From the NCBI GenBank assembly GCA_048571215.1, contig CP182352.1, positions 3,392,001 to 3,456,000 of the forward strand: 64,000 nucleotides of DNA. Reading direction: 5' to 3'. The stretch comes from Halarcobacter sp. (lineage in GTDB: Bacteria; Campylobacterota; Campylobacteria; Campylobacterales; Arcobacteraceae). The first letter of the stretch is position 1. Every line of letters begins with the position of its first letter. This document shows, piece after piece, positions 1 to 64,000 of this stretch. Both the position numbers and the translations under genes were made by a program. Below the pieces are notes generated by a model that was given only the letters and a program-made list of their open reading frames with translations, ran no database searches and was not told the DNA's origin.

Positions 1-264
1 TTCAAATGAAAAAGGTAAAATTTGAACTAAAAAAGCAGTTATTTTTGAAAGAGCGCTATATACAGGAGACAAATCATACTCTTGATGAAAACCATTTAAT
101 ATATCTCTGGCTCCTTCTGCATAAAAGAATCCATCATTTGAGTTTATTATAAACTCATTGTTGAATTTAAAGTTTTCATTTGATGAAAACTCATATACCC
201 AAAAAAGTCTAGTAATAACAGAGAATAAAAATGCAATTGTAATCAATAATAAAGTTTTTTTCAT
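1..264 (-). CDS. pglB: STT3/PglB-family oligosaccharyltransferase, N-terminal part (runs off window start)
   Basis: Not in the ORF track. Manual translation from ATG at 264 gives MKKTLLLITIAFLFSVITRLFWVYEFSSNENFKFNNEFIINSNDGFFYAEGARDILNGFHQEYDLSPVYSALSKITAFLVQILPFSFE, which matches the Campylobacter PglB N-terminus (SNDGYxFAEGARD...GFHQ...PFSFE). Confidence 0.85.
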   Translation of the reverse strand, partial: MKKTLLLITIAFLFSVITRLFWVYEFSSNENFKFNNEFIINSNDGFFYAEGARDILNGFHQEYDLSPVYSALSKITAFLVQILPFSFE

Positions 265-266
265 AG

Positions 267-1529
267 TTAATCTTTTATAAATAAAAATAGAGCTTTTGAT
301 TTGATGATAAACATCTTTTTAGTATCTTTTAAAAATAAATCAAATAAGTAATATACAAAAATATATGTTATCAAACTAGCATATGCAGCACCTGATATTC
401 CAAATTTTTTTATAAATATAAAATTTAATCCTATGTTTATAATAACACCTATTAGATTTCTATAAAGCTCAAGATTTGTTTTATTTTCTATTACTAACCA
501 TTTACTACTAACTAGTCCCATATATACAAAAACTGTTGAAAATATATGTATAACTAAAATTTGTGAAGAGGATAAAAAATTTTCACCATAAAGAGATACT
601 ATAATAAAATCAGACAAAAAATAAACACTTCCAATAAGTAAATATGCACAAAAAATCAAAAAAACTAAAAGCTGTTGTATCTTTTTATAATATAAAGATA
701 TAGATTTATCTTTTGATTTTATAATCAAAGGGAAAAAAGAGGAGCAAACCAAACCTCCTATTATAAACCAAATCTCACTTAATCTAACAGCAGCAGAGTA
801 ATAACCACTTTGAGCAACATCTAAAATCTCTTTTATCATAACTTGATCAATTTTTGCATATATAGTTGTAAGAACTCCTGCAAAAATCAGAGGATAGGAG
901 TGTTTTAGTAAACTCTTTATTAAAGAATTATCAACTTTCCAAGAAAAAACACTAAACTTATTTTGAAAATAAAAAAACAATAATCCTAAAGCTACGATAA
1001 CACTTTCTATTAGTATTACCCAAGCAAAATAGATTAGAGGATAACTATAAACTATCAGATAAATTTTAAGTGATGAAGAAACAAGAAGAGCAATAAGTTT
1101 TGAAAAAACTACATATTTACTTAAAACTTTACTTTGAAAATAAAAATCTATTACATTGAAACTATGAAAAATAAAAGAGAATGAGATAACTATAAGAAGT
1201 AAATTTATAGGATATTCATTATCAATTAGATTAATATATATAAAAATAAAAAATATAACAACTATAGAGCTTAGAAATTTCAATACAAAAGCAGTACCCA
1301 AAAGTTCATTGACTCTTTTTTGATTTTTTACTAGTTCTTTTATAACAATAGAATCAAGTCCTAATGTTGTAAAAACAACTACTATAGAGATAATACTTTC
1401 TACAAAACTAAACTTTCCAAAATCATTTGGACCTAAATATCTTGCCATCCAAGAAAAAACAAAAACCCATAAAATCATTCGAACTATTTTTTCAAAAACA
1501 AGATAAGTGGTATTTTTAATATATTCCAA
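267..1529 (-). CDS. wzx: Wzx-type polysaccharide flippase (MOP superfamily)
   Basis: 420 aa, highly hydrophobic; ARYLGPxxFG, IDQVMI, GYYSAAVRLSE and FGISGAAYAS motifs. Confidence 0.85.
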   Translation of the reverse strand: MEYIKNTTYLVFEKIVRMILWVFVFSWMARYLGPNDFGKFSFVESIISIVVVFTTLGLDSIVIKELVKNQKRVNELLGTAFVLKFLSSIVVIFFIFIYINLIDNEYPINLLLIVISFSFIFHSFNVIDFYFQSKVLSKYVVFSKLIALLVSSSLKIYLIVYSYPLIYFAWVILIESVIVALGLLFFYFQNKFSVFSWKVDNSLIKSLLKHSYPLIFAGVLTTIYAKIDQVMIKEILDVAQSGYYSAAVRLSEIWFIIGGLVCSSFFPLIIKSKDKSISLYYKKIQQLLVFLIFCAYLLIGSVYFLSDFIIVSLYGENFLSSSQILVIHIFSTVFVYMGLVSSKWLVIENKTNLELYRNLIGVIINIGLNFIFIKKFGISGAAYASLITYIFVYYLFDLFLKDTKKMFIIKSKALFLFIKD

Positions 1530-1531
1530 AA

Positions 1532-2143
1532 CTAATATACCCCTTTTTTCTGAAAAAGAATTAGAAAAGTTTTAAAAATGATTTTTATATCATTTAAAAG
1601 AGATTTATTATTTATATATTTTATATCTAATGCTATTCTTTGTTTTAAATCTAAATGATTTCTTCCACTAACTTGCCAAAGACCTGTAAGACCAGGTTTT
1701 ACTGAGCATAATTGTTTATATTCATTTTCAAAATGACATATCTCCTCTTCTAAGAATGGTCTAGGTCCTACAAAGGTCATATCTCCTTTAATAATATTAA
1801 AAAACTGAGGAAGTTCATCAAGACTTGTTTTTCTAAGAAAGAAGCCTAATTTACCCATAACTCTAGGATCATTTTTTAATTTACATGTTTTAGCGTACTC
1901 TTCTTTTAGATTTGGATTATTCTTAAGAATATTTGCCAATTCTTTTTCTGCATTTTTAGTCATAGTTCTAAACTTATATATTGTAAAAAGTTTTTTATCT
2001 TTGCCTACTCTTTTTTGTTTAAATATAATCTTCCCCTCTTTAAAAAAAGATTTGATTAATAAAACAATTACTAATATAAAAGGAGATAGAATTATTAAAA
2101 TTAATATTGATAGAATAATCTCTAAAAATCTTTTAAAGTACAT
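1532..2143 (-). CDS. Bacterial sugar transferase (undecaprenyl-phosphate phosphoglycosyl transferase)
   Basis: YKFRTM, DPRV, FLRKTSLDELPQF, GDMTFVGPRP and KPGLTGLWQVSGRN motifs. Confidence 0.9.
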   Translation of the reverse strand: MYFKRFLEIILSILILIILSPFILVIVLLIKSFFKEGKIIFKQKRVGKDKKLFTIYKFRTMTKNAEKELANILKNNPNLKEEYAKTCKLKNDPRVMGKLGFFLRKTSLDELPQFFNIIKGDMTFVGPRPFLEEEICHFENEYKQLCSVKPGLTGLWQVSGRNHLDLKQRIALDIKYINNKSLLNDIKIIFKTFLILFQKKGVY

Positions 2144-3264
2144 TTTTCTGTTCTTTTTTTAAATTCATTATATTTGTTAAAAACAAACTCTTTTATCTCT
2201 TTTTCAAATCTTTCTTTTGAAAACTGTAAGGTGTGTTTTCTTATTTTTGAAGGGATAAAACTGCTTATGTTTTTTTCAAATTTTTCAATTGCATTTAAAA
2301 TACTTTTTGTATTTTGTTCCTGAAAATATACACCTGTTACACCATCTATAACGGTTTCTCTTGTACCACCTTGATTTAGACAAATTACAGGTGTCCCACA
2401 AGCTTGCGCTTCAACTGGCAATATTCCAAAATCTTCAATTGCTGCATATACAAAGGCTTTTGCTTTTTGTAGCATTTTTATTAATACTTCATCTTCTTGA
2501 AAGCCTAATATCTTCATATTTGAACTAGCTTTTGCTTTTATTTTCAAAAGATCTGGACCATCGCCTATCACATACAAGATTTTATTTGTTTTAGAAAAAG
2601 CTTCAACTATCAAATCTATTTTTTTATATGAAACCATCCTTCCAGCAGTGATATAAAAATCTTCTTTATTTTCATCTAATTGAAATTTATTTATATCAAC
2701 AGGGGGATAGATAACTATTGAATCTCTATTATAAATTTTTTTTACTCTATTTGCCACAAAATTAGAGTTTGCAATAAAGTAATCCACTCTATTTATAGTT
2801 TCCAAATCCCAAATCTTAATTTTCTTTAAAATATATTGGACCAATCTTCCTTTAATACCTTTTTTTAGATTATTATCTTCTAAATATTGTTCAGATAAAT
2901 CCCAAGCATATCTCATAGGTGTATGTATATAACAAATATGAAGTTGATTATGATTTGTGATAACACCTTTCGCTACTGCATGTGAACTAGATAAGACTAA
3001 ATCATATTTATTTATATCTAACTGCTCTATAGCAAAGGGATAAAAAGGTAATAAATATCTATAATATTTTTTGGCTAAAGGAAAGTATTGTAAAAAAGAG
3101 GTTTTTGTTTTTTTATTATTTAAAATATCTTTTCTATCATCTTCTTTGAAGTAATCAAATAGAGTATAAATATCAGCATGTGTAAAAATATTATTAAAAC
3201 TTTTTACACACTTTTCAGCCCCAGCTGATGTGATAAACCAATCATGTACAAATACAATTTTCAT
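2122..3264 (-). CDS. GT4 glycosyltransferase (WbaZ-like)
   Basis: Likely start MKIVFVHDW at 3264 with AGGA upstream; HTPMRYAWD and EDFGILPVEAQACGTPVI motifs. Confidence 0.88.
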   Translation of the reverse strand: MKIVFVHDWFITSAGAEKCVKSFNNIFTHADIYTLFDYFKEDDRKDILNNKKTKTSFLQYFPLAKKYYRYLLPFYPFAIEQLDINKYDLVLSSSHAVAKGVITNHNQLHICYIHTPMRYAWDLSEQYLEDNNLKKGIKGRLVQYILKKIKIWDLETINRVDYFIANSNFVANRVKKIYNRDSIVIYPPVDINKFQLDENKEDFYITAGRMVSYKKIDLIVEAFSKTNKILYVIGDGPDLLKIKAKASSNMKILGFQEDEVLIKMLQKAKAFVYAAIEDFGILPVEAQACGTPVICLNQGGTRETVIDGVTGVYFQEQNTKSILNAIEKFEKNISSFIPSKIRKHTLQFSKERFEKEIKEFVFNKYNEFKKRTEKCTLKDF

Positions 3265-3458
3265 AAACTTCCTATAGATATTATAAATAACATTATAATA
3301 TATCATATGTTGAGTAAAATTATGGTTTTAGTGTGTAGCTTAGTGTAATCTCTTTTCATAATTTAAGATTTTTTATTGAAATTTATTATGTTATGTTGTT
3401 AGTTAGAAATTTTAAAATTGAAAAGTTTTTTAAGATGGCACTGACCCCCTAAATTCAG

Positions 3459-3612
3459 TTCCAAAGCTAATAATAACAAACTATTGTTATTATTTTAACG
3501 CTTTTCACATAAATTATCTCTTTAATTATATTTTATCTAAGTTCTTCTCAAAAGTGGAGATTCATTCACTGGGTGTTACTGTATTAATTATGTAAACTGT
3601 CCCCGGAATTTT
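3459..3612. repeat. ~154-bp cassette-junction repeat, copy 1
   Basis: Near-identical to 4656-4809; contains hairpin ataataacaa-acta-ttgttattat and ends in aactgtccccggaatttt. Confidence 0.9.
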
Positions 3613-3704
3613 TTATTTTATTTGAAATTTAATTGTGCCCGTCCCCTTTTCTCAGCTGGAACGAGAGAACTTGATTATGTTATTGTTATCACCTGACGCT
3701 TATT

Positions 3705-4352
3705 TTATTTTTGTTCTGATAAATCTCTTATTACTGACTTTAATGTACTTTGAGTTGCTATCGTTTTCTCATTTTTTAACGCTCTTTTCAAAATAGTTAG
3801 AACCTTTTGTTTATTTTTATTATCTACTAGAAAATATAAAAGATTAGCAGTTGCGGATCTTACTTGATACTCATCACACTCAAGAAAAGAAATAAAATCA
3901 TTAAAATATACTTTCTTTTTAAATCTGAGTAATGAATATAAGATTCTTAATTTTTCAGTATTTGTTGTATTTTTTTTCTTAAGTTTTTTTAGTAACAATG
4001 GTAAATACTTTTTTGCTTTTAAATTACCTATAGATTCATAAACGTATGCACGTACAAGGGTGTCCTCATCTTCTAATAAGTGTAATATATATTTTAAATA
4101 AGCTTTATTTTTGCTAGCACTAACAAGTTCAATAATAGAAATTTTAGTTAAATCATCTCCTTTTCTTAAAGATTCTTTTATTAATCTTTCTATGTTAAAT
4201 GACATTAGGGAAGTTATAGCATCAATACTATCTGCTCTTATTAGTATTTCATTACTACTTGTAAACTTTATTAATTTATCACGTAACTCCAATAGTTTAA
4301 TTAAGGTTTTTTCTATTTCTAATAATTTATTATTCAATTTTTTATTTTTCAA
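3705..4352 (-). CDS. HEAT-repeat protein, putative immunity protein of the orphan toxin
   Basis: LLEDEDTLVRAYVYESIGNL and FLECDEYQVRSATANLL HEAT-like repeats; directly downstream of the orphan toxin tip; TTG start with AGGA RBS. Confidence 0.6.
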   Translation of the reverse strand: MKNKKLNNKLLEIEKTLIKLLELRDKLIKFTSSNEILIRADSIDAITSLMSFNIERLIKESLRKGDDLTKISIIELVSASKNKAYLKYILHLLEDEDTLVRAYVYESIGNLKAKKYLPLLLKKLKKKNTTNTEKLRILYSLLRFKKKVYFNDFISFLECDEYQVRSATANLLYFLVDNKNKQKVLTILKRALKNEKTIATQSTLKSVIRDLSEQK

Positions 4353-4370
4353 AATCTTTTTCCTACAAAA

Positions 4371-4676
4371 TTATTTTTTTGCGCTACTATGTCTGTCTTG
4401 TAAAGCCTTTTGATGTTTTTTTATTCTTTGTTTCATCTTTTTAGATACATTAGGGTCTCTATACATCCTATCTAATTCTTCTTTACTATATCCTTCTAAC
4501 TCAGTGTCCCTAATATTTTGTTTACCACCTTTAGCATTATAAACATTAGGTAATTCACAATAAGAACCATTATTGGGCTTATAAACATTTTTATTCCATA
4601 AATAAGCAGAAAGAACTGCCCAGCCTTCAGTGGTGCTAAAGCACATCACTTTTAATTCCAAAGCTAATAATAACAA
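4371..4676 (-). pseudogene. Orphan RHS C-terminal toxin tip (resembles Ntox34-type helical toxin)
   Basis: GGKQNIRDTELEGYSKEELDRMYRDP...KQRIKKHQKALQDRHSS. The nominal TTG start falls inside the repeat, so the tip probably has no real start. Confidence 0.6.
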
Positions 4677-4809
4677 ACTATTGTTATTATCTTAACGCTT
4701 TTCACATAAATTATCTCTTTGATTATATTTTATTTAAAAAGTGGAGATTCATTCTCAGGGGTGTTATTGGTGTTACTGTATTAATTATGTAAACTGTCCC
4801 CGGAATTTT
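4656..4809. repeat. ~154-bp cassette-junction repeat, copy 2
   Basis: Direct repeat of 3459-3612; 4705-4728 is identical to RHS-core DNA at 5798-5821. Confidence 0.9.
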
Positions 4810-4817
4810 AATTTTAG

Positions 4818-5201
4818 CTATCCTTCAGAACTAATTATGAAATTTGCATCTTCATAAAGATTATATTCATCAAAATCAATATAGTTATGAGCTGGAGAAA
4901 ATGATATAGATAAAAAATATTCAATAATTTCTCTCCATAAATTAGCATCCAAGTTTATTGATACATTTAAACCCTCAATTTTATTCAAAATATTAGCATT
5001 ATTATTTGAACATAATAAGATATTCAATTCTTTAGTATCAATGTAATTAAGATTACTTAATTGAATTAAATTACCATTTTGTTCACCCAAAAAATATAAA
5101 TCTTTTATTAGTTTAATATAATCGTAAGGTTTTCCTCTCCATATAAAACTGGGAGGAGGTTCGCCATACGCATATTCATCAGTAAGTTCTATTGTTATCA
5201 T
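4818..5201 (-). CDS. Putative cognate immunity protein of the RHS toxin
   Basis: 127-aa acidic protein; its ATG directly abuts the RHS stop (TAAATG). Confidence 0.7.
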   Translation of the reverse strand: MITIELTDEYAYGEPPPSFIWRGKPYDYIKLIKDLYFLGEQNGNLIQLSNLNYIDTKELNILLCSNNNANILNKIEGLNVSINLDANLWREIIEYFLSISFSPAHNYIDFDEYNLYEDANFIISSEG

Positions 5202-8200
5202 TTATATCCATCCCATATTTAAATTATTCAAATAAATATTTTCCCATTTACTTTTACCATTATTCCCTCCTGGTTTATTATCCCAATGCCCTTTAGGATG
5301 ATATTTATCAGGTAAATGTGGTCTCCATTCTCCATTAGTATCATCATAGAGACTTTTTTCTCCTCTATTTTTAGGTTTGTTTTTTGAAGGATTACCTTCT
5401 TTACATTCACCATTAACTGGTGGCTTTGGCCAAGTAGAAGTGTCTGATAAATCAATACCTTCTCCTGACTCTATATCGCCAATTTGTATTATAGGATTAA
5501 TTGGCATTTTAGGAATAGTTATAGGTCTAGGTATAATCATTGGCCTAGTAATAACAAATGCATTTAACCCTTCAGGATCAATCCCATTAATAGGATCACC
5601 CAACACATACCCATAAAGATTAGTATCCCCACCACTAAAATCAATAGGATCCTTAGCAGTCCATTTCCCTGTGTAACTATCATAATCCCTATACCCAAAT
5701 CTAGTTAAACCAGTATCTGAATCATAAAGCCCACCTGCAAACCCAAATGGTACTTTAAAATCTGGATTTGAATCTTCTAGTATATTACCAAAGCTATCAT
5801 AAATTATCTCTTTGATTATATCATGATTAGAGTCAGATACTGCCCTTAAGCTTCCAACTTGGTCATAGTGTAAATAATATTTATTTGAACCTTGTGTCAT
5901 AGATATAGGCATTCTACTATTTGCGTATTCAAATCTTTGGACTAAATTATCATTTCCATCATATATAGCTAAAAGAGTTGTTAAATCAGCCCATAGGTAT
6001 TTTTCTACAACAACTCCATTTACAAGTTTTGCAACTCTTTGATTATTAGCATTATGTTTATAAGTAATAGTTTTAGAAGGTGTTTTTACCTCTTTTAACT
6101 CTCCCAAAGTAGAATAACTATAAGTAGTAGTTCCATTTGGCGTTACCTTTGAAGATAAATATCCATCTTCATCATAGGTATAAGTGTTATCTCCATATAC
6201 TTCTACTTGGTCATCTAAGGTATAGTATCCTGATGTTGTAACACCATTTACAGTTGCAGAGGTTCTATTTTCATTGTTATCATATGAATAAGTTTCTACT
6301 ATATTTCCATCTTTTTTTACTTCTATTAATCTTGCATTATCATCATAGGTATAGTCATATGTTTTTGTAGTATTGTTTACAGTTTCTTGTTTTTGTAAGA
6401 TTAAAGCTGAATTATCTTTTGAAATAATTTCATAACTAAAGCTATTATCTGCTACTTTTGTTAACTCTCCATAGTTATCATAACTTAGATTTTGAACAAA
6501 ATTTCCATCTGTAATTTTTGTAACATAGGCATTTTCTGCATCTCTTGTAAGAGTATAATCACCACTTGTTAAAACTAAACCATCATTATCATATGTATAG
6601 TTTTCAGTAATACCTGCATAAGTAAACGATATTGGTAAGAAATCATCATTATAGGTATAACTTAATCCTTCATTTAATACCCCATTATATGTTAATAAGC
6701 TTAATAAGTTTCCATCATAACCATATTCGATTTTTTCACTTCCTTTTGTAATAGTTCCTATTTGATTATTAAAAATATACTCATAGTTTATTGTAGCCTC
6801 AGGAGTTGTTGTAGAATCTAATCTATCATTTACATAGTTATTTACTATTGTTTTTCCACTTGGTCTTGTTATTTGGGTTAGTTTTCTATTTCCATTATAT
6901 TCATATAAAGTTTGTTTATTAAGCGCAGATTTCATAGAGGTTCTTTGACCTATATTATCATATGTAAAGTCGTGATTCGTAGAAATAGGAGTTATTAATC
7001 TAGTCATATTACCACTCACATCATAACTATATTCTTCTATTGCACCATTTGGATGAGTAACCCTTGTAACTCTATCTAATATGTCATATTGATATGAAGT
7101 TGTTTTTCCCCTTTCATCAGTGATAGTATCAATATTACCTCTACTATTATAAGTAAAACTTGTGGTTCTGGTACCAGTTGTTTGAGATATAACTCTTCCT
7201 TTATTATCATATGTATAAGTTGTAGGAGTTAAAGTACCTGAGGTTGAGCTTGTTGTAAGTCTTGTATTTATATCATACTCTTCCTTTGCAATTCTTCCTT
7301 CAGGAGTTGTAATAGTATTTATACCATTTTCATAATCATTTTTTATAGTAGTTGCTTTACCATTTGTTGTGATTGTTTGGGTTTTTGATGTTGTTAATCC
7401 ATTTTCATTAGTTTCATAAACTGCGCTATTACTTGTTACTTTACTTAAACTACTTGGAAGTATAGTTGTTACTGAATCAAGTACTCTTTTTTTTGTTTCT
7501 GGATCAGTTTTGTACTTACTTTGAATATTTATATTGTTCTTGATAGCATTTACTAATCTATTATCAGAAGATACTGTAATAGAATTACTATCTCCATTAG
7601 GGAAAACTGTTTCTTGTTTTAAAGAATCATTTTCTAATTTAATTTCTCTATAAAATTTAATATCTCCCTCAGGTTTACCTAAAGCATATTCAATAAATGC
7701 ATCACTTATATTCTTTTGTAAAAACCACTCTTCATTATTTACATCAATTTCCTTAATTATACGACCATTATCATCATATAAATTAAAAGAACTTGCTCCT
7801 GATGGCTCTGTATGTTTTGTAAGTAAAGAGTCATTATTATATTCAAATTGATGACTTGTATTATCTTCATATGTAACAGATAATAAATTTCCATTTGAAT
7901 CTACATTCAAATATGTTTTTTGACCATTTGGTGCAGTTATAATAGTTGGAATACCATTTTCATTTCTTCCTATTAAAATTTCATTATCAAACTGATTCTT
8001 AACACTAATCAACCTTTTATTTTCATCATGGGTAAAGCTTTTTAGAACCTTTTTTGAAAATAAGTCTATAGTTTCGATATGGTTTCCAGCTAAATTAAAC
8101 AACTCTGCTGTATTATTTGAGTTTATATTAATTATTCCATCTTCTATTTCATTATCTGTGAAGAAATTAGAGGTATAAATCCTATATAATTTATCATTTG

Positions 8201-11200
8201 ATGAAACTATTAAATCTTCATTATAATCTAATACAAGATTATTAGGATAACCAATTGAAGTATCAAGTGCATAACTATTATTTACTATAGAACCTGTAAT
8301 AGCATTTCCAGCATATGTTTCTATGTAACCATTTTCATTAACTTTTCTTATTACTTTATTTCCATAATCTAGTATAAATATATTACCTTTAGAATCAATA
8401 TCAATGTTTGAAGGACCATTTAATTTTGCATTAACTGCTAACCCTCCATCTCCTGAATAACCTGATTCTCCCGTACCAATAACAGTTGAAATAGTATTTA
8501 AAGTATCTACTTTTCTTATAACATTATTTATAGCATCAACTAAATATAAATTACCTTCACTATCAAGTTTTATGTCTCTTATAAAACCTATTTTAGCCTC
8601 TGTTGCTGAACCTCCATCCCCTGAATAACCTGATTCTCCTGTACCTACAATTGTTGAAATTATACCATCAGAATCTACTTTTCTAATAACATAATTATTT
8701 GAATCAATAAAATACAAACTGCCATCATTATCAATTTCAACTACACTGGGATGACTAATTTCTGCATTAATTGCTAGACCATTATCACCGGAATACCCAT
8801 ATGTACCAGTTCCTACAATTGTTCTTACTATACCATTCTCATCTATTTTTTTTATCTTATTAGCATACCTATCGACAATAAAAATTTCACCTTTTTCATT
8901 TACCTTTATATCCGAAATATCACTAAATGATGCATTTAATGCCAATCCCCCATCACCACTATCTTGACTTATACCATTTCCTGCAATATGACTAATCTCT
9001 CCTAAAGGATCAATCTTCAATATTTTACTATTATTATAATCTTGAGAAGCAACATAAGTATTTCCTCCAGATAAACTCACCAATGATGATTTCCAACTTC
9101 TATTATAACCAGAAACATTATTACTAAAAGCTTCAAAGTCGTATTCTATTTCCTCAATTTTTTGATTAAAAATTAAACTTTTATTATTTTCAGTTCCATC
9201 TCCTTTTTGAAGAGAGAAATGAAATATTTTATCATAATTTGATAATGTCCATCCATTTGAAATTGCATTTTCTTTATTAGCTTTATATTGACTATCTATT
9301 ATAAAAAACTTAAATGACTTTAGAATAAATTCTTTTCTTGAGAGAATCCCTGTTACCTCATTTCCAAACTTTGCCCATGCATTAATTGTCCCTTGTCTAC
9401 TAAGTCCTTTTTGATAAACTGCTTTATATAAATACTTTACTATTAACTTAGCTTTAACTTTTCCCGGAACATAATTACCTAGTTTATCTTTTCCATCCCA
9501 TGTAAATGTTGCATTTGTAGAAAACTCATCTAAAGTAAAACTTTTTTCCTGTCTTTTTCCAAATATGTCTAATATTAATATAATCTTTTTTACACTACTT
9601 GGAGGTTGAAGTTGATCTTTTAAATCAATAATATACTTATAACCTTTAGTTCTTTTTGAAGAATAATGTAAAGTCAGGTTTGTACCTGAAATTGGGATAT
9701 CATCATGAAAAGCTCCCGTTGTGGTTTCAACAAAAGAACTTATGTTAACACTTGCACAAGTTTCACTACATTTACCAAAAGTTTTTTTACAGTTTTCATT
9801 AAGTTTATTTTTATCTTTATCTGTAGTTATATCGTTAATTTTAGGTCTTTCAACATTTTTATCAGGTACCCAAGGATAATTAGGATCCCAAGGAGTAAAG
9901 TGATTGATTTCCATTCTAGAATATGTTTTACCTACTTGGTAAACTATATTATCTTCTAATCCAATAACTTCACTTGTAAAAGTTCCATCATTATCTAAAT
10001 CATTTGGTTGTCCATCACCTGTTGAGTCTAAAGCATCTACAGTTCCATCATTATTTGTATCAAGTAGTTGTACAACAACACCATTTTTTGAACCTTTCCA
10101 TACACTTTCATTTCTATCATAATATCCTACAGGAACTACTACTCCAACATCAAACCCTAAAAAATTATCTACATACATGATAACAGGAGAGTTAAACTCA
10201 ACTGTTTCATCATCACTTACTCCATCTACTGTAAGATCAGAGCAATATGTATATGCTGATTCTTTTGGTAAATTTGCAGGCATTGACTCTGGCGTTTTAA
10301 ACTCTGTTGCTCTTACATCTATAGTGTCTAAAATTCTTGTTGAACCATCAGGAGATTTAACTGTTGCACTTGAAACTCCGTTAAATACTAAAGTAGTTGA
10401 CCTTGAACCTCTATCGTCACTAATAATTGATGAAGTGTGAACTTGCGGAGTTGAATCATTTAAATCTATTGTTGTAACTTTATCATCTATTCTTAACATT
10501 GTTACATCATCAACAATGTTCCAATTTGAAGCCTCTGCAAAAAGCTTTCTATCTATTGTGGTATATCCATTTTTTGTATATCTTACAATAATTGTTTTAT
10601 TTCCTTCTACTGGTAATACATAACTTCCATTTAGGTCTGTTTGAACAGTTCCAAGCTCTTCATTATAAACAATACTAATGGTTACATTAGATAAAGGATT
10701 TCCACTTTCATCATAAATATTTCCAGTAATCATAGAAAAAAGATTTTCACTATAAAATTCTTTTGTTGCATTAACTGGAATTTGATCTATATACTTTGTA
10801 CCAAAATGTGTAAAATTAAAATTTGTTGTTGCAGGTTTATCCACTACTTTTACTGGGATTAAAGCTGAAGTTATATCTCCTGATATTATCTTTAAAGTTG
10901 TTTCTCCTATTTGTAAACCAGTAAAAGTATCTACACCATCAAAAGAAACAATACTAGTATCTGCTATTTCATAAGTAAAATTTCCATTAATAGGTTTTAT
11001 AGAACCATCACTATATATTCCTTGTATGGATATTTGCTTATCATTATTTACTCTTAAAGTTATTGGATTTGGAGTTATTTTTATTGAATCTAAAACTAAA
11101 GGTTTTTTAACTTTTATAGTTACATCATTTGATTGAATTGTATCAATAGTTGCTTTTAAAGTTGTAATTCCTTCTTTTAATGATGTAATTGTTCCTGCAT

Positions 11201-12239
11201 TATCAACTGAAGCTATGGTATTATCTGCAATAGTCCAAGTAACATTTGAAGATAAATCTAATGAAGTCTCGTCACTGTAATATCCAGTAGCAACTATATT
11301 TTCTGTTTCTCCGATAGTTAAGCTTAGTTCATTTGGAGTTAGTTCTATGGAGTTTAATACAGCTTGAACTGTTATTGAAACCTCTTTTGTACTTGTTTGT
11401 CCATCATTGTCTGTTACAGTTAATGTAATAGTATATTCCCCTTGGGTATTAAATACATATGAGAATGTTTTTTCAGATGCTAATATATTAGAATTTTGAT
11501 CAGTCCAAAGATAGCTTACTATCTCCCCATCTTCATCCCTTGATAAGCTTGCATCAAAGCTAATTGATTCTCCAATTAAAATAGTAGTTGCACTTACTTG
11601 AAAATCTGCAATAGGTTTTATATAATCTATAACTTCAATATCAACAGTTGAAGATGAACTTAATCCATCATCATCTGTTACAGTTAATGTAATAGTATGT
11701 ATTCCAATACTTGTAAAAGTATAATCAAATATTTGATTACTGCTTAATATATCTCCATTATTATCTGTCCAACTATATGAGACAATATTACCATCACTAT
11801 CTGACGATGAAGAAGCATCAAAGGTTATTGAATCATTTATTTTTATCTTTGTATTATTTGTTTGTATTATTGCTTGAGGTGGTGTGTCGTTTGAAGTTTG
11901 GGGTTTTACTAAAATTTCAATTGTATCACTAGATTTTAAAGGAGAAATATAACCTCCTTTTTCTGTAGTTGTTAATTCAAAAATAAGTTTGGTGTCTTTT
12001 TTCACTACAGGAGCTATAAAACTTGCATTTATTGTGTTTTTATTTAAAAGTTTTACTTTTTTACCAAAAACTTGTTTCCATTTATATTTTTCTATTTTCC
12101 CACCAACTTCAGTGGTACTCAAACTTCCATTTAACACTACAGGTGAAGAAGATTCAACCACTTTATCTTTACCTGCATCTGCACATCCTGTAAAAAGTAT
12201 TGCAAATAAAAGCATCAAACTAAAATACAAAGATTTCAT
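5202..12239 (-). CDS. Teneurin-like RHS/YD-repeat lipoprotein toxin (PKD, Ig-like, NHL, YD shell, RHS core, C-terminal toxin)
   Basis: Lipobox LFTGC; two PKD domains (FDASxSxDxDGxIVSYxW...TLTVTDDDG); Ig-like repeats; NHL repeats (GYSGDGGLA); YD repeats; RHS core GYRDYD...[28 protein letters not shown]; 121-aa tip. Confidence 0.92.
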   Translation of the reverse strand: [2345 protein letters not shown]

Positions 12240-12462
12240 GAGTATCCTTAGATAATAAATATAGAGTTTTATTATTACTATATAATCTTTTATATTTCCT
12301 TAAATTCATTATAAAATTAATATTTAACACTAATTTTGAAAATTAATTTGTAGTGGGAATAGATTTTCTTGTCTAATGGGTTTTAAAAATGTAACTAATA
12401 GTTTAATTAAAAATTAAGAAATAATTAATAATAATATTATAAATTTAAAAAAGGAGAATAGT

Positions 12463-12684
12463 ATGCCAAAAGAGACAAAAGAAGTAAGTGAAACAATTGT
12501 AATTAACAATGGAAATGAAGAGGTTTTTGAGTTTTTAGGCAATGTGATTCAAGAAGCACAAGCAACAGGTAGTATTGTACAAATTATTACGATATATCCT
12601 TCAGTTGATAATTTAGATGATTCTGGTGATGTAATAAAAGGTTGTAAACCAAAAGCTGACCATTGCCCTAAAGGTGCTTATTGA
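12463..12684 (+). CDS. Putative RiPP precursor peptide
   Basis: 73 aa with strong AAGGAGA RBS; acidic leader-like region and C-terminal GCKPKADHCPKGAY; ends 6 bp before a rSAM/SPASM gene. Confidence 0.7.
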   Translation: MPKETKEVSETIVINNGNEEVFEFLGNVIQEAQATGSIVQIITIYPSVDNLDDSGDVIKGCKPKADHCPKGAY

Positions 12685-12690
12685 TATATA

Positions 12691-13920
12691 ATGAGAATAA
12701 AAAATCATATAAAAGTTCTTAAGGGTAAGAATCGTTTTGCAGTTTATAATCTAAAAAATGGAACCTGCGAACCTGCAACTAAAATAGAGATTGAATTGCT
12801 TAGATTAATCTCTATAAGGAAAACCCTTACCCCTAAGAAAGCTAATATCAAAAATTTATGGTTTCACTTATCTTCTATGAGAAAAAAAGGTTGGTTAGAA
12901 GCTGGAAAAGCTCAAGTTTATCTTCTTGATTTAGAGATTAAAAAAATAGATAATTCCAATAATAAAACTTTTGAAAGAGTTTGGATTGAACCCACTTTAT
13001 CTTGTAACTTCTCTTGTAATCACTGTTATGCAATGTCCAATAATAAAGTAAATCGTGATAATGAATTAGATGAAAATCAATGGATAAACATCTTACAAAA
13101 AGTTTTAGTTTATGATATAAAGTATATTACCTTTATTGGTGGAGAACCAATGATTAGAAAAGATTTAATAAAATCTTTAGTGATATATATAAAAGAAAAT
13201 TCTCCTAATATTAAAGTTGGCATTTTTTCTAATTTATACAACATAATAGATGCTGATATTCAATTTATAATTGAGCATAATTTAGGTGTATCTACTTCTT
13301 TATATGGAATAGAAGCTAATGAACATGATAAAATGACTAACAAAGTTGGTTCCTGGGTTCGAACAGTAGAAGTGATTAAAAAACTGACAAAAAATAATAT
13401 AAATGTATTTGTTGGTTACTTTAAAAACAATAAAGAAATCACAAACTTAACTATCAAGTCATTTCTCAACAGTTTAGGAGTTACATCTTTTGATATCCAA
13501 AATCATCATAATGTAGGAAGAGCTATACAAAAAGCGCCTATAAAAGTTTCAAAAGACAATATATTGCCTTTAAAAATGTCATTTAATCCTAACACTATTT
13601 CAAAGTATAGTAGTGAACATAATTGTTTTTCTAATCATATATCAATATCTTCAAATGGAGATGTAATGGGTTGTATTATGATGAGAAAGCCTGAATATGG
13701 AAACTTACTTAGTGATTCACTTGACAAAATATTAAGTAGTAAAAATTATATTCAACTTTCAAAATTAACAAAAGATAAAATAGAAGGTTGCTCTGAATGC
13801 GAATTTAGATATGGATGTTTTGACTGTAGAGCAGGTGCAATGAGTGACTCTAATAATCTTTTTAAAAAACCAGATTGTGGCTATGATCCAAGATTAGTAT
13901 TAAGTTTTGAAAATGACTAA
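12691..13920 (+). CDS. Radical SAM/SPASM-domain peptide maturase
   Basis: CNFSCNHC (CxxxCxxC), IGGEP, SPASM cysteines C...GDVMGC...CSECEFRYGCFDCR...C; ~90-aa N-terminal extension (possible RRE). Confidence 0.92.
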   Translation: MRIKNHIKVLKGKNRFAVYNLKNGTCEPATKIEIELLRLISIRKTLTPKKANIKNLWFHLSSMRKKGWLEAGKAQVYLLDLEIKKIDNSNNKTFERVWIEPTLSCNFSCNHCYAMSNNKVNRDNELDENQWINILQKVLVYDIKYITFIGGEPMIRKDLIKSLVIYIKENSPNIKVGIFSNLYNIIDADIQFIIEHNLGVSTSLYGIEANEHDKMTNKVGSWVRTVEVIKKLTKNNINVFVGYFKNNKEITNLTIKSFLNSLGVTSFDIQNHHNVGRAIQKAPIKVSKDNILPLKMSFNPNTISKYSSEHNCFSNHISISSNGDVMGCIMMRKPEYGNLLSDSLDKILSSKNYIQLSKLTKDKIEGCSECEFRYGCFDCRAGAMSDSNNLFKKPDCGYDPRLVLSFEND

Positions 13921-14584
13921 TGAAACTTTTTTAAATATAATGTTTGAAGTTGAAACAAAAGGTTTCTGTGATTTAGGGGTTATTAAAAATTTTGATTTAT
14001 TAAAATTTGCATATAAAATTGGCAAACCAATTCCAATCTTACCAGATGAACCTAAATTAGGTTTAGTAGGTGCAAGAAGTCTTTCATCAAATCTTTCTAG
14101 TAATGAATACGCAACAATTTATAAAGAAAATATACCTTTTCATACTGATGCAGCCTATTATAAAATTCCCCCAAAGTATTTAATACTTAGATTAAAGAAA
14201 ACATCTTTGTCTAATCGCAATACGACTGTAAAAAAATTGTTTACAAATCTCTCTCAAGAGATAGTTGATATTTTAAGCAAATCTCTTTGGAAAGTTAGAA
14301 GTCCAAATGGTAGATATTTTATAGGAAAAATTATTGAAAGAAGAAATAATGATTTTTTTATTAGATATGATTCAAATTCAATGGTACCTTATTTCAAAAA
14401 AAATCAATATTCAAGGGAAGTATTAGAAGGAGTATTAGATAAGATACAAACTTTTGAGATAACTTGGGAGCCTGAAAAAATTGTTATATTAAATAATTGG
14501 AAAGTACTTCATGGTAACAGCAAAGTTATAAATGATATTGACTCTTCGAATAGAATTTTAGAAAGAGTTTTGGTTGAAGTTTGA
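13913..14584 (+). CDS. TauD/TfdA-family Fe(II)/2-oxoglutarate dioxygenase
   Basis: PFHTDAAYY (HxD), LNNWKVLHG (distal His), RILER; ATG at 13913 overlaps the rSAM stop (ATGACTAA). Confidence 0.8.
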   Translation: MTNETFLNIMFEVETKGFCDLGVIKNFDLLKFAYKIGKPIPILPDEPKLGLVGARSLSSNLSSNEYATIYKENIPFHTDAAYYKIPPKYLILRLKKTSLSNRNTTVKKLFTNLSQEIVDILSKSLWKVRSPNGRYFIGKIIERRNNDFFIRYDSNSMVPYFKKNQYSREVLEGVLDKIQTFEITWEPEKIVILNNWKVLHGNSKVINDIDSSNRILERVLVEV

Positions 14585-14805
14585 AATTTCTAATTATAAA
14601 TATAAAGTTAAATTTTTAAAAGTTCTTTTTTTTTATTATATTACTAATTAAATAATATTTAGACTGTTATAATTTTAGAATATAAGATATAAAATCTAAT
14701 CATTCTAAACACTATTTGTTAAATATAATGCATTATCTTTAAAAATAAATGACAAATATTCTCATCTTTAAACCAAAGTATAAACAATTGATAATACTAA
14801 ATTAT

Positions 14806-17673
14806 TTATACTTTTTTGATATAAGAAATTAATATATCACGTACTTTAGGGTCTACATGGTTATTTTCAATCAAGTTTTTTATACTACGGTGATATTGTT
14901 TATCAATTTCATAGTATTTTTTGATGCGTAGTGGGTCTTGAATTAAAAAAGTATTGGATATCAAAAAATCTAGAATATTATGTTTTTTATTTAGGAATTT
15001 AGGTGTTATAGTAATATTTTCCATAAGTTTCGCTTCAAAAGCTACACCATTAAAAAAGTTTCTACAAAATTTTTGAAAGTCTTCTTCAAAGGCTTTTAGT
15101 TTATCTTGGAAACTTGATTCTTGATTATCTATATAATGTTGAATTGTATCAAGCGTACAGCTATCTAAATCAAAGTTTTCTTTGCTAATACTACAATTTT
15201 GAATTTCAATGTCTACAAATAAGCTGTGATAAAAAATTGTGTTTTCAAACTTACATTTACTAAAAGAATTATATTCATGGAATTCAGAACTCCAAATTTG
15301 GATATTAGAAAAGTCTAGCGGATAAAACTCACCCCAAATGTAGAAGTGTTTTATTTCACTGTTAGAATATAAACTTTTTACAATTTCTATTCTTTTATCT
15401 TTTGACAAATTTGTACCATGTATTTTTTGCGTGAAGTAAAGTAAAGTACTAATTGTATGTTTCAACTTTAAAAGATTTTTATCTTCTTTATTAATTTCTA
15501 GAATAATTAAATTAATAACTCTTTTCGTATTTTTAATACACAAAGGAATATTTTTGGAAAAGTACTTTATACACTCATTTAAAACTATATGACTACCATC
15601 ATAGTATTTAGATAAGTCATTGATTATTTGCTTATCAAGTAGTTTAATCTCATCACTCGAAAAATAATCAATAATTGCTAATGTCTTGAAATAGTTACCT
15701 AAAAAATCATATTTAAAATATAAGACCTCTAATGAATTGTTGACTTTTACTAAAGGATTCAATAAAATCTTTTTATAAATTTCATTTGTATCATTCCCAT
15801 CAAAGGATATTTCAATTAAATCTTTTAAATTATCAAATGAAAGTTTATCTCCATATGACATTACTAGTTCTTTAAAGAATGCAACAAATTTAGTTACTGG
15901 TATATTAAATTGTTGTCTTTTTATTTCTCTTTTTAATATAGCATGTATTAAATAATCTATGGGTTCACAGTTACTTGGGTAGTCACTATTGATTGAATCA
16001 ATAATAAATGAATTTTTTTCAACTTTTATTTCTTCTTCAACTATTTCAGATATTAAATCGAGAAAGAAAGGAAGTAAAACTTTTTCACTATTATCAGATA
16101 TCGTTAGCAAAGATGTTATGTATTTATTTATTTTTTTTAAGTAAACATCTGTATTTGGGTATTTAGAAAATCTTTTTTCAATATACTTATTCCAAATATC
16201 TTCTTCAAATCCTTTGAGATAAAAGATTTCTGTTTCATCGTTTTCTTTTAAATAGGCATAGTTTTCTAAAATATTAAGTCTAGAAGTAATCATAATTTTT
16301 GTTTTCCCCAATTGCATATTTAATTCATAAAGGGAGTTTAAAAATTCTTTTACATTAAAGTTCTCGTGAAATAATGTAATGATTTCATCAAGTCCATCAA
16401 TTATGACTATGATTTTGCCAGAAATGATTCCTAATTCGAATTGTTTTTGCGTTAATAGAGACTTATTTGTAATTAAAATTTTTTCATAAATGTCATAAAG
16501 TTCATATAGATTTTTAATTTCAAAGTTTCTAATCGCATCCTTCTTGATATGATTTCTTATGATATCTGATTGTATTAATAATGCTTTTTTCTCATTATAA
16601 TCATTTATTTCATTTGTTAATACCTGTGATAATGTACTTTTCCCCATCCCACCTGCTGCAAATAGCATTAAAGTAGAATGTATTGTATTATCAGATAAGA
16701 ATTTATCTTTAATAAGAGGTAAGGATAATTCTAAGGTTCTTTTATCCCCCATTTCATCTTCTTGGTACACTCTTTGATCTATAAAGAACTCTTCTTCTAT
16801 AATTTTATTTTCATTTTTCCAATCTTGGTCAATACACTCATCCCAAATAAATTGTTCAATTGTAAATTCTGCAATATTAATATTTATGTCATGAGCTTGA
16901 AATATTTTATAGATATAATCTTTTTCACCTTGACTAGTTCTAAGGATTACAAGGTTTTTTGTAATTCTGTGTTTATTAATTCGTATAAATCTTTCAATTG
17001 TATCTCGTATAGTAATATTGTTGAATAACACTAGGATAAATGAATTTGAATTAAAGCTGGTGGTTTTCCAATACTCATATTTGATTCTATTTTTATCTTT
17101 AAAGTCTGTTACTCCATCAAGTTTTTCTCTTTTTTTAGCAATTATTGCCAAAATATCTTCTACTCTATCAAATTGAAAATAATTAACAGGTGTATTTTTT
17201 AATGATTTAGTTTTTGGAGGTCTTGATGAAGTTTGATTCATAGTATTTTTTATTTGTTTGATTAGGTAACTAAGGCTCTTGTTATATTTATCATCATTTT
17301 GAAAAGAAATAGATATTTTACCTTTTAAGTAATTTGGAGTGGAAATATACCTGTCTTCTCGCATAATTGCAAAGATATTACTTGTTTGTTTATTTTCCAT
17401 CTCTTCCCAGTGTCTGATAGTATTCATAAATGTTTCTATTCCAACTCCACCTAGTCGGTTATTCGCTTTATATGCATATTCTTTTGTACAAACTACTAAT
17501 ATTAAATCGCTTTCAAATATACCTTTTTCCATGAAATGATTTTTATCAATATTATGATTTAAATCGTATTGATCTAGTATGATGTGAAATTCACTATATG
17601 CTTCTAAATCATCTGCTAATTTTTTTACCCACTCTTGATTTTCCCAATTGTAACTTATAAAAATTTTATACAT
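14806..17673 (-). CDS. TIR/SEFIR-NACHT NTPase, probable anti-phage STAND protein
   Basis: N-terminal KIFISYNW...WVKKLADDL...GGVGIE (TIR/SEFIR); Walker A AAGGMGKST; Walker B IVIIDGLDE; ITSR sensor; pentapeptide-like tail. Confidence 0.85.
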   Translation of the reverse strand: MYKIFISYNWENQEWVKKLADDLEAYSEFHIILDQYDLNHNIDKNHFMEKGIFESDLILVVCTKEYAYKANNRLGGVGIETFMNTIRHWEEMENKQTSNIFAIMREDRYISTPNYLKGKISISFQNDDKYNKSLSYLIKQIKNTMNQTSSRPPKTKSLKNTPVNYFQFDRVEDILAIIAKKREKLDGVTDFKDKNRIKYEYWKTTSFNSNSFILVLFNNITIRDTIERFIRINKHRITKNLVILRTSQGEKDYIYKIFQAHDININIAEFTIEQFIWDECIDQDWKNENKIIEEEFFIDQRVYQEDEMGDKRTLELSLPLIKDKFLSDNTIHSTLMLFAAGGMGKSTLSQVLTNEINDYNEKKALLIQSDIIRNHIKKDAIRNFEIKNLYELYDIYEKILITNKSLLTQKQFELGIISGKIIVIIDGLDEIITLFHENFNVKEFLNSLYELNMQLGKTKIMITSRLNILENYAYLKENDETEIFYLKGFEEDIWNKYIEKRFSKYPNTDVYLKKINKYITSLLTISDNSEKVLLPFFLDLISEIVEEEIKVEKNSFIIDSINSDYPSNCEPIDYLIHAILKREIKRQQFNIPVTKFVAFFKELVMSYGDKLSFDNLKDLIEISFDGNDTNEIYKKILLNPLVKVNNSLEVLYFKYDFLGNYFKTLAIIDYFSSDEIKLLDKQIINDLSKYYDGSHIVLNECIKYFSKNIPLCIKNTKRVINLIILEINKEDKNLLKLKHTISTLLYFTQKIHGTNLSKDKRIEIVKSLYSNSEIKHFYIWGEFYPLDFSNIQIWSSEFHEYNSFSKCKFENTIFYHSLFVDIEIQNCSISKENFDLDSCTLDTIQHYIDNQESSFQDKLKAFEEDFQKFCRNFFNGVAFEAKLMENITITPKFLNKKHNILDFLISNTFLIQDPLRIKKYYEIDKQYHRSIKNLIENNHVDPKVRDILISYIKKV

Positions 17674-17949
17674 AATTACCCTAAATTATTTTTATTATAT
17701 ATTACAGTAAAAAAATATATAAAAAATTAAATCTATAACTATAAGTATTACAAAAAATTATTATTGAGTGATTTAGATACTATTTTATATAATATAAATT
17801 GTTTTTATTATAGCTTTAGATTTATTTTTATAAACTAGGAAATAACTGTTTTATTTAGCGTTATTATATTTTTGTATGAAAAGTATTTTAAGAGAAATAA
17901 AGTTATTTTAAAATATCATATATAATTAAATTAAATATAAAGGCATCAT

Positions 17950-19596
17950 GTGTCAAAAAGTATTGAAAATGTTGTAAAAATAGATATATCTCCTGAAATG
18001 TCAATTTATAACACATTAAAAAATCATTCTTATAGTTTGGGTGGCGCTTTATCTGAATATATTGACAACTCTTTACAGTCTTTTATTGATAATGAAAAAG
18101 AACTAAAAACAAAAAAATTAAAGATAACAATTACAATAGATGATAAAGATATTAATGATAGAAAAATTATTATTGAAGATAATGCAGGTGGAATAAGTCA
18201 TAAAAATTTAGATCGTGCTATGAAACCTGCATATAAGCCCGAAAAACAAAATCTTAATGAGTTTGGAATAGGTATGAAAGCAGCTTCTCTTTGGATAGGT
18301 AGAAAATGGACTTTATTTAATCACTATTTGCATAGAAAAAATAAAAGTGAATCTGAGAAAATTTTATTTGATCTTGATGAACTTATTGAAAATAATGAGA
18401 CTTTAGTTCCAATAAGTCCTATTGCAAGTAATGATAATAAAAATGGTGTTACTATTATTATAGAAAGATTAAATAGAGATTTCGATAAAGAACTAATTGA
18501 AGATGCCTTTTGTAGTTTAATAGAAAATTATCAATATTTTATTTATAGAAGTAAGATATTAGATTTAAATCTAGTCTCTACAAAGTACGATGATTTAAAG
18601 ATTACACCAGAAGAAGAGGTAGAAATTCCTAATGTTTTAAAATCACGTAAAATGATAACAAAAGGTACTAGTTCATATTGGGGAGGGAACGAAGTAAAAG
18701 AATGGAGGCAGGATGTAGATTTTTTCTTTAATGAAAAACGTGTTACAGGTTTTGTTATGTGTAGAGAACCATCTAACCAAAAAAATCCTGGACTAAAGTA
18801 TTTTAGGGAAAAACGTTTAATTCAAGGTACTTATAGAAATTGGAATAGACCAATATATTTACTTAAAACTCCAAATAAACATGATTCATTAAGGTTTTAT
18901 GCAGAATTACACCTTGATGGACAACCGATATCAAATAACAAAGATAAATTAGATATAAATGAAAAAAAATTTTTAGATACCTTAAAATCACAATCTGGAG
19001 TTGATGAGATTCTTGAACAAGCAAAAGATTATAGACCTAGATCAATAAAACAAGCAAATCAGTACGAAAAAGAGGGGGTTACTCCTAAATCAAGAGGTAA
19101 GGGAAATCAGAAAAATAGTACAGTAGGTTCTAAAGATAACATTAAATCACAAATAAAAGAAAAACAACCTATTAATTTATTAGATTTAATTATTAAAAGT
19201 ACTGAAAACTTAGTTACACAAAGCATTGCAAAAGAAGCAAAGAAATTGTATGGAACAAGTGATTTGGGTTTTTTACTTTGTTATCGAGCCATTATGGAAA
19301 AAGTAGTGCAAGAAAAAATAAAAGGATTAATTTCCAATGAGGAATTTAAAAAGAGTAATATTTCAGATAAATCAATTAATAAATTAATTACTTGGCTTAA
19401 TAACAATAAAAATAATTTACCTTTTGAGGGTGAGTGGCAATCTGTTAAACGAAATTTGCAACATTTTGATAAAGAAAAAGTTTTTGATGTTACAAATATT
19501 GTTATTCATGCTCATTATCACCCAACAACAAATGATGTTAATAACCTTTTAATTAATAGCCAGAAGCTTTTAGAGTGGGCATTATCTCAGGAATAG
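17950..19596 (+). CDS. MORC-like GHKL ATPase with C-terminal HEPN-like domain
   Basis: EYIDNS, DNAGGI and FGIGMKAA GHKL motifs; C-terminal helical region with CYRAIMEK...NIVIHAH. Confidence 0.75.
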   Translation: MSKSIENVVKIDISPEMSIYNTLKNHSYSLGGALSEYIDNSLQSFIDNEKELKTKKLKITITIDDKDINDRKIIIEDNAGGISHKNLDRAMKPAYKPEKQNLNEFGIGMKAASLWIGRKWTLFNHYLHRKNKSESEKILFDLDELIENNETLVPISPIASNDNKNGVTIIIERLNRDFDKELIEDAFCSLIENYQYFIYRSKILDLNLVSTKYDDLKITPEEEVEIPNVLKSRKMITKGTSSYWGGNEVKEWRQDVDFFFNEKRVTGFVMCREPSNQKNPGLKYFREKRLIQGTYRNWNRPIYLLKTPNKHDSLRFYAELHLDGQPISNNKDKLDINEKKFLDTLKSQSGVDEILEQAKDYRPRSIKQANQYEKEGVTPKSRGKGNQKNSTVGSKDNIKSQIKEKQPINLLDLIIKSTENLVTQSIAKEAKKLYGTSDLGFLLCYRAIMEKVVQEKIKGLISNEEFKKSNISDKSINKLITWLNNNKNNLPFEGEWQSVKRNLQHFDKEKVFDVTNIVIHAHYHPTTNDVNNLLINSQKLLEWALSQE

Positions 19597-20863
19597 TATT
19601 TTCAGCAATCATTTGAATAACCGTTGAGTTAACGGCATTTCCTAAAGCTTTAAATGCAGTTGATCTCGCACGTGGTAATTCCTTTAGGTTATGTAGACCC
19701 TGTAAACAAGCTGCTTCTTTGCTGTTTAAATATCTTTTTTCCAAGCCTAAAATTGGTATTTGAGTAGTTGTCATTGATATCAAAGAGGGAGCTGAGTTAG
19801 CTCTAATTATTCTAATACCAGAAGCTCTAAATTGTATTAGATGTTCCCATAGATTTTTTTTAGATAAACTTCTATCACTTTGCCATTGAAGTTTTTGCCA
19901 GCTTTGAGGAGAGGCTTTTAATTCTTTAATAAAAGGATTAAATGTATTAGGAGAACTATTATAAATTTCTCTACTAGATGCTAATGAAGTTGATATCCAT
20001 TTAACAGGTTTTTTCATTTTTCTATCAATATAGTGAGGTAAGAGTTCAAAAATCTCATTCCATGTTTTACATTTACTTAATGGAACTCCCCATGCACCTT
20101 TGTATCTTTTCATCTCATTTAATGTTAATTTACTAAACTCAATAGGATAATTTGCTCCAAACTCACTAGATACAATGTAATGCCCCGTTAAACTAGGAAT
20201 ATTAGAAATAATTGATTGCCATGTATTTAAAATTTTTTCTTTTCTGTCTTCAAGCTTTTTTTCATTTTCATTAGATAATTCAAAGTTATTAAAATATTTA
20301 AGAATATGATCACTAGAATTTTCTGAAGAAACCTCTGGCCATTTTATTTTGGCAGTATTATTTTGTTTTTTTGCAATAATAAATATTCTTTTTCTTTTTT
20401 GTGGGATATTAAAATCAACGGGAGAATATATTTTATCTTCTAAATAATAGCCTATTTTAGAAAATGATTCATTCAAGTAATTCCAAAAACTACCATTATC
20501 AATTGTTTTGATATTAGGAACATTTTCTAAAAAAATCATTTCAGGAGTGTGATGTTTTGCTATTCGTATTACATCATCTATTAGTTTTCCAGAAGTAGGG
20601 CATTTAGCACCCTTTTGCATGCCTGCTATTGAAAAGGGCTGACAAGGAAAGCCTGCACATAAAATATCATGTTCAGGAATGTCTTTTTCCTTTACTTTTC
20701 TAATATCTCCCTCTGGTTTTATTCCGTAATTTTTTTCATACAATTCTCGTAAATGATTTTCAAGTTCACAAGCAAATACACATTCCATTCCTAGTGAATG
20801 AAGTGCATTATGAAAACCTCCAAGACCTGCAAATAAATCAATAAATTTAAGCTTTTCTCCCAT
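19553..20863 (-). CDS. dcm: DNA (cytosine-5)-methyltransferase
   Basis: DLFAGLGG, GFPCQPFS, ENV, QKRKR and ALGNAV motifs. Confidence 0.95.
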   Translation of the reverse strand: MGEKLKFIDLFAGLGGFHNALHSLGMECVFACELENHLRELYEKNYGIKPEGDIRKVKEKDIPEHDILCAGFPCQPFSIAGMQKGAKCPTSGKLIDDVIRIAKHHTPEMIFLENVPNIKTIDNGSFWNYLNESFSKIGYYLEDKIYSPVDFNIPQKRKRIFIIAKKQNNTAKIKWPEVSSENSSDHILKYFNNFELSNENEKKLEDRKEKILNTWQSIISNIPSLTGHYIVSSEFGANYPIEFSKLTLNEMKRYKGAWGVPLSKCKTWNEIFELLPHYIDRKMKKPVKWISTSLASSREIYNSSPNTFNPFIKELKASPQSWQKLQWQSDRSLSKKNLWEHLIQFRASGIRIIRANSAPSLISMTTTQIPILGLEKRYLNSKEAACLQGLHNLKELPRARSTAFKALGNAVNSTVIQMIAENTIPEIMPTLKASGY

Positions 20864-20882
20864 TTTATTTACCTTTTAAAAA

Positions 20883-20928
20883 TTAATATTTATTTAAATA
20901 TAATTTATTATATTTAAATAAATATTAA
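20883..20928. repeat. Perfect 22-bp A/T-only inverted repeat between divergent dcm and tnsA
   Basis: ttaatatttatttaaatataat-tt-attatatttaaataaatattaa. Confidence 0.8.
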
Positions 20929-21043
20929 AATAGACTTAATAAAAAGTATTAAAATATAATAATACGCATAAAAATTATTAAATAAAACATAAAGCTTCTT
21001 TACTATACAATTAAAAAATAATAAAATGTAATGGAAAATAATT

Positions 21044-21712
21044 ATGCTAGAAGATTATATTAAATTTCCACAACGCAAAATAAAAAAGAGCTATCGTTCT
21101 GTCATTGGGCATTTCCCTAGTATAAAAAATGGTAAATCAATAATCTATGAGTCACTATTGGAAAGAGCCTTATATCTATCTTTGGAATTTGATGATAGTG
21201 TTTTTGCATATTATGAACAGCCTCAAATTGAAATTGATTTTAAAAATAGACATTCAACATATAGCTTAGATTGCTATATCCGAAGAGTAAAAGAATCAGG
21301 GGTTAAAGATACGATTATTGAAGTAAAATATTCAAATGAACTTGAAAAAAATAAAGAATACTTTGAAGAAAAATTTGAAGATACGAAAGTGTTTGCGAAA
21401 GAACATGATTTAGAATTTGATGTATTTACTGAACTTTCATATAGCAAAGAATATATAGAAAATTTAGACTTTTTATATAGGTATAAAGAAAATCCAATAG
21501 AACATAAATATGAAAAAGAGATATTGGATGTTCTTAAAGACACTACAAAATTAGCTGCATTTGATTTAGTGCAAAAACTTACATCTAATCCAAAAGAATA
21601 TGCAATAGTTTCTAATAACATTTGGTCATTAGTTTCAACTGGTAAATTAAAGACAGATTTATTTGCTAATGAGTTTACTATGAATTCTTTAGTGGAGTTA
21701 AACAATGGCTAA
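21044..21712 (+). CDS. tnsA: TnsA-like transposase endonuclease subunit
   Basis: YESLLER, LEFDDSV..YYEQP, D...IEVKY PD-(D/E)xK core; stop overlaps the tnsB start. Confidence 0.9.
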   Translation: MLEDYIKFPQRKIKKSYRSVIGHFPSIKNGKSIIYESLLERALYLSLEFDDSVFAYYEQPQIEIDFKNRHSTYSLDCYIRRVKESGVKDTIIEVKYSNELEKNKEYFEEKFEDTKVFAKEHDLEFDVFTELSYSKEYIENLDFLYRYKENPIEHKYEKEILDVLKDTTKLAAFDLVQKLTSNPKEYAIVSNNIWSLVSTGKLKTDLFANEFTMNSLVELNNG

Positions 21713-23591
21713 TGTAATTTCCTTTGATATTGATAGTAAAATTTTTTACCAAGATGTAGAATATATTATAAAAGGATATCCCTCTTTAGAGGAAGTACTC
21801 CTCAAAAAATTAAATAAACCATATAATGAAAAAATTGTAAAAGTCAATGATTTAATTAGTGACCCTAAAAATATAAAAAAGAGAACAAAAGAATTAGTTG
21901 ATACTGAACAAAAAGAATTAGATAAAGCAACTGAACGATTTAAGATTATTGAACCTTTATTAGACATTGAAAATAGAACAGCAAAAGATGTTCAAAAAGT
22001 TGCAAAGAAAAATAAAAAAGGTATTGCCACAATATATAGATGGCTTAATACTTATGAGCAATACAAAACTGTAAGTTCACTAGCTTCTAGAAGAGAATTT
22101 TGTGGAGGTAAAGGAAAAAGTAGATTAGACGAATCTGTTGATACAATAATCAATAGTGTAATAGAAGAGATGTATTTACATAAACAACAATATCCCCTGC
22201 AAGATATCTATGAAGAGATTGTTTATAAATGCCAGAATATAGAACTAAAAGCACCCACAAAAAATACGATAAGAAATAGAATAAATGCTTTACATCCAAA
22301 AATTATTGCAAAATATAGAAATGGAATAAGAGTAAATGAAACTAGAGGAATGCCAAATAAATTTCCAGATGTGAAAATGCCTTTAGACATTATTCAAATT
22401 GATCATACTAAAGTTGATGTTATTTTGGTTGATGAAGAAAATAGAGAACCAATTGGAAGACCTTTTATTACTGTTGCAATTGATGTATATAGTAGGATGA
22501 TGTATGGCTTCTATATCTCTTTAGAAGCCCCTAGTTATTTTAGTGTAGGGCAATGTTTATTAAATGCAATTTTACCAAAGGATGAATTATTAGCAAAATA
22601 TAAAGTTGAGGGAGAATACCCTGTTTATGGATTGCCTAGAAAGGTACATATGGACAACGGTAAGGACTTTACTTCAATTAGTTTACGTAATTTTTGTCAA
22701 GAATTTAGAATAGAAGATCGCTATCGTCCAGTTGCTAGACCTGAGTTTGGTGGTGCAGTAGAAAGAGTTTTAGGCACATATATGAAAAAGATGCATTCCT
22801 TGCCAGGTACAACTAGATCTAATATATTTAAAAGAGGAAGTTACGATTCTGAGATAGAAGCTGCTATGACTATTGATGAACTTGAAGAATGGTATTTGGA
22901 TTTTGTAATAAATGTTTATCATAAAACTGAACATAGCTCAATATTTATGACACCTGAAGAGAAATTTTATCAAGGTTTATATGGCGTCGGAAAAGAAAAG
23001 TCTATCCCGTTTTTGCCTACAGTTCCAACAAATACTTTAAAGCTTAGAATGGCATTACTTCCTCAAATAAAACGTAGTGTTCAAAAAAATGGTATCACTA
23101 TTGATTATATTACTTATTTTTCAGAATCTTTGAGAAAATGGATTATTCCATCTCAATATAAAAAATTAAAACCTAATTTAAAAAATGAAGTTATTTGTAG
23201 ACGTGACCCAAGGGATATTAGTAAAATATATGTATATGATGAAGATATTAAAGATTATATCACTGTTCCATATGCAGATATTAGAAAACCTAAAATGAAC
23301 TTATCTGAGCTTAGAGAGGCAATTTCGGAAGCAAAAAAGCAAATAACAGGAAGAGAACTTGAACCTCATGATATTTTTGAAGCAAAAGAGAGACTTCGAC
23401 AAAGGGTTGAATCTGCAAAAAGAGAAAAAAAATCTGTAAGACGTAAAAGAAGTTCTAAAAAGCATCAAGAAAAAATTTTAAATATGGAAAAAGAGAGAAT
23501 TGATTATAAAGAGACCAAACCTACACCTTTAAAAATATCCCAAGCACAGGATGAAGATGAGGAAGGTTATGATATATATCCTATAGGTTGA
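21705..23591 (+). CDS. tnsB: TnsB/TniA DDE transposase
   Basis: HTH ATIYRW; QIDHT, HMDNGKDF and GAVER catalytic motifs; DPRDISKIYV (Mu transposase C-terminal). Confidence 0.93.
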   Translation: MANVISFDIDSKIFYQDVEYIIKGYPSLEEVLLKKLNKPYNEKIVKVNDLISDPKNIKKRTKELVDTEQKELDKATERFKIIEPLLDIENRTAKDVQKVAKKNKKGIATIYRWLNTYEQYKTVSSLASRREFCGGKGKSRLDESVDTIINSVIEEMYLHKQQYPLQDIYEEIVYKCQNIELKAPTKNTIRNRINALHPKIIAKYRNGIRVNETRGMPNKFPDVKMPLDIIQIDHTKVDVILVDEENREPIGRPFITVAIDVYSRMMYGFYISLEAPSYFSVGQCLLNAILPKDELLAKYKVEGEYPVYGLPRKVHMDNGKDFTSISLRNFCQEFRIEDRYRPVARPEFGGAVERVLGTYMKKMHSLPGTTRSNIFKRGSYDSEIEAAMTIDELEEWYLDFVINVYHKTEHSSIFMTPEEKFYQGLYGVGKEKSIPFLPTVPTNTLKLRMALLPQIKRSVQKNGITIDYITYFSESLRKWIIPSQYKKLKPNLKNEVICRRDPRDISKIYVYDEDIKDYITVPYADIRKPKMNLSELREAISEAKKQITGRELEPHDIFEAKERLRQRVESAKREKKSVRRKRSSKKHQEKILNMEKERIDYKETKPTPLKISQAQDEDEEGYDIYPIG

Positions 23592-23596
23592 AATAG

Positions 23597-24466
23597 ATGA
23601 ATGAAAGAAATTTGACAAAAGAAGCTTTAGCGTATTTAGAAAAAAGTGATGAAGAAAGAATTTTATATTGTAAAAAAGATCATTGGATAGGATATGGTGC
23701 AGCTGTAAAATTAATTGAGATTTTAGAAGATAAGTTCTTTGATCCTCCTCAAATGAGACATGAAGGCTTATTGATTTATGGCGACTCAAACAATGGTAAA
23801 ACTGCTATCTTAAGAAAAATGTATGATTTACATAAAGTCAAATTAGAGCCAATTGAAAAAGGCGATAACATAACTTATGATATTCCTATAATATATTTTC
23901 AAGCTCCCACAGTTCCCGATGAAAGTAGATTGTATAGTCTTATATTAGAAGAACTTTGTGCTCCTTGTAAGCCAACAGAGAAATTATCAATAAAAGTAAA
24001 ACTTGCAAAGCATTATTTAAATAAATTAGGAACAAAGATGATTTTAATAGATGAGATTCATAGTTCGTTAACTGGTAATCTAAATAAACAAAGAACTTTT
24101 ATAGATGATTTAAAGCAGCTAAGCAATAGTTTGTCATTAACCATAGTTTTAGCAGGGACAAGAGCTGCTCACTCTGCTTTATCAATTGGAGAAGAAACAG
24201 CAACAAGGTTTCCTTCTATTGAACTTCCTAGATGGAACAATGATAGAAAGTTTAGGTCTTTTATTGCTACCTATGAACGATGTTTACCTCTAAAAGAGGC
24301 TTCAAATATGGCAGATAATCCAGAGATAATAAATGCACTTTTTCATCAATCTGAAGGATTAATTGGAAAAACAGTGAATTTATTGAAAAAAGCAGCAGTA
24401 AAAGCAATCAAATCAAAAAGAGAGTATATTATAGTCTCTGATATAGAGTATTTACCAAAGTTGTAA
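23597..24466 (+). CDS. tnsC: TnsC/TniB AAA+ ATPase
   Basis: WIGY, GDSNNGKT, LIDEIH and SEGLIG motifs. Confidence 0.92.
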   Translation: MNERNLTKEALAYLEKSDEERILYCKKDHWIGYGAAVKLIEILEDKFFDPPQMRHEGLLIYGDSNNGKTAILRKMYDLHKVKLEPIEKGDNITYDIPIIYFQAPTVPDESRLYSLILEELCAPCKPTEKLSIKVKLAKHYLNKLGTKMILIDEIHSSLTGNLNKQRTFIDDLKQLSNSLSLTIVLAGTRAAHSALSIGEETATRFPSIELPRWNNDRKFRSFIATYERCLPLKEASNMADNPEIINALFHQSEGLIGKTVNLLKKAAVKAIKSKREYIIVSDIEYLPKL

Positions 24467-24467
24467 T

Positions 24468-25640
24468 ATGAAAACTAAAAAAAGAAATAGAGATTGGGTT
24501 CAAGACTATTTCTTTTTGTTTATTTCCAAACCTTTAAAAGATGAACTTTTAAGTTCTTGGTTAACCAGAGTTGCTTTTGAGCATCAACGAGATCTTTCAA
24601 GTTTTATATCACTTTTCATAAGACATCAAGGAAGCACAATAGCAAGAGCTGATATTGATTTTTTATATGATGAAAAACTATTTAAACAATTAGCTAGAAA
24701 AAGCCATTTATCTGATAAAGAAATATATCAAATGTCTTTACGTAGTGAAGAAGGACATCTTTTTATTTGTTCTGAAAATGGGTTATATCCACCTTTTCAA
24801 ATTAGAAAATTAACTGACAAAAGAACTCATCATGCTTTAATGTATTGTCCAAAGTGTTTAGCTGAGGAAAAAATTCCATATTTTAGGAAAAAATGGAGAT
24901 ACAACTTTTATAATGCTTGTCCAAAACATAAGATATTTTTAACAGACAGATGTTGGCGATGTTATACAAAAATTGAATTTCCAAAAATAAAACATCTAAA
25001 AGAACTTTGTTTTTGCTATAACTGTGAAAAAGATTTAAGAGAAACTATTACGATATCTATTCAATCAAATCATAAATATGGATTAAAAGCTATTGAGTGG
25101 TTTGAAAAAGGATTAAATAAAGGATATTTTATAATAAATAAACAAAAAGTTAAATCAGTTTTTATATTTGAAAGTTTTACAAAATTGAGATTTTTATTAG
25201 GTAAAAAACAAAAATTAGATTTAGAAGCCTTTCCTTTGATAGAAGAGTATAAAGATATTTGTAAAAAGCTAGAAAAATATAATTCTAAAAAAGCTTTATC
25301 TATATATAAAGAGTTCGTATTAACCTCAATGGTTTATTATCTATTTCAGAATTATCCTAATAATTTAATTGATTTCTCAAAACAAAACCATTTTACTCAT
25401 AGGGATTTTGTTCATGGTTTTAAAGATATTCCATTTTGGTATAAAGAACTAATAGATGAGATTATCCCCATGCAAAATAAAATAGGTAGAGTAATTAGTG
25501 AAAGTGAAGTTTTAGGAGCTATTAAGTATTTAAAAAATCAAAAGAAAGTTGTAAATCAATTAAATGTGGCAGAAGTTGTAGGTTGCCATTTTACAATACA
25601 TAAGGGTTTTATAAAAATCTACAAAAGAATAATCAAATAA
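24468..25640 (+). CDS. tniQ: TniQ/TnsD-family target selector
   Basis: PLKDELLSSWLTR; CPKC...W...CPKH...CWRC...CYNC zinc motifs; C-terminal HTH-like extension. Confidence 0.9.
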   Translation: MKTKKRNRDWVQDYFFLFISKPLKDELLSSWLTRVAFEHQRDLSSFISLFIRHQGSTIARADIDFLYDEKLFKQLARKSHLSDKEIYQMSLRSEEGHLFICSENGLYPPFQIRKLTDKRTHHALMYCPKCLAEEKIPYFRKKWRYNFYNACPKHKIFLTDRCWRCYTKIEFPKIKHLKELCFCYNCEKDLRETITISIQSNHKYGLKAIEWFEKGLNKGYFIINKQKVKSVFIFESFTKLRFLLGKKQKLDLEAFPLIEEYKDICKKLEKYNSKKALSIYKEFVLTSMVYYLFQNYPNNLIDFSKQNHFTHRDFVHGFKDIPFWYKELIDEIIPMQNKIGRVISESEVLGAIKYLKNQKKVVNQLNVAEVVGCHFTIHKGFIKIYKRIIK

Positions 25641-25642
25641 TC

Positions 25643-27340
25643 TTAAATTTTTCCTAATAATCCACTATACCACTTAGCTAATTGCATATCATTCAAACTT
25701 TCATTTCTCTCATGATTCTTTTTAGCAAATTTAGGATTAGTTTTTTTATATTTTTTGGAAATGTCAGGAATAGAAATATCATCTTTACAATATAAATTGA
25801 TGAAAAGATTAAATATATCTTTTGTTATAAATGAATCAGAAATTATTACCCAACAAGATGCAGATGAAGATGTATAGTTTTCTAATTCTAATAATCCTAC
25901 ATGAGAATTTTTATATTTAAAAGTAGCAGTTAAATATTGTCTAGCTCTTTTTTTCATTTTGCATTTAGAGTTAATCTTTTTTTCACCATTTTTTTCAACT
26001 ATAAATTCAGGTAAATGAGTTACTTCATTTAAAACAAAATTTTCAATAGGTTTTTGTTTCTGTAAAAAATCCATGTATTGCTTAAATACTATAAAATTAT
26101 CTATTTCCTTTAGAGGAGTTTTTTCACCTTTTTCAAATTCACTAGAGATTATCACTCTTCTGGTTGTTTTATCTCCTTTTGATGAGGACTCTGTAAGACT
26201 TTGATCAACTTTATCTCCATTCTCTTGCTCTTGATATATTTTTAGTAAATCCTCAATAATATCTTTAGTCTTTGTTTCATGTTCTATTTCAATATTTTGT
26301 AAACTTCCACAACTTTTTTTTCTGTCTTTTTGATGTTGAGTTCTGGTGTGTTTTTTATTTGCATGTTTTACTTTTAATATTTCAGTAGTCTCTTCAGGAA
26401 TTTCTCTATCAACTTTAGAAAGATTTTCTAAATCATTTATAGTTGTAATAACTTTATTTTGCTCAATAATTTTTGTAAATTTGTCAAATCCTATATCTGA
26501 GTAATCATTTAAAATTTCATGAATATAATAGTATTGTTCGTTTGTATCTTTATTTGTCAATAGAGTTGCTTTTACATCTATTTTAAATTTTTCTTTCACA
26601 GGAAAATTTATTTTTAGATGAATATCTCCAGGTTCTTTATCTATATCCTCTTGTCTCATATATGCAAGATAGTTGTGTATATACTTGCCTATATTATCAA
26701 ATTCATTATGAGCAGTTTCTTGACAAGCAAATCTATGTATAAAAGCAGCATCTTCATCTGTACGTGGAGTTGGTAATACAATTTTTGCATCTGCTCTATT
26801 ATCATCACACATAATATATAAACTTTCAACATTACACTCTAAAGAGGCTTCTCTCATTTCTGAAAATCTAAAGTAATAATATATACCTATCGCATAATGG
26901 GGGATTATAATTTTGATACCAGATTGCTCTATTAAATAACAGTTAATATATTTTGCAGTATTTAAAAATGTATAATTCCAACCAAGTAAAGTACCAATAG
27001 TCTTATAATCAAGTATTTCATGTAGTTTCTTTGATGAAGAGTTGTCTATTAAAGAGGTATCAATGAAAAAACTTTCTTCAAAATTTTCTTTATCTGGATA
27101 ATTTTCTGTTTTATCACTATTTTTAAAAGATTTACAAAGAGGAAAATGTGTAAATAAAAGTTCAGGAGAGATAAGTTTTGAAAACACATTACCAGTAGAC
27201 ATATTTTTAATTACGACTTCATAATGACTATTCCCAAACTTATCTTCATCAAGGATTAATTTTAAAGGAAATAAGAGTTTAAAAGTATCATTTGGATTAT
27301 CAGACATAAAATCAGGAATAATACTTTTACCCTTTGACAT
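25643..27340 (-). CDS. TnsE-like target selector (convergent with tnsABC-tniQ)
   Basis: 565 aa. Segments DNFIVFKQYMDFL / EVTHLP / RQYLTATFKYKNSHVGLLELE / NH...AKW are colinear with the Tn7 TnsE C-terminal domain as I recall it; IIIPHYAIGIYYY resembles the TnsE IPQLELARSLF region. Confidence 0.65.
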   Translation of the reverse strand: MSKGKSIIPDFMSDNPNDTFKLLFPLKLILDEDKFGNSHYEVVIKNMSTGNVFSKLISPELLFTHFPLCKSFKNSDKTENYPDKENFEESFFIDTSLIDNSSSKKLHEILDYKTIGTLLGWNYTFLNTAKYINCYLIEQSGIKIIIPHYAIGIYYYFRFSEMREASLECNVESLYIMCDDNRADAKIVLPTPRTDEDAAFIHRFACQETAHNEFDNIGKYIHNYLAYMRQEDIDKEPGDIHLKINFPVKEKFKIDVKATLLTNKDTNEQYYYIHEILNDYSDIGFDKFTKIIEQNKVITTINDLENLSKVDREIPEETTEILKVKHANKKHTRTQHQKDRKKSCGSLQNIEIEHETKTKDIIEDLLKIYQEQENGDKVDQSLTESSSKGDKTTRRVIISSEFEKGEKTPLKEIDNFIVFKQYMDFLQKQKPIENFVLNEVTHLPEFIVEKNGEKKINSKCKMKKRARQYLTATFKYKNSHVGLLELENYTSSSASCWVIISDSFITKDIFNLFINLYCKDDISIPDISKKYKKTNPKFAKKNHERNESLNDMQLAKWYSGLLGKI

Positions 27341-27356
27341 GTTAGTTTAAACTCCC

Positions 27357-27424
27357 ATTATCAAATTTTATTTGACATATTATCACTTTTTATTTCCTAT
27401 TATCATTTTTTTTTGCTTTTGACA
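27357..27424 (-). repeat. Inner transposon end (TGT plus three putative TnsB sites)
   Basis: Minus strand TGTCAAAAG-CAAAAAAAAATGATAAT-AGG-AAATAAAAAGTGATAAT-ATGTC-AAATAAAATTTGATAAT. Confidence 0.85.
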
Positions 27425-27448
27425 AATGATACTTTTACCTTTAGACAT
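27425..27448 (-). pseudogene. 8-codon remnant of a second tnsE-like gene
   Basis: ATGTCTAAAGGTAAAAGTATCATT (MSKGKSII): same peptide as the intact gene start but with synonymous changes; interrupted by the inner end. Confidence 0.8.
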
Positions 27449-27464
27449 ATTAAATTAAACTTCC

Positions 27465-27532
27465 ATTATCAAAGTTTATTTTACATATTATCACTTTTTA
27501 TTTCCTATTATCATTTTTTATTTTTTCTGACA
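27465..27532 (-). repeat. Outer transposon end (TGT plus three putative TnsB sites), overlapping the mnmG 3' end
   Basis: Minus strand TGTCAGAAA-AAATAAAAAATGATAAT-AGG-AAATAAAAAGTGATAAT-ATGTA-AAATAAACTTTGATAAT. Confidence 0.85.
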
Positions 27533-29389
27533 CCTCATACTAATATACATATGAATAATATCAATAGCAGCTGGAGTTACTCCTGAAATTTCACTTGCAT
27601 TGAAAAGTGTTGGTGGATTAAACTTTTCTAGTTTTTCAACTACTTCATTTGATAATCCTGGAATATCTTTAAAGTTAAAGTTTTCCGGGATTTTCAATTG
27701 AAGCATTTTTTTCATTTTTTCTATTTGTTTTTTTTGTTTTGCTACATATCTATAATATTTTGCTTCGATAATGATTTGCTCTTTTAGATAGTCTTCTGTA
27801 TTGGCTAAGCTTGGAACTAACTTATCAAATTTTTCTTTATCAACGGTATTTCTTCCCACTATATCAATAAGAAGTGCTCTGTCTTTGATTTTGTCTTCAC
27901 CTAAACTTTCAAGTAGTTCTAGGTTCTCTTTTTTTGAGGTAAACCATTCGTTTGCCATAAATTCAACTGCATTTTGTAGTACCTCTTTTTTGTGTTCTAC
28001 TTTTTGTAGTTGTTCTTGTGAAACTAGTCCAAGCTCATATCCATATTTTGATAGTCTCATATCTGCACTCTCTTCTCTTAGAAGAAGTCTATATTCAGCA
28101 CGGCTTGTAAACATTCTATATGGTTCATTTGTTCCTTTTGTAACTAAATCATCAATCAAAACTCCAATATATGCTTCATCTCTTCTTAGGATAAAAGGCT
28201 CTTTCCCATCAATTGCCAGACAAGCATTTATCCCTGCCATAAGCCCTTGTGATGCTGCCTCCTCATATCCTGTTGTTGCATTGATTTGTCCCGCATGGTA
28301 AAGGTTAGATATCTTTTTTGTTTCAAGGGTATGCTTCAATTCAGTTGGATCAACATAATCATATTCTATAGCATATCCATATCTTATGATTTTTGCATTT
28401 TCTAAACCTTGTATTGAGTGTATCATCTCTTTTTGTACATCAATTGGTAAAGAGGTACTTAGTCCATTTATATAGTACTCTGTTTTCATTGCTGTTTGTG
28501 GTTCTAAAAACAGTTGGTGTCTTTCTCTCTCGCTAAATCTACTTATTTTGTCTTCAATACTTGGACAATATCTAGGACCTCTACCTTCTATTTGACCTGT
28601 AAACATTGGAGCTCTATGGAAGTTACTTGAGATTTTATCATGGGTGTTTAGGTTTGTATATGTTATAAAACATGGATGTTGTGTTGGCTTGAAGTTTGAT
28701 TTATCTGTTCTAAATGAAAAAGGTGTTGGCTCTTCATCCCCTCCATGGGCATCCATAACATCAAAGTTAATAGAGCTTGCATCTATTCTTGCAGGTGTTC
28801 CTGTTTTTAGTCTTCCTACTTTTAGTCCTAACTCTTTTAACTGTATAGATAAGGTTGAAGATGGTAGTTCCCAAGCTCTTCCTGCATCATATTTGTTTTC
28901 CCCTATATGGATAAGTCCTTTCATAAAAGTACCTGTAGTTATGATAACTTTTTTACTTTCAAATACTTCACCAAGTTTTGTTTTTACTCCATAAACTTCA
29001 TTTTCATTTTTAACTAAAAGTGAAGATACTTCATCTTGATAAACTTCTAAGTTAGGAGTATTATGACAAACTTTTCTCATATACTCTCTATATTTATCCA
29101 TATCGATTTGTGCACGACTTCCTTGTACTGCTGCACCTTTTGAGGCATTTAGAACTCTAAATTGTATACCTGTTGCATCAGTACAAAGTCCCATCTCTCC
29201 ACCTAGTGCATCAAGCTCTCTTACTAGGTGACCTTTTGCAAGACCACCAATAGCAGGATTACAAGAAGCAGCTCCTATTTGTTCAACAAGCATAGTAATA
29301 AGTAGGGTTTTTTTACCCATTCTTGCACTTGCTAAACTAGCTTCTATCCCAGCGTGTCCACCGCCGACGACTATTACATCATATTTCAT
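27518..29389 (-). CDS. mnmG: tRNA uridine-5-carboxymethylaminomethyl modification enzyme MnmG/GidA
   Basis: [32 protein letters not shown] and [14 protein letters not shown] motifs. Confidence 0.98.
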
Positions 29390-29745
29390 TTTTTTCCTTA
29401 AAATAGTCCCTGTTTTTTAGGACTTTAATCTAATGAGCTCTTTTAAGAGGATGGCTTTAGCATCTTTAAAGAGAACAACGAATTGTTTTTTTATTATTTA
29501 GGAAATCTCTTAGATAAATGTTTTCTTCCACTTATCTAAAAGATTTACAAAATTACTATCTTAATAAATTTTTGGTATTATATCACATTGAAGTTAGTTA
29601 ATACTTTATATTAGAAATTACAAAGAACAATTCATTGTTCTCTTTAGCTTTTTCCTTCTTTTTAACAAAATTTATTTTTGCACTATAAAAAGAAGAGATA
29701 TAATAACTGCTCCCTTTTTTAATGGGACATTTTAAAAGGACACAT

Positions 29746-30360
29746 TTGTTTACAGGTTTGATTAGAGAACTAGCTGATGTTATTAGTCTAAAAAACAATT
29801 TTTTAACTCTAAAGGCAAAATATACACCCAAAATAGGTGATTCTATCGCTGTTAATGGAGCTTGTTTAACTGTTGTTAGGCTTAGCTCTGATACTTTTAC
29901 AGTTGAGCTTTCACCTGAGACACAAAAAATCTTGGCTATGGAAAACTATAGAGGAAAGGTTCATATAGAACCTGCTATGATGATGGGTGATAGGTTTGAA
30001 GGACATATTGTCCAAGGTCATGTGGATTGTTTAGGGACAATAAAAACCATCACAAAGAGTGGAAATTCAACTGATTATATAATCTCACTTCCAAATGAAT
30101 ATTCAAAATATATTATTCCAAAGGGGAGTGTAACTATAGATGGGGTTTCACTTACTGTAAATGAGGTGATGAAAGACTCTTTTAGACTTACGATTATTCC
30201 ACATACTATTGAAAATACACTTTTTAGAACTTATAAAATAGGTTCAAAAGTGAATCTCGAAACCGATATGTTTGCCCGATATATTTATAATATGTTTAAA
30301 GGTGGTAAGGATAGTGGATTGACTTGGGATAAGGTTGATTCTATTATGGCTTCGTATTGA
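29746..30360 (+). CDS. ribE: Riboflavin synthase alpha chain
   Basis: Likely TTG start giving MFTGLIRE with AAGGA RBS; GDSIAVNGACLT, GHIVQGHVD and KGSVTIDGVSLT motifs. Confidence 0.95.
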   Translation: MFTGLIRELADVISLKNNFLTLKAKYTPKIGDSIAVNGACLTVVRLSSDTFTVELSPETQKILAMENYRGKVHIEPAMMMGDRFEGHIVQGHVDCLGTIKTITKSGNSTDYIISLPNEYSKYIIPKGSVTIDGVSLTVNEVMKDSFRLTIIPHTIENTLFRTYKIGSKVNLETDMFARYIYNMFKGGKDSGLTWDKVDSIMASY

Positions 30361-31114
30361 TATTGTTTTTTCTGTAGATAAAAAAGTTTTCCTCTTTTAG
30401 AACATGGGCATAGGGTTTTATTAAAGCTTCTTGCATATCTTGCATTTTGTTTACAGATACCACTTCTCCAACTAAAAGGCCCTCAAAAAATGTATTATCC
30501 ATACCAGAGGTTGTCACTATATCCCCTTCTTTTATAGAGTAGATAATAGGAATATATTTTACCATTAACAAACCATGTTCTTTTGAAGGGTGTACAATAC
30601 CTGGAGCTTTATTATTTCCAATAAATACAGCATAGTTACACTTTTCATTTCCATTTAAAAGTGCTTTTGCTCTGTTGTTATCATTTACTACAATTCCAGC
30701 TGCAAAGTTTCCTGAGATAAGACCTAGGATTTTGCTATCTTCCATTTTATAATCTAACCAAACTTTTGTAAAATCATCAAAATTGATATATGATAAAACA
30801 TGAGCAAACTTTACTTTCTCCTCATATTTTTTTTCTATATTTAGTGTTTGTTTTATATTATCTAATCTATTTTTTGCTGATAAGTAAAGAATTTTGTAAT
30901 TTTTTAGTGCCTCATTCTCTTTTTTTAATTCTTGAATAGTTGTTGCTTGATAAAAATATTTTTGTGTTGTATTCATTATTGAAATAGAAGTATCTATATA
31001 GAGTTTTTTTATTGAGTTAAAAGGATTTAGATTTGTTGCAATTAGTCTATCCACTTCAAATACATAAGCTAAACTAACTGCAACAAAAAGAAGAAAAAAA
31101 ATGAATTTATTCAT
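30344..31114 (-). CDS. mreC: Rod shape-determining protein MreC
   Basis: Downstream of mreB; TM helix plus coiled coil; GDIVTTSGMD motif. Confidence 0.9.
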   Translation of the reverse strand: MNKFIFFLLFVAVSLAYVFEVDRLIATNLNPFNSIKKLYIDTSISIMNTTQKYFYQATTIQELKKENEALKNYKILYLSAKNRLDNIKQTLNIEKKYEEKVKFAHVLSYINFDDFTKVWLDYKMEDSKILGLISGNFAAGIVVNDNNRAKALLNGNEKCNYAVFIGNNKAPGIVHPSKEHGLLMVKYIPIIYSIKEGDIVTTSGMDNTFFEGLLVGEVVSVNKMQDMQEALIKPYAHVLKEENFFIYRKNNINTKP

Positions 31115-32138
31115 TAGTAATTAATTTTAATAAGTCATCCTGATCTAATACATTGCTTGTACCATAAGCTACTGCTAATAAAGGCTCTTCAGCAACTTTT
31201 ACTGGTAGTTTAATAATATCCGATAGATATTTATCTAAACCACGAATTAATGCACCACCACCTGTTAGGATTACACCATTATCAACAATATCTCCTGCTA
31301 AATCTGGTGGCATATCTTCAAGCACTGATCTAACTGCTGATACAATCTCTCTTAGTGGTTCTTTTATAGCAGTTCTAACCCCTTCACTTCCAAGTTCAAT
31401 AGTTGAAAGAAGTCCAGAGTTGTCTCTACCTTTTACTTTTATCTTAAGCTCTTGGTCTTGTTTTATAGCTGAACCTATCTCTATTTTGATATTTTCTGCT
31501 GTTCTTTCCCCAATATATAGATTGTAGTTTTGTCTAACATAATCAATAATTGATTTATCAAACTTATCACCAGCCACTTTTATTGATTTTGAAAGTACAA
31601 GTCCACCAAGAGAAGTAACTCCAATCTCAGTAGTACCTCCACCAATATCAACTACCACATAACCAGATGGATCAGCAACAGGGATACCAGCACCAATAGC
31701 TGCTGCCATAGGCTCTTCTACTAAGAAAACCTCTCTAGCACCAGCACTAATAGCTGATTCTTTTACCGCTTTTCTCTCAACTTGAGTAATACCAAATGGG
31801 ATACAGATAATTATTCTAGGTCTTATAAATGATTTTCTTGCATGAGCTTTTTCAATAAAATATCTTATCATCATTTCAGTCATCTCAAAATCTGCAATAA
31901 CACCATCTTTCATAGGACGTACAGCTTGAATATTTAGAGGTGTTTTACCAATCATTTGTTTAGCTTCTTGACCAACTGCTAATATTCTATCTTTCCCATA
32001 TCTATTACTTTGTACAGCAACAACTGATGGCTCATTTATAATGATACCTTTTCCTTTTACAGAAACAATTGTATTTGCTGTACCTAAATCTATTGCCATA
32101 TCACTAGAAAATAGACCTATTAATTTATCGAATAACAT
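31107..32138 (-). CDS. mreB: Rod shape-determining protein MreB
   Basis: IDLGTANT, EEPMAAAIGAG and DIGGGTT motifs. Confidence 0.98.
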   Translation of the reverse strand: MLFDKLIGLFSSDMAIDLGTANTIVSVKGKGIIINEPSVVAVQSNRYGKDRILAVGQEAKQMIGKTPLNIQAVRPMKDGVIADFEMTEMMIRYFIEKAHARKSFIRPRIIICIPFGITQVERKAVKESAISAGAREVFLVEEPMAAAIGAGIPVADPSGYVVVDIGGGTTEIGVTSLGGLVLSKSIKVAGDKFDKSIIDYVRQNYNLYIGERTAENIKIEIGSAIKQDQELKIKVKGRDNSGLLSTIELGSEGVRTAIKEPLREIVSAVRSVLEDMPPDLAGDIVDNGVILTGGGALIRGLDKYLSDIIKLPVKVAEEPLLAVAYGTSNVLDQDDLLKLITNE

Positions 32139-32151
32139 ATCACTTCCTCTT

Positions 32152-33372
32152 TTAAGCTATTTTAGGTTCTTTTTTGTCTGTAACTACATCTTTAGTGATA
32201 GTTACTGTTTTATCTTTGTATAATGGTAAATCATACATGATATCCAGCATAATATCTTCTAAAATTGACCTTAATCCTCTTGCCCCTGTTTTTCTCTCAA
32301 TTGCAAGTCTTGCAATCTCTTTTAACGCATCTTTCTCGAATGCTAGTTTAACACCATCAAGATTGAAAAGCTTGATGTATTGTTTTACCAAGGCATTTTT
32401 TGGTTCAGTTAAAATATGAACCATATCATCTTCACTTATCTCATTTAATGTTGCTATCATATGAAGTCTACCAATAAGTTCTGGAATAAGTCCATATTTT
32501 ACTAAATCATGAGATTCTACTTGTGAGATGATTTGATCATCAGTTTTACTTTTTTTAGTTTGATTAAATCCTAAAATATTTCCACCATCTCTTTTTTTAA
32601 TAATTTCATCAAGACCATCAAAAGCCCCACCACAAATAAACAAAATATTTGTAGTATCAACTTGAATAGCATCTTGTCCTGGGTGTTTTCTTCCCCCTTT
32701 TGGTGGAACATTCACTTGTGAACCCTCAACTATTTTAAGAAGTGCTTGTTGTACACCTTCCCCTGATACATCTCTAGTGATAGATCTATTTTCACTCATA
32801 CGAGCTACTTTATCAACTTCATCTATAAAGATAATCCCAGTTTCAGCTTTTTTTATATCACCATTTGCAGCTTGAATAAGTCTAGTAACAACATTTTCAA
32901 CATCATCACCAACATATCCAGCTTCTGTTAAACTTGTAGCATCTGCAATAGCTAAAGGTACATCCAGATATTTAGCTATTGTTTGAGCTAAAAGGGTTTT
33001 ACCTGAACCTGTTGGACCTATTAAAAGTACATTTGATTTATTTATCTCTGTATCGTCATCTTCAAGTTCATCTTTTCTAAAAATTCTTTTATAGTGGTTA
33101 TAAACAGCTACAGATAGAACTTTTTTAGCTCTACTTTGTCCCACTACATAATCATCTAAAATCTCTTTTAGTTGAGCAGGTGTTTTTAACTCAAATTTTT
33201 TATCACTTTGTTCAACTTCATAATTCTCATCTTCATCTTCAGGTTTAGCTCCTGCCATGATTTCGTAAGCTGCATTTATACAAGCTTTACAAATACAAGC
33301 ATTATCACCTGAAATTATTGGATTTTCATTAGAATCAGGAGCTCCACAAAAATCACATTCTAATTTACTCAT
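32152..33372 (-). CDS. clpX: Clp protease ATP-binding subunit ClpX
   Basis: C4 zinc finger; [25 protein letters not shown] loop. Confidence 0.98.
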
Positions 33373-33386
33373 TTAAAACTTTTCTC

Positions 33387-34169
33387 CTATTTTCTATTAA
33401 ATGGAATACCTCTTTTAGTGTTAAGCACAAAATTTGCCAACTCTAAAACATAAGTATTCTTATTTGTTTCTATTAACTCTTTTGCCATATCAGAAATAGG
33501 GTTACCCGATTCAAATAGTGCTTTATAAGCTTTTTTAACTGCATCAATATCTGCTCTGTCACTAAATCTTCTTCTAAGACCATTTAGATTTAATCCTCTT
33601 AGAACTGCTCTGTTCCCTTCTGCTAAACAAAAAGGTGGAATATCTTGGGTAACAACTGAACCCCCAGCTATCATAACATTTGAACCAATTTTACAAAATT
33701 GATGTATGGGAGTTAATCCTCCAACAACAACATTATCATCTATCTCAACATGACCAGCTAGTGTTGCAACATTTGCAAAGATGCAGTTATTTCCAACTAT
33801 AACATCATGAGCAACATGAGTATATCCCATAAAAAGGTTATTGTCACCGATTCTTGTAACCCGACCGCCACCTTTTGTTCCAGGATTAAAAAGAGTGTAT
33901 TCTCTAATTTTGTTGTTGTTTCCTATGATTAGTTCTACATCTTCTCCATCAAATTTCAAATCTTGAGGAATTGAACCTATGGTTGCATGGGAAAAAATTT
34001 GGTTGTTTTCTCCAATTGTTGTTTTACCCTCAATCAAAGTGTGACTAGCTATGGTTGTTCCATTACCGATTTTTACATCTTTCCCTATTAGGGTAAAGGC
34101 ACCAATGGTAATATTATCACCAAGTATTGCTCCATCTTCTATTATAGCTGTTTTATGAATATTATTCAT
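33387..34169 (-). CDS. lpxA: UDP-N-acetylglucosamine O-acyltransferase
   Basis: Hexapeptide repeats, PQDLKF, HVAHD; likely start MNNIHK at 34169. Confidence 0.96.
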   Translation of the reverse strand: MNNIHKTAIIEDGAILGDNITIGAFTLIGKDVKIGNGTTIASHTLIEGKTTIGENNQIFSHATIGSIPQDLKFDGEDVELIIGNNNKIREYTLFNPGTKGGGRVTRIGDNNLFMGYTHVAHDVIVGNNCIFANVATLAGHVEIDDNVVVGGLTPIHQFCKIGSNVMIAGGSVVTQDIPPFCLAEGNRAVLRGLNLNGLRRRFSDRADIDAVKKAYKALFESGNPISDMAKELIETNKNTYVLELANFVLNTKRGIPFNRK

Positions 34170-34176
34170 TCTTTTC

Positions 34177-34620
34177 CTATTTATCAACTATCATAGCTTT
34201 TAGCTCTGCTTCTGCAACAATTTTATCATCAACATAAGCTTTACCATCAAGTACAATCAATGTACCTCTTAGTTTTTTTATTTCAATTCTATACTCTAAT
34301 TTATCACCAGGCTTAACAGGAGTTCTAAATTTTGCTTTATCTATACTCATAAAATAGATAACTTTTTTAGCGATTTCCTCTTTTGATAAGTCATTACTTT
34401 TTAAAGCAAGTACTCCACCAGCTTGAGCCATACCCTCTAGGATTAAAACTCCTGGGTAGATTGGATGACCTGGAAAGTGCCCCATAAAAGCAGGCTCACT
34501 AATAGAGATATTTTTATAACCAGTGATAGACTCACCTTTTTCCATTTGTGTAATTCTATCAACTAATAAAAAAGGGTATCTATGAGGTAAAATATCTTGT
34601 ATTTCCATTATATCTAACAT
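34177..34620 (-). CDS. fabZ: 3-hydroxyacyl-ACP dehydratase
   Basis: [12 protein letters not shown] and [20 protein letters not shown] motifs. Confidence 0.98.
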
Positions 34621-34672
34621 TCTTGTATTCCTATATCTGTTTTAAAAATCATATATTCTATCTAAAAAAAAA

Positions 34673-35716
34673 TTAGTTCTGAATTATTTTGGCAACATTT
34701 TCGCTACTACCAAATTTTAAATACTCTCTTAAGATTAAAGAGTCTTTTAAAAACTTCTGTCTATCCATATTTTTATACTCCCCATAGAGGTTATCTACTG
34801 TTACATCCTCTTGGAGATACTCTTTGTGAATTATATCTTTTCCCATTTTCTCAAAAAAGATATTTGCAAGACCAATATATGGGAGCTTTACAAACTTCCT
34901 TCCTATAAAATAGTCTATTTTTTTAGCAATATAACTTAAAACAAAAGGGGTTCCTATAATTGAAGCTTCTAAAGTAGCTGTTCCTGAACAAATAAATCCA
35001 AATTCTGCTTCTTTTAACTCTTTATGGGCATCATTTGAAATTGTAAAATTTGATAGGTTTCCATAAGTTTTTTTTATATACTCTTCATCAAATTTTGAAG
35101 GTATTATAAGTATATGTTTTTTGTCTTTTATTTTTGAACTTAGTTCTCTAAATATTGGCATAAGATTTGTAATCTCTGTTTTTCTACTCCCTGGCATATA
35201 AACAATCTTATCACTTTGTGTTAGTTCTTGTTTGAATTTTGTAATCTCATCTAATAAAGGATGCCCCACATAGGTTATTTTATCCTTGTCATTATAAATC
35301 TCACTCTCAAAAGGGATGATAGAGCAAAGTTTGTTACAATATTTTTCTAACTTCTCAACTCTTTTTCTTTTCCACGCCCAAGCTTGAGGAAGAATATAAT
35401 AGATTATCTCTTTATTTGGATAAGTCTCTCTTAATTTTTTTGCAAGGGGTAGGTTAAATCCAGAGCTATCCATTAGCAAAACCTTATCACAATTTTTTGC
35501 AAGTTCCACCATCTCATCTCTAAGTTTAAAGAAAAAATTTATTTTTTTTAGTGCATCCACAAAGCCCATAATTGCCAAATGTGATAAATCATAAAGGGGT
35601 TCCCCTAAATCTTTATCAAATACCCCTTGAAACTCCACACTCTTGCTTAGATATTTTTTTAACTCTTTTAGGTGGATATTTGATGAGGTTTCCAAAGCAG
35701 AAACTAATATTTTCAT
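34673..35716 (-). CDS. lpxB: Lipid-A-disaccharide synthase
   Basis: PQAWAWK, YVGHPL, PGSR and SGTATLE motifs. Confidence 0.95.
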   Translation of the reverse strand: MKILVSALETSSNIHLKELKKYLSKSVEFQGVFDKDLGEPLYDLSHLAIMGFVDALKKINFFFKLRDEMVELAKNCDKVLLMDSSGFNLPLAKKLRETYPNKEIIYYILPQAWAWKRKRVEKLEKYCNKLCSIIPFESEIYNDKDKITYVGHPLLDEITKFKQELTQSDKIVYMPGSRKTEITNLMPIFRELSSKIKDKKHILIIPSKFDEEYIKKTYGNLSNFTISNDAHKELKEAEFGFICSGTATLEASIIGTPFVLSYIAKKIDYFIGRKFVKLPYIGLANIFFEKMGKDIIHKEYLQEDVTVDNLYGEYKNMDRQKFLKDSLILREYLKFGSSENVAKIIQN

Positions 35717-36786
35717 ATAATTACTTCTTTTACATCTTCATAAATAACAGAGTCAAGGCTTATATCGTATTTTCCATCTATAACTTCATCCACAACAACA
35801 ATAGTTGATAAGCCATAGGGATTGTTTGTGATTTTTTCTCTGATATTTAATTCTGACTTAAAGGTGGGTGGATTGAACATCAAGTCTTTTACACTTCTAT
35901 ATGTGCTATTCCCAAGTTCATTAAAAATATTCAAAGGTAGAATTTTTACTTCATCTCTGTTTAAATAAGAGATTTCATTTTTTTCGTAGGTTATTCTACC
36001 ATTTGTTTTTTTCTTACCTAATGTAGAATAACAAAGAAAATATGAGGGTACAATCTCTTTATCTATTTTTAAAGTTGCACTTAGAAGTCTATAGTTTAAA
36101 AATCTTTGTTTGATAATCTGAAAAGGGATCCCTTGTTCTTCTAAATCATCTCTTTTTTTATATATCTCTAGTCTACTCTCTATTGATTCTGGAAGTATTT
36201 GATTAGAAATTGGGGAAAACATCTCATCCATAATTTTATCCTGTTGTTCTCTTTGATCACTTAGTGCAAAAATACATCCACAATAGTTTTGTCTATACAA
36301 AGAGTTTTCTTTTACTACTTCACCTTGTTTTTGGCTACCATTACCACTTCTATAATCTTTGAAAATAAATTCACAGTTATATTTTTCTTGTAATTCACTA
36401 CCAATTTTCTCTAGCTTGTCTTGAGATTTCTTTGGAGAGATTAAAAGAGAAGTTGTAAATTTGTTATGACCTAATTCTAAGGCTTTTTTAACACTTGTTT
36501 CAAGTCTATCATCAAAACATACGGTGCATCTATCACCTTTTTCTGGTTCATTTTCAAGACCTTTTACTTTTTTTAGCCACTCTTCTAGGTTATATGGACC
36601 TTCTATTAAAGGTATTCCTAACTTTTTACAAGAGTATTCCACATCTAAATATCTTAATCTATACTCTTCATATGGGTGGATGTTTGGATCATAAAAAAAA
36701 CCTGTTAAATCTTCGTTTGGGAAATCTTCTCTTAACTTCTCTAAAAAATAATGGGAATCAACTGCGCAACAAATATGTACTAACAA
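35713..36786 (-). CDS. queH: Epoxyqueuosine reductase QueH (DUF208)
   Basis: HICCA, PNIHP, RCTVC and YRQNYCGC motifs. Confidence 0.88.
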   Translation of the reverse strand: MLVHICCAVDSHYFLEKLREDFPNEDLTGFFYDPNIHPYEEYRLRYLDVEYSCKKLGIPLIEGPYNLEEWLKKVKGLENEPEKGDRCTVCFDDRLETSVKKALELGHNKFTTSLLISPKKSQDKLEKIGSELQEKYNCEFIFKDYRSGNGSQKQGEVVKENSLYRQNYCGCIFALSDQREQQDKIMDEMFSPISNQILPESIESRLEIYKKRDDLEEQGIPFQIIKQRFLNYRLLSATLKIDKEIVPSYFLCYSTLGKKKTNGRITYEKNEISYLNRDEVKILPLNIFNELGNSTYRSVKDLMFNPPTFKSELNIREKITNNPYGLSTIVVVDEVIDGKYDISLDSVIYEDVKEVII

Positions 36787-36847
36787 AAACTACCTTTGAT
36801 GATTTTTTTAGTATTATAGTGAAACTTTTTATAACAAAGGATTAGAA

Positions 36848-37231
36848 ATAAAAATTACAATATATATTTATCTTTTTATTCTTTTATTTACAGGTTGTGC
36901 CTTTACTCAACCTAAAGTTGTCTCAAGTGCAACTATTTTGATAAAAACCCCTGGGATGAAGTTTTATGATAGAGGGTTTATCTCAAAATATGATGACCAT
37001 ATAAATGTGCAGATTTTTTCGGCAGGAACTTCTATTTTAACTTTAGATATTTTTGATGATAGGATATGCAAAGATAGTTTACAATGTCAGTCTAGTAGCT
37101 CTTTTAACAAAGAGTTTTTACATAAAAGTTACAAAAAAAACTTTCTAAAAGAGCTATTTAGTCAAAATAAAAAACAGACTATTTTCAGGGATAAGCAAAA
37201 CCATATACTAATCAAGATTTTAAAAGATTAG
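36848..37231 (+). CDS. Putative lipoprotein (probable ATA start)
   Basis: The 36938 frame extends upstream to an ATA after AAGGA and encodes a signal peptide with lipobox LFTGC. Confidence 0.65.
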   Translation: MKITIYIYLFILLFTGCAFTQPKVVSSATILIKTPGMKFYDRGFISKYDDHINVQIFSAGTSILTLDIFDDRICKDSLQCQSSSSFNKEFLHKSYKKNFLKELFSQNKKQTIFRDKQNHILIKILKD

Positions 37232-37232
37232 T

Positions 37233-38432
37233 TTACATTTTTCTAATTCTTGAATATCCTGTTTTGATTAGTTTTAATAAAGGTTTTCTATATGAACTAA
37301 ATACATAATGTTTAATTTCATATGCTAATCTTCCTTTTACATGAAATAAGTCATAAATACTTCCAGCTGCATATTTCCCACCAAGGGCTATTAATATCCC
37401 TTCAAGTTTTGGATCACAAGGGATTAGTTTTTTGTTATTGATTAGATTAAGAACATTTTTTCCAGCATTTATTCCACTTATTCTTGCAATAGTTACATTT
37501 GGTGGCATTATATCACCATTTTTATTTCTAATCTCAGCTGCATCTCCAATGGCAAATATATTTTCATATTTGTCACTTTGCATAAACTCATTTACTATTA
37601 TTTGTCCTTTTGGGTTTGTTGCTACATCTAACTCTTCTGTGATTTTATTTGCTTCAACACCCCCTGTGAAAATTAGAAATGAGTGTTTGATTTTTGTACC
37701 ATTTGATAAATAAGCAAGATCATCTTCACATTTTTGAAGTTTTGTATTTGTAATTACATTAATCCCAAGCTCTTTTAATCTATTGTGAGAGATTCTTATA
37801 AGTTTTGGATGAAGTCCTGGTAAAATAGAATCAGAACTACTAATCAAAGAGATTTTTAGATTGTCACAACTAAAATTTCCTCTTTTGAAGAACATTCTTG
37901 AGTTGTATGCCATCTCAGCTGCTATCTCAACACCAGATAAACCGGCTCCAACAACTACAATATGCGTATCATCACAAGTTTTTGCCTCATCTTCAATTTT
38001 TTTGAAAAGTTGATTTTCAAAACTTTGTTTAAAAAACATAGCCCAGTGAAGTTTTTTTATATCGTGTGCATTGTTAAGTCCGGGAATAACAGGTGGGAAA
38101 AATGTTCTAGTTCCTGTTGCCATGATTAGGTAATCAAACTCGACTATCTCTTTCTCTTCTGTAAAGATTTTCTTTTGTTCTTGGTCTATTTTTCTCACTT
38201 TTAGATTTTTATACTCTAAATAGCTGTGATTAAAACCTTTACACAAGGTAGTTAAGTCAATAGTTACATCTGCAATATTAGATTTGTTTGCAATTAGGTC
38301 GTAAACTTCAGGTTGTAGGTTGTGAAAGGTGTGTTTATCAATAAGAGTGATTTTTATATGCTTATTTTTTACAAGTTCTCTTAAAGCATAAATACCAGCA
38401 TACCCACCACCGATTATTACTACTTTATCCAT
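37233..38432 (-). CDS. NDH-2-like FAD-dependent pyridine nucleotide oxidoreductase
   Basis: IIGGGYAG, VVGAGLSGVEIAAE and IFAIGD motifs. Confidence 0.85.
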   Translation of the reverse strand: MDKVVIIGGGYAGIYALRELVKNKHIKITLIDKHTFHNLQPEVYDLIANKSNIADVTIDLTTLCKGFNHSYLEYKNLKVRKIDQEQKKIFTEEKEIVEFDYLIMATGTRTFFPPVIPGLNNAHDIKKLHWAMFFKQSFENQLFKKIEDEAKTCDDTHIVVVGAGLSGVEIAAEMAYNSRMFFKRGNFSCDNLKISLISSSDSILPGLHPKLIRISHNRLKELGINVITNTKLQKCEDDLAYLSNGTKIKHSFLIFTGGVEANKITEELDVATNPKGQIIVNEFMQSDKYENIFAIGDAAEIRNKNGDIMPPNVTIARISGINAGKNVLNLINNKKLIPCDPKLEGILIALGGKYAAGSIYDLFHVKGRLAYEIKHYVFSSYRKPLLKLIKTGYSRIRKM

Positions 38433-38574
38433 ATTTTATCCTTCATAAATATAATGATTTTGTAATAAATTAAATCGTATAGTATTTAAATTTTATAGCC
38501 TAAGTATAGCTAAAGTGGAATAGTACACAAAATAGGATTAAAATAGTTTGGTTTGCTGTATATAAATTAGATAG

Positions 38575-40536
38575 TTAATCTAATCTTTTTGGTTCACCAA
38601 AATAGTAACCCTGTGAATAATCAACTCCCATTTTTTTGACAGTTTTATATACATCAGCCGAATGTACAAACTCCGCAATGGTTTTTATACCCATTTTATT
38701 TGCAAAGTTGATAATAGTTTCAGTTACTATTTGAGAATTTTTATTTTTATCAATATTTCTTATCATTGAGGCATCAATTTTTATATAATCAACATTTAGT
38801 TTCATAAGATATTCGAAGTTAGAATAACCAGTACCAAAGTCATCAATAGAGATTTTTGCTCCTGTTTTTTTAACCTCTTTAATAAATTGTTTAACCTCTG
38901 CAAAATTTTCGATACCTTCTGATTCTAATATCTCAAATACTATTTTATTGCCAAGTTTGTATTCATTGAGTTTTTCTAATATGATTTGGTGAATATATTT
39001 ATTTAAAATATCTTCAACTGATAGGTTAATAGAGATTTGTACATTAAAAGTTTTTGCTTTTTGAAAGGTTTTTATTAAGATAATTTTTGTCAATTCAGGA
39101 TATAGCTTATTCTTTTTTGCTAACTGTAAGAAGTGTATAGGTGCTATATATTCTCCATTTTTATCAACCATTCTCATTAAGGCTTCATATTTTACTATCT
39201 CTTTTGTTTTTGTATTTACTATTGGTTGATATAAAGGTTCTATCATATCATTTGTAATTGCATCTTTTATTTTTTTTGTCCAATGAAGGTTTTGCTCATA
39301 TTCATACTCCATATGCATAGATGAATCATATATTAAAAATCTTTTTTTATTTTTTTTGGCCAATTTTAAAGCAATATCTGAGTAGTTTAGTAAAAAAGTA
39401 TTTCCATATGCTACCCCCATAGTTACACTTATATAAATTTGAGTTCCATTTATCTCAAAATCAGTATTTTCAATCACATTAGATATATGAGAAGCAAGTT
39501 TTTCAATTTCATTATATGATAAATCACTTGGATAATATATAGCATACTCATCAGCATGAAGCTTAAAAAGTTGGGCTGTAGATATTGGTAAAGCTTTTTT
39601 TAGAATATCAGATGTTTCTTTTAATATCTCATCTCCTGCTATATCTCCATAAAGGTCATTTATCTCTTGGAACTTATCAATATCTATGATTACTAAAACT
39701 CCATTTTCATAGTTTGAGATAACTTCAATTAATCTTTTTCTATTTGGCAGAGAGGTTAATGAATCATTATAAAATTGGAACTCTATAGAATCAAGCATAT
39801 CATTGAAAACAATTTGCATAGATTCTATCTCTTCTACATTGTTATCTTCTATTGTAACTCTTTTTGTAATATTCTTTTCATTTGAAATAGAGTTGATATT
39901 TGCAATAAATATTTTGATAGGTTTAACTAAATGTTTATCAAATTTAGTAAATAATGCAAAAAATATAACAAGTGTAAAAATTATAATAAAAATCAAGAAA
40001 AAGTTAATAATAGAGGATAAAGATACTTTTAAATCTTTTATAGGATAGTTTATATTAATGACACCCAAAACACTCCCTGTAGTTGTTTGTGTATGACATT
40101 TAAGACACTCATCTTTTGCTACTAAAGGATAATAATAATCAATAGATTTGTCATCAACTATATTTAAAACCTCTGTGTTGTTCAAGGCTTGTTTTATTAG
40201 ATGGTTATTTTTTCTTGCATTTAAATCTTTTTTTATCTCTCCAAATTGTTTTGCAACTTCATAACTTCTATATACATCTACCCGCATATTTTTATCTACA
40301 TTATTTAATCTATGGATTATTTTTTCTAAATCATTTCTATCCCAACCCTTTTCCATAGCTGAGTATAGAGATTGGAACACAAGCTGTGTAGTCTTCTTGG
40401 CATCTACTTTTGTTAGTTTTTCTATAGCATCTTTTTTCATATATTGGGCATAAAAAAAAGCTACTGATAAACTTATTACAAGGGTAGATAGTATAATTTT
40501 AAAAATAAGTTTTTTATATGTTGTTCTTCGATTCAT
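38575..40536 (-). CDS. Membrane GGDEF-EAL protein with periplasmic CxxCH sensor
   Basis: Two TMs; CLKCH; degenerate GGDEF (HADEY); intact EAL, DDFGTGYS and QGYYF. Confidence 0.88.
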   Translation of the reverse strand: MNRRTTYKKLIFKIILSTLVISLSVAFFYAQYMKKDAIEKLTKVDAKKTTQLVFQSLYSAMEKGWDRNDLEKIIHRLNNVDKNMRVDVYRSYEVAKQFGEIKKDLNARKNNHLIKQALNNTEVLNIVDDKSIDYYYPLVAKDECLKCHTQTTTGSVLGVININYPIKDLKVSLSSIINFFLIFIIIFTLVIFFALFTKFDKHLVKPIKIFIANINSISNEKNITKRVTIEDNNVEEIESMQIVFNDMLDSIEFQFYNDSLTSLPNRKRLIEVISNYENGVLVIIDIDKFQEINDLYGDIAGDEILKETSDILKKALPISTAQLFKLHADEYAIYYPSDLSYNEIEKLASHISNVIENTDFEINGTQIYISVTMGVAYGNTFLLNYSDIALKLAKKNKKRFLIYDSSMHMEYEYEQNLHWTKKIKDAITNDMIEPLYQPIVNTKTKEIVKYEALMRMVDKNGEYIAPIHFLQLAKKNKLYPELTKIILIKTFQKAKTFNVQISINLSVEDILNKYIHQIILEKLNEYKLGNKIVFEILESEGIENFAEVKQFIKEVKKTGAKISIDDFGTGYSNFEYLMKLNVDYIKIDASMIRNIDKNKNSQIVTETIINFANKMGIKTIAEFVHSADVYKTVKKMGVDYSQGYYFGEPKRLD

Positions 40537-40654
40537 TTTATATTAATTGCTTTTATTATGAAAATTTTAATTTTTGAAAATATACAGTAATTAGCTTTAA
40601 AGTACTATTTTTGTATTATCATTTTTAAATAAATAAACTTTTTTAGGAATTAAT

Positions 40655-41539
40655 ATGAAATATGTAGGAGCACATGTAAGTGCAACTGGAGGTGTTTTTA
40701 ATGCCCCATTAAATGCAATAGAATTAGGTGCTAAAGCCTTTGCACTTTTTACCAAAAATCAAAAAAGATGGGATGCTAAACCTTTTGATAATAAAACTTT
40801 AGACCTTTGGTTTAAAAACTTAGAAGACAGCGGTATTCAAGCAAAACATATCTTGCCCCATGATAGTTATTTAATCAATCTAGGACATCCAGAAGAGGAA
40901 AAACTTATAAAAAGTAGAAATGCCTTTATAGATGAGATACAAAGATGTGAAATACTTGGACTTGACAGACTTAACTTCCACCCAGGAAGTCATCTTCAAA
41001 AGTTTTCTAAAAGAGCACCTGATTATGATGATTTAATCTATAGTGCAGAACTGCAATGTTTAGAAATAATAGCAGAATCAATCAATATAGCCCTAGATAA
41101 AACAAGTGGAGTAACAGCAGTTATCGAAAATACAGCAGGACAAGGGACAAACCTAGGGTATAAGTTTGAACACCTAGCCTATATAATAGATAAAGTGGAA
41201 GATAAAAGTAGAGTTGGAGTATGTATAGATACCTGTCATATGTTTACAGCAGGATACGATATACGAACCCGTGAAGCTTATGATAAAACTTGGGGTGACT
41301 TTGACAAAATTGTTGGACGTGAATTTTTAAAAGGGATGCATATAAATGACTCAAAACCACCTTTAGGAAGTAGAGTAGATAGACACCATAGCCTAGGTGA
41401 AGGTGAAATAGGTTGGGATGCTTTTAAATTTATCATGAATGATAGTAGAATGGATGATATTCCATTGGTTTTAGAAACTATTGATGAATCAATCTGGGCT
41501 CAAGAGATTGAGAATATGTATAATCTTGTAGAAAAATAA
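40655..41539 (+). CDS. nfo: Endonuclease IV
   Basis: [30 protein letters not shown] and DRH motifs. Confidence 0.97.
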
Positions 41540-41541
41540 AA

Positions 41542-41679
41542 ACTTATTTTAATAAGCATCTTCCTTCATAACTCTACGTTGCGAAAAAAAGAATACAAAC
41601 TCATTTACTACAAGTAAAATCCTTCATATTCTTTTTTTCGCGCCTTGATTTATTTTGAAATCTACTCATTTAAATAAGT
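41542..41679. repeat. Palindromic REP/MITE-like element
   Basis: Imperfect ~12-bp terminal inverted repeat; internal stem gcgaaaaaaagaata...tattctttttttcgc; inner tttact/agtaaa. Confidence 0.6.
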
Positions 41680-41723
41680 CTTGGTGAATAGAATAGTTCT
41701 TAAAAAAATCCAAAATCTTTCCT

Positions 41724-41756
41724 TGTGACACAAATGTGACATAAATACTTTATAAT
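41724..41756 (+). promoter_or_regulatory. TGTGAC-N5-TGTGAC direct repeat 10 nt upstream of a TATAAT -10 box
   Basis: Same arrangement and spacing at 62080-62112. Confidence 0.65.
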
Positions 41757-41810
41757 TAGATTGTTTATTAAAAGAAGGTGTTTTAATCAATTTATTCTAA
41801 AGGAATAGTT

Positions 41811-43166
41811 ATGAGTCATTTAAAAAAAACAAGAGCTGGAAGTTGGCTTCCTAGTAGTGTTGAACAGATTGATGCTTGGATTAAGGATCTAAAAAAAGAG
41901 GTTTTAAAACAAAATGCCCCTTTAATAAAACCTATAAAAGATTTTAAACAGATGGTTGAAAGTGATGCTGTTTTAAATGGTCTTGCTACTTCTATGTTTA
42001 CAGAAGCAGCGATAATGAGAGCCAAAACTCCACTTGGAACCCCTGAGGTAAAAGATTTTGATGAGTTTTTATTTCTTTTAAATGGTATTATGAACCAGGC
42101 TCCGCAGTTTACCGAATGTCCAGATAAAAGTGGTGATGATGAACCTTGTGGGCTTATTGGGTTTCCTATAAATGCTCTACTTGATTGGCCTATGGCTACT
42201 AGCTTTGGTTATGAATTTTTTTCAAATGCTTTAGTAAATCAACAACTTAAAAAGATATTGGCTTATTGGAGTGAATATTTAGTGAGTAAAGATTCAAGAA
42301 AAGTATTAGTTGAAAGTTTCCCTAATAGAACTCCTAAAGTATTAGCTTGGTTAAGTGAACCTGCAAAAAGAGAGATGGTAAAAGTAGCTTGTAAAGCTGT
42401 AGAGGATAAAAAAGATTGTAGAAAACAAACTTTTGAAGATATTTTTGAGTGTGATCCAAATGATAAATATTATGGTTTTAAATCTTGGGATGATTTTTTT
42501 ACAAGAAAATTTAAAAAAGGGGTAAGACCAATAGCTAAAGGTGATGATATTATAGCAAATGCTTGCGAATCTGCGCCTTTAAAAGTGGTGAAAAATGTAA
42601 AAAAAGATGCAAAATTTTGGTTAAAAAAACAAGCATATTCTTTGGAAAATATGATGAATTTTGACCCACTAGCTAGCAATTTTGAAGGGGGTACAGTTTA
42701 TCAAGCTTTTTTAAGTGCTTTAAGTTACCATAAATGGAATTCACCTGTAAGTGGTAAAGTTAAAAAAGCATTTGTAGTAAATGGAACATATTATTTAGAA
42801 AATAAATATCAAGGGTTTATGCATAAAAAGGGAGCAGACCCTAGTGCACCAAACGATTCTCAACTTTTTTTAAGTGCAGTTGCAACAAGAGCAGTTATAT
42901 TTATAGAAGCAGATAATCCAAAAATTGGTTTGATGTGTTTTATTGCTATTGGTATGGCGGAGGTTTCATCTTGTGAAATTACAGTTAAAAAAGGGCAAAA
43001 AATCAAAAAAGGTGATGAGTTAGGGATGTTCCACTTTGGAGGTTCAACCCATTGTCTTATTTTTGGACCAGATGTAAAACTAAAATTTCATTTCCACAAT
43101 AACAAAAAACCAAGTATACATGCCGTAAATATACCAGTGCATTCAAAACTTGCAACTGTGAAATAG
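41811..43166 (+). CDS. Phosphatidylserine decarboxylase-like pyruvoyl enzyme (PSDC/PsiD-like type)
   Basis: GLIGFPINALLDWPMAT, SWDDFFTR, ACES, YHKWNSPV, and FHFGGSTH self-cleavage motif. Confidence 0.85.
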   Translation: MSHLKKTRAGSWLPSSVEQIDAWIKDLKKEVLKQNAPLIKPIKDFKQMVESDAVLNGLATSMFTEAAIMRAKTPLGTPEVKDFDEFLFLLNGIMNQAPQFTECPDKSGDDEPCGLIGFPINALLDWPMATSFGYEFFSNALVNQQLKKILAYWSEYLVSKDSRKVLVESFPNRTPKVLAWLSEPAKREMVKVACKAVEDKKDCRKQTFEDIFECDPNDKYYGFKSWDDFFTRKFKKGVRPIAKGDDIIANACESAPLKVVKNVKKDAKFWLKKQAYSLENMMNFDPLASNFEGGTVYQAFLSALSYHKWNSPVSGKVKKAFVVNGTYYLENKYQGFMHKKGADPSAPNDSQLFLSAVATRAVIFIEADNPKIGLMCFIAIGMAEVSSCEITVKKGQKIKKGDELGMFHFGGSTHCLIFGPDVKLKFHFHNNKKPSIHAVNIPVHSKLATVK

Positions 43167-43190
43167 ACAAAGGATTTTTCCTTTGTCTAT
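43163..43190. terminator. Hairpin terminator between convergent genes
   Basis: atagacaaagga-tttt-tcctttgtctat. Confidence 0.7.
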
Positions 43191-43258
43191 GTAAGTTATT
43201 TGATAGGCTAAAACAAATCTATTAATCCAATAGCTATAAGAGGAAGATTTTTTATTTA

Positions 43259-44224
43259 TTACTCTACTTTTTCTTTATTAGACAAGATAAGATCTAAATC
43301 TGCCTCTTTTGTATTGTAGGTTTCTATTTTTAGATCTGTATCCTCTTGTGTAAGTGCTACATAAGCTCCTTTATCTTCTGGATTTTTTACCATCCATGAG
43401 TTTTCTTTGTCTATTACTGTGTTTGAAAAGCCTAATTTTTCGTATTGTTTGATTAGCTCTTGTTTTAAACTCTCAAAATTTATTTCGTATTTGTTTATAT
43501 CTATTGTGTGAGGGGTTTTATTATTTGTGATTGTGATTTCATTTTCATTTTCAATTTTTGGTTCAAAAAACTCTGGGTGTTCTTCTCTAATAATCTTGTA
43601 TGTTGCTGATAGGGCACTTATAACAAATACCATAATAAATACATCTAAAACAGGATATAAAACATATAGTTTTGAAGATATAATCCCTATTAGAAAACCT
43701 ATAACAAGGTTATAAACTATCCCAATGATAAAAGAAAAAACTACAGGAAAAATAACCACAGTAAAAAAAGTAAGCAGTTTATAGTTTTCTGTGAACTTCC
43801 ATGCTTGAGAAAAGGTGATTTTTTTGTTTATAGATATTGCTGGAAAAATTATTGATAATCTACTTAACACTACTAAAACAACAATAACTGCTATGAAGGG
43901 TCCCACTATTGGAATAAATGCCAGTAACGCTATAGGAATAACTAGTAGCATCATAAGTAAGGAGTTTAGAAAAAAAGATAAAACAAGTTCCCATTTTGGT
44001 ACTTTATTATCACCTAATAGGAGGATTCTATGGGTTATAACTGCAATTACAAGGTTGATTATCATAAGTGCTGGTACTAATGCTGTTATCTTTATACTTT
44101 GGCTTTCTTCTGTAATTATTCTTATAATAATTAAAGCAAGCAGTGGAAAAAATAGAGATTTTATTAATGAGTCTTTATTATTAAATACCGAATAAAAAGT
44201 TAAATTTATGATTTTTTTGTACAT
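43259..44224 (-). CDS. Hypothetical integral membrane protein
   Basis: About six hydrophobic segments plus a soluble C-terminal domain. Confidence 0.7.
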   Translation of the reverse strand: MYKKIINLTFYSVFNNKDSLIKSLFFPLLALIIIRIITEESQSIKITALVPALMIINLVIAVITHRILLLGDNKVPKWELVLSFFLNSLLMMLLVIPIALLAFIPIVGPFIAVIVVLVVLSRLSIIFPAISINKKITFSQAWKFTENYKLLTFFTVVIFPVVFSFIIGIVYNLVIGFLIGIISSKLYVLYPVLDVFIMVFVISALSATYKIIREEHPEFFEPKIENENEITITNNKTPHTIDINKYEINFESLKQELIKQYEKLGFSNTVIDKENSWMVKNPEDKGAYVALTQEDTDLKIETYNTKEADLDLILSNKEKVE

Positions 44225-44357
44225 AGTAAGCTCCTTAAATGTAATTGTATTGTAAATACCATTAATATATAATTCTGAAAAATATTTTTATTATTTAATT
44301 TTATATTTATTTTTAGATGATATGGTATTATTTCAAATCACAAACGAAAGAGTAGAT

Positions 44358-45281
44358 ATGGATTATATTATTTCAGCACTGTTACCTATATTTTTTATAA
44401 TTCTTTTAGGGTATTTTTTAAAAAGAGTTTCTTTTCCTGATGAGAAGTTTTGGCAATATTCAGATAAGTTTACATATTATATACTATTCCCATCATTATT
44501 GATTTATAAACTTTCAAGTGCATCAATTTCAGGGGTTGATGGTTTTGATTTTGTATTATCAGGTGTTATTACTTTAGTTATAGTAACTGTTTTATTGGTA
44601 GTTTTAAATAAATTTATGTTTATGTTTGAATCTAGGGCTTTTACCTCTATATATCAAGGCTCAGTTAGATTTAATACCTATGTTTTTTTAGCACTTATTG
44701 ATGCAGTTTTTGGGGATAAAGGTTTAGTCTTAGCAGCACTTCTTATGACATTTATGATACCTTTATTAAATATATTTTGTGTAGGTATTTTTTCAATTTA
44801 TACTTCAAGCGATAAAATAAGTATAAAATCATTTTTAATTTCTGTAGCAAAAAATCCTTTGATAGTTGCATGTCTAGTGGGTGGAGCCTTAAACTATTTT
44901 GGGATAACTTTATTTTTGCCAATCGAAAAAACCTTATCTTTGCTTAGTTCTGCAGCTCTTCCTTTAGGGCTTTTATCCGTTGGTGTTGGACTAAATATAA
45001 AACAATTAAAACATGCAAAGATGGAGTTGTTTTTTTCTACCTTTGTAAAACTTGCTATTTTCCCTTTTCTTATAATGTTTGTTGCCATGGCGATGGATAT
45101 TGAAGGTTTAGCTCTTTGGGTTTTGATTATTTTTGGTGCAATGCCTACTGCTTCATCTGCTTATATTTTAGCCAGAGAATTAGGAGGAGACTTGCAACTT
45201 ATGTCTGCAATTATAACCTTGCAAACACTTGTTTCTATAGGTACCCTTATTGTAATTTTATCAATACTTCCTATTTCGTAG
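44358..45281 (+). CDS. AEC-family (auxin efflux carrier) transporter
   Basis: PIFFIILLG, NPLIVA, LPLGLLSVG and MPTASSAYILARELGGD motifs; likely start MDYII. Confidence 0.9.
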   Translation: MDYIISALLPIFFIILLGYFLKRVSFPDEKFWQYSDKFTYYILFPSLLIYKLSSASISGVDGFDFVLSGVITLVIVTVLLVVLNKFMFMFESRAFTSIYQGSVRFNTYVFLALIDAVFGDKGLVLAALLMTFMIPLLNIFCVGIFSIYTSSDKISIKSFLISVAKNPLIVACLVGGALNYFGITLFLPIEKTLSLLSSAALPLGLLSVGVGLNIKQLKHAKMELFFSTFVKLAIFPFLIMFVAMAMDIEGLALWVLIIFGAMPTASSAYILARELGGDLQLMSAIITLQTLVSIGTLIVILSILPIS

Positions 45282-45325
45282 TTTAGCTTTGGTATAATAA
45301 GTAGATTTTAATTTAGGAAAATTTA

Positions 45326-45676
45326 ATGATATTTTTAGTGTTGTTTGGTTTTATAGCAGTTGTAGTAGTATCACTGAATATCTATGATAATTCGAATCTT
45401 GATAAAATAAAACAATATTTGCTTAGCAATAATTGTCAAAATATAGTTTATGCAAAGGGTAGTTATAAAGCAATATGTGATGATAGAGTCATACAAATAG
45501 AAAATGCTTTTAGTGTTGATTTGAATAAAAAAGATGAGATGAAAATAGAAAATATAAAAAGTATAGAAAAAAAGAGTTTAACTCTACTTGTAAATAAAAC
45601 TTATAAAATAGAGTTTAAACAAAAAGAAAATTTAGAAAATTTTTATAAAAACTTAGAGGAAAAAAGAGATAAATGA
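45326..45676 (+). CDS. Hypothetical membrane-anchored protein
   Basis: N-terminal TM; RBS present; overlaps the next start codon. Confidence 0.65.
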   Translation: MIFLVLFGFIAVVVVSLNIYDNSNLDKIKQYLLSNNCQNIVYAKGSYKAICDDRVIQIENAFSVDLNKKDEMKIENIKSIEKKSLTLLVNKTYKIEFKQKENLENFYKNLEEKRDK

Positions 45677-47406
45677 AAGAGATAATTGATTTTATAAAAA
45701 GTGAAGATATAGAGAAAGCTGCTCTATTTGCCCACTTAAAGTGTTCAAAAGAGGAAGCACGCATTTTACAATATATCACAAAAGAGTATATAAAAGGTAG
45801 AGATACTCTTGTTGTGATTGATGTTTTAAGTGAGTTTTATGATGTGAAAAAATTTGAACATCTTCACCATATAGATTTGATAAAATCACTTTTAGAGTTT
45901 GGTTGGTTGATTCAAAGTAGTTTCGATCATGTAAAACTTAGTGAGATGTCAAAGCTTGAACTACTTAATTCAACTGTATCTTTATCAGCAGCATTTTTAA
46001 AACTTCTTGAAAAAGGTTCTTTGGAGTTTGTTTTACCAGAGATAAAAAAATATGAAGATCATTTAGAATATCTGCAAGACCAGTTTTTTAGAATAGATTT
46101 AGCCCAACAGTTAAATTTAGTAAAAAGAAATTTTGATGAAAACTCACCAAATATAAATAGACTAAAATCAAAGCTAACTTTGCTTGAAAATAGGATTAGA
46201 GATAGGGTCTTACAAACTGATTCTGGGATAATGGTAGAGGATTTTTTCAAATCAAATAATCTAGATGAACAAGAACAAATGCTTTTTTTAGCCCTTTTAA
46301 AAGAGGAGTACTCAGGTGGAGATGGAAGTATTAGAGATATGAACTCTTTGATAAATCTTGTTTCTAGTGATGATTATGAAAAGATAAAATTTAGAAGTTT
46401 ACTTGAAGAGAGTTCAAACCTAGTTTCAAAAGGACTTGTGGATTATGATGAGGTATTAACTCCATTTGGGGGAATAAATAGAAACTTTTATATCCCAGAT
46501 GAGATACTTTATAAAATCTCACACCCTACAAAAAAGAAAACTAGAACTAGAAAAGCAAAACTAGAGAATCTTATAGATGAACAAGATACCTTCGAGCTTA
46601 TTTCCACAACAAAAACCTTAGAAGATGTAATCTTAAATCCAAAAACAAGAGAAACTTTAGATGCTCTATTAAAACAAGTAGATAAAAAGGTTTTTAATAG
46701 ACTAAAACAATGGGGAATAAAAGATAAGAAAAAAGGTATTGAAGCTAAGATAATCTTTTATGGTTTTGCAGGAACAGGTAAAACACTAACTGCACTTGCT
46801 TTGGCAAAATCTCTTAAAAAACAGGTTCTAAGCTTTGACTGTTCAAAAATATTGTCAATGTATGTGGGTGAAAGTGAAAAAAATGTAAGAAATATTTTTG
46901 ATAAATATTATGAAATCAAAGATAGAAGTAAAACAGAGCCTATTTTGCTTTTAAATGAGGCTGACCAATTTTTAAGTTCAAGAACCACTACAAGTGCAAG
47001 TGGAAGTGAAAAGATGCATAATCAGATGCAAAATATCTTTTTAGAGCAGATAGAAAGATTTGATGGAATATTAATTGCAACGACTAACCTTTTGGAGACA
47101 TTAGATAAAGCTTTTTCTAGAAGATTTAATTACAAAATTGAGTTTAAAAAACCAAATGAGATAGAAAGAGAACTTTTATGGGAGAAACTACTTCCAGAGA
47201 ATCTACCATTGGAAGAGAACTTTGATACTAAAAAACTAATAAGTTATGAGTTAACTGGTGGCCAAATTGAACTAATAATAAAAAATACCGCATTTAAAAT
47301 TGCAACAGAAGATGACCCTATTTTTAAGGTAAAAGATTTTAAAGAGCAGATTGAAAAGGAATTAAAAGGAAACTTTGATTCTGAGAATAAAGTTGGGTTT
47401 TTTTAA
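45673..47406 (+). CDS. AAA+ family ATPase
   Basis: GFAGTGKT, SMYVGESEKN, LLLNEAD, ATTN and AFSRRF motifs. Confidence 0.9.
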   Translation: MKEIIDFIKSEDIEKAALFAHLKCSKEEARILQYITKEYIKGRDTLVVIDVLSEFYDVKKFEHLHHIDLIKSLLEFGWLIQSSFDHVKLSEMSKLELLNSTVSLSAAFLKLLEKGSLEFVLPEIKKYEDHLEYLQDQFFRIDLAQQLNLVKRNFDENSPNINRLKSKLTLLENRIRDRVLQTDSGIMVEDFFKSNNLDEQEQMLFLALLKEEYSGGDGSIRDMNSLINLVSSDDYEKIKFRSLLEESSNLVSKGLVDYDEVLTPFGGINRNFYIPDEILYKISHPTKKKTRTRKAKLENLIDEQDTFELISTTKTLEDVILNPKTRETLDALLKQVDKKVFNRLKQWGIKDKKKGIEAKIIFYGFAGTGKTLTALALAKSLKKQVLSFDCSKILSMYVGESEKNVRNIFDKYYEIKDRSKTEPILLLNEADQFLSSRTTTSASGSEKMHNQMQNIFLEQIERFDGILIATTNLLETLDKAFSRRFNYKIEFKKPNEIERELLWEKLLPENLPLEENFDTKKLISYELTGGQIELIIKNTAFKIATEDDPIFKVKDFKEQIEKELKGNFDSENKVGFF

Positions 47407-47511
47407 AAAAAAATTAAACATTATAACTAGTACTTATAATTCTGCTTTTTATAAGTTAGGCTTTATAAGAGATTAGATATTATTTACAAATAATAAAAGG
47501 AAGGATTAGTA

Positions 47512-47901
47512 ATGACACATATGGAGTTTTCACATCCGTATTTTGGTGCTTTTGTCATGTTTTTATTAACATTTGGTGCCTTTATTGCTACTGTATTTTT
47601 AGCAAGGTTTATAAGTAGAAAACTAGCAAGACTAGATACTGAAAAACTAAAAGCTACCCTATATGAGTGTGGACCAGAGGTTACAAAACAACCAAGTAGT
47701 GTATCAGTACAGTTTTATTTGATGGCACTTTTGTTTATTTTATTCGATATTGAAATTATATTTATGTTTCCATGGGCAATTGATTTTAAAGTATTAGGAT
47801 GGTTTGGCTTTGTTGAGATGGTTCTATTTATTTTATTACTTACTATTGGATTTATTTATGCATGGAAAAAAGGAGCTCTTGAATGGCACAGCATAAAGTA
47901 A
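47512..47901 (+). CDS. nuoA: Complex I subunit A
   Basis: YECG and [12 protein letters not shown] motifs. Confidence 0.96.
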
Positions 47902-48392
47902 ACTATCTACAAGATGGTGGGGCACCTATTGCCCTTACTACAGTTGACAAACTTGTAAACTGGGGACGATCAAACTCTTTATGGCCACTAACTTATGGTC
48001 TTGCCTGTTGTGCGATTGAGATGATGGCTACAGGGGCATCAAGATATGACTTTGATAGATTTGGTACTATTTTTAGAGCAAGTCCTAGACAAGCAGATGT
48101 TATTGTTATAGCTGGAACTCTTACAAAAAAACACGCAGAGTTTATGAGAAGATTATATGACCAAATGCCAGATCCAAAATGGGTTATCTCTATGGGATCT
48201 TGTGCAAATACAGGTGGTATGTTTAATACTTATGCAACAGTTCAAGGAGCTGATAGAATTGTTCCTGTTGATATCTATCTTCCAGGTTGTGCTCCAAGAC
48301 CTGAAACCTTACAATATGCACTTATGATGCTTCAAAAAAAGATTAGAAGAGAGTCTATTTTTAGATCAATCAAGAAAAAAAGGTTAGTGTAA
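47883..48392 (+). CDS. nuoB: Complex I subunit B
   Basis: GLACCAIEM and PGCAPRPE motifs. Confidence 0.97.
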
Positions 48393-49201
48393 TGAGAAAA
48401 TATACGCCTAAAAATGATGTTCAACAAAAATCATATTTTAATGATAGATTTTATGTAGCACCACAAACTCCCAAAAAAGAAGCAAGTAGTGATGAGATTT
48501 ACTCAGCTGATATGGAAGGTTTACAAAGCAATTTTAAAATTCTTGATAGTTTTATTGAAATTGAGGAGTTGGTAGTACATATTAATCCAGAAGATAATGT
48601 AAAGGTTCTTACTTTTTTAAGGGATAACTTAGAGTATGAGATGCTTATGGAACTATCAGCAATAGATTATATCGCACAAAGAGGTGGTTTTGAAATCTTT
48701 TATGAGATGCTTTCATTGACTAAGAGAAAAAGAATGAGAGTTAAAACTTTTATTAGACAAAAACAACCAATCGAATCTGTATACTCAGTATTTAAAATGG
48801 CAAACTGGGCAGAACGAGAGATGTACGATATGTACGGGGTTAAAATTACAAACCATCCAAATATGAAAAGAATCCTTATGCCAGATGATTGGTATGACCA
48901 TCCATTAAGAAAAACATATCCTTTAGAGGGTGATGAAGTAGCACAATGGTACGAAGTAGATAAGATCTTTGGAAAAGAAGCAAGAGATATTATTGGACCT
49001 GAAAACAGAGATTGCGCAATGGTTGATAGATATGATACAAAAAGATTTTCTAGACTTGGACATGAGGTTCCTTATGGAGTTGATATCACCGATGGAAAAG
49101 AACCAGAGCATACTCCACTTGCTTATCAAGAAGAGGGTGGAGTTCCTATTATCAAAAAACTTCATGAAGATGAATCAGTTACATTAGAGAAAAGAAGGTA
49201 A
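48392..49201 (+). CDS. nuoC: Complex I subunit C
   Basis: [11 protein letters not shown] and HPLRK motifs. Confidence 0.95.
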
Positions 49202-49206
49202 GTAGG

Positions 49207-50436
49207 ATGCAACAATCAGTAAATAGATTAAAACCTTTCTTTGAAAATATCCATTTCGAGAAAGAAGATAATACCATGATGGTTAACTTCGGTCCTCAAC
49301 ATCCATCTGCACACGGACAAATGAGACTGATGTTAGAACTTCAAGGGGAAGAGGTAGTTAAGGCTCATCCAGGAGTTGGATATCTTCATAGGGGTATGGA
49401 GAAAATGGGTGAGAATATGATTTATAATGAATTCTTACCAACTACAGATAGAATGGATTATATAGCTTCAACTTCAAACAATTATGGTTTTGCCTTGGCT
49501 GTTGAAAAACTTTTAGGGATAGAAGCGCCAAGAAGAGGTGAAATTATTAGAACTATGCTTCTAGAGATAAATAGAATTATGTCTCACTTATTTTGGCTTG
49601 CAACCCATGCTCTTGATGTGGGTGCAATGTCTGTATTCTTATACGCTTTTAGAGAAAGAGAATTTGCAATGGACCTAATAGAGGATTATTGTGGAGCTAG
49701 ACTTACCCATAGTGCAGTTAGAATAGGGGGAGTTCCTTTAGATTTACCACAAGGTTGGTGTGAGCAATTAGAGGATTTCTTAAAGATTTTAGAAACAGAA
49801 ATTGAAAAATATGAGGGTCTTTTAACAGAAAATAGAATCTGGAGAATGAGACTTGAAAATGTTGGTGTTATTGATGAAAAACTAGCAAAAACTTGGGGAT
49901 GTTCAGGGGTTATTCTTAGAGCATCAGGAGTTAAATGGGATTTAAGAAGAGAGATGCCATATGGTTTATATCCAGAGTTAGACTTTGATGTTCCAATTGC
50001 TAGTACAGGTGACTGTTATGGAAGATATAAGTGTCATATGCAAGAGATGAGAGAATCAGCAAAAATATTAAGACAATTAATACCTATGTATAAAGGAAGT
50101 GAATCTCAACTTATGGCACATGCTCCTGAGTATATCTCAGCAAGCAAAGAGGATATTATGACTCAAAACTACTCTTTAATGCAACACTTTGTTTTAGTAA
50201 CACAAGGTATGAGACCACCAAAAGGTGAGGTTTATGTTGCAACAGAATCACCAAAAGGTGAATTAGGATATATGATAGTAAGTGATGGAAGCCCATATGC
50301 TTATAAACTAAAACTAAGAGCACCTTCATTTTGGCATACAGGTATTTTAGAGGATTTATTACCAGGGCATCAATTGGCAGATGTGGTTGCAATTATTGGT
50401 AATCTAAATGTAGTTTTTGGTGAGATTGATAGATAG
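49207..50436 (+). CDS. nuoD: Complex I subunit D
   Basis: [21 protein letters not shown] and GEIDR motifs. Confidence 0.97.
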
Positions 50437-50450
50437 GCATAGGAGTTATA

Positions 50451-50753
50451 ATGAAAAGATTTGATTTAAGACCATTAAAAGATAACTTCTATGACAGAAT
50501 GTTGGAACTAATGGATAAGGATATAAGCCAAGGGGAAAATGCAATTTTTCTTTTTGAGATTGGAGATTTTACTTGTGTTCAAAAAAGTGCGGATATTATT
50601 TATGAAGCAGGATATACTTTGATGAACTCACTAAAGTTTAATGAAGTTGATTGGACAATAGTTGTAAAAAAAATAAAACCTGAGCCAAAAATCCAAGAAG
50701 AGTTTGAGGAAAAAACAGTTATTAAAAATGATGACGAGGATGATGACGAATAA
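50451..50753 (+). CDS. Campylobacterota-type NuoE substitute
   Basis: Occupies the nuoE position; IFLFEIGDF...LMNSLKFNEVDW; lacks 2Fe-2S cysteines. Confidence 0.8.
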   Translation: MKRFDLRPLKDNFYDRMLELMDKDISQGENAIFLFEIGDFTCVQKSADIIYEAGYTLMNSLKFNEVDWTIVVKKIKPEPKIQEEFEEKTVIKNDDEDDDE

Positions 50754-51562
50754 TGGGAAAAAAAGAGATTATTTCAAAAAGTGATTATATCATCACTTTC
50801 GGTTCATTTTTATCAAGTGATAATGAGGTTATAAAAGAGGCGATTATTCATGCAATTGCAAAAAATAGTGCGGAATATATCTATATGCATCCTATTGATA
50901 ATATCGATTTAAAAGTTTATTACTCACAATTTATCAAATACGAAGTTGGAAGTGAAGAGGGGATTGTTTCACTTTTATTAGATACCTTTGTAAAAGAAGC
51001 AAGTCCTAAAGTAAAAGAGTATATCAATGATTTGGATATTGGCTATATCTCTGCTGAAAGCTCAGCTGGTGAAGAGGAGTTTGAAGAGGCTTTAGAAAAA
51101 CTTGAAAATAAAGAGGAAGCAATTTTAGTTGTGGGAAGAGATATCGCAAGACATCCTAGACTTGATAATATTATTAAAATGCTTTCAGTAATACATAGAT
51201 ACAGCAATCTAAGTGTTGTAGCTTTAGATGAACATATTCAAAGTGCTATACAAAAATGTGATGAATCCCTTTGCGAAGTTGAGGAATTAGCTTCATATAA
51301 TGGCACAGTTATTTATACTACCTTTGAAGAGCAAAACGAAGGTAAACTTATAGGGAGTGAATCTTTTGCAAGGGTTGCAAAAATTACTAATAAAAGTAAG
51401 ATTTTAATAGATTATGGCAATGAAAAAATCCCAAAAGATTTTGTAATAGATAAAGATTTACAAGGAATGGTTGCCTTATGTGCAATAGGTAATGATGATT
51501 CAACTAGTTTGTCTCAAGGTTATAGATTTAAACAAGTAAAGATAGAAAAGGTTGATGCATAA
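50753..51562 (+). CDS. Campylobacterota-type NuoF substitute
   Basis: Occupies the nuoF position; YEVGSEEG and DIGYISAES motifs; no FMN/NADH motifs. Confidence 0.75.
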   Translation: MGKKEIISKSDYIITFGSFLSSDNEVIKEAIIHAIAKNSAEYIYMHPIDNIDLKVYYSQFIKYEVGSEEGIVSLLLDTFVKEASPKVKEYINDLDIGYISAESSAGEEEFEEALEKLENKEEAILVVGRDIARHPRLDNIIKMLSVIHRYSNLSVVALDEHIQSAIQKCDESLCEVEELASYNGTVIYTTFEEQNEGKLIGSESFARVAKITNKSKILIDYGNEKIPKDFVIDKDLQGMVALCAIGNDDSTSLSQGYRFKQVKIEKVDA

Positions 51563-54066
51563 TGAGTGATTTAATTACATTAACGATAAATGGTAAAAGT
51601 GTAAAAGCACAAGAGGGTGAAGCTATTTTAAATGTTGCCCGTGCTAATAATATATTTATCCCAGCTTTATGTTATTTGACAAGATGTTCTCCTACATTGG
51701 CATGTAGATTGTGTTTAGTTGAAGCAGATGGAAAACAAGTTTACTCTTGTAATGCAAAAGTAAAAGAGGGGATGTCTGTTATTACTGATACAGAAAATAT
51801 TCATAAAGAAAGAAGAGCTATTATGGAGGTTTATGATGTAAACCATCCATTACAGTGTGGAGTTTGCGATCAAAGTGGTGAGTGTGAGCTTCAAAACTAC
51901 TCTTTATATATGAAAGTTGATTCTCAAAGTTATACAATAAAAGATGTGCCAAGACCAGCTGCAAATTGGGGAGTAATGAAATATGACCCAGGTTTATGTA
52001 TTGTTTGTGAAAAGTGTGTGACTGTTTGTAAAGATATGATTGGTTCAAATGCTTTAAGTACAGTAAAAAGAGGTGCTGATGCCATTGAAAAAACTTTTAA
52101 AGATGAGATGCCAAAAGATGCCTATGCTATGTGGAATAAGTTAAACAAATCACTTATAGGTTTTGATGAAGATTCTTGTACTGATTGTGGAGAGTGTATT
52201 TCAGTTTGTCCTGTAGGGGCACTTGTTAGTTCAGATTTTCAATATAAATCAAATGCTTGGGAGCTTACAAGAATACCAGCAGCAAACCCACACTCATCTG
52301 ATTGTTCTTTTATCTATTATGAAACAAAACATGAGTCAATAGACAATCCAGAGCCAAAAATCTATAGAGTTACAAATGAACACCATTATTCAACTGCAAA
52401 TGGTGCAGCTAGATTTGCTTACGATTTTGAAAATAGAGTTGCAGGAAAAGATGAAGAGAGTTTTAAAAATGCAGTTCTTGCTTTCAAAGAAGCAAAGGTT
52501 ATAAGATTTAACTCATTTATTACAAATGAAGAGGCTTTTCTTTTACAAAAGATAGCTGATAAAACAGGAGCCAAATTAGTAAATAAAGATGCTTACTATT
52601 TTAAAAAGTTTTTAAAAAATTATTCTTCAACATCGGGACAATCTTTATACTCAGCAAATTTAAAAGATGTGCACGATTCTAACTTTGTTATCTCACTTGG
52701 GTCATTTTTAAAATCAGACTTACCTCATGCTAGATATGCTATCAATAATTCAGTAGTTACAAACAAAGGTGCATTTTTGTATTTTCACCCAGTACAAGAT
52801 CCAATAATAGAAAAAATTGGTAAAAAAGGTAAAACTTCTGAATTTGTTTACCATAATCCATTGGCAGAAGAATCTGTTTTATACCTAATTTTAGCTCTAT
52901 TTGGAAAAGATTTGCCACAAGATTTACAAAACTATATAGAGAGTCAAAAAGAGACTAGAACAAAAACTATAAAAGAAGTTGTAAAAGAAACAGTAGTTGA
53001 AAAAGTTACTGACGAAAATGGTGAAGAAAAAGAGGTGAAAAAAGTAGTATCTAAAAAAGTTGATAAGCAAATAGAATTTACTTATTATAAATTTTTAGAT
53101 GTTATTGGTCAAGATGAGTCTTTACTTGATACTATTGATACTCTTTTAGCTAAAAAAGATACTTATTCTTTGGTTATAGGTGAAGATTTGATTAGCCATC
53201 CAAATAGTGAAAACCTTGGTAAACTTTGTGGACTTATAGACAGATTGACTCAGTTTAAGGTTCTAATTATTCCAACTCAAACAAACACTTTAGGGGTTAG
53301 TTTGATTTGTGATTTAGTTGAAGATGAAGAGGGAAAAAGTGTAGGTTATAATGAAAAAGCAGATTTCCAAATAAGTTCACTAGGGGATGGAGATTTAGAT
53401 ATGCCAGCTCTAAATCAACAAGAGGGGACTTTTACAAATATAGATAAAAGAGTTGTCCCTACAAATGCAGCCTTACCTTATAAGGGGTATGTGTTAAATG
53501 ATATTGCAAATGAAATTTTAGAATCTGATGTTGAGTTTACTATTGAATATACTCAAAAGCTACCAACTGAAAAAGGTTTTCAATCACTAGAGTTTGATAG
53601 ATTACCAAACTACTTTGGAAATGATAGGGTTGAATATAGAGGTTATGATATCTCTTATGAAGAGCTTGTAGTGATAAAAGATTTAGAAAAAATATTAAAT
53701 GAAGCTACTATAGTAGATGTAGATGATGCACAAAATAAAACTTTGATGGCAAGTGAAGATGAGATTATCATTTATAAAGCAAATCCTATGAATCAATTCA
53801 ATGAGTTTACAGCCAAAGCCCATGAGTTTGCAAAAGATTTAGAGTCAGGATTTTTTGCTTCAAAAGAGTTATTGGAAAAATACCAATTAGCAAAAGGTGA
53901 TAAAGTACTTGTTTCTTCAAATGGAAAAGAGTTAGAGCTTGAGGCTTTTGAAGATAATCAAATTTTAGGTTCAATAGCTTATGTATCAACTTTCCAAAAA
54001 GATTTAGATACGAAATCTTTATTTGATGGGTACAGATACTCTAAAGCAACAATTAAAAAGGTTTAA
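51562..54066 (+). CDS. nuoG: Complex I subunit G
   Basis: ACRLC, HPLQCGVCDQSGECELQ and CTDCGECISVCPVGAL motifs. Confidence 0.96.
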   Translation: MSDLITLTINGKSVKAQEGEAILNVARANNIFIPALCYLTRCSPTLACRLCLVEADGKQVYSCNAKVKEGMSVITDTENIHKERRAIMEVYDVNHPLQCGVCDQSGECELQNYSLYMKVDSQSYTIKDVPRPAANWGVMKYDPGLCIVCEKCVTVCKDMIGSNALSTVKRGADAIEKTFKDEMPKDAYAMWNKLNKSLIGFDEDSCTDCGECISVCPVGALVSSDFQYKSNAWELTRIPAANPHSSDCSFIYYETKHESIDNPEPKIYRVTNEHHYSTANGAARFAYDFENRVAGKDEESFKNAVLAFKEAKVIRFNSFITNEEAFLLQKIADKTGAKLVNKDAYYFKKFLKNYSSTSGQSLYSANLKDVHDSNFVISLGSFLKSDLPHARYAINNSVVTNKGAFLYFHPVQDPIIEKIGKKGKTSEFVYHNPLAEESVLYLILALFGKDLPQDLQNYIESQKETRTKTIKEVVKETVVEKVTDENGEEKEVKKVVSKKVDKQIEFTYYKFLDVIGQDESLLDTIDTLLAKKDTYSLVIGEDLISHPNSENLGKLCGLIDRLTQFKVLIIPTQTNTLGVSLICDLVEDEEGKSVGYNEKADFQISSLGDGDLDMPALNQQEGTFTNIDKRVVPTNAALPYKGYVLNDIANEILESDVEFTIEYTQKLPTEKGFQSLEFDRLPNYFGNDRVEYRGYDISYEELVVIKDLEKILNEATIVDVDDAQNKTLMASEDEIIIYKANPMNQFNEFTAKAHEFAKDLESGFFASKELLEKYQLAKGDKVLVSSNGKELELEAFEDNQILGSIAYVSTFQKDLDTKSLFDGYRYSKATIKKV

Positions 54067-54068
54067 TC

Positions 54069-55058
54069 ATGGAGATAGGATTTATTATTGAGACAATTGT
54101 AAAAGCAGCAGTGGTTTTAGCAGTATTCTCTGCTTTAGCTGGTTTTACAACATATATTGAAAGAAAAGTCTTAGCATTTATGCAAAGAAGACTTGGACCT
54201 ATGAATGTTGGACCGCACGGGGTTTTACAATTAGCAGCAGATGGTATAAAACTTTTTACAAAAGAGGATTTTATCCCACAAAATGCAGCTAAACCTGTAT
54301 TTATGATTGCGCCAATTATTACTGCGGCAACTGCTTTTATAGCTATGACAGCAGTTCCTTTTTTCCCAGAATTTGAACTATTTGGATATACAGTTAGACC
54401 AATTATTTCTGATGTAAATGTTGGGGTTTTATTTGTTATGGGTGTTGCTTCTGTAGGACTTTATGGACCACTATTAGCTGGTATGAGTTCTGCAAATAAG
54501 TGGGCACTTCTTGGAGGTGCTAGAACTGCAATTCAACTTTTATCTTATGAGGTTGTTTCAGGATTTGCCCTTTTAGCTCCACTTATGTTAGTTGGTTCTT
54601 TATCTTTAATCGATATTAACAATTTTCAAGCAGGGGAAAACTATTGGTTGGTTGTTTATCAACCACTAGCATTTATTTTATTTGTTATTTCAGGATTTGC
54701 AGAAACAAATAGAACACCTTTTGATTTACTTGAACATGAAGCTGAAATTGTTGCAGGATATGCAACTGAGTATTCTGGTATGAGATGGGGTATGTTTTTT
54801 ATTGGGGAGTATGCAAACCTATTTACAATCTGTTTTTTAATTTCACTTATTTTCTTAGGTGGATTTAATGATCTTTGGTTTATCCCTGGGGGATTAGCAA
54901 TTATTTTAAAAGTGATGCTTTTAATCTTTTTCTTTTTATGGACAAGAGCATCATGGCCACATATTAGACCTGACCAATTGATGTGGCTTTGTTGGAAAAT
55001 CTTAATGCCATTAGCAGTAGTTAATATTTTAATTACTGGTTTTGTGATGATGTTTTAG
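54069..55058 (+). CDS. nuoH: Complex I subunit H
   Basis: ERKVLAFMQRRLGP and AETNRTPFDL motifs. Confidence 0.97.
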   Translation: MEIGFIIETIVKAAVVLAVFSALAGFTTYIERKVLAFMQRRLGPMNVGPHGVLQLAADGIKLFTKEDFIPQNAAKPVFMIAPIITAATAFIAMTAVPFFPEFELFGYTVRPIISDVNVGVLFVMGVASVGLYGPLLAGMSSANKWALLGGARTAIQLLSYEVVSGFALLAPLMLVGSLSLIDINNFQAGENYWLVVYQPLAFILFVISGFAETNRTPFDLLEHEAEIVAGYATEYSGMRWGMFFIGEYANLFTICFLISLIFLGGFNDLWFIPGGLAIILKVMLLIFFFLWTRASWPHIRPDQLMWLCWKILMPLAVVNILITGFVMMF

Positions 55059-55064
55059 GAGATA

Positions 55065-55691
55065 GTGATGAGTTTAGACAAACTAAAAGATAGAAATATT
55101 GCAGTTGGTGATTATATAAATATTTTAGAAAATGACTACCCTAAAACTGGCTGGGAAGAGTTTAAGCAAGTAGCACGAAGATCTGTAAAGGGTGAGCTAT
55201 TAGGTGGACTTAAAATTGTTTGGAAGATGATGACGGGTGCACTTCTTAAAGGGGAGATGCATACAGTTCAATATCCAGCGGAAAAACTTCCTATAGGACC
55301 AAGATACAGAGCAGTGCATAAATTGCTTGGTTTATTAGAATCAGGGGAAAACAGATGTATTGGATGTGGACTTTGTGAAAAGATTTGTATTGCTGATTGT
55401 ATTAGAATGGATACAAAAATTGATGAAAACTCTAGAAAAGAGGTTTTAGAGTATACAATCAATATGGGTAGATGTATTTTTTGTGGTTATTGTGCAGAAG
55501 TTTGTCCTGAACTTGCAATTGTACATGGGCAAAGATATGAAAATGCATCTGAACAAAGAGCGCACTTTGTTTTAAAAGAGGATTTACTTACTCCACTTGA
55601 TAAATTAAAAGAGCAAAAAGAGTATCCTGGTTTTGGAGCTGTATCACCTGATGCAGATGAAAAAATCAAGAAAACTCCATTGTCATACTAA
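55065..55691 (+). CDS. nuoI: Complex I subunit I
   Basis: Two CxxCxxCxxxC motifs. Confidence 0.97.
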   Translation: MMSLDKLKDRNIAVGDYINILENDYPKTGWEEFKQVARRSVKGELLGGLKIVWKMMTGALLKGEMHTVQYPAEKLPIGPRYRAVHKLLGLLESGENRCIGCGLCEKICIADCIRMDTKIDENSRKEVLEYTINMGRCIFCGYCAEVCPELAIVHGQRYENASEQRAHFVLKEDLLTPLDKLKEQKEYPGFGAVSPDADEKIKKTPLSY

Positions 55692-55700
55692 GGGGGAACA

Positions 55701-56282
55701 ATGTTTGAGATAGTAGCGTTTTATCTATTTTCGTTTTTAACAATAGTGATGTTCTGTATCACTATATTTACTAACAATTCATTATATGCACTTAGTGCAT
55801 TGGCTGCTGGTATGATATTTATTTCAGCATTCTTTTTTATATTAGATGCTGACTTTTTAGGTGCAGTTCAAATTGTGGTTTATACTGGTGCAGTTATGGC
55901 ACTTTATGCCTTTGGTATGATGTTTTTTGACTCTTTATCAACAGTAAAAGAGAATATAAAAAATCCAAGACTTATATTTTTATTATCAGGTATTTCAGCA
56001 TTTATTATTGTAATGATTTTTATTGCTCCAATAATTGGAACAAATGTTGAAGCACAATACCCAGTACATCCAGAATGGGGTAACTCACAAGATGTTGGTA
56101 TTGTATTATTTACAAAATATCTAATCCCCTTTGAGGTTGCTGCTGTAATGCTTCTTGTGGCAATGATTGGTGGAATTATATTAGCAGGAAAGAAGATGGA
56201 CATATCTTATTCAGAACTCTCAGAAGAGCAAATTGATGAGCTTGAAGCACAACAAAATGCAAAGGATGAGAAATGGGTTTAA
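55701..56282 (+). CDS. nuoJ: Complex I subunit J
   Basis: QIVVYTGAV and PFEVAA motifs. Confidence 0.95.
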   Translation: MFEIVAFYLFSFLTIVMFCITIFTNNSLYALSALAAGMIFISAFFFILDADFLGAVQIVVYTGAVMALYAFGMMFFDSLSTVKENIKNPRLIFLLSGISAFIIVMIFIAPIIGTNVEAQYPVHPEWGNSQDVGIVLFTKYLIPFEVAAVMLLVAMIGGIILAGKKMDISYSELSEEQIDELEAQQNAKDEKWV

Positions 56283-56572
56283 ATGCATATTTGATTCTAT
56301 CAACGGTGCTATTTGTTATAGGGATAACAGGAGTTATTAGAAGAAAAAATCTTTTAATGCTTTTTTTCTCAACAGAGATTATGTTAAATGCAGTAAACAT
56401 TGGGCTTGCAGCTATTTCTAAGTTTTATGGGGATTTAACAGGTCAAATGTTTGCATTTTTTATTATTGCAATTGCAGCAAGTGAAGTTGCAATAGGACTT
56501 GGACTTCTTATTTTAGCTTATAAGAAAAGAAAATCTATAGATTTAGATACTTTACAAAGTATGAAGGGGTAA
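56273..56572 (+). CDS. nuoK: Complex I subunit K
   Basis: EIMLNAVN and AASEVAIGL motifs. Confidence 0.96.
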   Translation: MGLNAYLILSTVLFVIGITGVIRRKNLLMLFFSTEIMLNAVNIGLAAISKFYGDLTGQMFAFFIIAIAASEVAIGLGLLILAYKKRKSIDLDTLQSMKG

Positions 56573-58506
56573 TGATGGAAAAATACTTATATATAGCACT
56601 TTTTGCCCCTCTAGTTGGCTCTTTGATAGCTACATGCTTTTCAATGAAGCCAAAACTACTTTTTACAGGAATTATAACATCTGTACTTTTAGCTGTATCG
56701 ATGATAGCTTCATTAAATCTACTTTATTATGTTTATACAAGTGATGCAATAGTTCATGTGAAAATGCTTGATTGGATATCTATAGGTAACTTACATATCC
56801 CATTTGGTTTTGTGGTTGACCAAGTTAGTGTTACCATGATGGTAGTTGTAACAATTGTTTCAACGATGGTACATGTACATTCAATTGGTTATATGGACCA
56901 TGATAAATCATTTAATAGATTTTTTGCTTGGCTTTCAGCTTTCGTTTTTTCAATGATGATATTAGTTATGTCTGATAACTTTGCTGGCTTATTTATAGGT
57001 TGGGAAGGTGTTGGTCTTTGTTCTTGGGGATTGATTGGGTTTTGGTATCATGTTGCAGATAGAGAAAAATCCTCTGATATCTATAAATCACCATTTTCAA
57101 CCCTATCACCATTCTCTTCAATCTCTCCTAGTTTTGCAGCAAATGAAGCTTTTATAACAAATAGAGTTGCTGACCTTGGGATGTTAGTTGGATTGTTTTT
57201 AATCTATTGGAACCTTGGAAGCTTACAATATGATGAGGTTTTTGCAAATATAGGAAGCCTAAGTAGTGGTTTAGTAGTTGCAATTGCAGCATTTTTATTT
57301 ATTGGTGCAATGGGTAAATCAGCACAATTTCCTTTTAACCAATGGTTAGCAAATGCAATGGAGGGTCCAACTCCTGTATCTGCTCTTATCCATGCTGCTA
57401 CAATGGTAACAGCAGGGGTTTATTTAGTGATTCGTGCAAATGAGATATTTACTGTAGTTCCACAAGTTGGATACTTTATAGCTTGTCTTGGAGCATTTGT
57501 AGCTATTGGTGCTGCTTCAATGGCACTTGTAGCAACAAATATCAAAAAAATCATCGCTTTTTCAACCCTGTCTCAACTTGGATATATGTTTGTAGCTGCT
57601 GGTCTTGGAGCTTATTGGGTAGCTTTATTTCACCTTGCAACCCATGCCTTTTTTAAATCGGTTTTATTCTTAGGTGCAGGTAATGTTATGCATGCTCTTA
57701 ATGATGAGATAAATATTAAAAATATGGGTGGACTTCATAAACATATGAAAGGGACATCTATTATTATGACAATAGCTTCTGTTGCCCTTGCTGGGATTTT
57801 TCCATTATCTGGGTTCTTCTCAAAAGACTTGATCTTAGAAGTTGCTTTTGGAACACACTCATATATCTTATGGGCAATTTTATGGATAACTGCTGGACTT
57901 ACTGCCTTTTATTCATTTAGACTTATTATGTATGTATTTCATGGGGAAGAGAACTTTAAAACTAAAGGGTATCATCCACATGAAACTTATCCATTTGTAA
58001 TTGCAGCTATGACTCCACTTGCAATTTTAGCGATTATTGCAGGATGGTTTAAAGATTCATTTATTGAGATGATTACAAAACTATTACCAGAGTTAGAGGT
58101 TCATGCAAGTGAAAGTACACTATATATACTAATAGTTATTACAACTGCGATTGCCCTTGGTGGTATCGCTTTTGCTGTTTTCAAATATAAAAAAGATGGT
58201 ACTTATTTTAGTGAAAAACTAAAAAACAGACCTTGTTATAAAATTTTGGCAAATCAATATTTTATGCCGCACATTATAGAAAATGTTATTATCAAACCAT
58301 ATTTAGCACTTTCTAAATTTGCTTGGAGAAGTATTGATCTTAGAATTGTTGATGCAATTGTTGATGCAATTGCAAAAGTTGTGTATAAAAGTGGTGAAGG
58401 AAGTAGGGTTATTCAAACGGGTAACTTATCAAGTTCGCTACGCTTAATGATTGTCGGTATTACAGTACTACTAGTGTGGATTGTTGCACTAGGTATTGCA
58501 AAGTAA
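56572..58506 (+). CDS. nuoL: Complex I subunit L
   Basis: GWEGVG, GKSAQFP and AMEGPTPVSALIHAATMV motifs. Confidence 0.97.
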   Translation: MMEKYLYIALFAPLVGSLIATCFSMKPKLLFTGIITSVLLAVSMIASLNLLYYVYTSDAIVHVKMLDWISIGNLHIPFGFVVDQVSVTMMVVVTIVSTMVHVHSIGYMDHDKSFNRFFAWLSAFVFSMMILVMSDNFAGLFIGWEGVGLCSWGLIGFWYHVADREKSSDIYKSPFSTLSPFSSISPSFAANEAFITNRVADLGMLVGLFLIYWNLGSLQYDEVFANIGSLSSGLVVAIAAFLFIGAMGKSAQFPFNQWLANAMEGPTPVSALIHAATMVTAGVYLVIRANEIFTVVPQVGYFIACLGAFVAIGAASMALVATNIKKIIAFSTLSQLGYMFVAAGLGAYWVALFHLATHAFFKSVLFLGAGNVMHALNDEINIKNMGGLHKHMKGTSIIMTIASVALAGIFPLSGFFSKDLILEVAFGTHSYILWAILWITAGLTAFYSFRLIMYVFHGEENFKTKGYHPHETYPFVIAAMTPLAILAIIAGWFKDSFIEMITKLLPELEVHASESTLYILIVITTAIALGGIAFAVFKYKKDGTYFSEKLKNRPCYKILANQYFMPHIIENVIIKPYLALSKFAWRSIDLRIVDAIVDAIAKVVYKSGEGSRVIQTGNLSSSLRLMIVGITVLLVWIVALGIAK

Positions 58507-58519
58507 GGGGTTAATGAAT

Positions 58520-60052
58520 ATGGAACACATTTTATCGATTTTAATATTTTTTCCAGCATTTGCAGCACTAATTGGATTTTTAGTAAAAAATGATTCAATT
58601 AGGATGTATGGTATTGTGGTTACTGCAATAGAGTTTGCACTAAGTATATTTTTATGGTTTAGTTTTGATACAAATATTGCAGGTATGCAGTTTTCGCAAA
58701 TATCTCCTATAATTAGTGCTTATGGGATCAATTATCAAGTGGGGATAGATGGTATTTCACTATTTTTAGTGATTATGACTACCTTTATGACTATGATTTC
58801 AATCATTGGTCTAACTGAAAAAAGAAATCTAAAGCATCTAATCATAACTGTATTATTTTTAGAGATGACTATGGTTGGTGTTTTTGTTGCTTTAGATGCT
58901 ATTATTTTTTATGCATTTTGGGAACTATCACTTGTACCTATGCTTTATATTATTGGGGCTTGGGGTGGACAGTTAAGAATCTATGCCTCAATCAAGTTTT
59001 TCTTATATACCTTTTTAGGGTCTCTTATAATGCTTGTTGGTATGTTGTATCTTGGATATGTATATTTCCAAACTACTGGGAATTGGAGTTTTAGCATCTT
59101 AGATTGGAATATGATGATATTGCCTTTTGATATGCAGTTTTGGTTATTTATTGCTTTCTTTTGTGGTTTTGCTATCAAAGTTCCAATGTTTCCATTTCAT
59201 ACATGGCTTCCATATGCTCATGGTCAAGCACCAACTATAGGTTCTGTAATCTTAGCTGCTGTTTTACTTAAAATGGGTACTTATGGTTTTGTTAGATTTT
59301 CACTTCCATTATTTCCTGACGCAAGTGTTTATTTTACAATTCCTATGGCAATCTTAGCTTTAATAGCTATTATCTATACTGCTATGGTAGCTTATGCCCA
59401 AGAGGATATGAAGCAAGTTATTGCTTACTCATCTGTTTCACATATGGGTGTAATTATATTAGGTATATTTGCACTAAATGTTGAAGGGATTGGAGGATCT
59501 ATTTTCCTAATGATTTCACACGGAATTGTTTCAGGGGCACTGTTTATGTTAGTTGGGGTTATTTATGATAGAAGACACACTAAGATGATAAAAGATTTTG
59601 GAGGACTTGCAAAGGTTATGCCAAAATATGCAACAATCTTTGCAGTTATGCTTATGGCATCGGTTGGACTTCCTTTAACTATTGGTTTTGTTGGGGAGTT
59701 TTTATCTTTACTTGGGTTTTTCAAAGTTTCACCAGTACTTACTTTAATTGCAGGATTGACTATTATCTTAGGGGCAGTTTATATGTTAGTGATGTATAAA
59801 AAATCTTTTTTTGGACCACTTACAAACCCAGAAAATGAAAAACTTCAGGATATAAAAGGTAGAGAGGTAGCAGCTCTTTTACCTCTTGTGGCATTGGTTG
59901 TTATCTTAGGGGTTTATCCAAAACCTATACTAGACCCAGTTAATAAATCTGTTTCACAATTGGTTGAAATAATGCAGATAAAGGCGGTAAATCAAGATAC
60001 AAAGAGTAAAATCTTACAGTATAACAGTATTGGGGAGGTGAAACATGACTAA
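58520..60052 (+). CDS. nuoM: Complex I subunit M
   Basis: [12 protein letters not shown] and LKMGTYG motifs; start is 58514 or 58520. Confidence 0.96.
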
Positions 60053-61535
60053 TATCCCAAGTATAGCAATCGATTTTGCTAGTTTAAACTTTGCAACAAT
60101 CACCCCAATGATTATGGCTATAGTAGGTGCCTTAGTGATTTTATGTATAGATTTAGTAAATAAAAATCTTGATAAATCACTTTATATCATGTTAACTGTA
60201 TTGTTTTTATTGGTAGATTTTGGAGCCTTGATTGGATATAGTGGAAATGTAAGAGGTTTTTTTGACTTAATGTTAGTTGATGGTATCTCTATACTTTCAC
60301 AAGCGATTATAGTAATAGCCTCAATACTATTTATAATAGCAGCTATGAGTAAACTAAGATTTCAAGAGTATAGATACCCTGAGTACTTTGCCTTGTATTT
60401 GTTTATGGTAGCTGGTTTTCAATTTATGGTAAGTTCTGATTCTCTTATTTTAATCTTTGTTGGACTAGAAACAGCTTCTATGGCTTTATATACATTGATT
60501 GCTATGCACAATAAACAAAATGCCCTTGAAGCTGCTATAAAATACTTTACAATGGGTGCAGTGGCAACTGGTTTTTTTGCCTTTGGTTCTATGATATTTT
60601 ATGCCTTAACAGGAACTGTAGAGTTGGGACAAATATCTGAATCTTTGGTATCAACAAATTTTGCTAATTATCCAGTTGTATTAATTGGTGTGGTGTTTAT
60701 GTTAGGTGCCTTAGCCTTTAAACTTTCACTTGTACCATTTCACACTTGGGTTGCTGATGTTTATGAGGGCTCAACCGCTTCCTTAGCAGGATTTATGTCA
60801 GTTGTACCAAAAATGGCAGGATTTGTAGTAGCCTTGAGATTTTTTGAAATCTTTGTTGCTAGTGGAGATATGTTTGTAGAACTTGTTTTATATGCAATAG
60901 TTATTTTAACAATGACCTTACCAAATATTATTGCACTTTTACAAACAGATTTAAAAAGGATGTTAGCTTACTCTTCTGTTTCTAATGCAGGTTTTGCAAT
61001 GTCAGCTATTTTAATAGGAACAACACAAGCTACAAGTGGGTTGTTTTTATATTGGTCTTTATTTTTGATTACAAATTTAGGTGGATTTACAATGATTTGG
61101 ATGAATAGAGAGAAATCTAATAGTTCATTTGACAGTGACCACAGTTTGGAAAAATATTCAGGTCTTATAAAAACCTCTCCATTAACAGCAACTATGATGG
61201 GACTATTTTTGTTAAGTCTTGCTGGTATTCCACCATTTGCACTATTTTGGGGTAAAATGTACCTAATAGGAAGTGCTGTAAATGCTGGATATTTAATCTT
61301 AGCTCTAATTATGGCAATAAACTCTGCAATAGCAGCATACTATTATCTAAAACCAATAGTATATATGTTCTTAAAAGAGCCAGTAGAAGATAAAAAAGTT
61401 GTTTATATGTCAAATGCGACAACAACAGTTAAAAGTTTGATTGGCGTTTGTGCAATAGTAACAATCCTTTCAATTTTTATAATAAACCCACTTTTAGAAC
61501 TAATCTCTTATTACGTACAAATCTCAGGTTTCTAG
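60045..61535 (+). CDS. nuoN: Complex I subunit N
   Basis: [19 protein letters not shown] and KRMLAYSS motifs. Confidence 0.96.
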
Positions 61536-61553
61536 GATATTTATCCTAGAAAC
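61528..61553 (+). terminator. Hairpin at the end of the nuo operon
   Basis: gtttctaggata-tt-tatcctagaaac. Confidence 0.6.
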
Positions 61554-61650
61554 TAAACTTCTAAATAAAATATTTAAATAAAAATTTTATTCAAATAGAT
61601 GATTATTTATTATAAATACCAATAAAATAAAAAATCTATATATAAAATCT

Positions 61651-61673
61651 AAAATGCAACTAAGTTGCATTTT
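61651..61673. promoter_or_regulatory. Palindromic operator-like site upstream of dksA
   Basis: aaaatgcaact-a-agttgcatttt (11-1-11). Confidence 0.55.
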
Positions 61674-61704
61674 GATAATATTTCCATAAAATTTGGGGAA
61701 TAAA

Positions 61705-62067
61705 ATGGCTAGAGAACTTAATAAAAAACAAATAGAGGAAGTTAAAACTCTATTATTAGAAGCGAAAGCTAAAATAGAAAATGTGTTAAATAATATATCT
61801 GATGATCATAATTCTTTAAATGATATGGATTTAAATGATGAGGGTGATTTTGCAGTTGCAAGTAGGGATTTTAATACTGATATGCATATTAAAAAACAGC
61901 AGTTAGAAGAGTTGGAATTGATCAATCATGCACTTAAAAAGATAGAAAAGGGCGAGTTTACTGGTGGATGCGAAATGTGTGATGCAGATATTGGTATGAG
62001 ACGTCTTAGGGTAAAACCATATGCAAAATATTGTATAGATTGTAGGACTTATTTAGATAAAAAATAA
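61705..62067 (+). CDS. dksA: DksA/TraR C4 zinc-finger protein
   Basis: DEGDFA, CEMC...RL.VKPYAKYCIDC; likely ATG start at 61705. Confidence 0.88.
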   Translation: MARELNKKQIEEVKTLLLEAKAKIENVLNNISDDHNSLNDMDLNDEGDFAVASRDFNTDMHIKKQQLEELELINHALKKIEKGEFTGGCEMCDADIGMRRLRVKPYAKYCIDCRTYLDKK

Positions 62068-62079
62068 ATTAATATTATT

Positions 62080-62112
62080 TGTGACGAAAATGTGACAATA
62101 TCTTGCTATGAT
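62080..62112 (+). promoter_or_regulatory. TGTGAC-N5-TGTGAC direct repeat 10 nt upstream of a TATGAT -10 box
   Basis: Mirrors 41724-41756. Confidence 0.65.
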
Positions 62113-62139
62113 TAGTAAAATATATCTTGGGGTAATAAT

Positions 62140-63198
62140 ATGAAAAAATATTTTAAACTTATAGCAATAATTATATTTTTATTTAACAATCTCCTTTATG
62201 CAGATAAACAAGAAGAGAAAAAACTTTATGATAAAGCAATGGAGCTAATAGATGATTATAGTGGCAATAGCACAAACTTATATGAAGCACTTTATCAAAT
62301 AGAAAAAATAAAAAAGATTAATTCAAATAGCAAATATTATTTTATCTCAAAAGGAAGGTATTTAAGAATAAAAGGTTATTTATATGGGGACACTTATGAG
62401 GATGAAGCTTTAGAAAAATCAAAGAGTTTTATAAAAAAAGCTATTAAGATTGAACCCTCTTATATTGATTCTTATTTTTATGGAATACCTACTTATATCT
62501 ATGGAAATGATATAGTAAGCGCAAAAGATTTTATTAAAAAAACTGAAAAACTAGTAAAAAGTGAAAAGGATAGAGGAAAATTATTATATATGAAAACTCA
62601 ATTGGACTTAAAATTAAAAAAGTTTGATTTAGTAATAGAAAATAGTAATAAAATACTTAAACTAGATATTCCAGAAAAATTTTATTATGGGGTATATTCT
62701 AATTTAGCACAAGCTTATAAAAATATAAAAGAGTATGATAAAGCAGAGTCTTATTATAAAAAGGTAATTGAACTTAAATCAAGTGCTTGGAATATATTCA
62801 ATCTAGGTAGTTTTTATTATAATTATAAAAAAGAGTATGATAAAGCGATAAAATATTGTAAAGAGGCAATCTCAATTATGAATTTTCCTTTGGCTAATAA
62901 AGTCCTTGGAAAAGCATATTATAAGAAAGCAGCAAAACTTTATTGGGATGAAAAATGGTACCAAGATGCTTTGGAAAATTTCCTTTTATCCGTTCAATAT
63001 TACCCAACATCAAATGGCTATTATGGCTTAGGTCTATCATACTATCAAGTGGGGCATGGAACAAAAAATAAGGATTTGATATTAAAAGCAAAAGAGGCTT
63101 TTGAATACTCCTTGGAATTGAACCCAGATAACAAATATTCAAAAAAATATTTGTTTAGAGTAAATGAGCTTTTAACTTGGATTGAGCAAAATCAATAG
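62140..63198 (+). CDS. Secreted TPR-repeat protein
   Basis: Signal peptide; repeated NLAxAY...YDKAxxYYKK TPR units. Confidence 0.85.
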   Translation: MKKYFKLIAIIIFLFNNLLYADKQEEKKLYDKAMELIDDYSGNSTNLYEALYQIEKIKKINSNSKYYFISKGRYLRIKGYLYGDTYEDEALEKSKSFIKKAIKIEPSYIDSYFYGIPTYIYGNDIVSAKDFIKKTEKLVKSEKDRGKLLYMKTQLDLKLKKFDLVIENSNKILKLDIPEKFYYGVYSNLAQAYKNIKEYDKAESYYKKVIELKSSAWNIFNLGSFYYNYKKEYDKAIKYCKEAISIMNFPLANKVLGKAYYKKAAKLYWDEKWYQDALENFLLSVQYYPTSNGYYGLGLSYYQVGHGTKNKDLILKAKEAFEYSLELNPDNKYSKKYLFRVNELLTWIEQNQ

Positions 63199-63277
63199 GC
63201 TTAAATTTTTTACATTAAATCTAAAAGTAATACTTAACTTGCTAAAATCCTTTTAGAAAATTTTTTAAGGATTTATT

Positions 63278-64000
63278 TTGAAGAGTATAAGTGTTGCACA
63301 TTCTCCCGATGCCGATGATATTTTTATGTATTATGCTATTAAATTTGGTTGGGTTACCCCTAAAGATGCAAGTTTTGTAAATATAGCAGACGATATTGAA
63401 ACTCTAAATCAAGCTACATTAAAAGGTGAGTATGATATCTGTGCAATATCTTTTGCCCTTTATCCTTTTGTTAAAGATGATTATGCCCTATTAAAAACAG
63501 CTGTTTCTTTTGGACAAGGGTATGGTCCTAAACTTATCAAGAAAAAAGGTACTAAGTTAAAAAGGAACTTTAAAGTAGCACTTAGTGGAGAGTTTACTAC
63601 AAATGCTCTTTTATTTAAAGTGGCATACCCAGAAGCTAGAATCACTTATATGAACTTTTTAGATATAGAAAAAGCTGTTTTAGATGGCACAGTTGATGCG
63701 GGTGTTTTAATCCACGAATCAATTTTAAATTTTGATGAAGAGTTAGAAGTGGAACGTGAGATTTGGGATATTTGGGTAGAGCTTAGTGGAGGAGACTTAC
63801 CACTTCCTTTAGGTGGGATGTGTCTTCGACGATCATTGCCTCTTCATAGTGCGATTGATTATGAAAATACTCTAATCAAAGCTGTTGATGTGGCAAATAA
63901 AAATAGAAAAATCTTAGCTCCAATGTTACTTGAAAAAGGGCTTATTAGAGTAGATGCTGATACTTTAGATACTTATTTAGATCTTTATGCAAATGATACA
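63278..64000 (+). CDS. mqnD: MqnD-family futalosine-pathway menaquinone enzyme (runs off window end)
   Basis: Not in the ORF track; TTG start, MKSISVAHSPDADDIFMYYAI...DIETLN...SFGQGYGP...GVLIHE...LPLPLGG. Confidence 0.88.
   Translation, partial: MKSISVAHSPDADDIFMYYAIKFGWVTPKDASFVNIADDIETLNQATLKGEYDICAISFALYPFVKDDYALLKTAVSFGQGYGPKLIKKKGTKLKRNFKVALSGEFTTNALLFKVAYPEARITYMNFLDIEKAVLDGTVDAGVLIHESILNFDEELEVEREIWDIWVELSGGDLPLPLGGMCLRRSLPLHSAIDYENTLIKAVDVANKNRKILAPMLLEKGLIRVDADTLDTYLDLYANDT

What the first reader, a model, noticed from the sequence alone, without database searches (positions are those of the whole stretch)
12463..14584. Candidate new RiPP system: Cys/Pro-tailed precursor + rSAM/SPASM + TauD-like oxygenase
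Seen: a tightly coupled operon (strong RBS, 6-bp gap, overlapping stop/start). It encodes a 73-aa peptide whose only Cys and His residues lie in the last 14 aa (GCKPKADHCPKGAY), a full rSAM-SPASM enzyme with a possible RRE, and an HxD...H Fe/2OG enzyme. Known: rSAM/SPASM maturases make thioether or cyclophane crosslinks, and Fe/2OG enzymes hydroxylate RiPPs. Inference: a two-enzyme modified peptide that I cannot assign to a named family. There is no peptidase or exporter and it sits among conflict genes, so an intracellular or defence role is possible.
Basis: partly seen in the sequence, partly recalled or inferred. Interest (0 to 1): 0.85.

Follow-up and report, generated by a model that had tools for sequence, protein, structure and literature searches.

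The report
Cys-x-Pro peptide with two maturing enzymes
Three tightly linked genes (a small peptide, a radical-SAM enzyme and an iron-dependent oxygenase) form a rare, conserved, apparently undescribed peptide-modification module that probably cross-links cysteine at a Cys-x-Pro motif; its product and job in the cell are not yet shown.

Summary
A 73-aa peptide, an RRE-rSAM-SPASM enzyme and a TauD-like Fe/2OG oxygenase form one coupled unit. In 11 related loci the peptide lay upstream in 9 of 9 with upstream DNA, the oxygenase downstream in 9 of 9 with downstream DNA. All 29 aligned precursors keep a leader motif and Cys-x-Pro; 25 end in C-x-P-x(3-4)-C-P-K, three carry CxP repeats, one a single CxP. 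The His is not conserved (4 of 25). The enzyme passes no NCBIfam family cut-off, forms its own branch, and shares active-site residues with a wider group of rSAMs that sit beside CxP-repeat peptides (37 of 71 loci, 2 of 71 on the opposite strand). Seven SPASM cysteines suggest an open iron site, as in thioether-forming enzymes. Best reading (0.6): the rSAM makes a Cys thioether at CxP, most simply to the Pro, and the oxygenase then hydroxylates the C-terminal ring. No chemistry is shown. The module is patchy and often near mobile DNA, but a defence role (about 0.3) rests on context only. My paper searches found no description. New variant of a known kind.

The parts
12452..12457 (+). Shine-Dalgarno site (AGGAGA) of the precursor gene
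   Evidence: purine-rich sites also precede the precursors of L085, L086, L087 and L091
12463..12684 (+). Precursor peptide gene, 73 aa
   Evidence: dN/dS 0.06-0.23; no NCBIfam or Pfam family
12568..12600 (+). Conserved leader motif, residues G36-P46, preceded by the Q-[ED]-A-Q-A stretch; probable beta-strand read by the RRE (inferred)
   Evidence: G36 and P46 invariant in 29 of 29; first CxP lies 13-16 residues after this Pro in 24 of 29
12643..12672 (+). Core motif C61-x-P63-x4-C68-P69-K70
   Evidence: CxP in 29 of 29, CxP-x(3-4)-CPK in 25 of 29, stop right after CPK in 17 of 25
12691..13920 (+). Radical SAM/SPASM maturase, 409 aa
12691..12900 (+). N-terminal RRE-like domain (three strands, three helices)
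   Evidence: AlphaFold2 model, pLDDT 88-97 per block over residues 1-80; profile aligns to residues 18-218 of the 5wgg/5why (CteB) chain
13003..13026 (+). CxxxCxxC motif C105, C109, C112
   Evidence: invariant in 41 of 41 family rows
13624..13878 (+). SPASM domain with seven Cys (312, 328, 367, 370, 376, 379, 396), spacing CX2CX5CX2C; no conserved eighth Cys
13913..14584 (+). Small TauD/clavaminate-synthase-like Fe(II)/2OG oxygenase, 223 aa from the ATG; H79, D81, H202 and R216 (numbering from 13907)
   Evidence: PF02668 38 bits, cut-off 27; residues invariant in 6 of 6; fold matches AAD-1, KDO1, AsnO, OrfP, clavaminate synthase

Best explanation
A self-contained three-gene RiPP module. The RRE of the rSAM enzyme binds the conserved leader strand (inferred). 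The enzyme cleaves SAM, abstracts a hydrogen within the C-x-P unit and joins that carbon to the Cys sulfur held on an open iron of auxiliary cluster I, giving a thioether (-2 Da per event; inferred). The simplest partner is the invariant Pro at i+2, a three-residue Cys-Pro ring (about 0.4; another acceptor about 0.25, see rivals). The TauD-like enzyme then oxidises the C-terminal ring, most likely hydroxylating Pro or Lys of the CPK end (+16 Da; inferred; acts on the peptide about 0.8). With no dedicated protease or exporter, the product probably stays in the cell with its leader or is trimmed by host proteases. A conflict or antiphage role is possible (about 0.3) but rests on context only. 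Shown: genes, motifs, conservation, co-occurrence, fold. Not shown: any reaction, product, binding or phenotype.
For: Co-occurrence: precursor upstream in 9 of 9 and TauD downstream in 9 of 9 informative loci among 11 (L085-L094, L105; several are copies of one lineage), TauD in none of the other 149 loci L005-L164. 13 of 26 non-self precursor clusters share their longest-contig length with an rSAM hit. CxP is the minimal unit: 29 of 29 precursors, 3 as repeats and 1 as a single Cys. Related rSAMs (190-400 bits) have an ORF with 3 or more CxP on the sense strand in 37 of 71 loci, against 2 of 71 antisense and 3 of 48 for distant rSAMs. Family and CxP group share I149, F/Y179, Y205, D378, Y398, P400, unlike 22 distant enzymes. 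Seven SPASM Cys and no conserved eighth; PMC6231123 (passages) reports an open Aux I site in CteB and full ligation in anSME and SuiB. Top structural matches are peptide maturases SuiB, CteB (TM 0.61) and SkfB. One repeat-type family locus (L090) has a divergent 2OG-FeII_Oxy_3 gene, a family I recall as prolyl-4-hydroxylase-like.
Against: No experiment. The six catalytic-site positions (Y113, I149, S180, S203, I329, M330) match CteB at 1 of 6 (PMC10288494 section 7), so the enzyme is not a CteB-type ranthisynthase. The second Cys (CPK) is not in a CxP unit and its fate is unexplained. An invariant Pro can be a turn determinant and not the acceptor. Invariant H310 could fill the fourth iron site. 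TauD hits do not name a substrate (13-21% identity). L090 ends 21 bp after the rSAM, so its oxygenase may add to and not replace TauD. For defence: no PADLOC match beyond generic viperin-like rSAM hits, and in L085/L086 the cassette lies between housekeeping genes.
Confidence: 0.6

Rival explanations
1. Same thioether chemistry, other acceptor: the Cys sulfur is joined to the alpha-carbon of a variable neighbour (i+1 or i+3), to a Lys, or the two Cys cross-link across the C-x5/6-C loop; Pro only shapes the turn. The product would then be a new sactipeptide or ranthipeptide topology. This is a sub-case of the best reading.
For: SkfB, a sactisynthase, is the best sequence match among solved structures (E 7.8e-28). 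Lys follows CxP in 15 of 25 and CPK is fixed in 25 of 25 two-Cys cores. That alpha-carbon acceptors can vary is recalled, not tested.
Against: Positions i+1 and i+3 are free (9 and 5 residue types) while Pro is fixed in every repeat; single-Cys and repeat forms lack CPK.
Confidence: 0.25
2. anSME-like oxidation: the rSAM abstracts the Cys beta-hydrogen in C-x-P to give a thioaldehyde, which ends as formylglycine, an enethiol or an azole; no cross-link.
For: The type 1 sulfatase motif is CXPXR (PMC13638132, passage), which shares C-x-P. anSME structures match at TM 0.51-0.55.
Against: 0 of 29 precursors have Arg at +4; no eighth Cys whereas anSME is fully ligated; Ile329 stands where anSME has Asp after the Aux Cys (its role as base is recalled); the enzyme has an RRE-like domain and a small peptide partner.
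Confidence: 0.12
3. On biological role: the product is not a defence factor but a metal-binding, redox or signalling peptide, or a bacteriocin that borrows host proteases and exporters.
For: In L085 and L086 the three genes sit alone between a MutS-domain gene and a threonine dehydratase-type gene; an S8 peptidase lies about 1.8 kb downstream, beyond an IS, in L088. Some wider-group CxP peptides are fused to M12-type peptidases (L144, L146).
Against: Very patchy spread (0 of 400 genomes of the order, 0 of 400 of the phylum, 0 of 24 of the genus) and neighbours such as Rep3/ParA, IS, an integrase remnant, Rhs, TIR-NACHT and Tn7-like genes fit mobile conflict cargo.
Confidence: 0.4
4. The small ORF is not a substrate but an accessory subunit or leader peptide, and the two enzymes make a small molecule.
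For: TauD-like relatives with solved structures act on free amino acids and other small molecules.
Against: RRE-like domain; conserved-leader, variable-spacer, conserved-core layout; cores that expand into tandem repeats within the family; best folds are peptide maturases.
Confidence: 0.05

Closest known systems
Ranthipeptide and sactipeptide systems (CteA/CteB, SkfA/SkfB, AlbA, StsB, PapB)
   Same: RRE-rSAM-SPASM architecture, Cys-bearing C-terminal core, seven SPASM Cys as in CteB and AlbA (PMC6231123 passages); CteB TM 0.61, SkfB E 7.8e-28.
   Different: Far below every family cut-off (StsB 76 of 625, SkfB 72 of 300); catalytic-site profile matches CteB at 1 of 6; CxP core; TauD partner; no protease or exporter; leader motif absent from the 3,421-row precursor sheet of PMC10288494.
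Wider CxP-repeat rSAM group (no published name found; also noted in unchecked scan notes e1-7101909 and e1-3932191)
   Same: CxP cores, seven-Cys SPASM with CX2CX5CX2C, shared active-site residues; about 30% identity.
   Different: Own branch (41 rows, SH support 100), own leader, Thr147 in place of Gln (41 of 41 against 38 of 38), mostly one CxP plus CPK, and a TauD partner not found in the other loci.
HXS antiphage system (HxsA-D; PMC13128918, abstract and one results section read)
   Same: rSAM-matured ribosomal product; precedent for a defence role.
   Different: HXS has two rSAMs, HxS repeats and a periplasmic effector with a peptidoglycan-binding domain; none here (HxsB 66 of 370, HxsC 52 of 268).
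anSME/AtsB sulfatase maturases
   Same: SPASM rSAM; substrate motif begins C-x-P.
   Different: No Arg at +4, no eighth Cys, no sulfatase neighbour, RRE-like domain present.
Grasp-with-spasm system (TIGR04193)
   Same: Similar C-terminal SPASM stretch (E 3e-20).
   Different: Score 73 against cut-off 175; no ATP-grasp ligase beside it; intact rSAM domain.
Clavaminate-synthase-like Fe/2OG hydroxylases (CAS, KDO1, OrfP, VioC, AsnO, GntD)
   Same: Fold, HxD...H triad and the conserved Arg.
   Different: About 100 residues shorter, 13-21% identical, and tied to a ribosomal peptide.

Membership tests
RRE-rSAM-SPASM RiPP maturase system | CxxxCxxC radical SAM domain | tested here: met
   PF04055 61 bits; C105/109/112 in 41 of 41
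RRE-rSAM-SPASM RiPP maturase system | Seven-Cys SPASM motif CX9-15GX4C..CX2CX5CX3C..C | tested here: met
   PF13186 35 bits; seven Cys in 41 of 41, with CX2C in place of CX3C (motif from PMC6231123)
RRE-rSAM-SPASM RiPP maturase system | RRE fold | tested here: met
   three strands plus three helices in the model, and alignment to the CteB N-terminus; no PqqD Pfam hit; RRE-Finder not available
RRE-rSAM-SPASM RiPP maturase system | Conserved adjacent precursor with leader and core | tested here: met
   9 of 9 informative loci; 29 aligned precursors
RRE-rSAM-SPASM RiPP maturase system | Enzyme modifies the peptide | not testable with these tools
   needs co-expression or in vitro assay
Sactipeptide / ranthipeptide | S-to-carbon thioether in the product | not testable with these tools
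   needs MS/MS and NMR
Sactipeptide / ranthipeptide | [quoted passage not shown] | tested here: inconclusive
   seven Cys only, but invariant H310 could ligate
Sactipeptide / ranthipeptide | Catalytic-site profile of CteB type (F,F,T,S,H,Q) | tested here: not met
   Y,I,S,S,I,M; profiles of other sactisynthases are in a PDF supplement too large to read
Named sacti/ranthi families (StsB, SkfB, CcpM and others in NCBIfam) | Score above the curated cut-off | tested here: not met
   none of the 25 shown of 79 families reaches its cut-off; best score 83 bits
anSME/AtsB | CXPXR substrate motif in a sulfatase | tested here: not met
   0 of 29 precursors have Arg at +4
anSME/AtsB | Fully Cys-ligated auxiliary clusters | tested here: not met
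   no conserved eighth Cys
HXS antiphage system | HxS repeats, paired HxsB and HxsC, HxsD | tested here: not met
Grasp-with-spasm | TIGR04193 cut-off and ATP-grasp neighbour (neighbour feature recalled) | tested here: not met
   73 of 175 bits; no ligase nearby
TauD/TfdA Fe(II)/2OG oxygenases | HxD...H triad, conserved Arg, double-stranded beta-helix fold | tested here: met
Antiphage defence system | Protection against phage | not testable with these tools
   no specific PADLOC model matched; context mixed

The most novel reading that the evidence does not exclude
The enzyme is the first known Cys-to-Pro cross-linking radical SAM, defining a new RiPP class that extends to a broad group of CxP-repeat peptides; in this branch a TauD-type oxygenase further oxidises the CPK end, and the leader-bearing product acts inside the cell against phages or other mobile DNA.
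Probability: 0.15. Interest if true: 0.88.

Novelty: new variant of a known kind. Interest (0 to 1): 0.6.

Why it matters
It is a minimal, three-gene and directly testable entry to a whole group of rSAM enzymes whose substrates share Cys-x-Pro and whose chemistry I could not find described. A Cys-Pro thioether would be a new cross-link and a compact tool for peptide cyclisation. A TauD-type enzyme acting on a ribosomal peptide would add to the known RiPP tailoring enzymes. If the product works inside the cell, it would join HXS and the lanthivirins as enzyme-matured peptides in phage defence. If the link is an ordinary sactionine, it is a new family of modest interest.

Tried and rejected
Complex prediction of rSAM with precursor: no verdict (score 0.02, mark 0.32); no evidence either way. 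His as a functional residue: rejected, 4 of 25 cores. Cyclophane: rejected, no conserved aromatic residue in the cores. So only about six independent neighbourhoods could be read, too few for a test of defence-island enrichment. Transposon cargo: a right end with three TGATAAT repeats lies at 27532, but no left end with such repeats was found in the window or 60 kb upstream, so it is open whether the cassette is inside the element. Promoter and terminator scans were at chance level (26 against 20.7 +/- 5.2; 0 terminators). No RNA holder listed. Contigs of a second study stop at 14805 and give little cover over the TIR-NACHT gene; no contig bridges that place or the Rhs junction, so nothing is concluded. 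A full likelihood tree did not finish; the FastTree result is used. Paper searches for this family found none: (open-licence library only; most subscription journals missing); supplement searches in PMC10288494 and PMC9062424 found no leader motif, but one PDF and one docx supplement could not be read and may bear on this. One CxP-rich sequence appears in PMC10288494 as 'Other Uncharacterized' group 68; I did not test whether its enzyme belongs to the wider group.

Full report
OBSERVATION. The three ORFs are as described: a 73-aa peptide (12463-12684) behind AGGAGA, a 6-bp gap, a 409-aa protein (12691-13920) and a 223-aa protein whose ATG at 13913 overlaps the upstream stop by 8 nt. The second carries Radical_SAM and SPASM domains, the third a TauD domain, all above Pfam cut-offs. 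The peptide has no NCBIfam or Pfam match, and the 29 aligned precursors give only 7 scattered weak Pfam hits in at most 2 members each. The rSAM reaches at most 83 bits against NCBIfam and none of the 25 families shown (of 79) reaches its cut-off. The host genome has 28.5% GC and the cassette 27.2%; its housekeeping genes look Campylobacterota-like to me, but no call names it.

CONSERVATION. A protein search gave 52 rSAM relatives at E <= 1e-20. Among 80 metagenome loci, 11 belong to the close family (L085-L094, L105). The precursor lies directly upstream in 9 of the 9 that have upstream DNA, and a TauD gene directly downstream in 9 of the 9 that have downstream DNA; L090 and L093 end at or inside the rSAM, L094 and L105 begin inside it. 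L087-L089 and L093 are one lineage and L091-L092 another, so these are about six independent cases besides the window. The TauD profile hit none of the other 149 loci L005-L164. A profile of 7 precursors found 26 representatives among 1.84 billion proteins, 25 of them family members and one an unrelated 2967-aa protein. Of 26 non-self precursor clusters looked up, 13 share their longest-contig length with an rSAM hit from the separate search, an indirect sign of linkage. Source labels include Spartinivicinus poritis, Rhodopseudomonas palustris, Ca. Thiodiazotropha, Sphingomonas crusticola and, for a TauD relative, Burkholderia pseudomallei. dN/dS is 0.06-0.23 for the precursor (2 of 4 pairs saturated), 0.12-0.15 for the rSAM and 0.14-0.21 for TauD (1 of 4 saturated). 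Contigs from a second study hold the cassette at about 98% identity. It is rare: no match in 400 genomes of the order, 400 of the phylum, or 24 of the genus.

THE PRECURSOR. In 29 aligned sequences (close copies included) G36, P46, C61 and P63 are invariant. All have C-x-P. In 25 the end is C-x-P-x(3-4)-C-P-K (20 with six and 5 with five residues between the Cys; 17 stop right after K). Three carry 3, 4 or 5 CxP repeats and one has a single CxP with no second Cys. His occurs in 4 of 25 cores, no aromatic residue is conserved, and the first CxP lies 13-16 residues after the leader Pro in 24 of 29. A fixed leader, a spacer of near-fixed length and a core that can multiply is the layout expected of a RiPP precursor (established knowledge), and the repeat and single forms point to CxP as the unit acted on (inference).

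THE WIDER GROUP. More distant rSAMs (about 30% identity) also sit beside CxP peptides. Among the 160 loci L005-L164, an ORF with three or more CxP lay on the sense strand near the rSAM in 37 of 71 loci scoring 190-400 bits, against 2 of 71 on the opposite strand; the counts were 4 and 1 of 32 at 100-190 bits and 3 and 3 of 48 below 100 (near-duplicates and short contigs were left in). Eleven of these peptides or fusions tested had no NCBIfam precursor family. In a FastTree tree of 149 rows the close family is one branch (41 rows, support 100); all 38 CxP-labelled rows fall in an 86-row branch (support 93) that also holds 27 unlabelled and 8 distant loci and 13 proteins without context; that the two are sisters depends on rooting on the 22 distant rows. 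Family and CxP group share I149 (40 of 41, 33 of 38), F/Y179 (all), Y205 (39 of 41, 34 of 38, against Asp in 21 of 22 distant rows), D378, Y398 and P400; W98, E100 and the CEFRY stretch are partly shared by construction, since they were search patterns. T147 against Q marks the family. Two unchecked scan notes describe other members of a CxP group, one with a prolyl-hydroxylase-type oxygenase; I reached this group before reading them and do not count them as evidence.

THE ENZYMES. The AlphaFold2 model (mean pLDDT 87.6) begins with three strands and three helices, an RRE-like domain. Foldseek ranks SuiB, CteB (TM 0.61), SkfB, TigE and anSME first; by sequence SkfB is closest. The SPASM domain has seven Cys in 41 of 41 and 38 of 38 rows and no conserved eighth. 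PMC6231123 (passages read) reports full ligation in anSME and SuiB and an open Aux I site, bound by a substrate Cys, in CteB. That favours sulfur chemistry, though invariant H310 could fill the site. By the six catalytic-site positions of PMC10288494 (sections 6, 7, 10, 11 and the spreadsheet read) the enzyme reads Y, I, S, S, I, M against F, F, T, S, H, Q in CteB, so it is not of the CteB type; the table for other enzymes is in a supplement I could not read. The oxygenase keeps H79, D81, H202 and R216 in 6 of 6 and has the TauD/clavaminate-synthase fold; matches include Lys, Arg and Asn hydroxylases but at 13-21% identity they do not name a substrate. L090, a repeat-type member, has a divergent 2OG-FeII_Oxy_3 gene with a weak C39-like region, the only such hit in the loci held.

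MECHANISM. Most likely the RRE binds the leader strand, the rSAM forms a thioether at C-x-P, and TauD hydroxylates the C-terminal ring (0.6 overall). Pro is the only fixed partner in the unit, so a Cys(i)-Pro(i+2) link is simplest (about 0.4); another acceptor is the main alternative (0.25). An anSME-like oxidation deserves a test because the sulfatase motif is CXPXR (PMC13638132, passage), but no precursor has that Arg and the eighth Cys is missing (0.12). The fate of the second Cys is unexplained.

CONTEXT AND ROLE. In the window the cassette lies head to head with an Rhs gene and tail to tail with a TIR/SEFIR-NACHT gene, followed by an HATPase and cytosine methylase pair and tnsA/tnsB/tniB/tniQ genes. 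A transposon-like right end lies at 27532, but no left end was found. Elsewhere the neighbours are Rep3 and ParA (L093), an IS and an S8 peptidase (L088), an integrase remnant and large unknown ORFs (L092), or plain housekeeping genes (L085, L086). No exporter was seen next to the cassette in these loci. Enzyme-matured peptides can be antiphage: HXS (PMC13128918, abstract and one section) and the lanthivirins (10.64898/2026.08.26.747419, abstract and introduction). That makes defence plausible here (about 0.3), not shown.

NOVELTY. Eight paper searches (listings only, apart from the papers named) and the readable supplements of two rSAM surveys (PMC9062424 abstract and one section read) gave no description of this family. 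PMC9062424 describes another uncharacterised rSAM plus Fe/2OG cluster with a different (YNR/HNR) core. The library lacks most subscription journals, so a description may exist. Verdict: a real, rare, undescribed branch of rSAM-SPASM RiPP systems; it works like a thioether-forming maturase system but belongs to no named family. Interest 0.6.

Noticed in passing
window 21044-27532: Tn7/Tn5053-like tnsA, tnsB, tniB, tniQ genes and a 565-aa ORF with no Pfam or PADLOC hit; a TGT-type right end with three TGATAAT repeats overlaps the last codons of the gene at 27518-29389 (gidA/mnmG-like by my reading) and is duplicated 108 bp inwards. Possibly a transposon that targets the 3' end of that gene.
   Followed up: partly
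window 3454-5829 and 5202-12239 (-): 2345-aa Rhs protein with PKD, Ig, NHL and YD repeats, followed by small ORFs and repeated stretches (87 and 41 nt, 1197 nt apart) that look like orphan toxin-tip and immunity cassettes; the 5' part has a 71% relative in G406.
   Followed up: partly
window 14806-17673 (-): TIR/SEFIR-NACHT protein, PADLOC bSEFIR 120 bits; a likely antiphage STAND protein.
   Followed up: no
window 17950-20863: Convergent HATPase (MORC/MzaB-like) and C5 cytosine methylase genes with overlapping ends; restriction-like pair.
   Followed up: no
L144:6747-9005 and L146:7076-9217: CxP repeats fused to the N-terminus of 713-752 aa proteins with weak M12-type metallopeptidase and TPR hits, right after the rSAM: a precursor-peptidase fusion.
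   Followed up: partly
L117, L124, L137, L141, L152, L157 and others: A subfamily with 43-58 aa four-CxP precursors upstream of two tandem rSAM/SPASM genes, several from gut metagenome contigs; no NCBIfam family for the two precursors and the enzymes tested.
   Followed up: partly
L154:7234-7593: A 119-aa precursor with what looks like a Nif11-type leader (recalled) and nine CxP units downstream of a CxP-group rSAM.
   Followed up: no
L090:541-1638 (-): 2OG-FeII_Oxy_3 oxygenase with a weak C39-peptidase-like region, divergent from a four-repeat CxP precursor of this family.
   Followed up: partly
L101, L102, L107, L113, L133: Related rSAMs with another precursor type (a basic, twin-Arg-like leader and one or two CxP in L107 and L133) and an NTP_transf_5 gene nearby in L107.
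   Followed up: no
   Followed up: no

Follow-up and report, generated by a model that had tools for sequence, protein, structure and literature searches.

Within the window, by which we mean the whole 64,000-nucleotide stretch of DNA that was analysed, a complete Tn7-like gene set (TnsA, TnsB, TnsC and a TniQ-domain protein) converges on a tnsE homologue whose start lies next to a transposon end and the 3' end of mnmG. The features are as follows.

1..21043, no strand assigned: cargo of the inner element, which runs 3.4 kb further to the left of the window
21044..21712, plus strand: tnsA (endonuclease subunit, 222 aa); PF08722 at E 5e-11, 23% against Tn6022 TnsA
21705..23591, plus strand: tnsB (DDE transposase, 628 aa); rve and Mu-transpos_C domains, 33% against Tn6022 TnsB and 25% against Tn7 TnsB
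23597..24466, plus strand: tnsC, a TniB-type AAA+ adaptor (289 aa); PF05621 (TniB) at E 1.6e-50, 35% against Tn6022 TnsC
24468..25640, plus strand: tniQ (390 aa), extended by helices at its C-terminus; PF06527 over residues 21-158, fold matches to TniQ/TnsD structures
25643..27340, minus strand: tnsE homologue (565 aa) with the TnsE C-terminal fold
27341..27424, minus strand: tight end of the youngest (inner) element, with a TGT terminus, three putative TnsB sites with a TGATAAT core, and the tnsE ribosome-binding site
27425..27429, plus strand: AATGA target duplication of the inner element, with its partner at genome 3388633-3388637
27425..27532, minus strand: stub of an older related element, comprising its end and codons 1-8 of its own tnsE; 88% identity over 108 bp
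27518..29389, minus strand: mnmG (gidA), the attachment gene, present in single copy; GIDA at E 5.5e-164
27533..27537, plus strand: CCTCA duplication at the mnmG site, found again before the far ends at genome 3376869 and 3371345

The open reading frames of tnsA-tnsB-tnsC-tniQ and of the 565-aa gene are as the preliminary description had listed them, including the 2-bp gap between tniQ and the 565-aa gene, and its assignment of TnsC to the TniB type is borne out by the PF05621 match. Convergent tniQ lies beside a near full-length tnsE in 17 of 19 relatives, so the layout is conserved next to related tns operons. The gap itself is not a family trait, since it ranges from ~25 bp to 15.9 kb in the 17 relatives and is below 1 kb in three of them; being peculiar to the window copy, it was rejected as a design feature. 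On its downstream side tniQ abuts tnsE, with no conserved open reading frame after tniQ, and tblastn with Tn6022 TnsF gave no match at E<0.01 in the 22 element sequences or in the genome.

The proposal that the 565-aa protein is TnsE-like was upheld, as its C-terminal domain fits solved TnsE structures. Residues 413-565 aligned with 5d16 at a VIA Z of 12.0 (rmsd 3.4, 142 aligned; next row Z 6.1), Foldseek returned TnsE C-terminal domains at all of ranks 1-7 (at E-values of only 0.02-0.11), and TnsE_C was matched by 26 of the 74 family members at E<=0.1. Taken alone, the protein matched no Pfam or NCBIfam model and gave no informative result in the ESM Atlas, and hhalign against Tn7 TnsE reached a probability of 11%. 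The Asn-His pair through which TaTnsE contacts DNA aligns with N542-H543, the histidine being present in 72 of 74 rows, and the C-terminal domain would be expected to bind duplex DNA. Two findings had been named in advance as fatal to the proposal, a lack of structural likeness to TnsE and a lack of conservation beside tns operons; when we looked for both, likeness and conservation were found instead.

The predicted structure of the homologue is confident and strand-rich, and whole-chain structure searches, whose alignments covered residues 409-565 only, gave no structural match for residues 1-400; the tnsE profile of the window matches Tn6022 Orf4 from position 243. For TnsE's N-terminal domain, an interaction with the beta-clamp has been described in the literature, and two PriB/SSB-like folds are predicted in Faure 2023 (PMC10293859). 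A model of TnsC in complex with TnsE residues 1-400 scored 0.80 against 0.28 for the best control (the mark applied is reached by 116 of 157 solved pairs and by 2 of 215 mismatched pairs), with at least 70% of contacts shared between runs and a partner pLDDT of at least 77, and the predicted contact residues of TnsC show lower conservation than the protein as a whole (0.76 versus 0.85 in 21 sequences). In this model a helix of the N-terminal domain, at about residues 208-230, would dock on TnsC. A 2024 review calls the way in which TnsE recruits TnsC unknown; the modelled helix would, if true, offer a first handle on this step, and the model points to residues whose mutation could probe the mechanism.

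The fixed-site pathway that the preliminary description had postulated does have a site, which it had not identified: the 3' end of mnmG, a tRNA-modification gene at whose end insertions are seen in many Campylobacter-group bacteria. Across related genomes, whose counts are not independent observations, the tnsE gene or its stub stands directly behind mnmG in 25 of 27 other matching genomes, and in 22 of 28 loci examined the element end is 17-18 nt beyond a His codon that is conserved in mnmG; in 4 of 26 located ends the distance from that codon is 20-65 nt. Insertion occurs in the last mnmG codons, always in one orientation and with a 5-bp duplication (exact in 10 of 19 elements and matching at 4 of 5 bases in a further element). 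The incoming end provides a new mnmG stop 12-39 nt in, so that only the variable tail of MnmG is altered. The window element has the TGT...ACA ends, repeated TnsB-type sites, 5-bp duplication and fixed, oriented attachment site expected of a Tn7-like transposon.

The same site recurs in five Campylobacterota families and is re-used in tandem in three genomes (G000, G085, G013). TniQ proteins of mnmG-site elements form one clade (100/100, stem 1.53) that takes in three elements in which TnsC has only 41-44% identity to that of the window; G007b, a 193-aa fragment, was left out of this tree, G469 has no TniQ in its locus, and for G469, G159, G556 and G360 the site labels link tnsC and tnsE on different contigs by genome only. 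We found no clean case of off-site insertion for the mnmG clade, every located copy lying at or near mnmG. The stubs in G036 and G144 lie away from mnmG on short contigs, and a second element in G439 has an end too degenerate for its site to be assigned. A search for related loci in genome contigs yielded one genuine locus, L001 (60%), which is labelled Bacilli and carries a 3' piece of mnmG upstream, together with a single weak match; close protein homologues are labelled Aliarcobacter butzleri. We infer that the tniQ product is the mnmG selector: a lone 390-aa TniQ would read the mnmG 3' coding sequence and then load TnsC.

Taken together, we probably have here a cut-and-paste Tn7-like transposon of Tn6022-type layout without TnsF, in which TniQ targets the mnmG 3' end and TnsE is a second selector. 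The proposed order is attachment gene, tight end, tnsE reading away from that end, optional cargo, then tniQ-tnsC-tnsB-tnsA in the opposite sense, optional cargo and the spaced end. TnsE would be structure-directed and would select replicating or conjugating DNA, and TnsE-dependent transposition has been published for Tn6022. The window tnsE had no match among 72,556 plasmid records. A distant TnsE-like relative is carried on plasmid pHRV44, where duplication-bounded ends were not found; this, with the high composition bias of the match, makes it no more than a weak indication of carriage on plasmids.

On the minus strand from 27424 the tight end begins TGTCA and carries TGATAAT cores at 27405-27399, 27385-27379 and 27363-27357, followed directly by GGGAG at 27356-27352 and by the tnsE ATG at 27340, 16 nt past the third core; the coordinates confirm that ATG and GGGAG lie within ~17 bp of the third end site. 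The end is conserved in relatives, the GGGAG itself varying among them. In Tn7, TnsB represses tnsAB, and the preliminary description suggested by analogy that a promoter within the end drives tnsE and is repressed by TnsB bound to the three sites. We regard this as a tentative possibility: the ribosome-binding site abuts the third site, in most relatives the terminus and the ATG are ~84 nt apart, and promoter matches that agree with the consensus at 9 of 12 positions overlap the putative TnsB sites. The matches are weak, however, and consist of the AT-rich sites as such (9 in the duplicated region, where 3.4 +/- 2.1 are expected); the promoter scan was rejected as evidence for TnsB repression, and transcription from the host gene is another way in which tnsE could be expressed.

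Run-on transcription from mnmG, with TnsB at the end perhaps acting as a roadblock, is a rival account that we regard as rather less likely than not. At the attachment site, mnmG transcription would reach tnsE, the insertion having moved away the hairpin or the operon that normally follows in the host. The homologue is co-directional with mnmG and directly behind it, no terminator is present in 27250-27750, and within the 84 nt past the insertion point a hairpin of <= -7 kcal/mol occurs in 14 of 18 empty versus 1 of 25 occupied sites (another 6 of 24 empty and 1 of 26 occupied loci, in which the anchor motif could not be located, were set aside). In sister clades, which use argJ, dprA and comM as sites, tnsE likewise follows the site gene in the same direction, that gene being truncated in the case of dprA and of comM. 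Several of the empty-site hairpins, however, fall in the coding sequence of the next gene, and the orientation may be a mere by-product of TnsC polarity.

It is very improbable that the TnsE homologue is instead a partner required by TniQ for mnmG targeting, in the role that TnsF has in Tn6022, rather than a plasmid selector. The failure to find TnsF, the location of all located copies at or near mnmG and the lack of plasmid copies would fit such a role, but the site is tracked by TniQ and not by TnsE: G151 and G012 share only 25-28% identity in TnsE and 43-44% in TnsC with the window, yet 56-57% in TniQ, while related TnsE proteins stand at argJ, dprA and comM, and the TnsE C-terminal domain is reported to lack sequence-specific contacts.

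Position 27424 had been taken as the outermost end; this was rejected, since an 88%-identical copy adjoins it and the end of an older element lies beyond. The inner element has its other end outside the window, at position 3388638 of the genome and 3,363 bp ahead of the first window base, so that it spans 30.8 kb flanked by a perfect AATGA duplication, and it sits 108 bp inside the older relative, splitting that copy's tnsE, the remainder of which lies in frame at genome 3388637-3388452 (79% identity). That the adjacent 88%-identical copies are a local duplication or an assembly artefact can be dismissed as extremely improbable, given the same AATGA 30.8 kb away, the in-frame continuation of the older tnsE there, and contigs of two runs, possibly the source of the window DNA, that bridge the 27424/27425 junction without differences. 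The window copy is the youngest insertion, having landed in an earlier copy that already held the site. The last four codons and stop of mnmG come from the end of that older element; another study yielded contigs in which an almost identical element, with 116 differences over 4,926 nt, directly adjoins mnmG. The far end of the inner element is interrupted 38 bp in by an IS256 copy, so the window copy may no longer move.

Still older insertions lie further left, and the stacking of several mnmG-site elements has made this region of the genome a defence island. The cargo includes a cytosine methylase with a HATPase gene, a TIR/SEFIR-NACHT protein, a radical SAM and TauD pair, an RHS protein, and flippase and glycosyltransferase genes. 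Repeated insertions at mnmG pile up into such a cargo-rich island, and the use of this site in five families marks it as a hotspot that gathers defence and other cargo.

As an attachment site, mnmG did not turn up in the literature searched, though supplementary tables of surveys could list it; the mnmG target, the boundaries with their nesting and the sister-clade sites argJ, dprA and comM appear to be new. These add an attachment site inside coding sequence where the transposon end repairs the stop, and a compact single-TniQ selector whose sister versions for three other genes form a natural series for studying TniQ specificity change. More speculatively, and with considerable doubt, Campylobacterota may hold an undescribed radiation of two-pathway Tn7-like elements in which a single TniQ has come to target mnmG, argJ, dprA and comM, and whose end-proximal tnsE, placed where the attachment gene transcribes it, would make chromosomal arrival switch on the plasmid-seeking pathway. 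If true, the dprA and comM sites could tie tnsE switching to competence.

With prototype Tn7 the element shares two selectors, putative in its own case, a site in the 3' coding part of a conserved gene, the TnsE C-terminal fold, tandem islands and a tightly spaced end facing the recognised gene. Tn7, however, has co-oriented tnsABCDE and a long TnsC, to which the window TnsC has no blastp match at E<0.01, and it inserts downstream of glmS, whereas the mnmG element inserts within coding sequence. Membership of prototype Tn7 was rejected, as the window element has neither co-oriented tnsABCDE, nor a TnsD of ~500 aa, nor a glmS site.

The closer comparison is with Tn6022 of the AbaR4 family (Faure 2023, PMC10293859; Correa 2024, PMC11014353), for which we used pAB04-2 as the reference since record CP035931.1 is frameshifted. 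Tn6022 carries TnsF (Orf3) downstream of tniQ, where the window element has no TnsF match, and breaks comM, whereas the window element re-terminates the mnmG 3' end; its tnsA lies 155 bp from the end, versus 1.6-24 kb behind cargo in mnmG elements, and the latter form a separate clade in TnsC and TniQ trees. The Faure 2023 supplement also lists uncharacterised loci, node4288 (CP021995.1) among them, in which tnsA-tnsB-tnsC-tniQ is followed by convergent tnsE with no tnsF line, and 15 of its 387 'tnse' entries examined gave no target gene for loci with TniQ and opposite-strand TnsE. Membership of Tn6022 was rejected on TnsF and the comM insertion. What the two share is TnsA, TnsB, a TniB-type TnsC (35% identical) and a TniQ of ~370-390 aa, a distant opposite-strand TnsE that begins near one of the ends (100 bp from it in pAB04-2 and 84 bp in the window element), a 5-bp duplication and nested insertions, which are reported for Tn6022; the inverted layout that first drew attention to this locus is already published for Tn6022.

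We confirmed in the sequence all five genes with their orientations, the 2-bp gap between the convergent tniQ and tnsE genes, the three TGATAAT-core sites, the GGGAG motif and the ATG at 27340, as the preliminary description had given them, and the element is a real Tn7-like element. Its close homologues carry the labels Aliarcobacter, Halarcobacter, Malaciobacter and Arcobacter, which points to a host in the Arcobacteraceae. The window corresponds to G000:C1:3392001-3456000. The main features of the element, in window coordinates unless marked as genome positions, are as follows.

25643-27340, - strand: 565-aa tnsE homologue, convergent with tnsA-tnsB-tnsC-tniQ (+ strand)
27317-27424 and 27425-27532: 108-bp direct repeat, 88% identical, each copy made up of TGTCA, the three sites, the RBS and codons for MSKGKSII
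27518-29389, - strand: mnmG (gidA), the attachment gene
Genome 3388638: far end (opposite the tnsE side) of the inner, youngest element
Inner-element cargo: cytosine methylase, TIR/SEFIR-NACHT protein, RHS protein
Outer-element cargo: QatABCD, SIR2-HerA
Further left than the outer-element cargo: type I restriction-modification genes

The 565-aa protein is a TnsE. As a single query it gave no family match; a search with a 74-sequence alignment retrieved nothing from the PDB at E<=10 other than two TnsE C-terminal domains (E 1.5 and 2.3), and 26 of the 74 family members matched TnsE_C at E<=0.1 (best 3e-9). The TnsE-like call of the preliminary description was borne out by Foldseek, in which the AlphaFold model (pLDDT 88.8) retrieved TnsE domains at ranks 1-7 with probabilities of 0.97-1.00, yet E values of 0.02-0.11, and alignment with 5d16 gave Z 12.0 and rmsd 3.4 over 142 residues, the following row having Z 6.1. 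In a four-sequence set, the family profile matched Tn6022 Orf4 (E 4e-9) and Tn7 TnsE (2e-5), with reversed decoys at E>=1; hhalign against Tn7 TnsE was weak (probability 11%, C-terminal domain only). Residues N542-H543 aligned with the DNA-contacting Asn-His of TaTnsE described in passages of Krishnan 2025 (PMC12153342).

The predicted complex of TnsC with TnsE(1-400) scored 0.80, a mark reached by 116 of 157 solved pairs and 2 of 215 mismatched ones, and the best control scored 0.28; at least 70% of contacts agreed between runs, with partner pLDDT of at least 77. Because PDB searches gave isolated TnsE C-terminal domains only, a memorised TnsE-TnsC complex seems unlikely. Counting against the model, the contact residues on TnsC are of below-average conservation (0.76 vs 0.85). 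The prediction supports TnsC-TnsE binding as a model, not a demonstration; passages of Hsieh and Peters (PMC11406308) give the mode of TnsC recruitment by TnsE as unknown.

At its far end the inner element is flanked by AATGA, identical to the 5 bp after 27424, and beyond this an older tnsE resumes in frame for ~60 codons (79% identity), adjoined by a decayed tnsA. The matching AATGA and the resumed frame therefore define an inner element of 30,787 bp, whose insertion point is codon 7-8 in the tnsE of an older relative. The end of that older element (27532) lies within the last mnmG codons and is flanked by CCTCA, which likewise precedes far ends at genome 3376869 and 3371345, the latter adjoining a still older, divergent end at 3371339. 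Since CCTCATGT occurs 18 times genome-wide on the + strand, these two far-end assignments rest additionally on the end-like sequence that follows it. Judged from sequence, at least three insertions are stacked at the mnmG site, and probably four. The inner far end is interrupted, 38 bp from its terminus, by an IS256-family element that has an 8-bp duplication and recurs many times in the genome (this copy at G000:C1:3388676-3390000 of the source genome); another terminal piece adjoins the outer far end at G000:C1:3376701.

Among the cargo, non-coding repeat blocks spaced ~1.1-1.2 kb apart lie beside the RHS gene (window 3454-5829), interspersed with small ORFs that could encode orphan tips or immunity proteins. 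Window 267-3306 and G000:C1:3390109-3392264 hold what look like host glycosylation genes picked up as cargo, namely a split pglB-like gene and genes for a flippase, a sugar transferase and a glycosyltransferase. A Radical SAM/SPASM-like gene is paired with a TauD-family dioxygenase gene at window 12691-14584.

The 565-aa protein was matched in 27 of 183 other genomes of the family, with the gene or a stub immediately behind mnmG in 25 of the 27. It is conserved beside related tns operons: 17 of the 19 genomes with a near full-length gene have a convergent tniQ, and in the other two, G041 and G082, none was found within the DNA examined around the gene. Because tnsA starts 1.6-24 kb from the far end in matched elements, the internal position of the tns genes noted in the preliminary description holds as a family trait; the 2-bp gap does not, the tniQ-tnsE distance in those 17 ranging from about 25 bp to 15.9 kb. 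When 19 elements were scanned for a 5-bp duplication, it was exact in 10, agreed at 4/5 bases in one and at <=2 bases in four; in the remaining four the far end was absent from the DNA examined.

The tnsE-side end could be located in 26 of 28 loci, lying 17-18 nt beyond the His codon of the mnmG D(I/V)(I/L)H motif in 22 of the 26 (20, 22, 50 and 65 nt in the others), with the mnmG stop 12-39 nt within the end in 23 loci. As the tails of empty mnmG alleles are short and variable at the insertion point, the change of tail is probably neutral. Two runs of another study gave contigs in which a near-identical element is fused directly to mnmG at 19 nt and the 108-bp stub is absent. At the far end, G011, G016, G130, G152, G041, G022, G013 and G068 have an ATG that reads outward from 36-40 nt within the end, in most cases accompanied by an RBS-like sequence, and in G130 and G068 its frame runs on into the displaced mnmG tail. 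In six loci (L024, L025, L027, L028, L029, L030) the tnsE behind mnmG is reduced to about 30-55 codons and a recognisable end persists in five, as if the end were kept for holding mnmG's stop and the remainder decayed.

A phylum-wide profile search matched 39 of 401 genomes, and 14 of the 30 loci listed sit behind mnmG (five families). Among the rest, some lie behind argJ and some interrupt dprA or a comM-like gene, and in five the upstream gene is unassigned; identities were Pfam-checked for argJ in G556, dprA in G509, G489 and G537, and the comM-like gene in G365, G360 and G007. The argJ stop codon is the exact start of sister elements L122-L124 (G556, G393, G463), an attachment site not found in the literature searched. 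In G509 (L162, G509:C1:290346-293147) a truncated dprA is followed by the end, tnsE and a full-length dprA-family gene overlapping the tnsE stop, and in G469 (L125, G469:C65) dprA comes immediately after tnsE; elements of this clade may carry a substitute for the gene they break. Elements at the comM-like site (L126, L127, L133, L165; G007, G365, G360, G308) include three with short TniQs of 313-323 aa (G365, G360, G308). All mnmG elements, with one of unassigned site, form a single clade in the TnsC tree (100/99) and in the TniQ tree (100/100, on a long stem). Three elements with TnsC down to 41-44% identity keep TniQ at 51-57%, which suggests, from few and related cases, that TniQ carries site specificity and TnsE travels with the core. 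No TnsF was detected when Tn6022 TnsF was used as a tblastn query (E<0.01) against 22 element sequences and the genome.

Comparison of loci shows that insertion is oriented and site-specific, makes a 5-bp duplication, replaces the stop codon and has used the site repeatedly, with one case displaced to +108; our guess is that this youngest copy was displaced from an occupied site. In Tn7, TnsAB excise and join the element, and TnsC couples the selector to the transposase; here TniQ would read mnmG, and TnsE may serve plasmid or replication targets. A search of 72,556 plasmid records with tnsE gave no match, and the sole plasmid lead is a distantly related element on Nitrosophilus plasmid pHRV44 (L072 9270-16098) that has a TnsE-like gene in convergent orientation; there, two tandem tnsA-tnsB pairs stand ahead of one tnsC-tniQ, and a tyrosine recombinase gene lies upstream. 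Transcription of tnsE could occur by read-through from mnmG, consistent with the distribution of hairpins of <= -7 kcal/mol beyond the insertion point: 14 of the 18 empty sites have one, against 1 of the 25 occupied sites, with 6 empty loci and 1 occupied locus left out of the counts and the related genomes not being independent. Repression of tnsE by TnsB, proposed in the preliminary description, has weak consensus matches behind it, and the two models are mutually compatible.

The layout is like that of Tn6022, for which parts of Correa 2024 (PMC11014353) report a TnsE set far from the other genes, at the opposite end of the element, as well as demonstrated TnsE-dependent transposition and internal insertions. 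Portions of Faure 2023 (PMC10293859) place tnsE of this group near an end on the opposite strand, so the inverted layout first put forward as the novelty was already known; on pAB04-2 the Tn6022 tnsE begins 100 bp in from the end of the element. However, two defining features of Tn6022, TnsF and comM, are missing here. In the portions of Faure 2023 covered, the supplement holds a locus with tniQ, a convergent tnsE and no tnsF line; mnmG/gidA is absent from the main text, and supplement matches fell within protein sequences. Hsieh and Peters describe TnsE as almost universal in glmS- and comM-targeting elements, and mnmG is not mentioned in the passages and Table 1 covered, nor in passages of Benler 2021 (PMC8649781). 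Neither mnmG/gidA as a Tn7-type site nor an Arcobacter Tn7 appeared in the open-access literature searched. What is new relative to these systems is the mnmG site, the series of TniQs that lacks TnsF, and the nesting of elements into an island.
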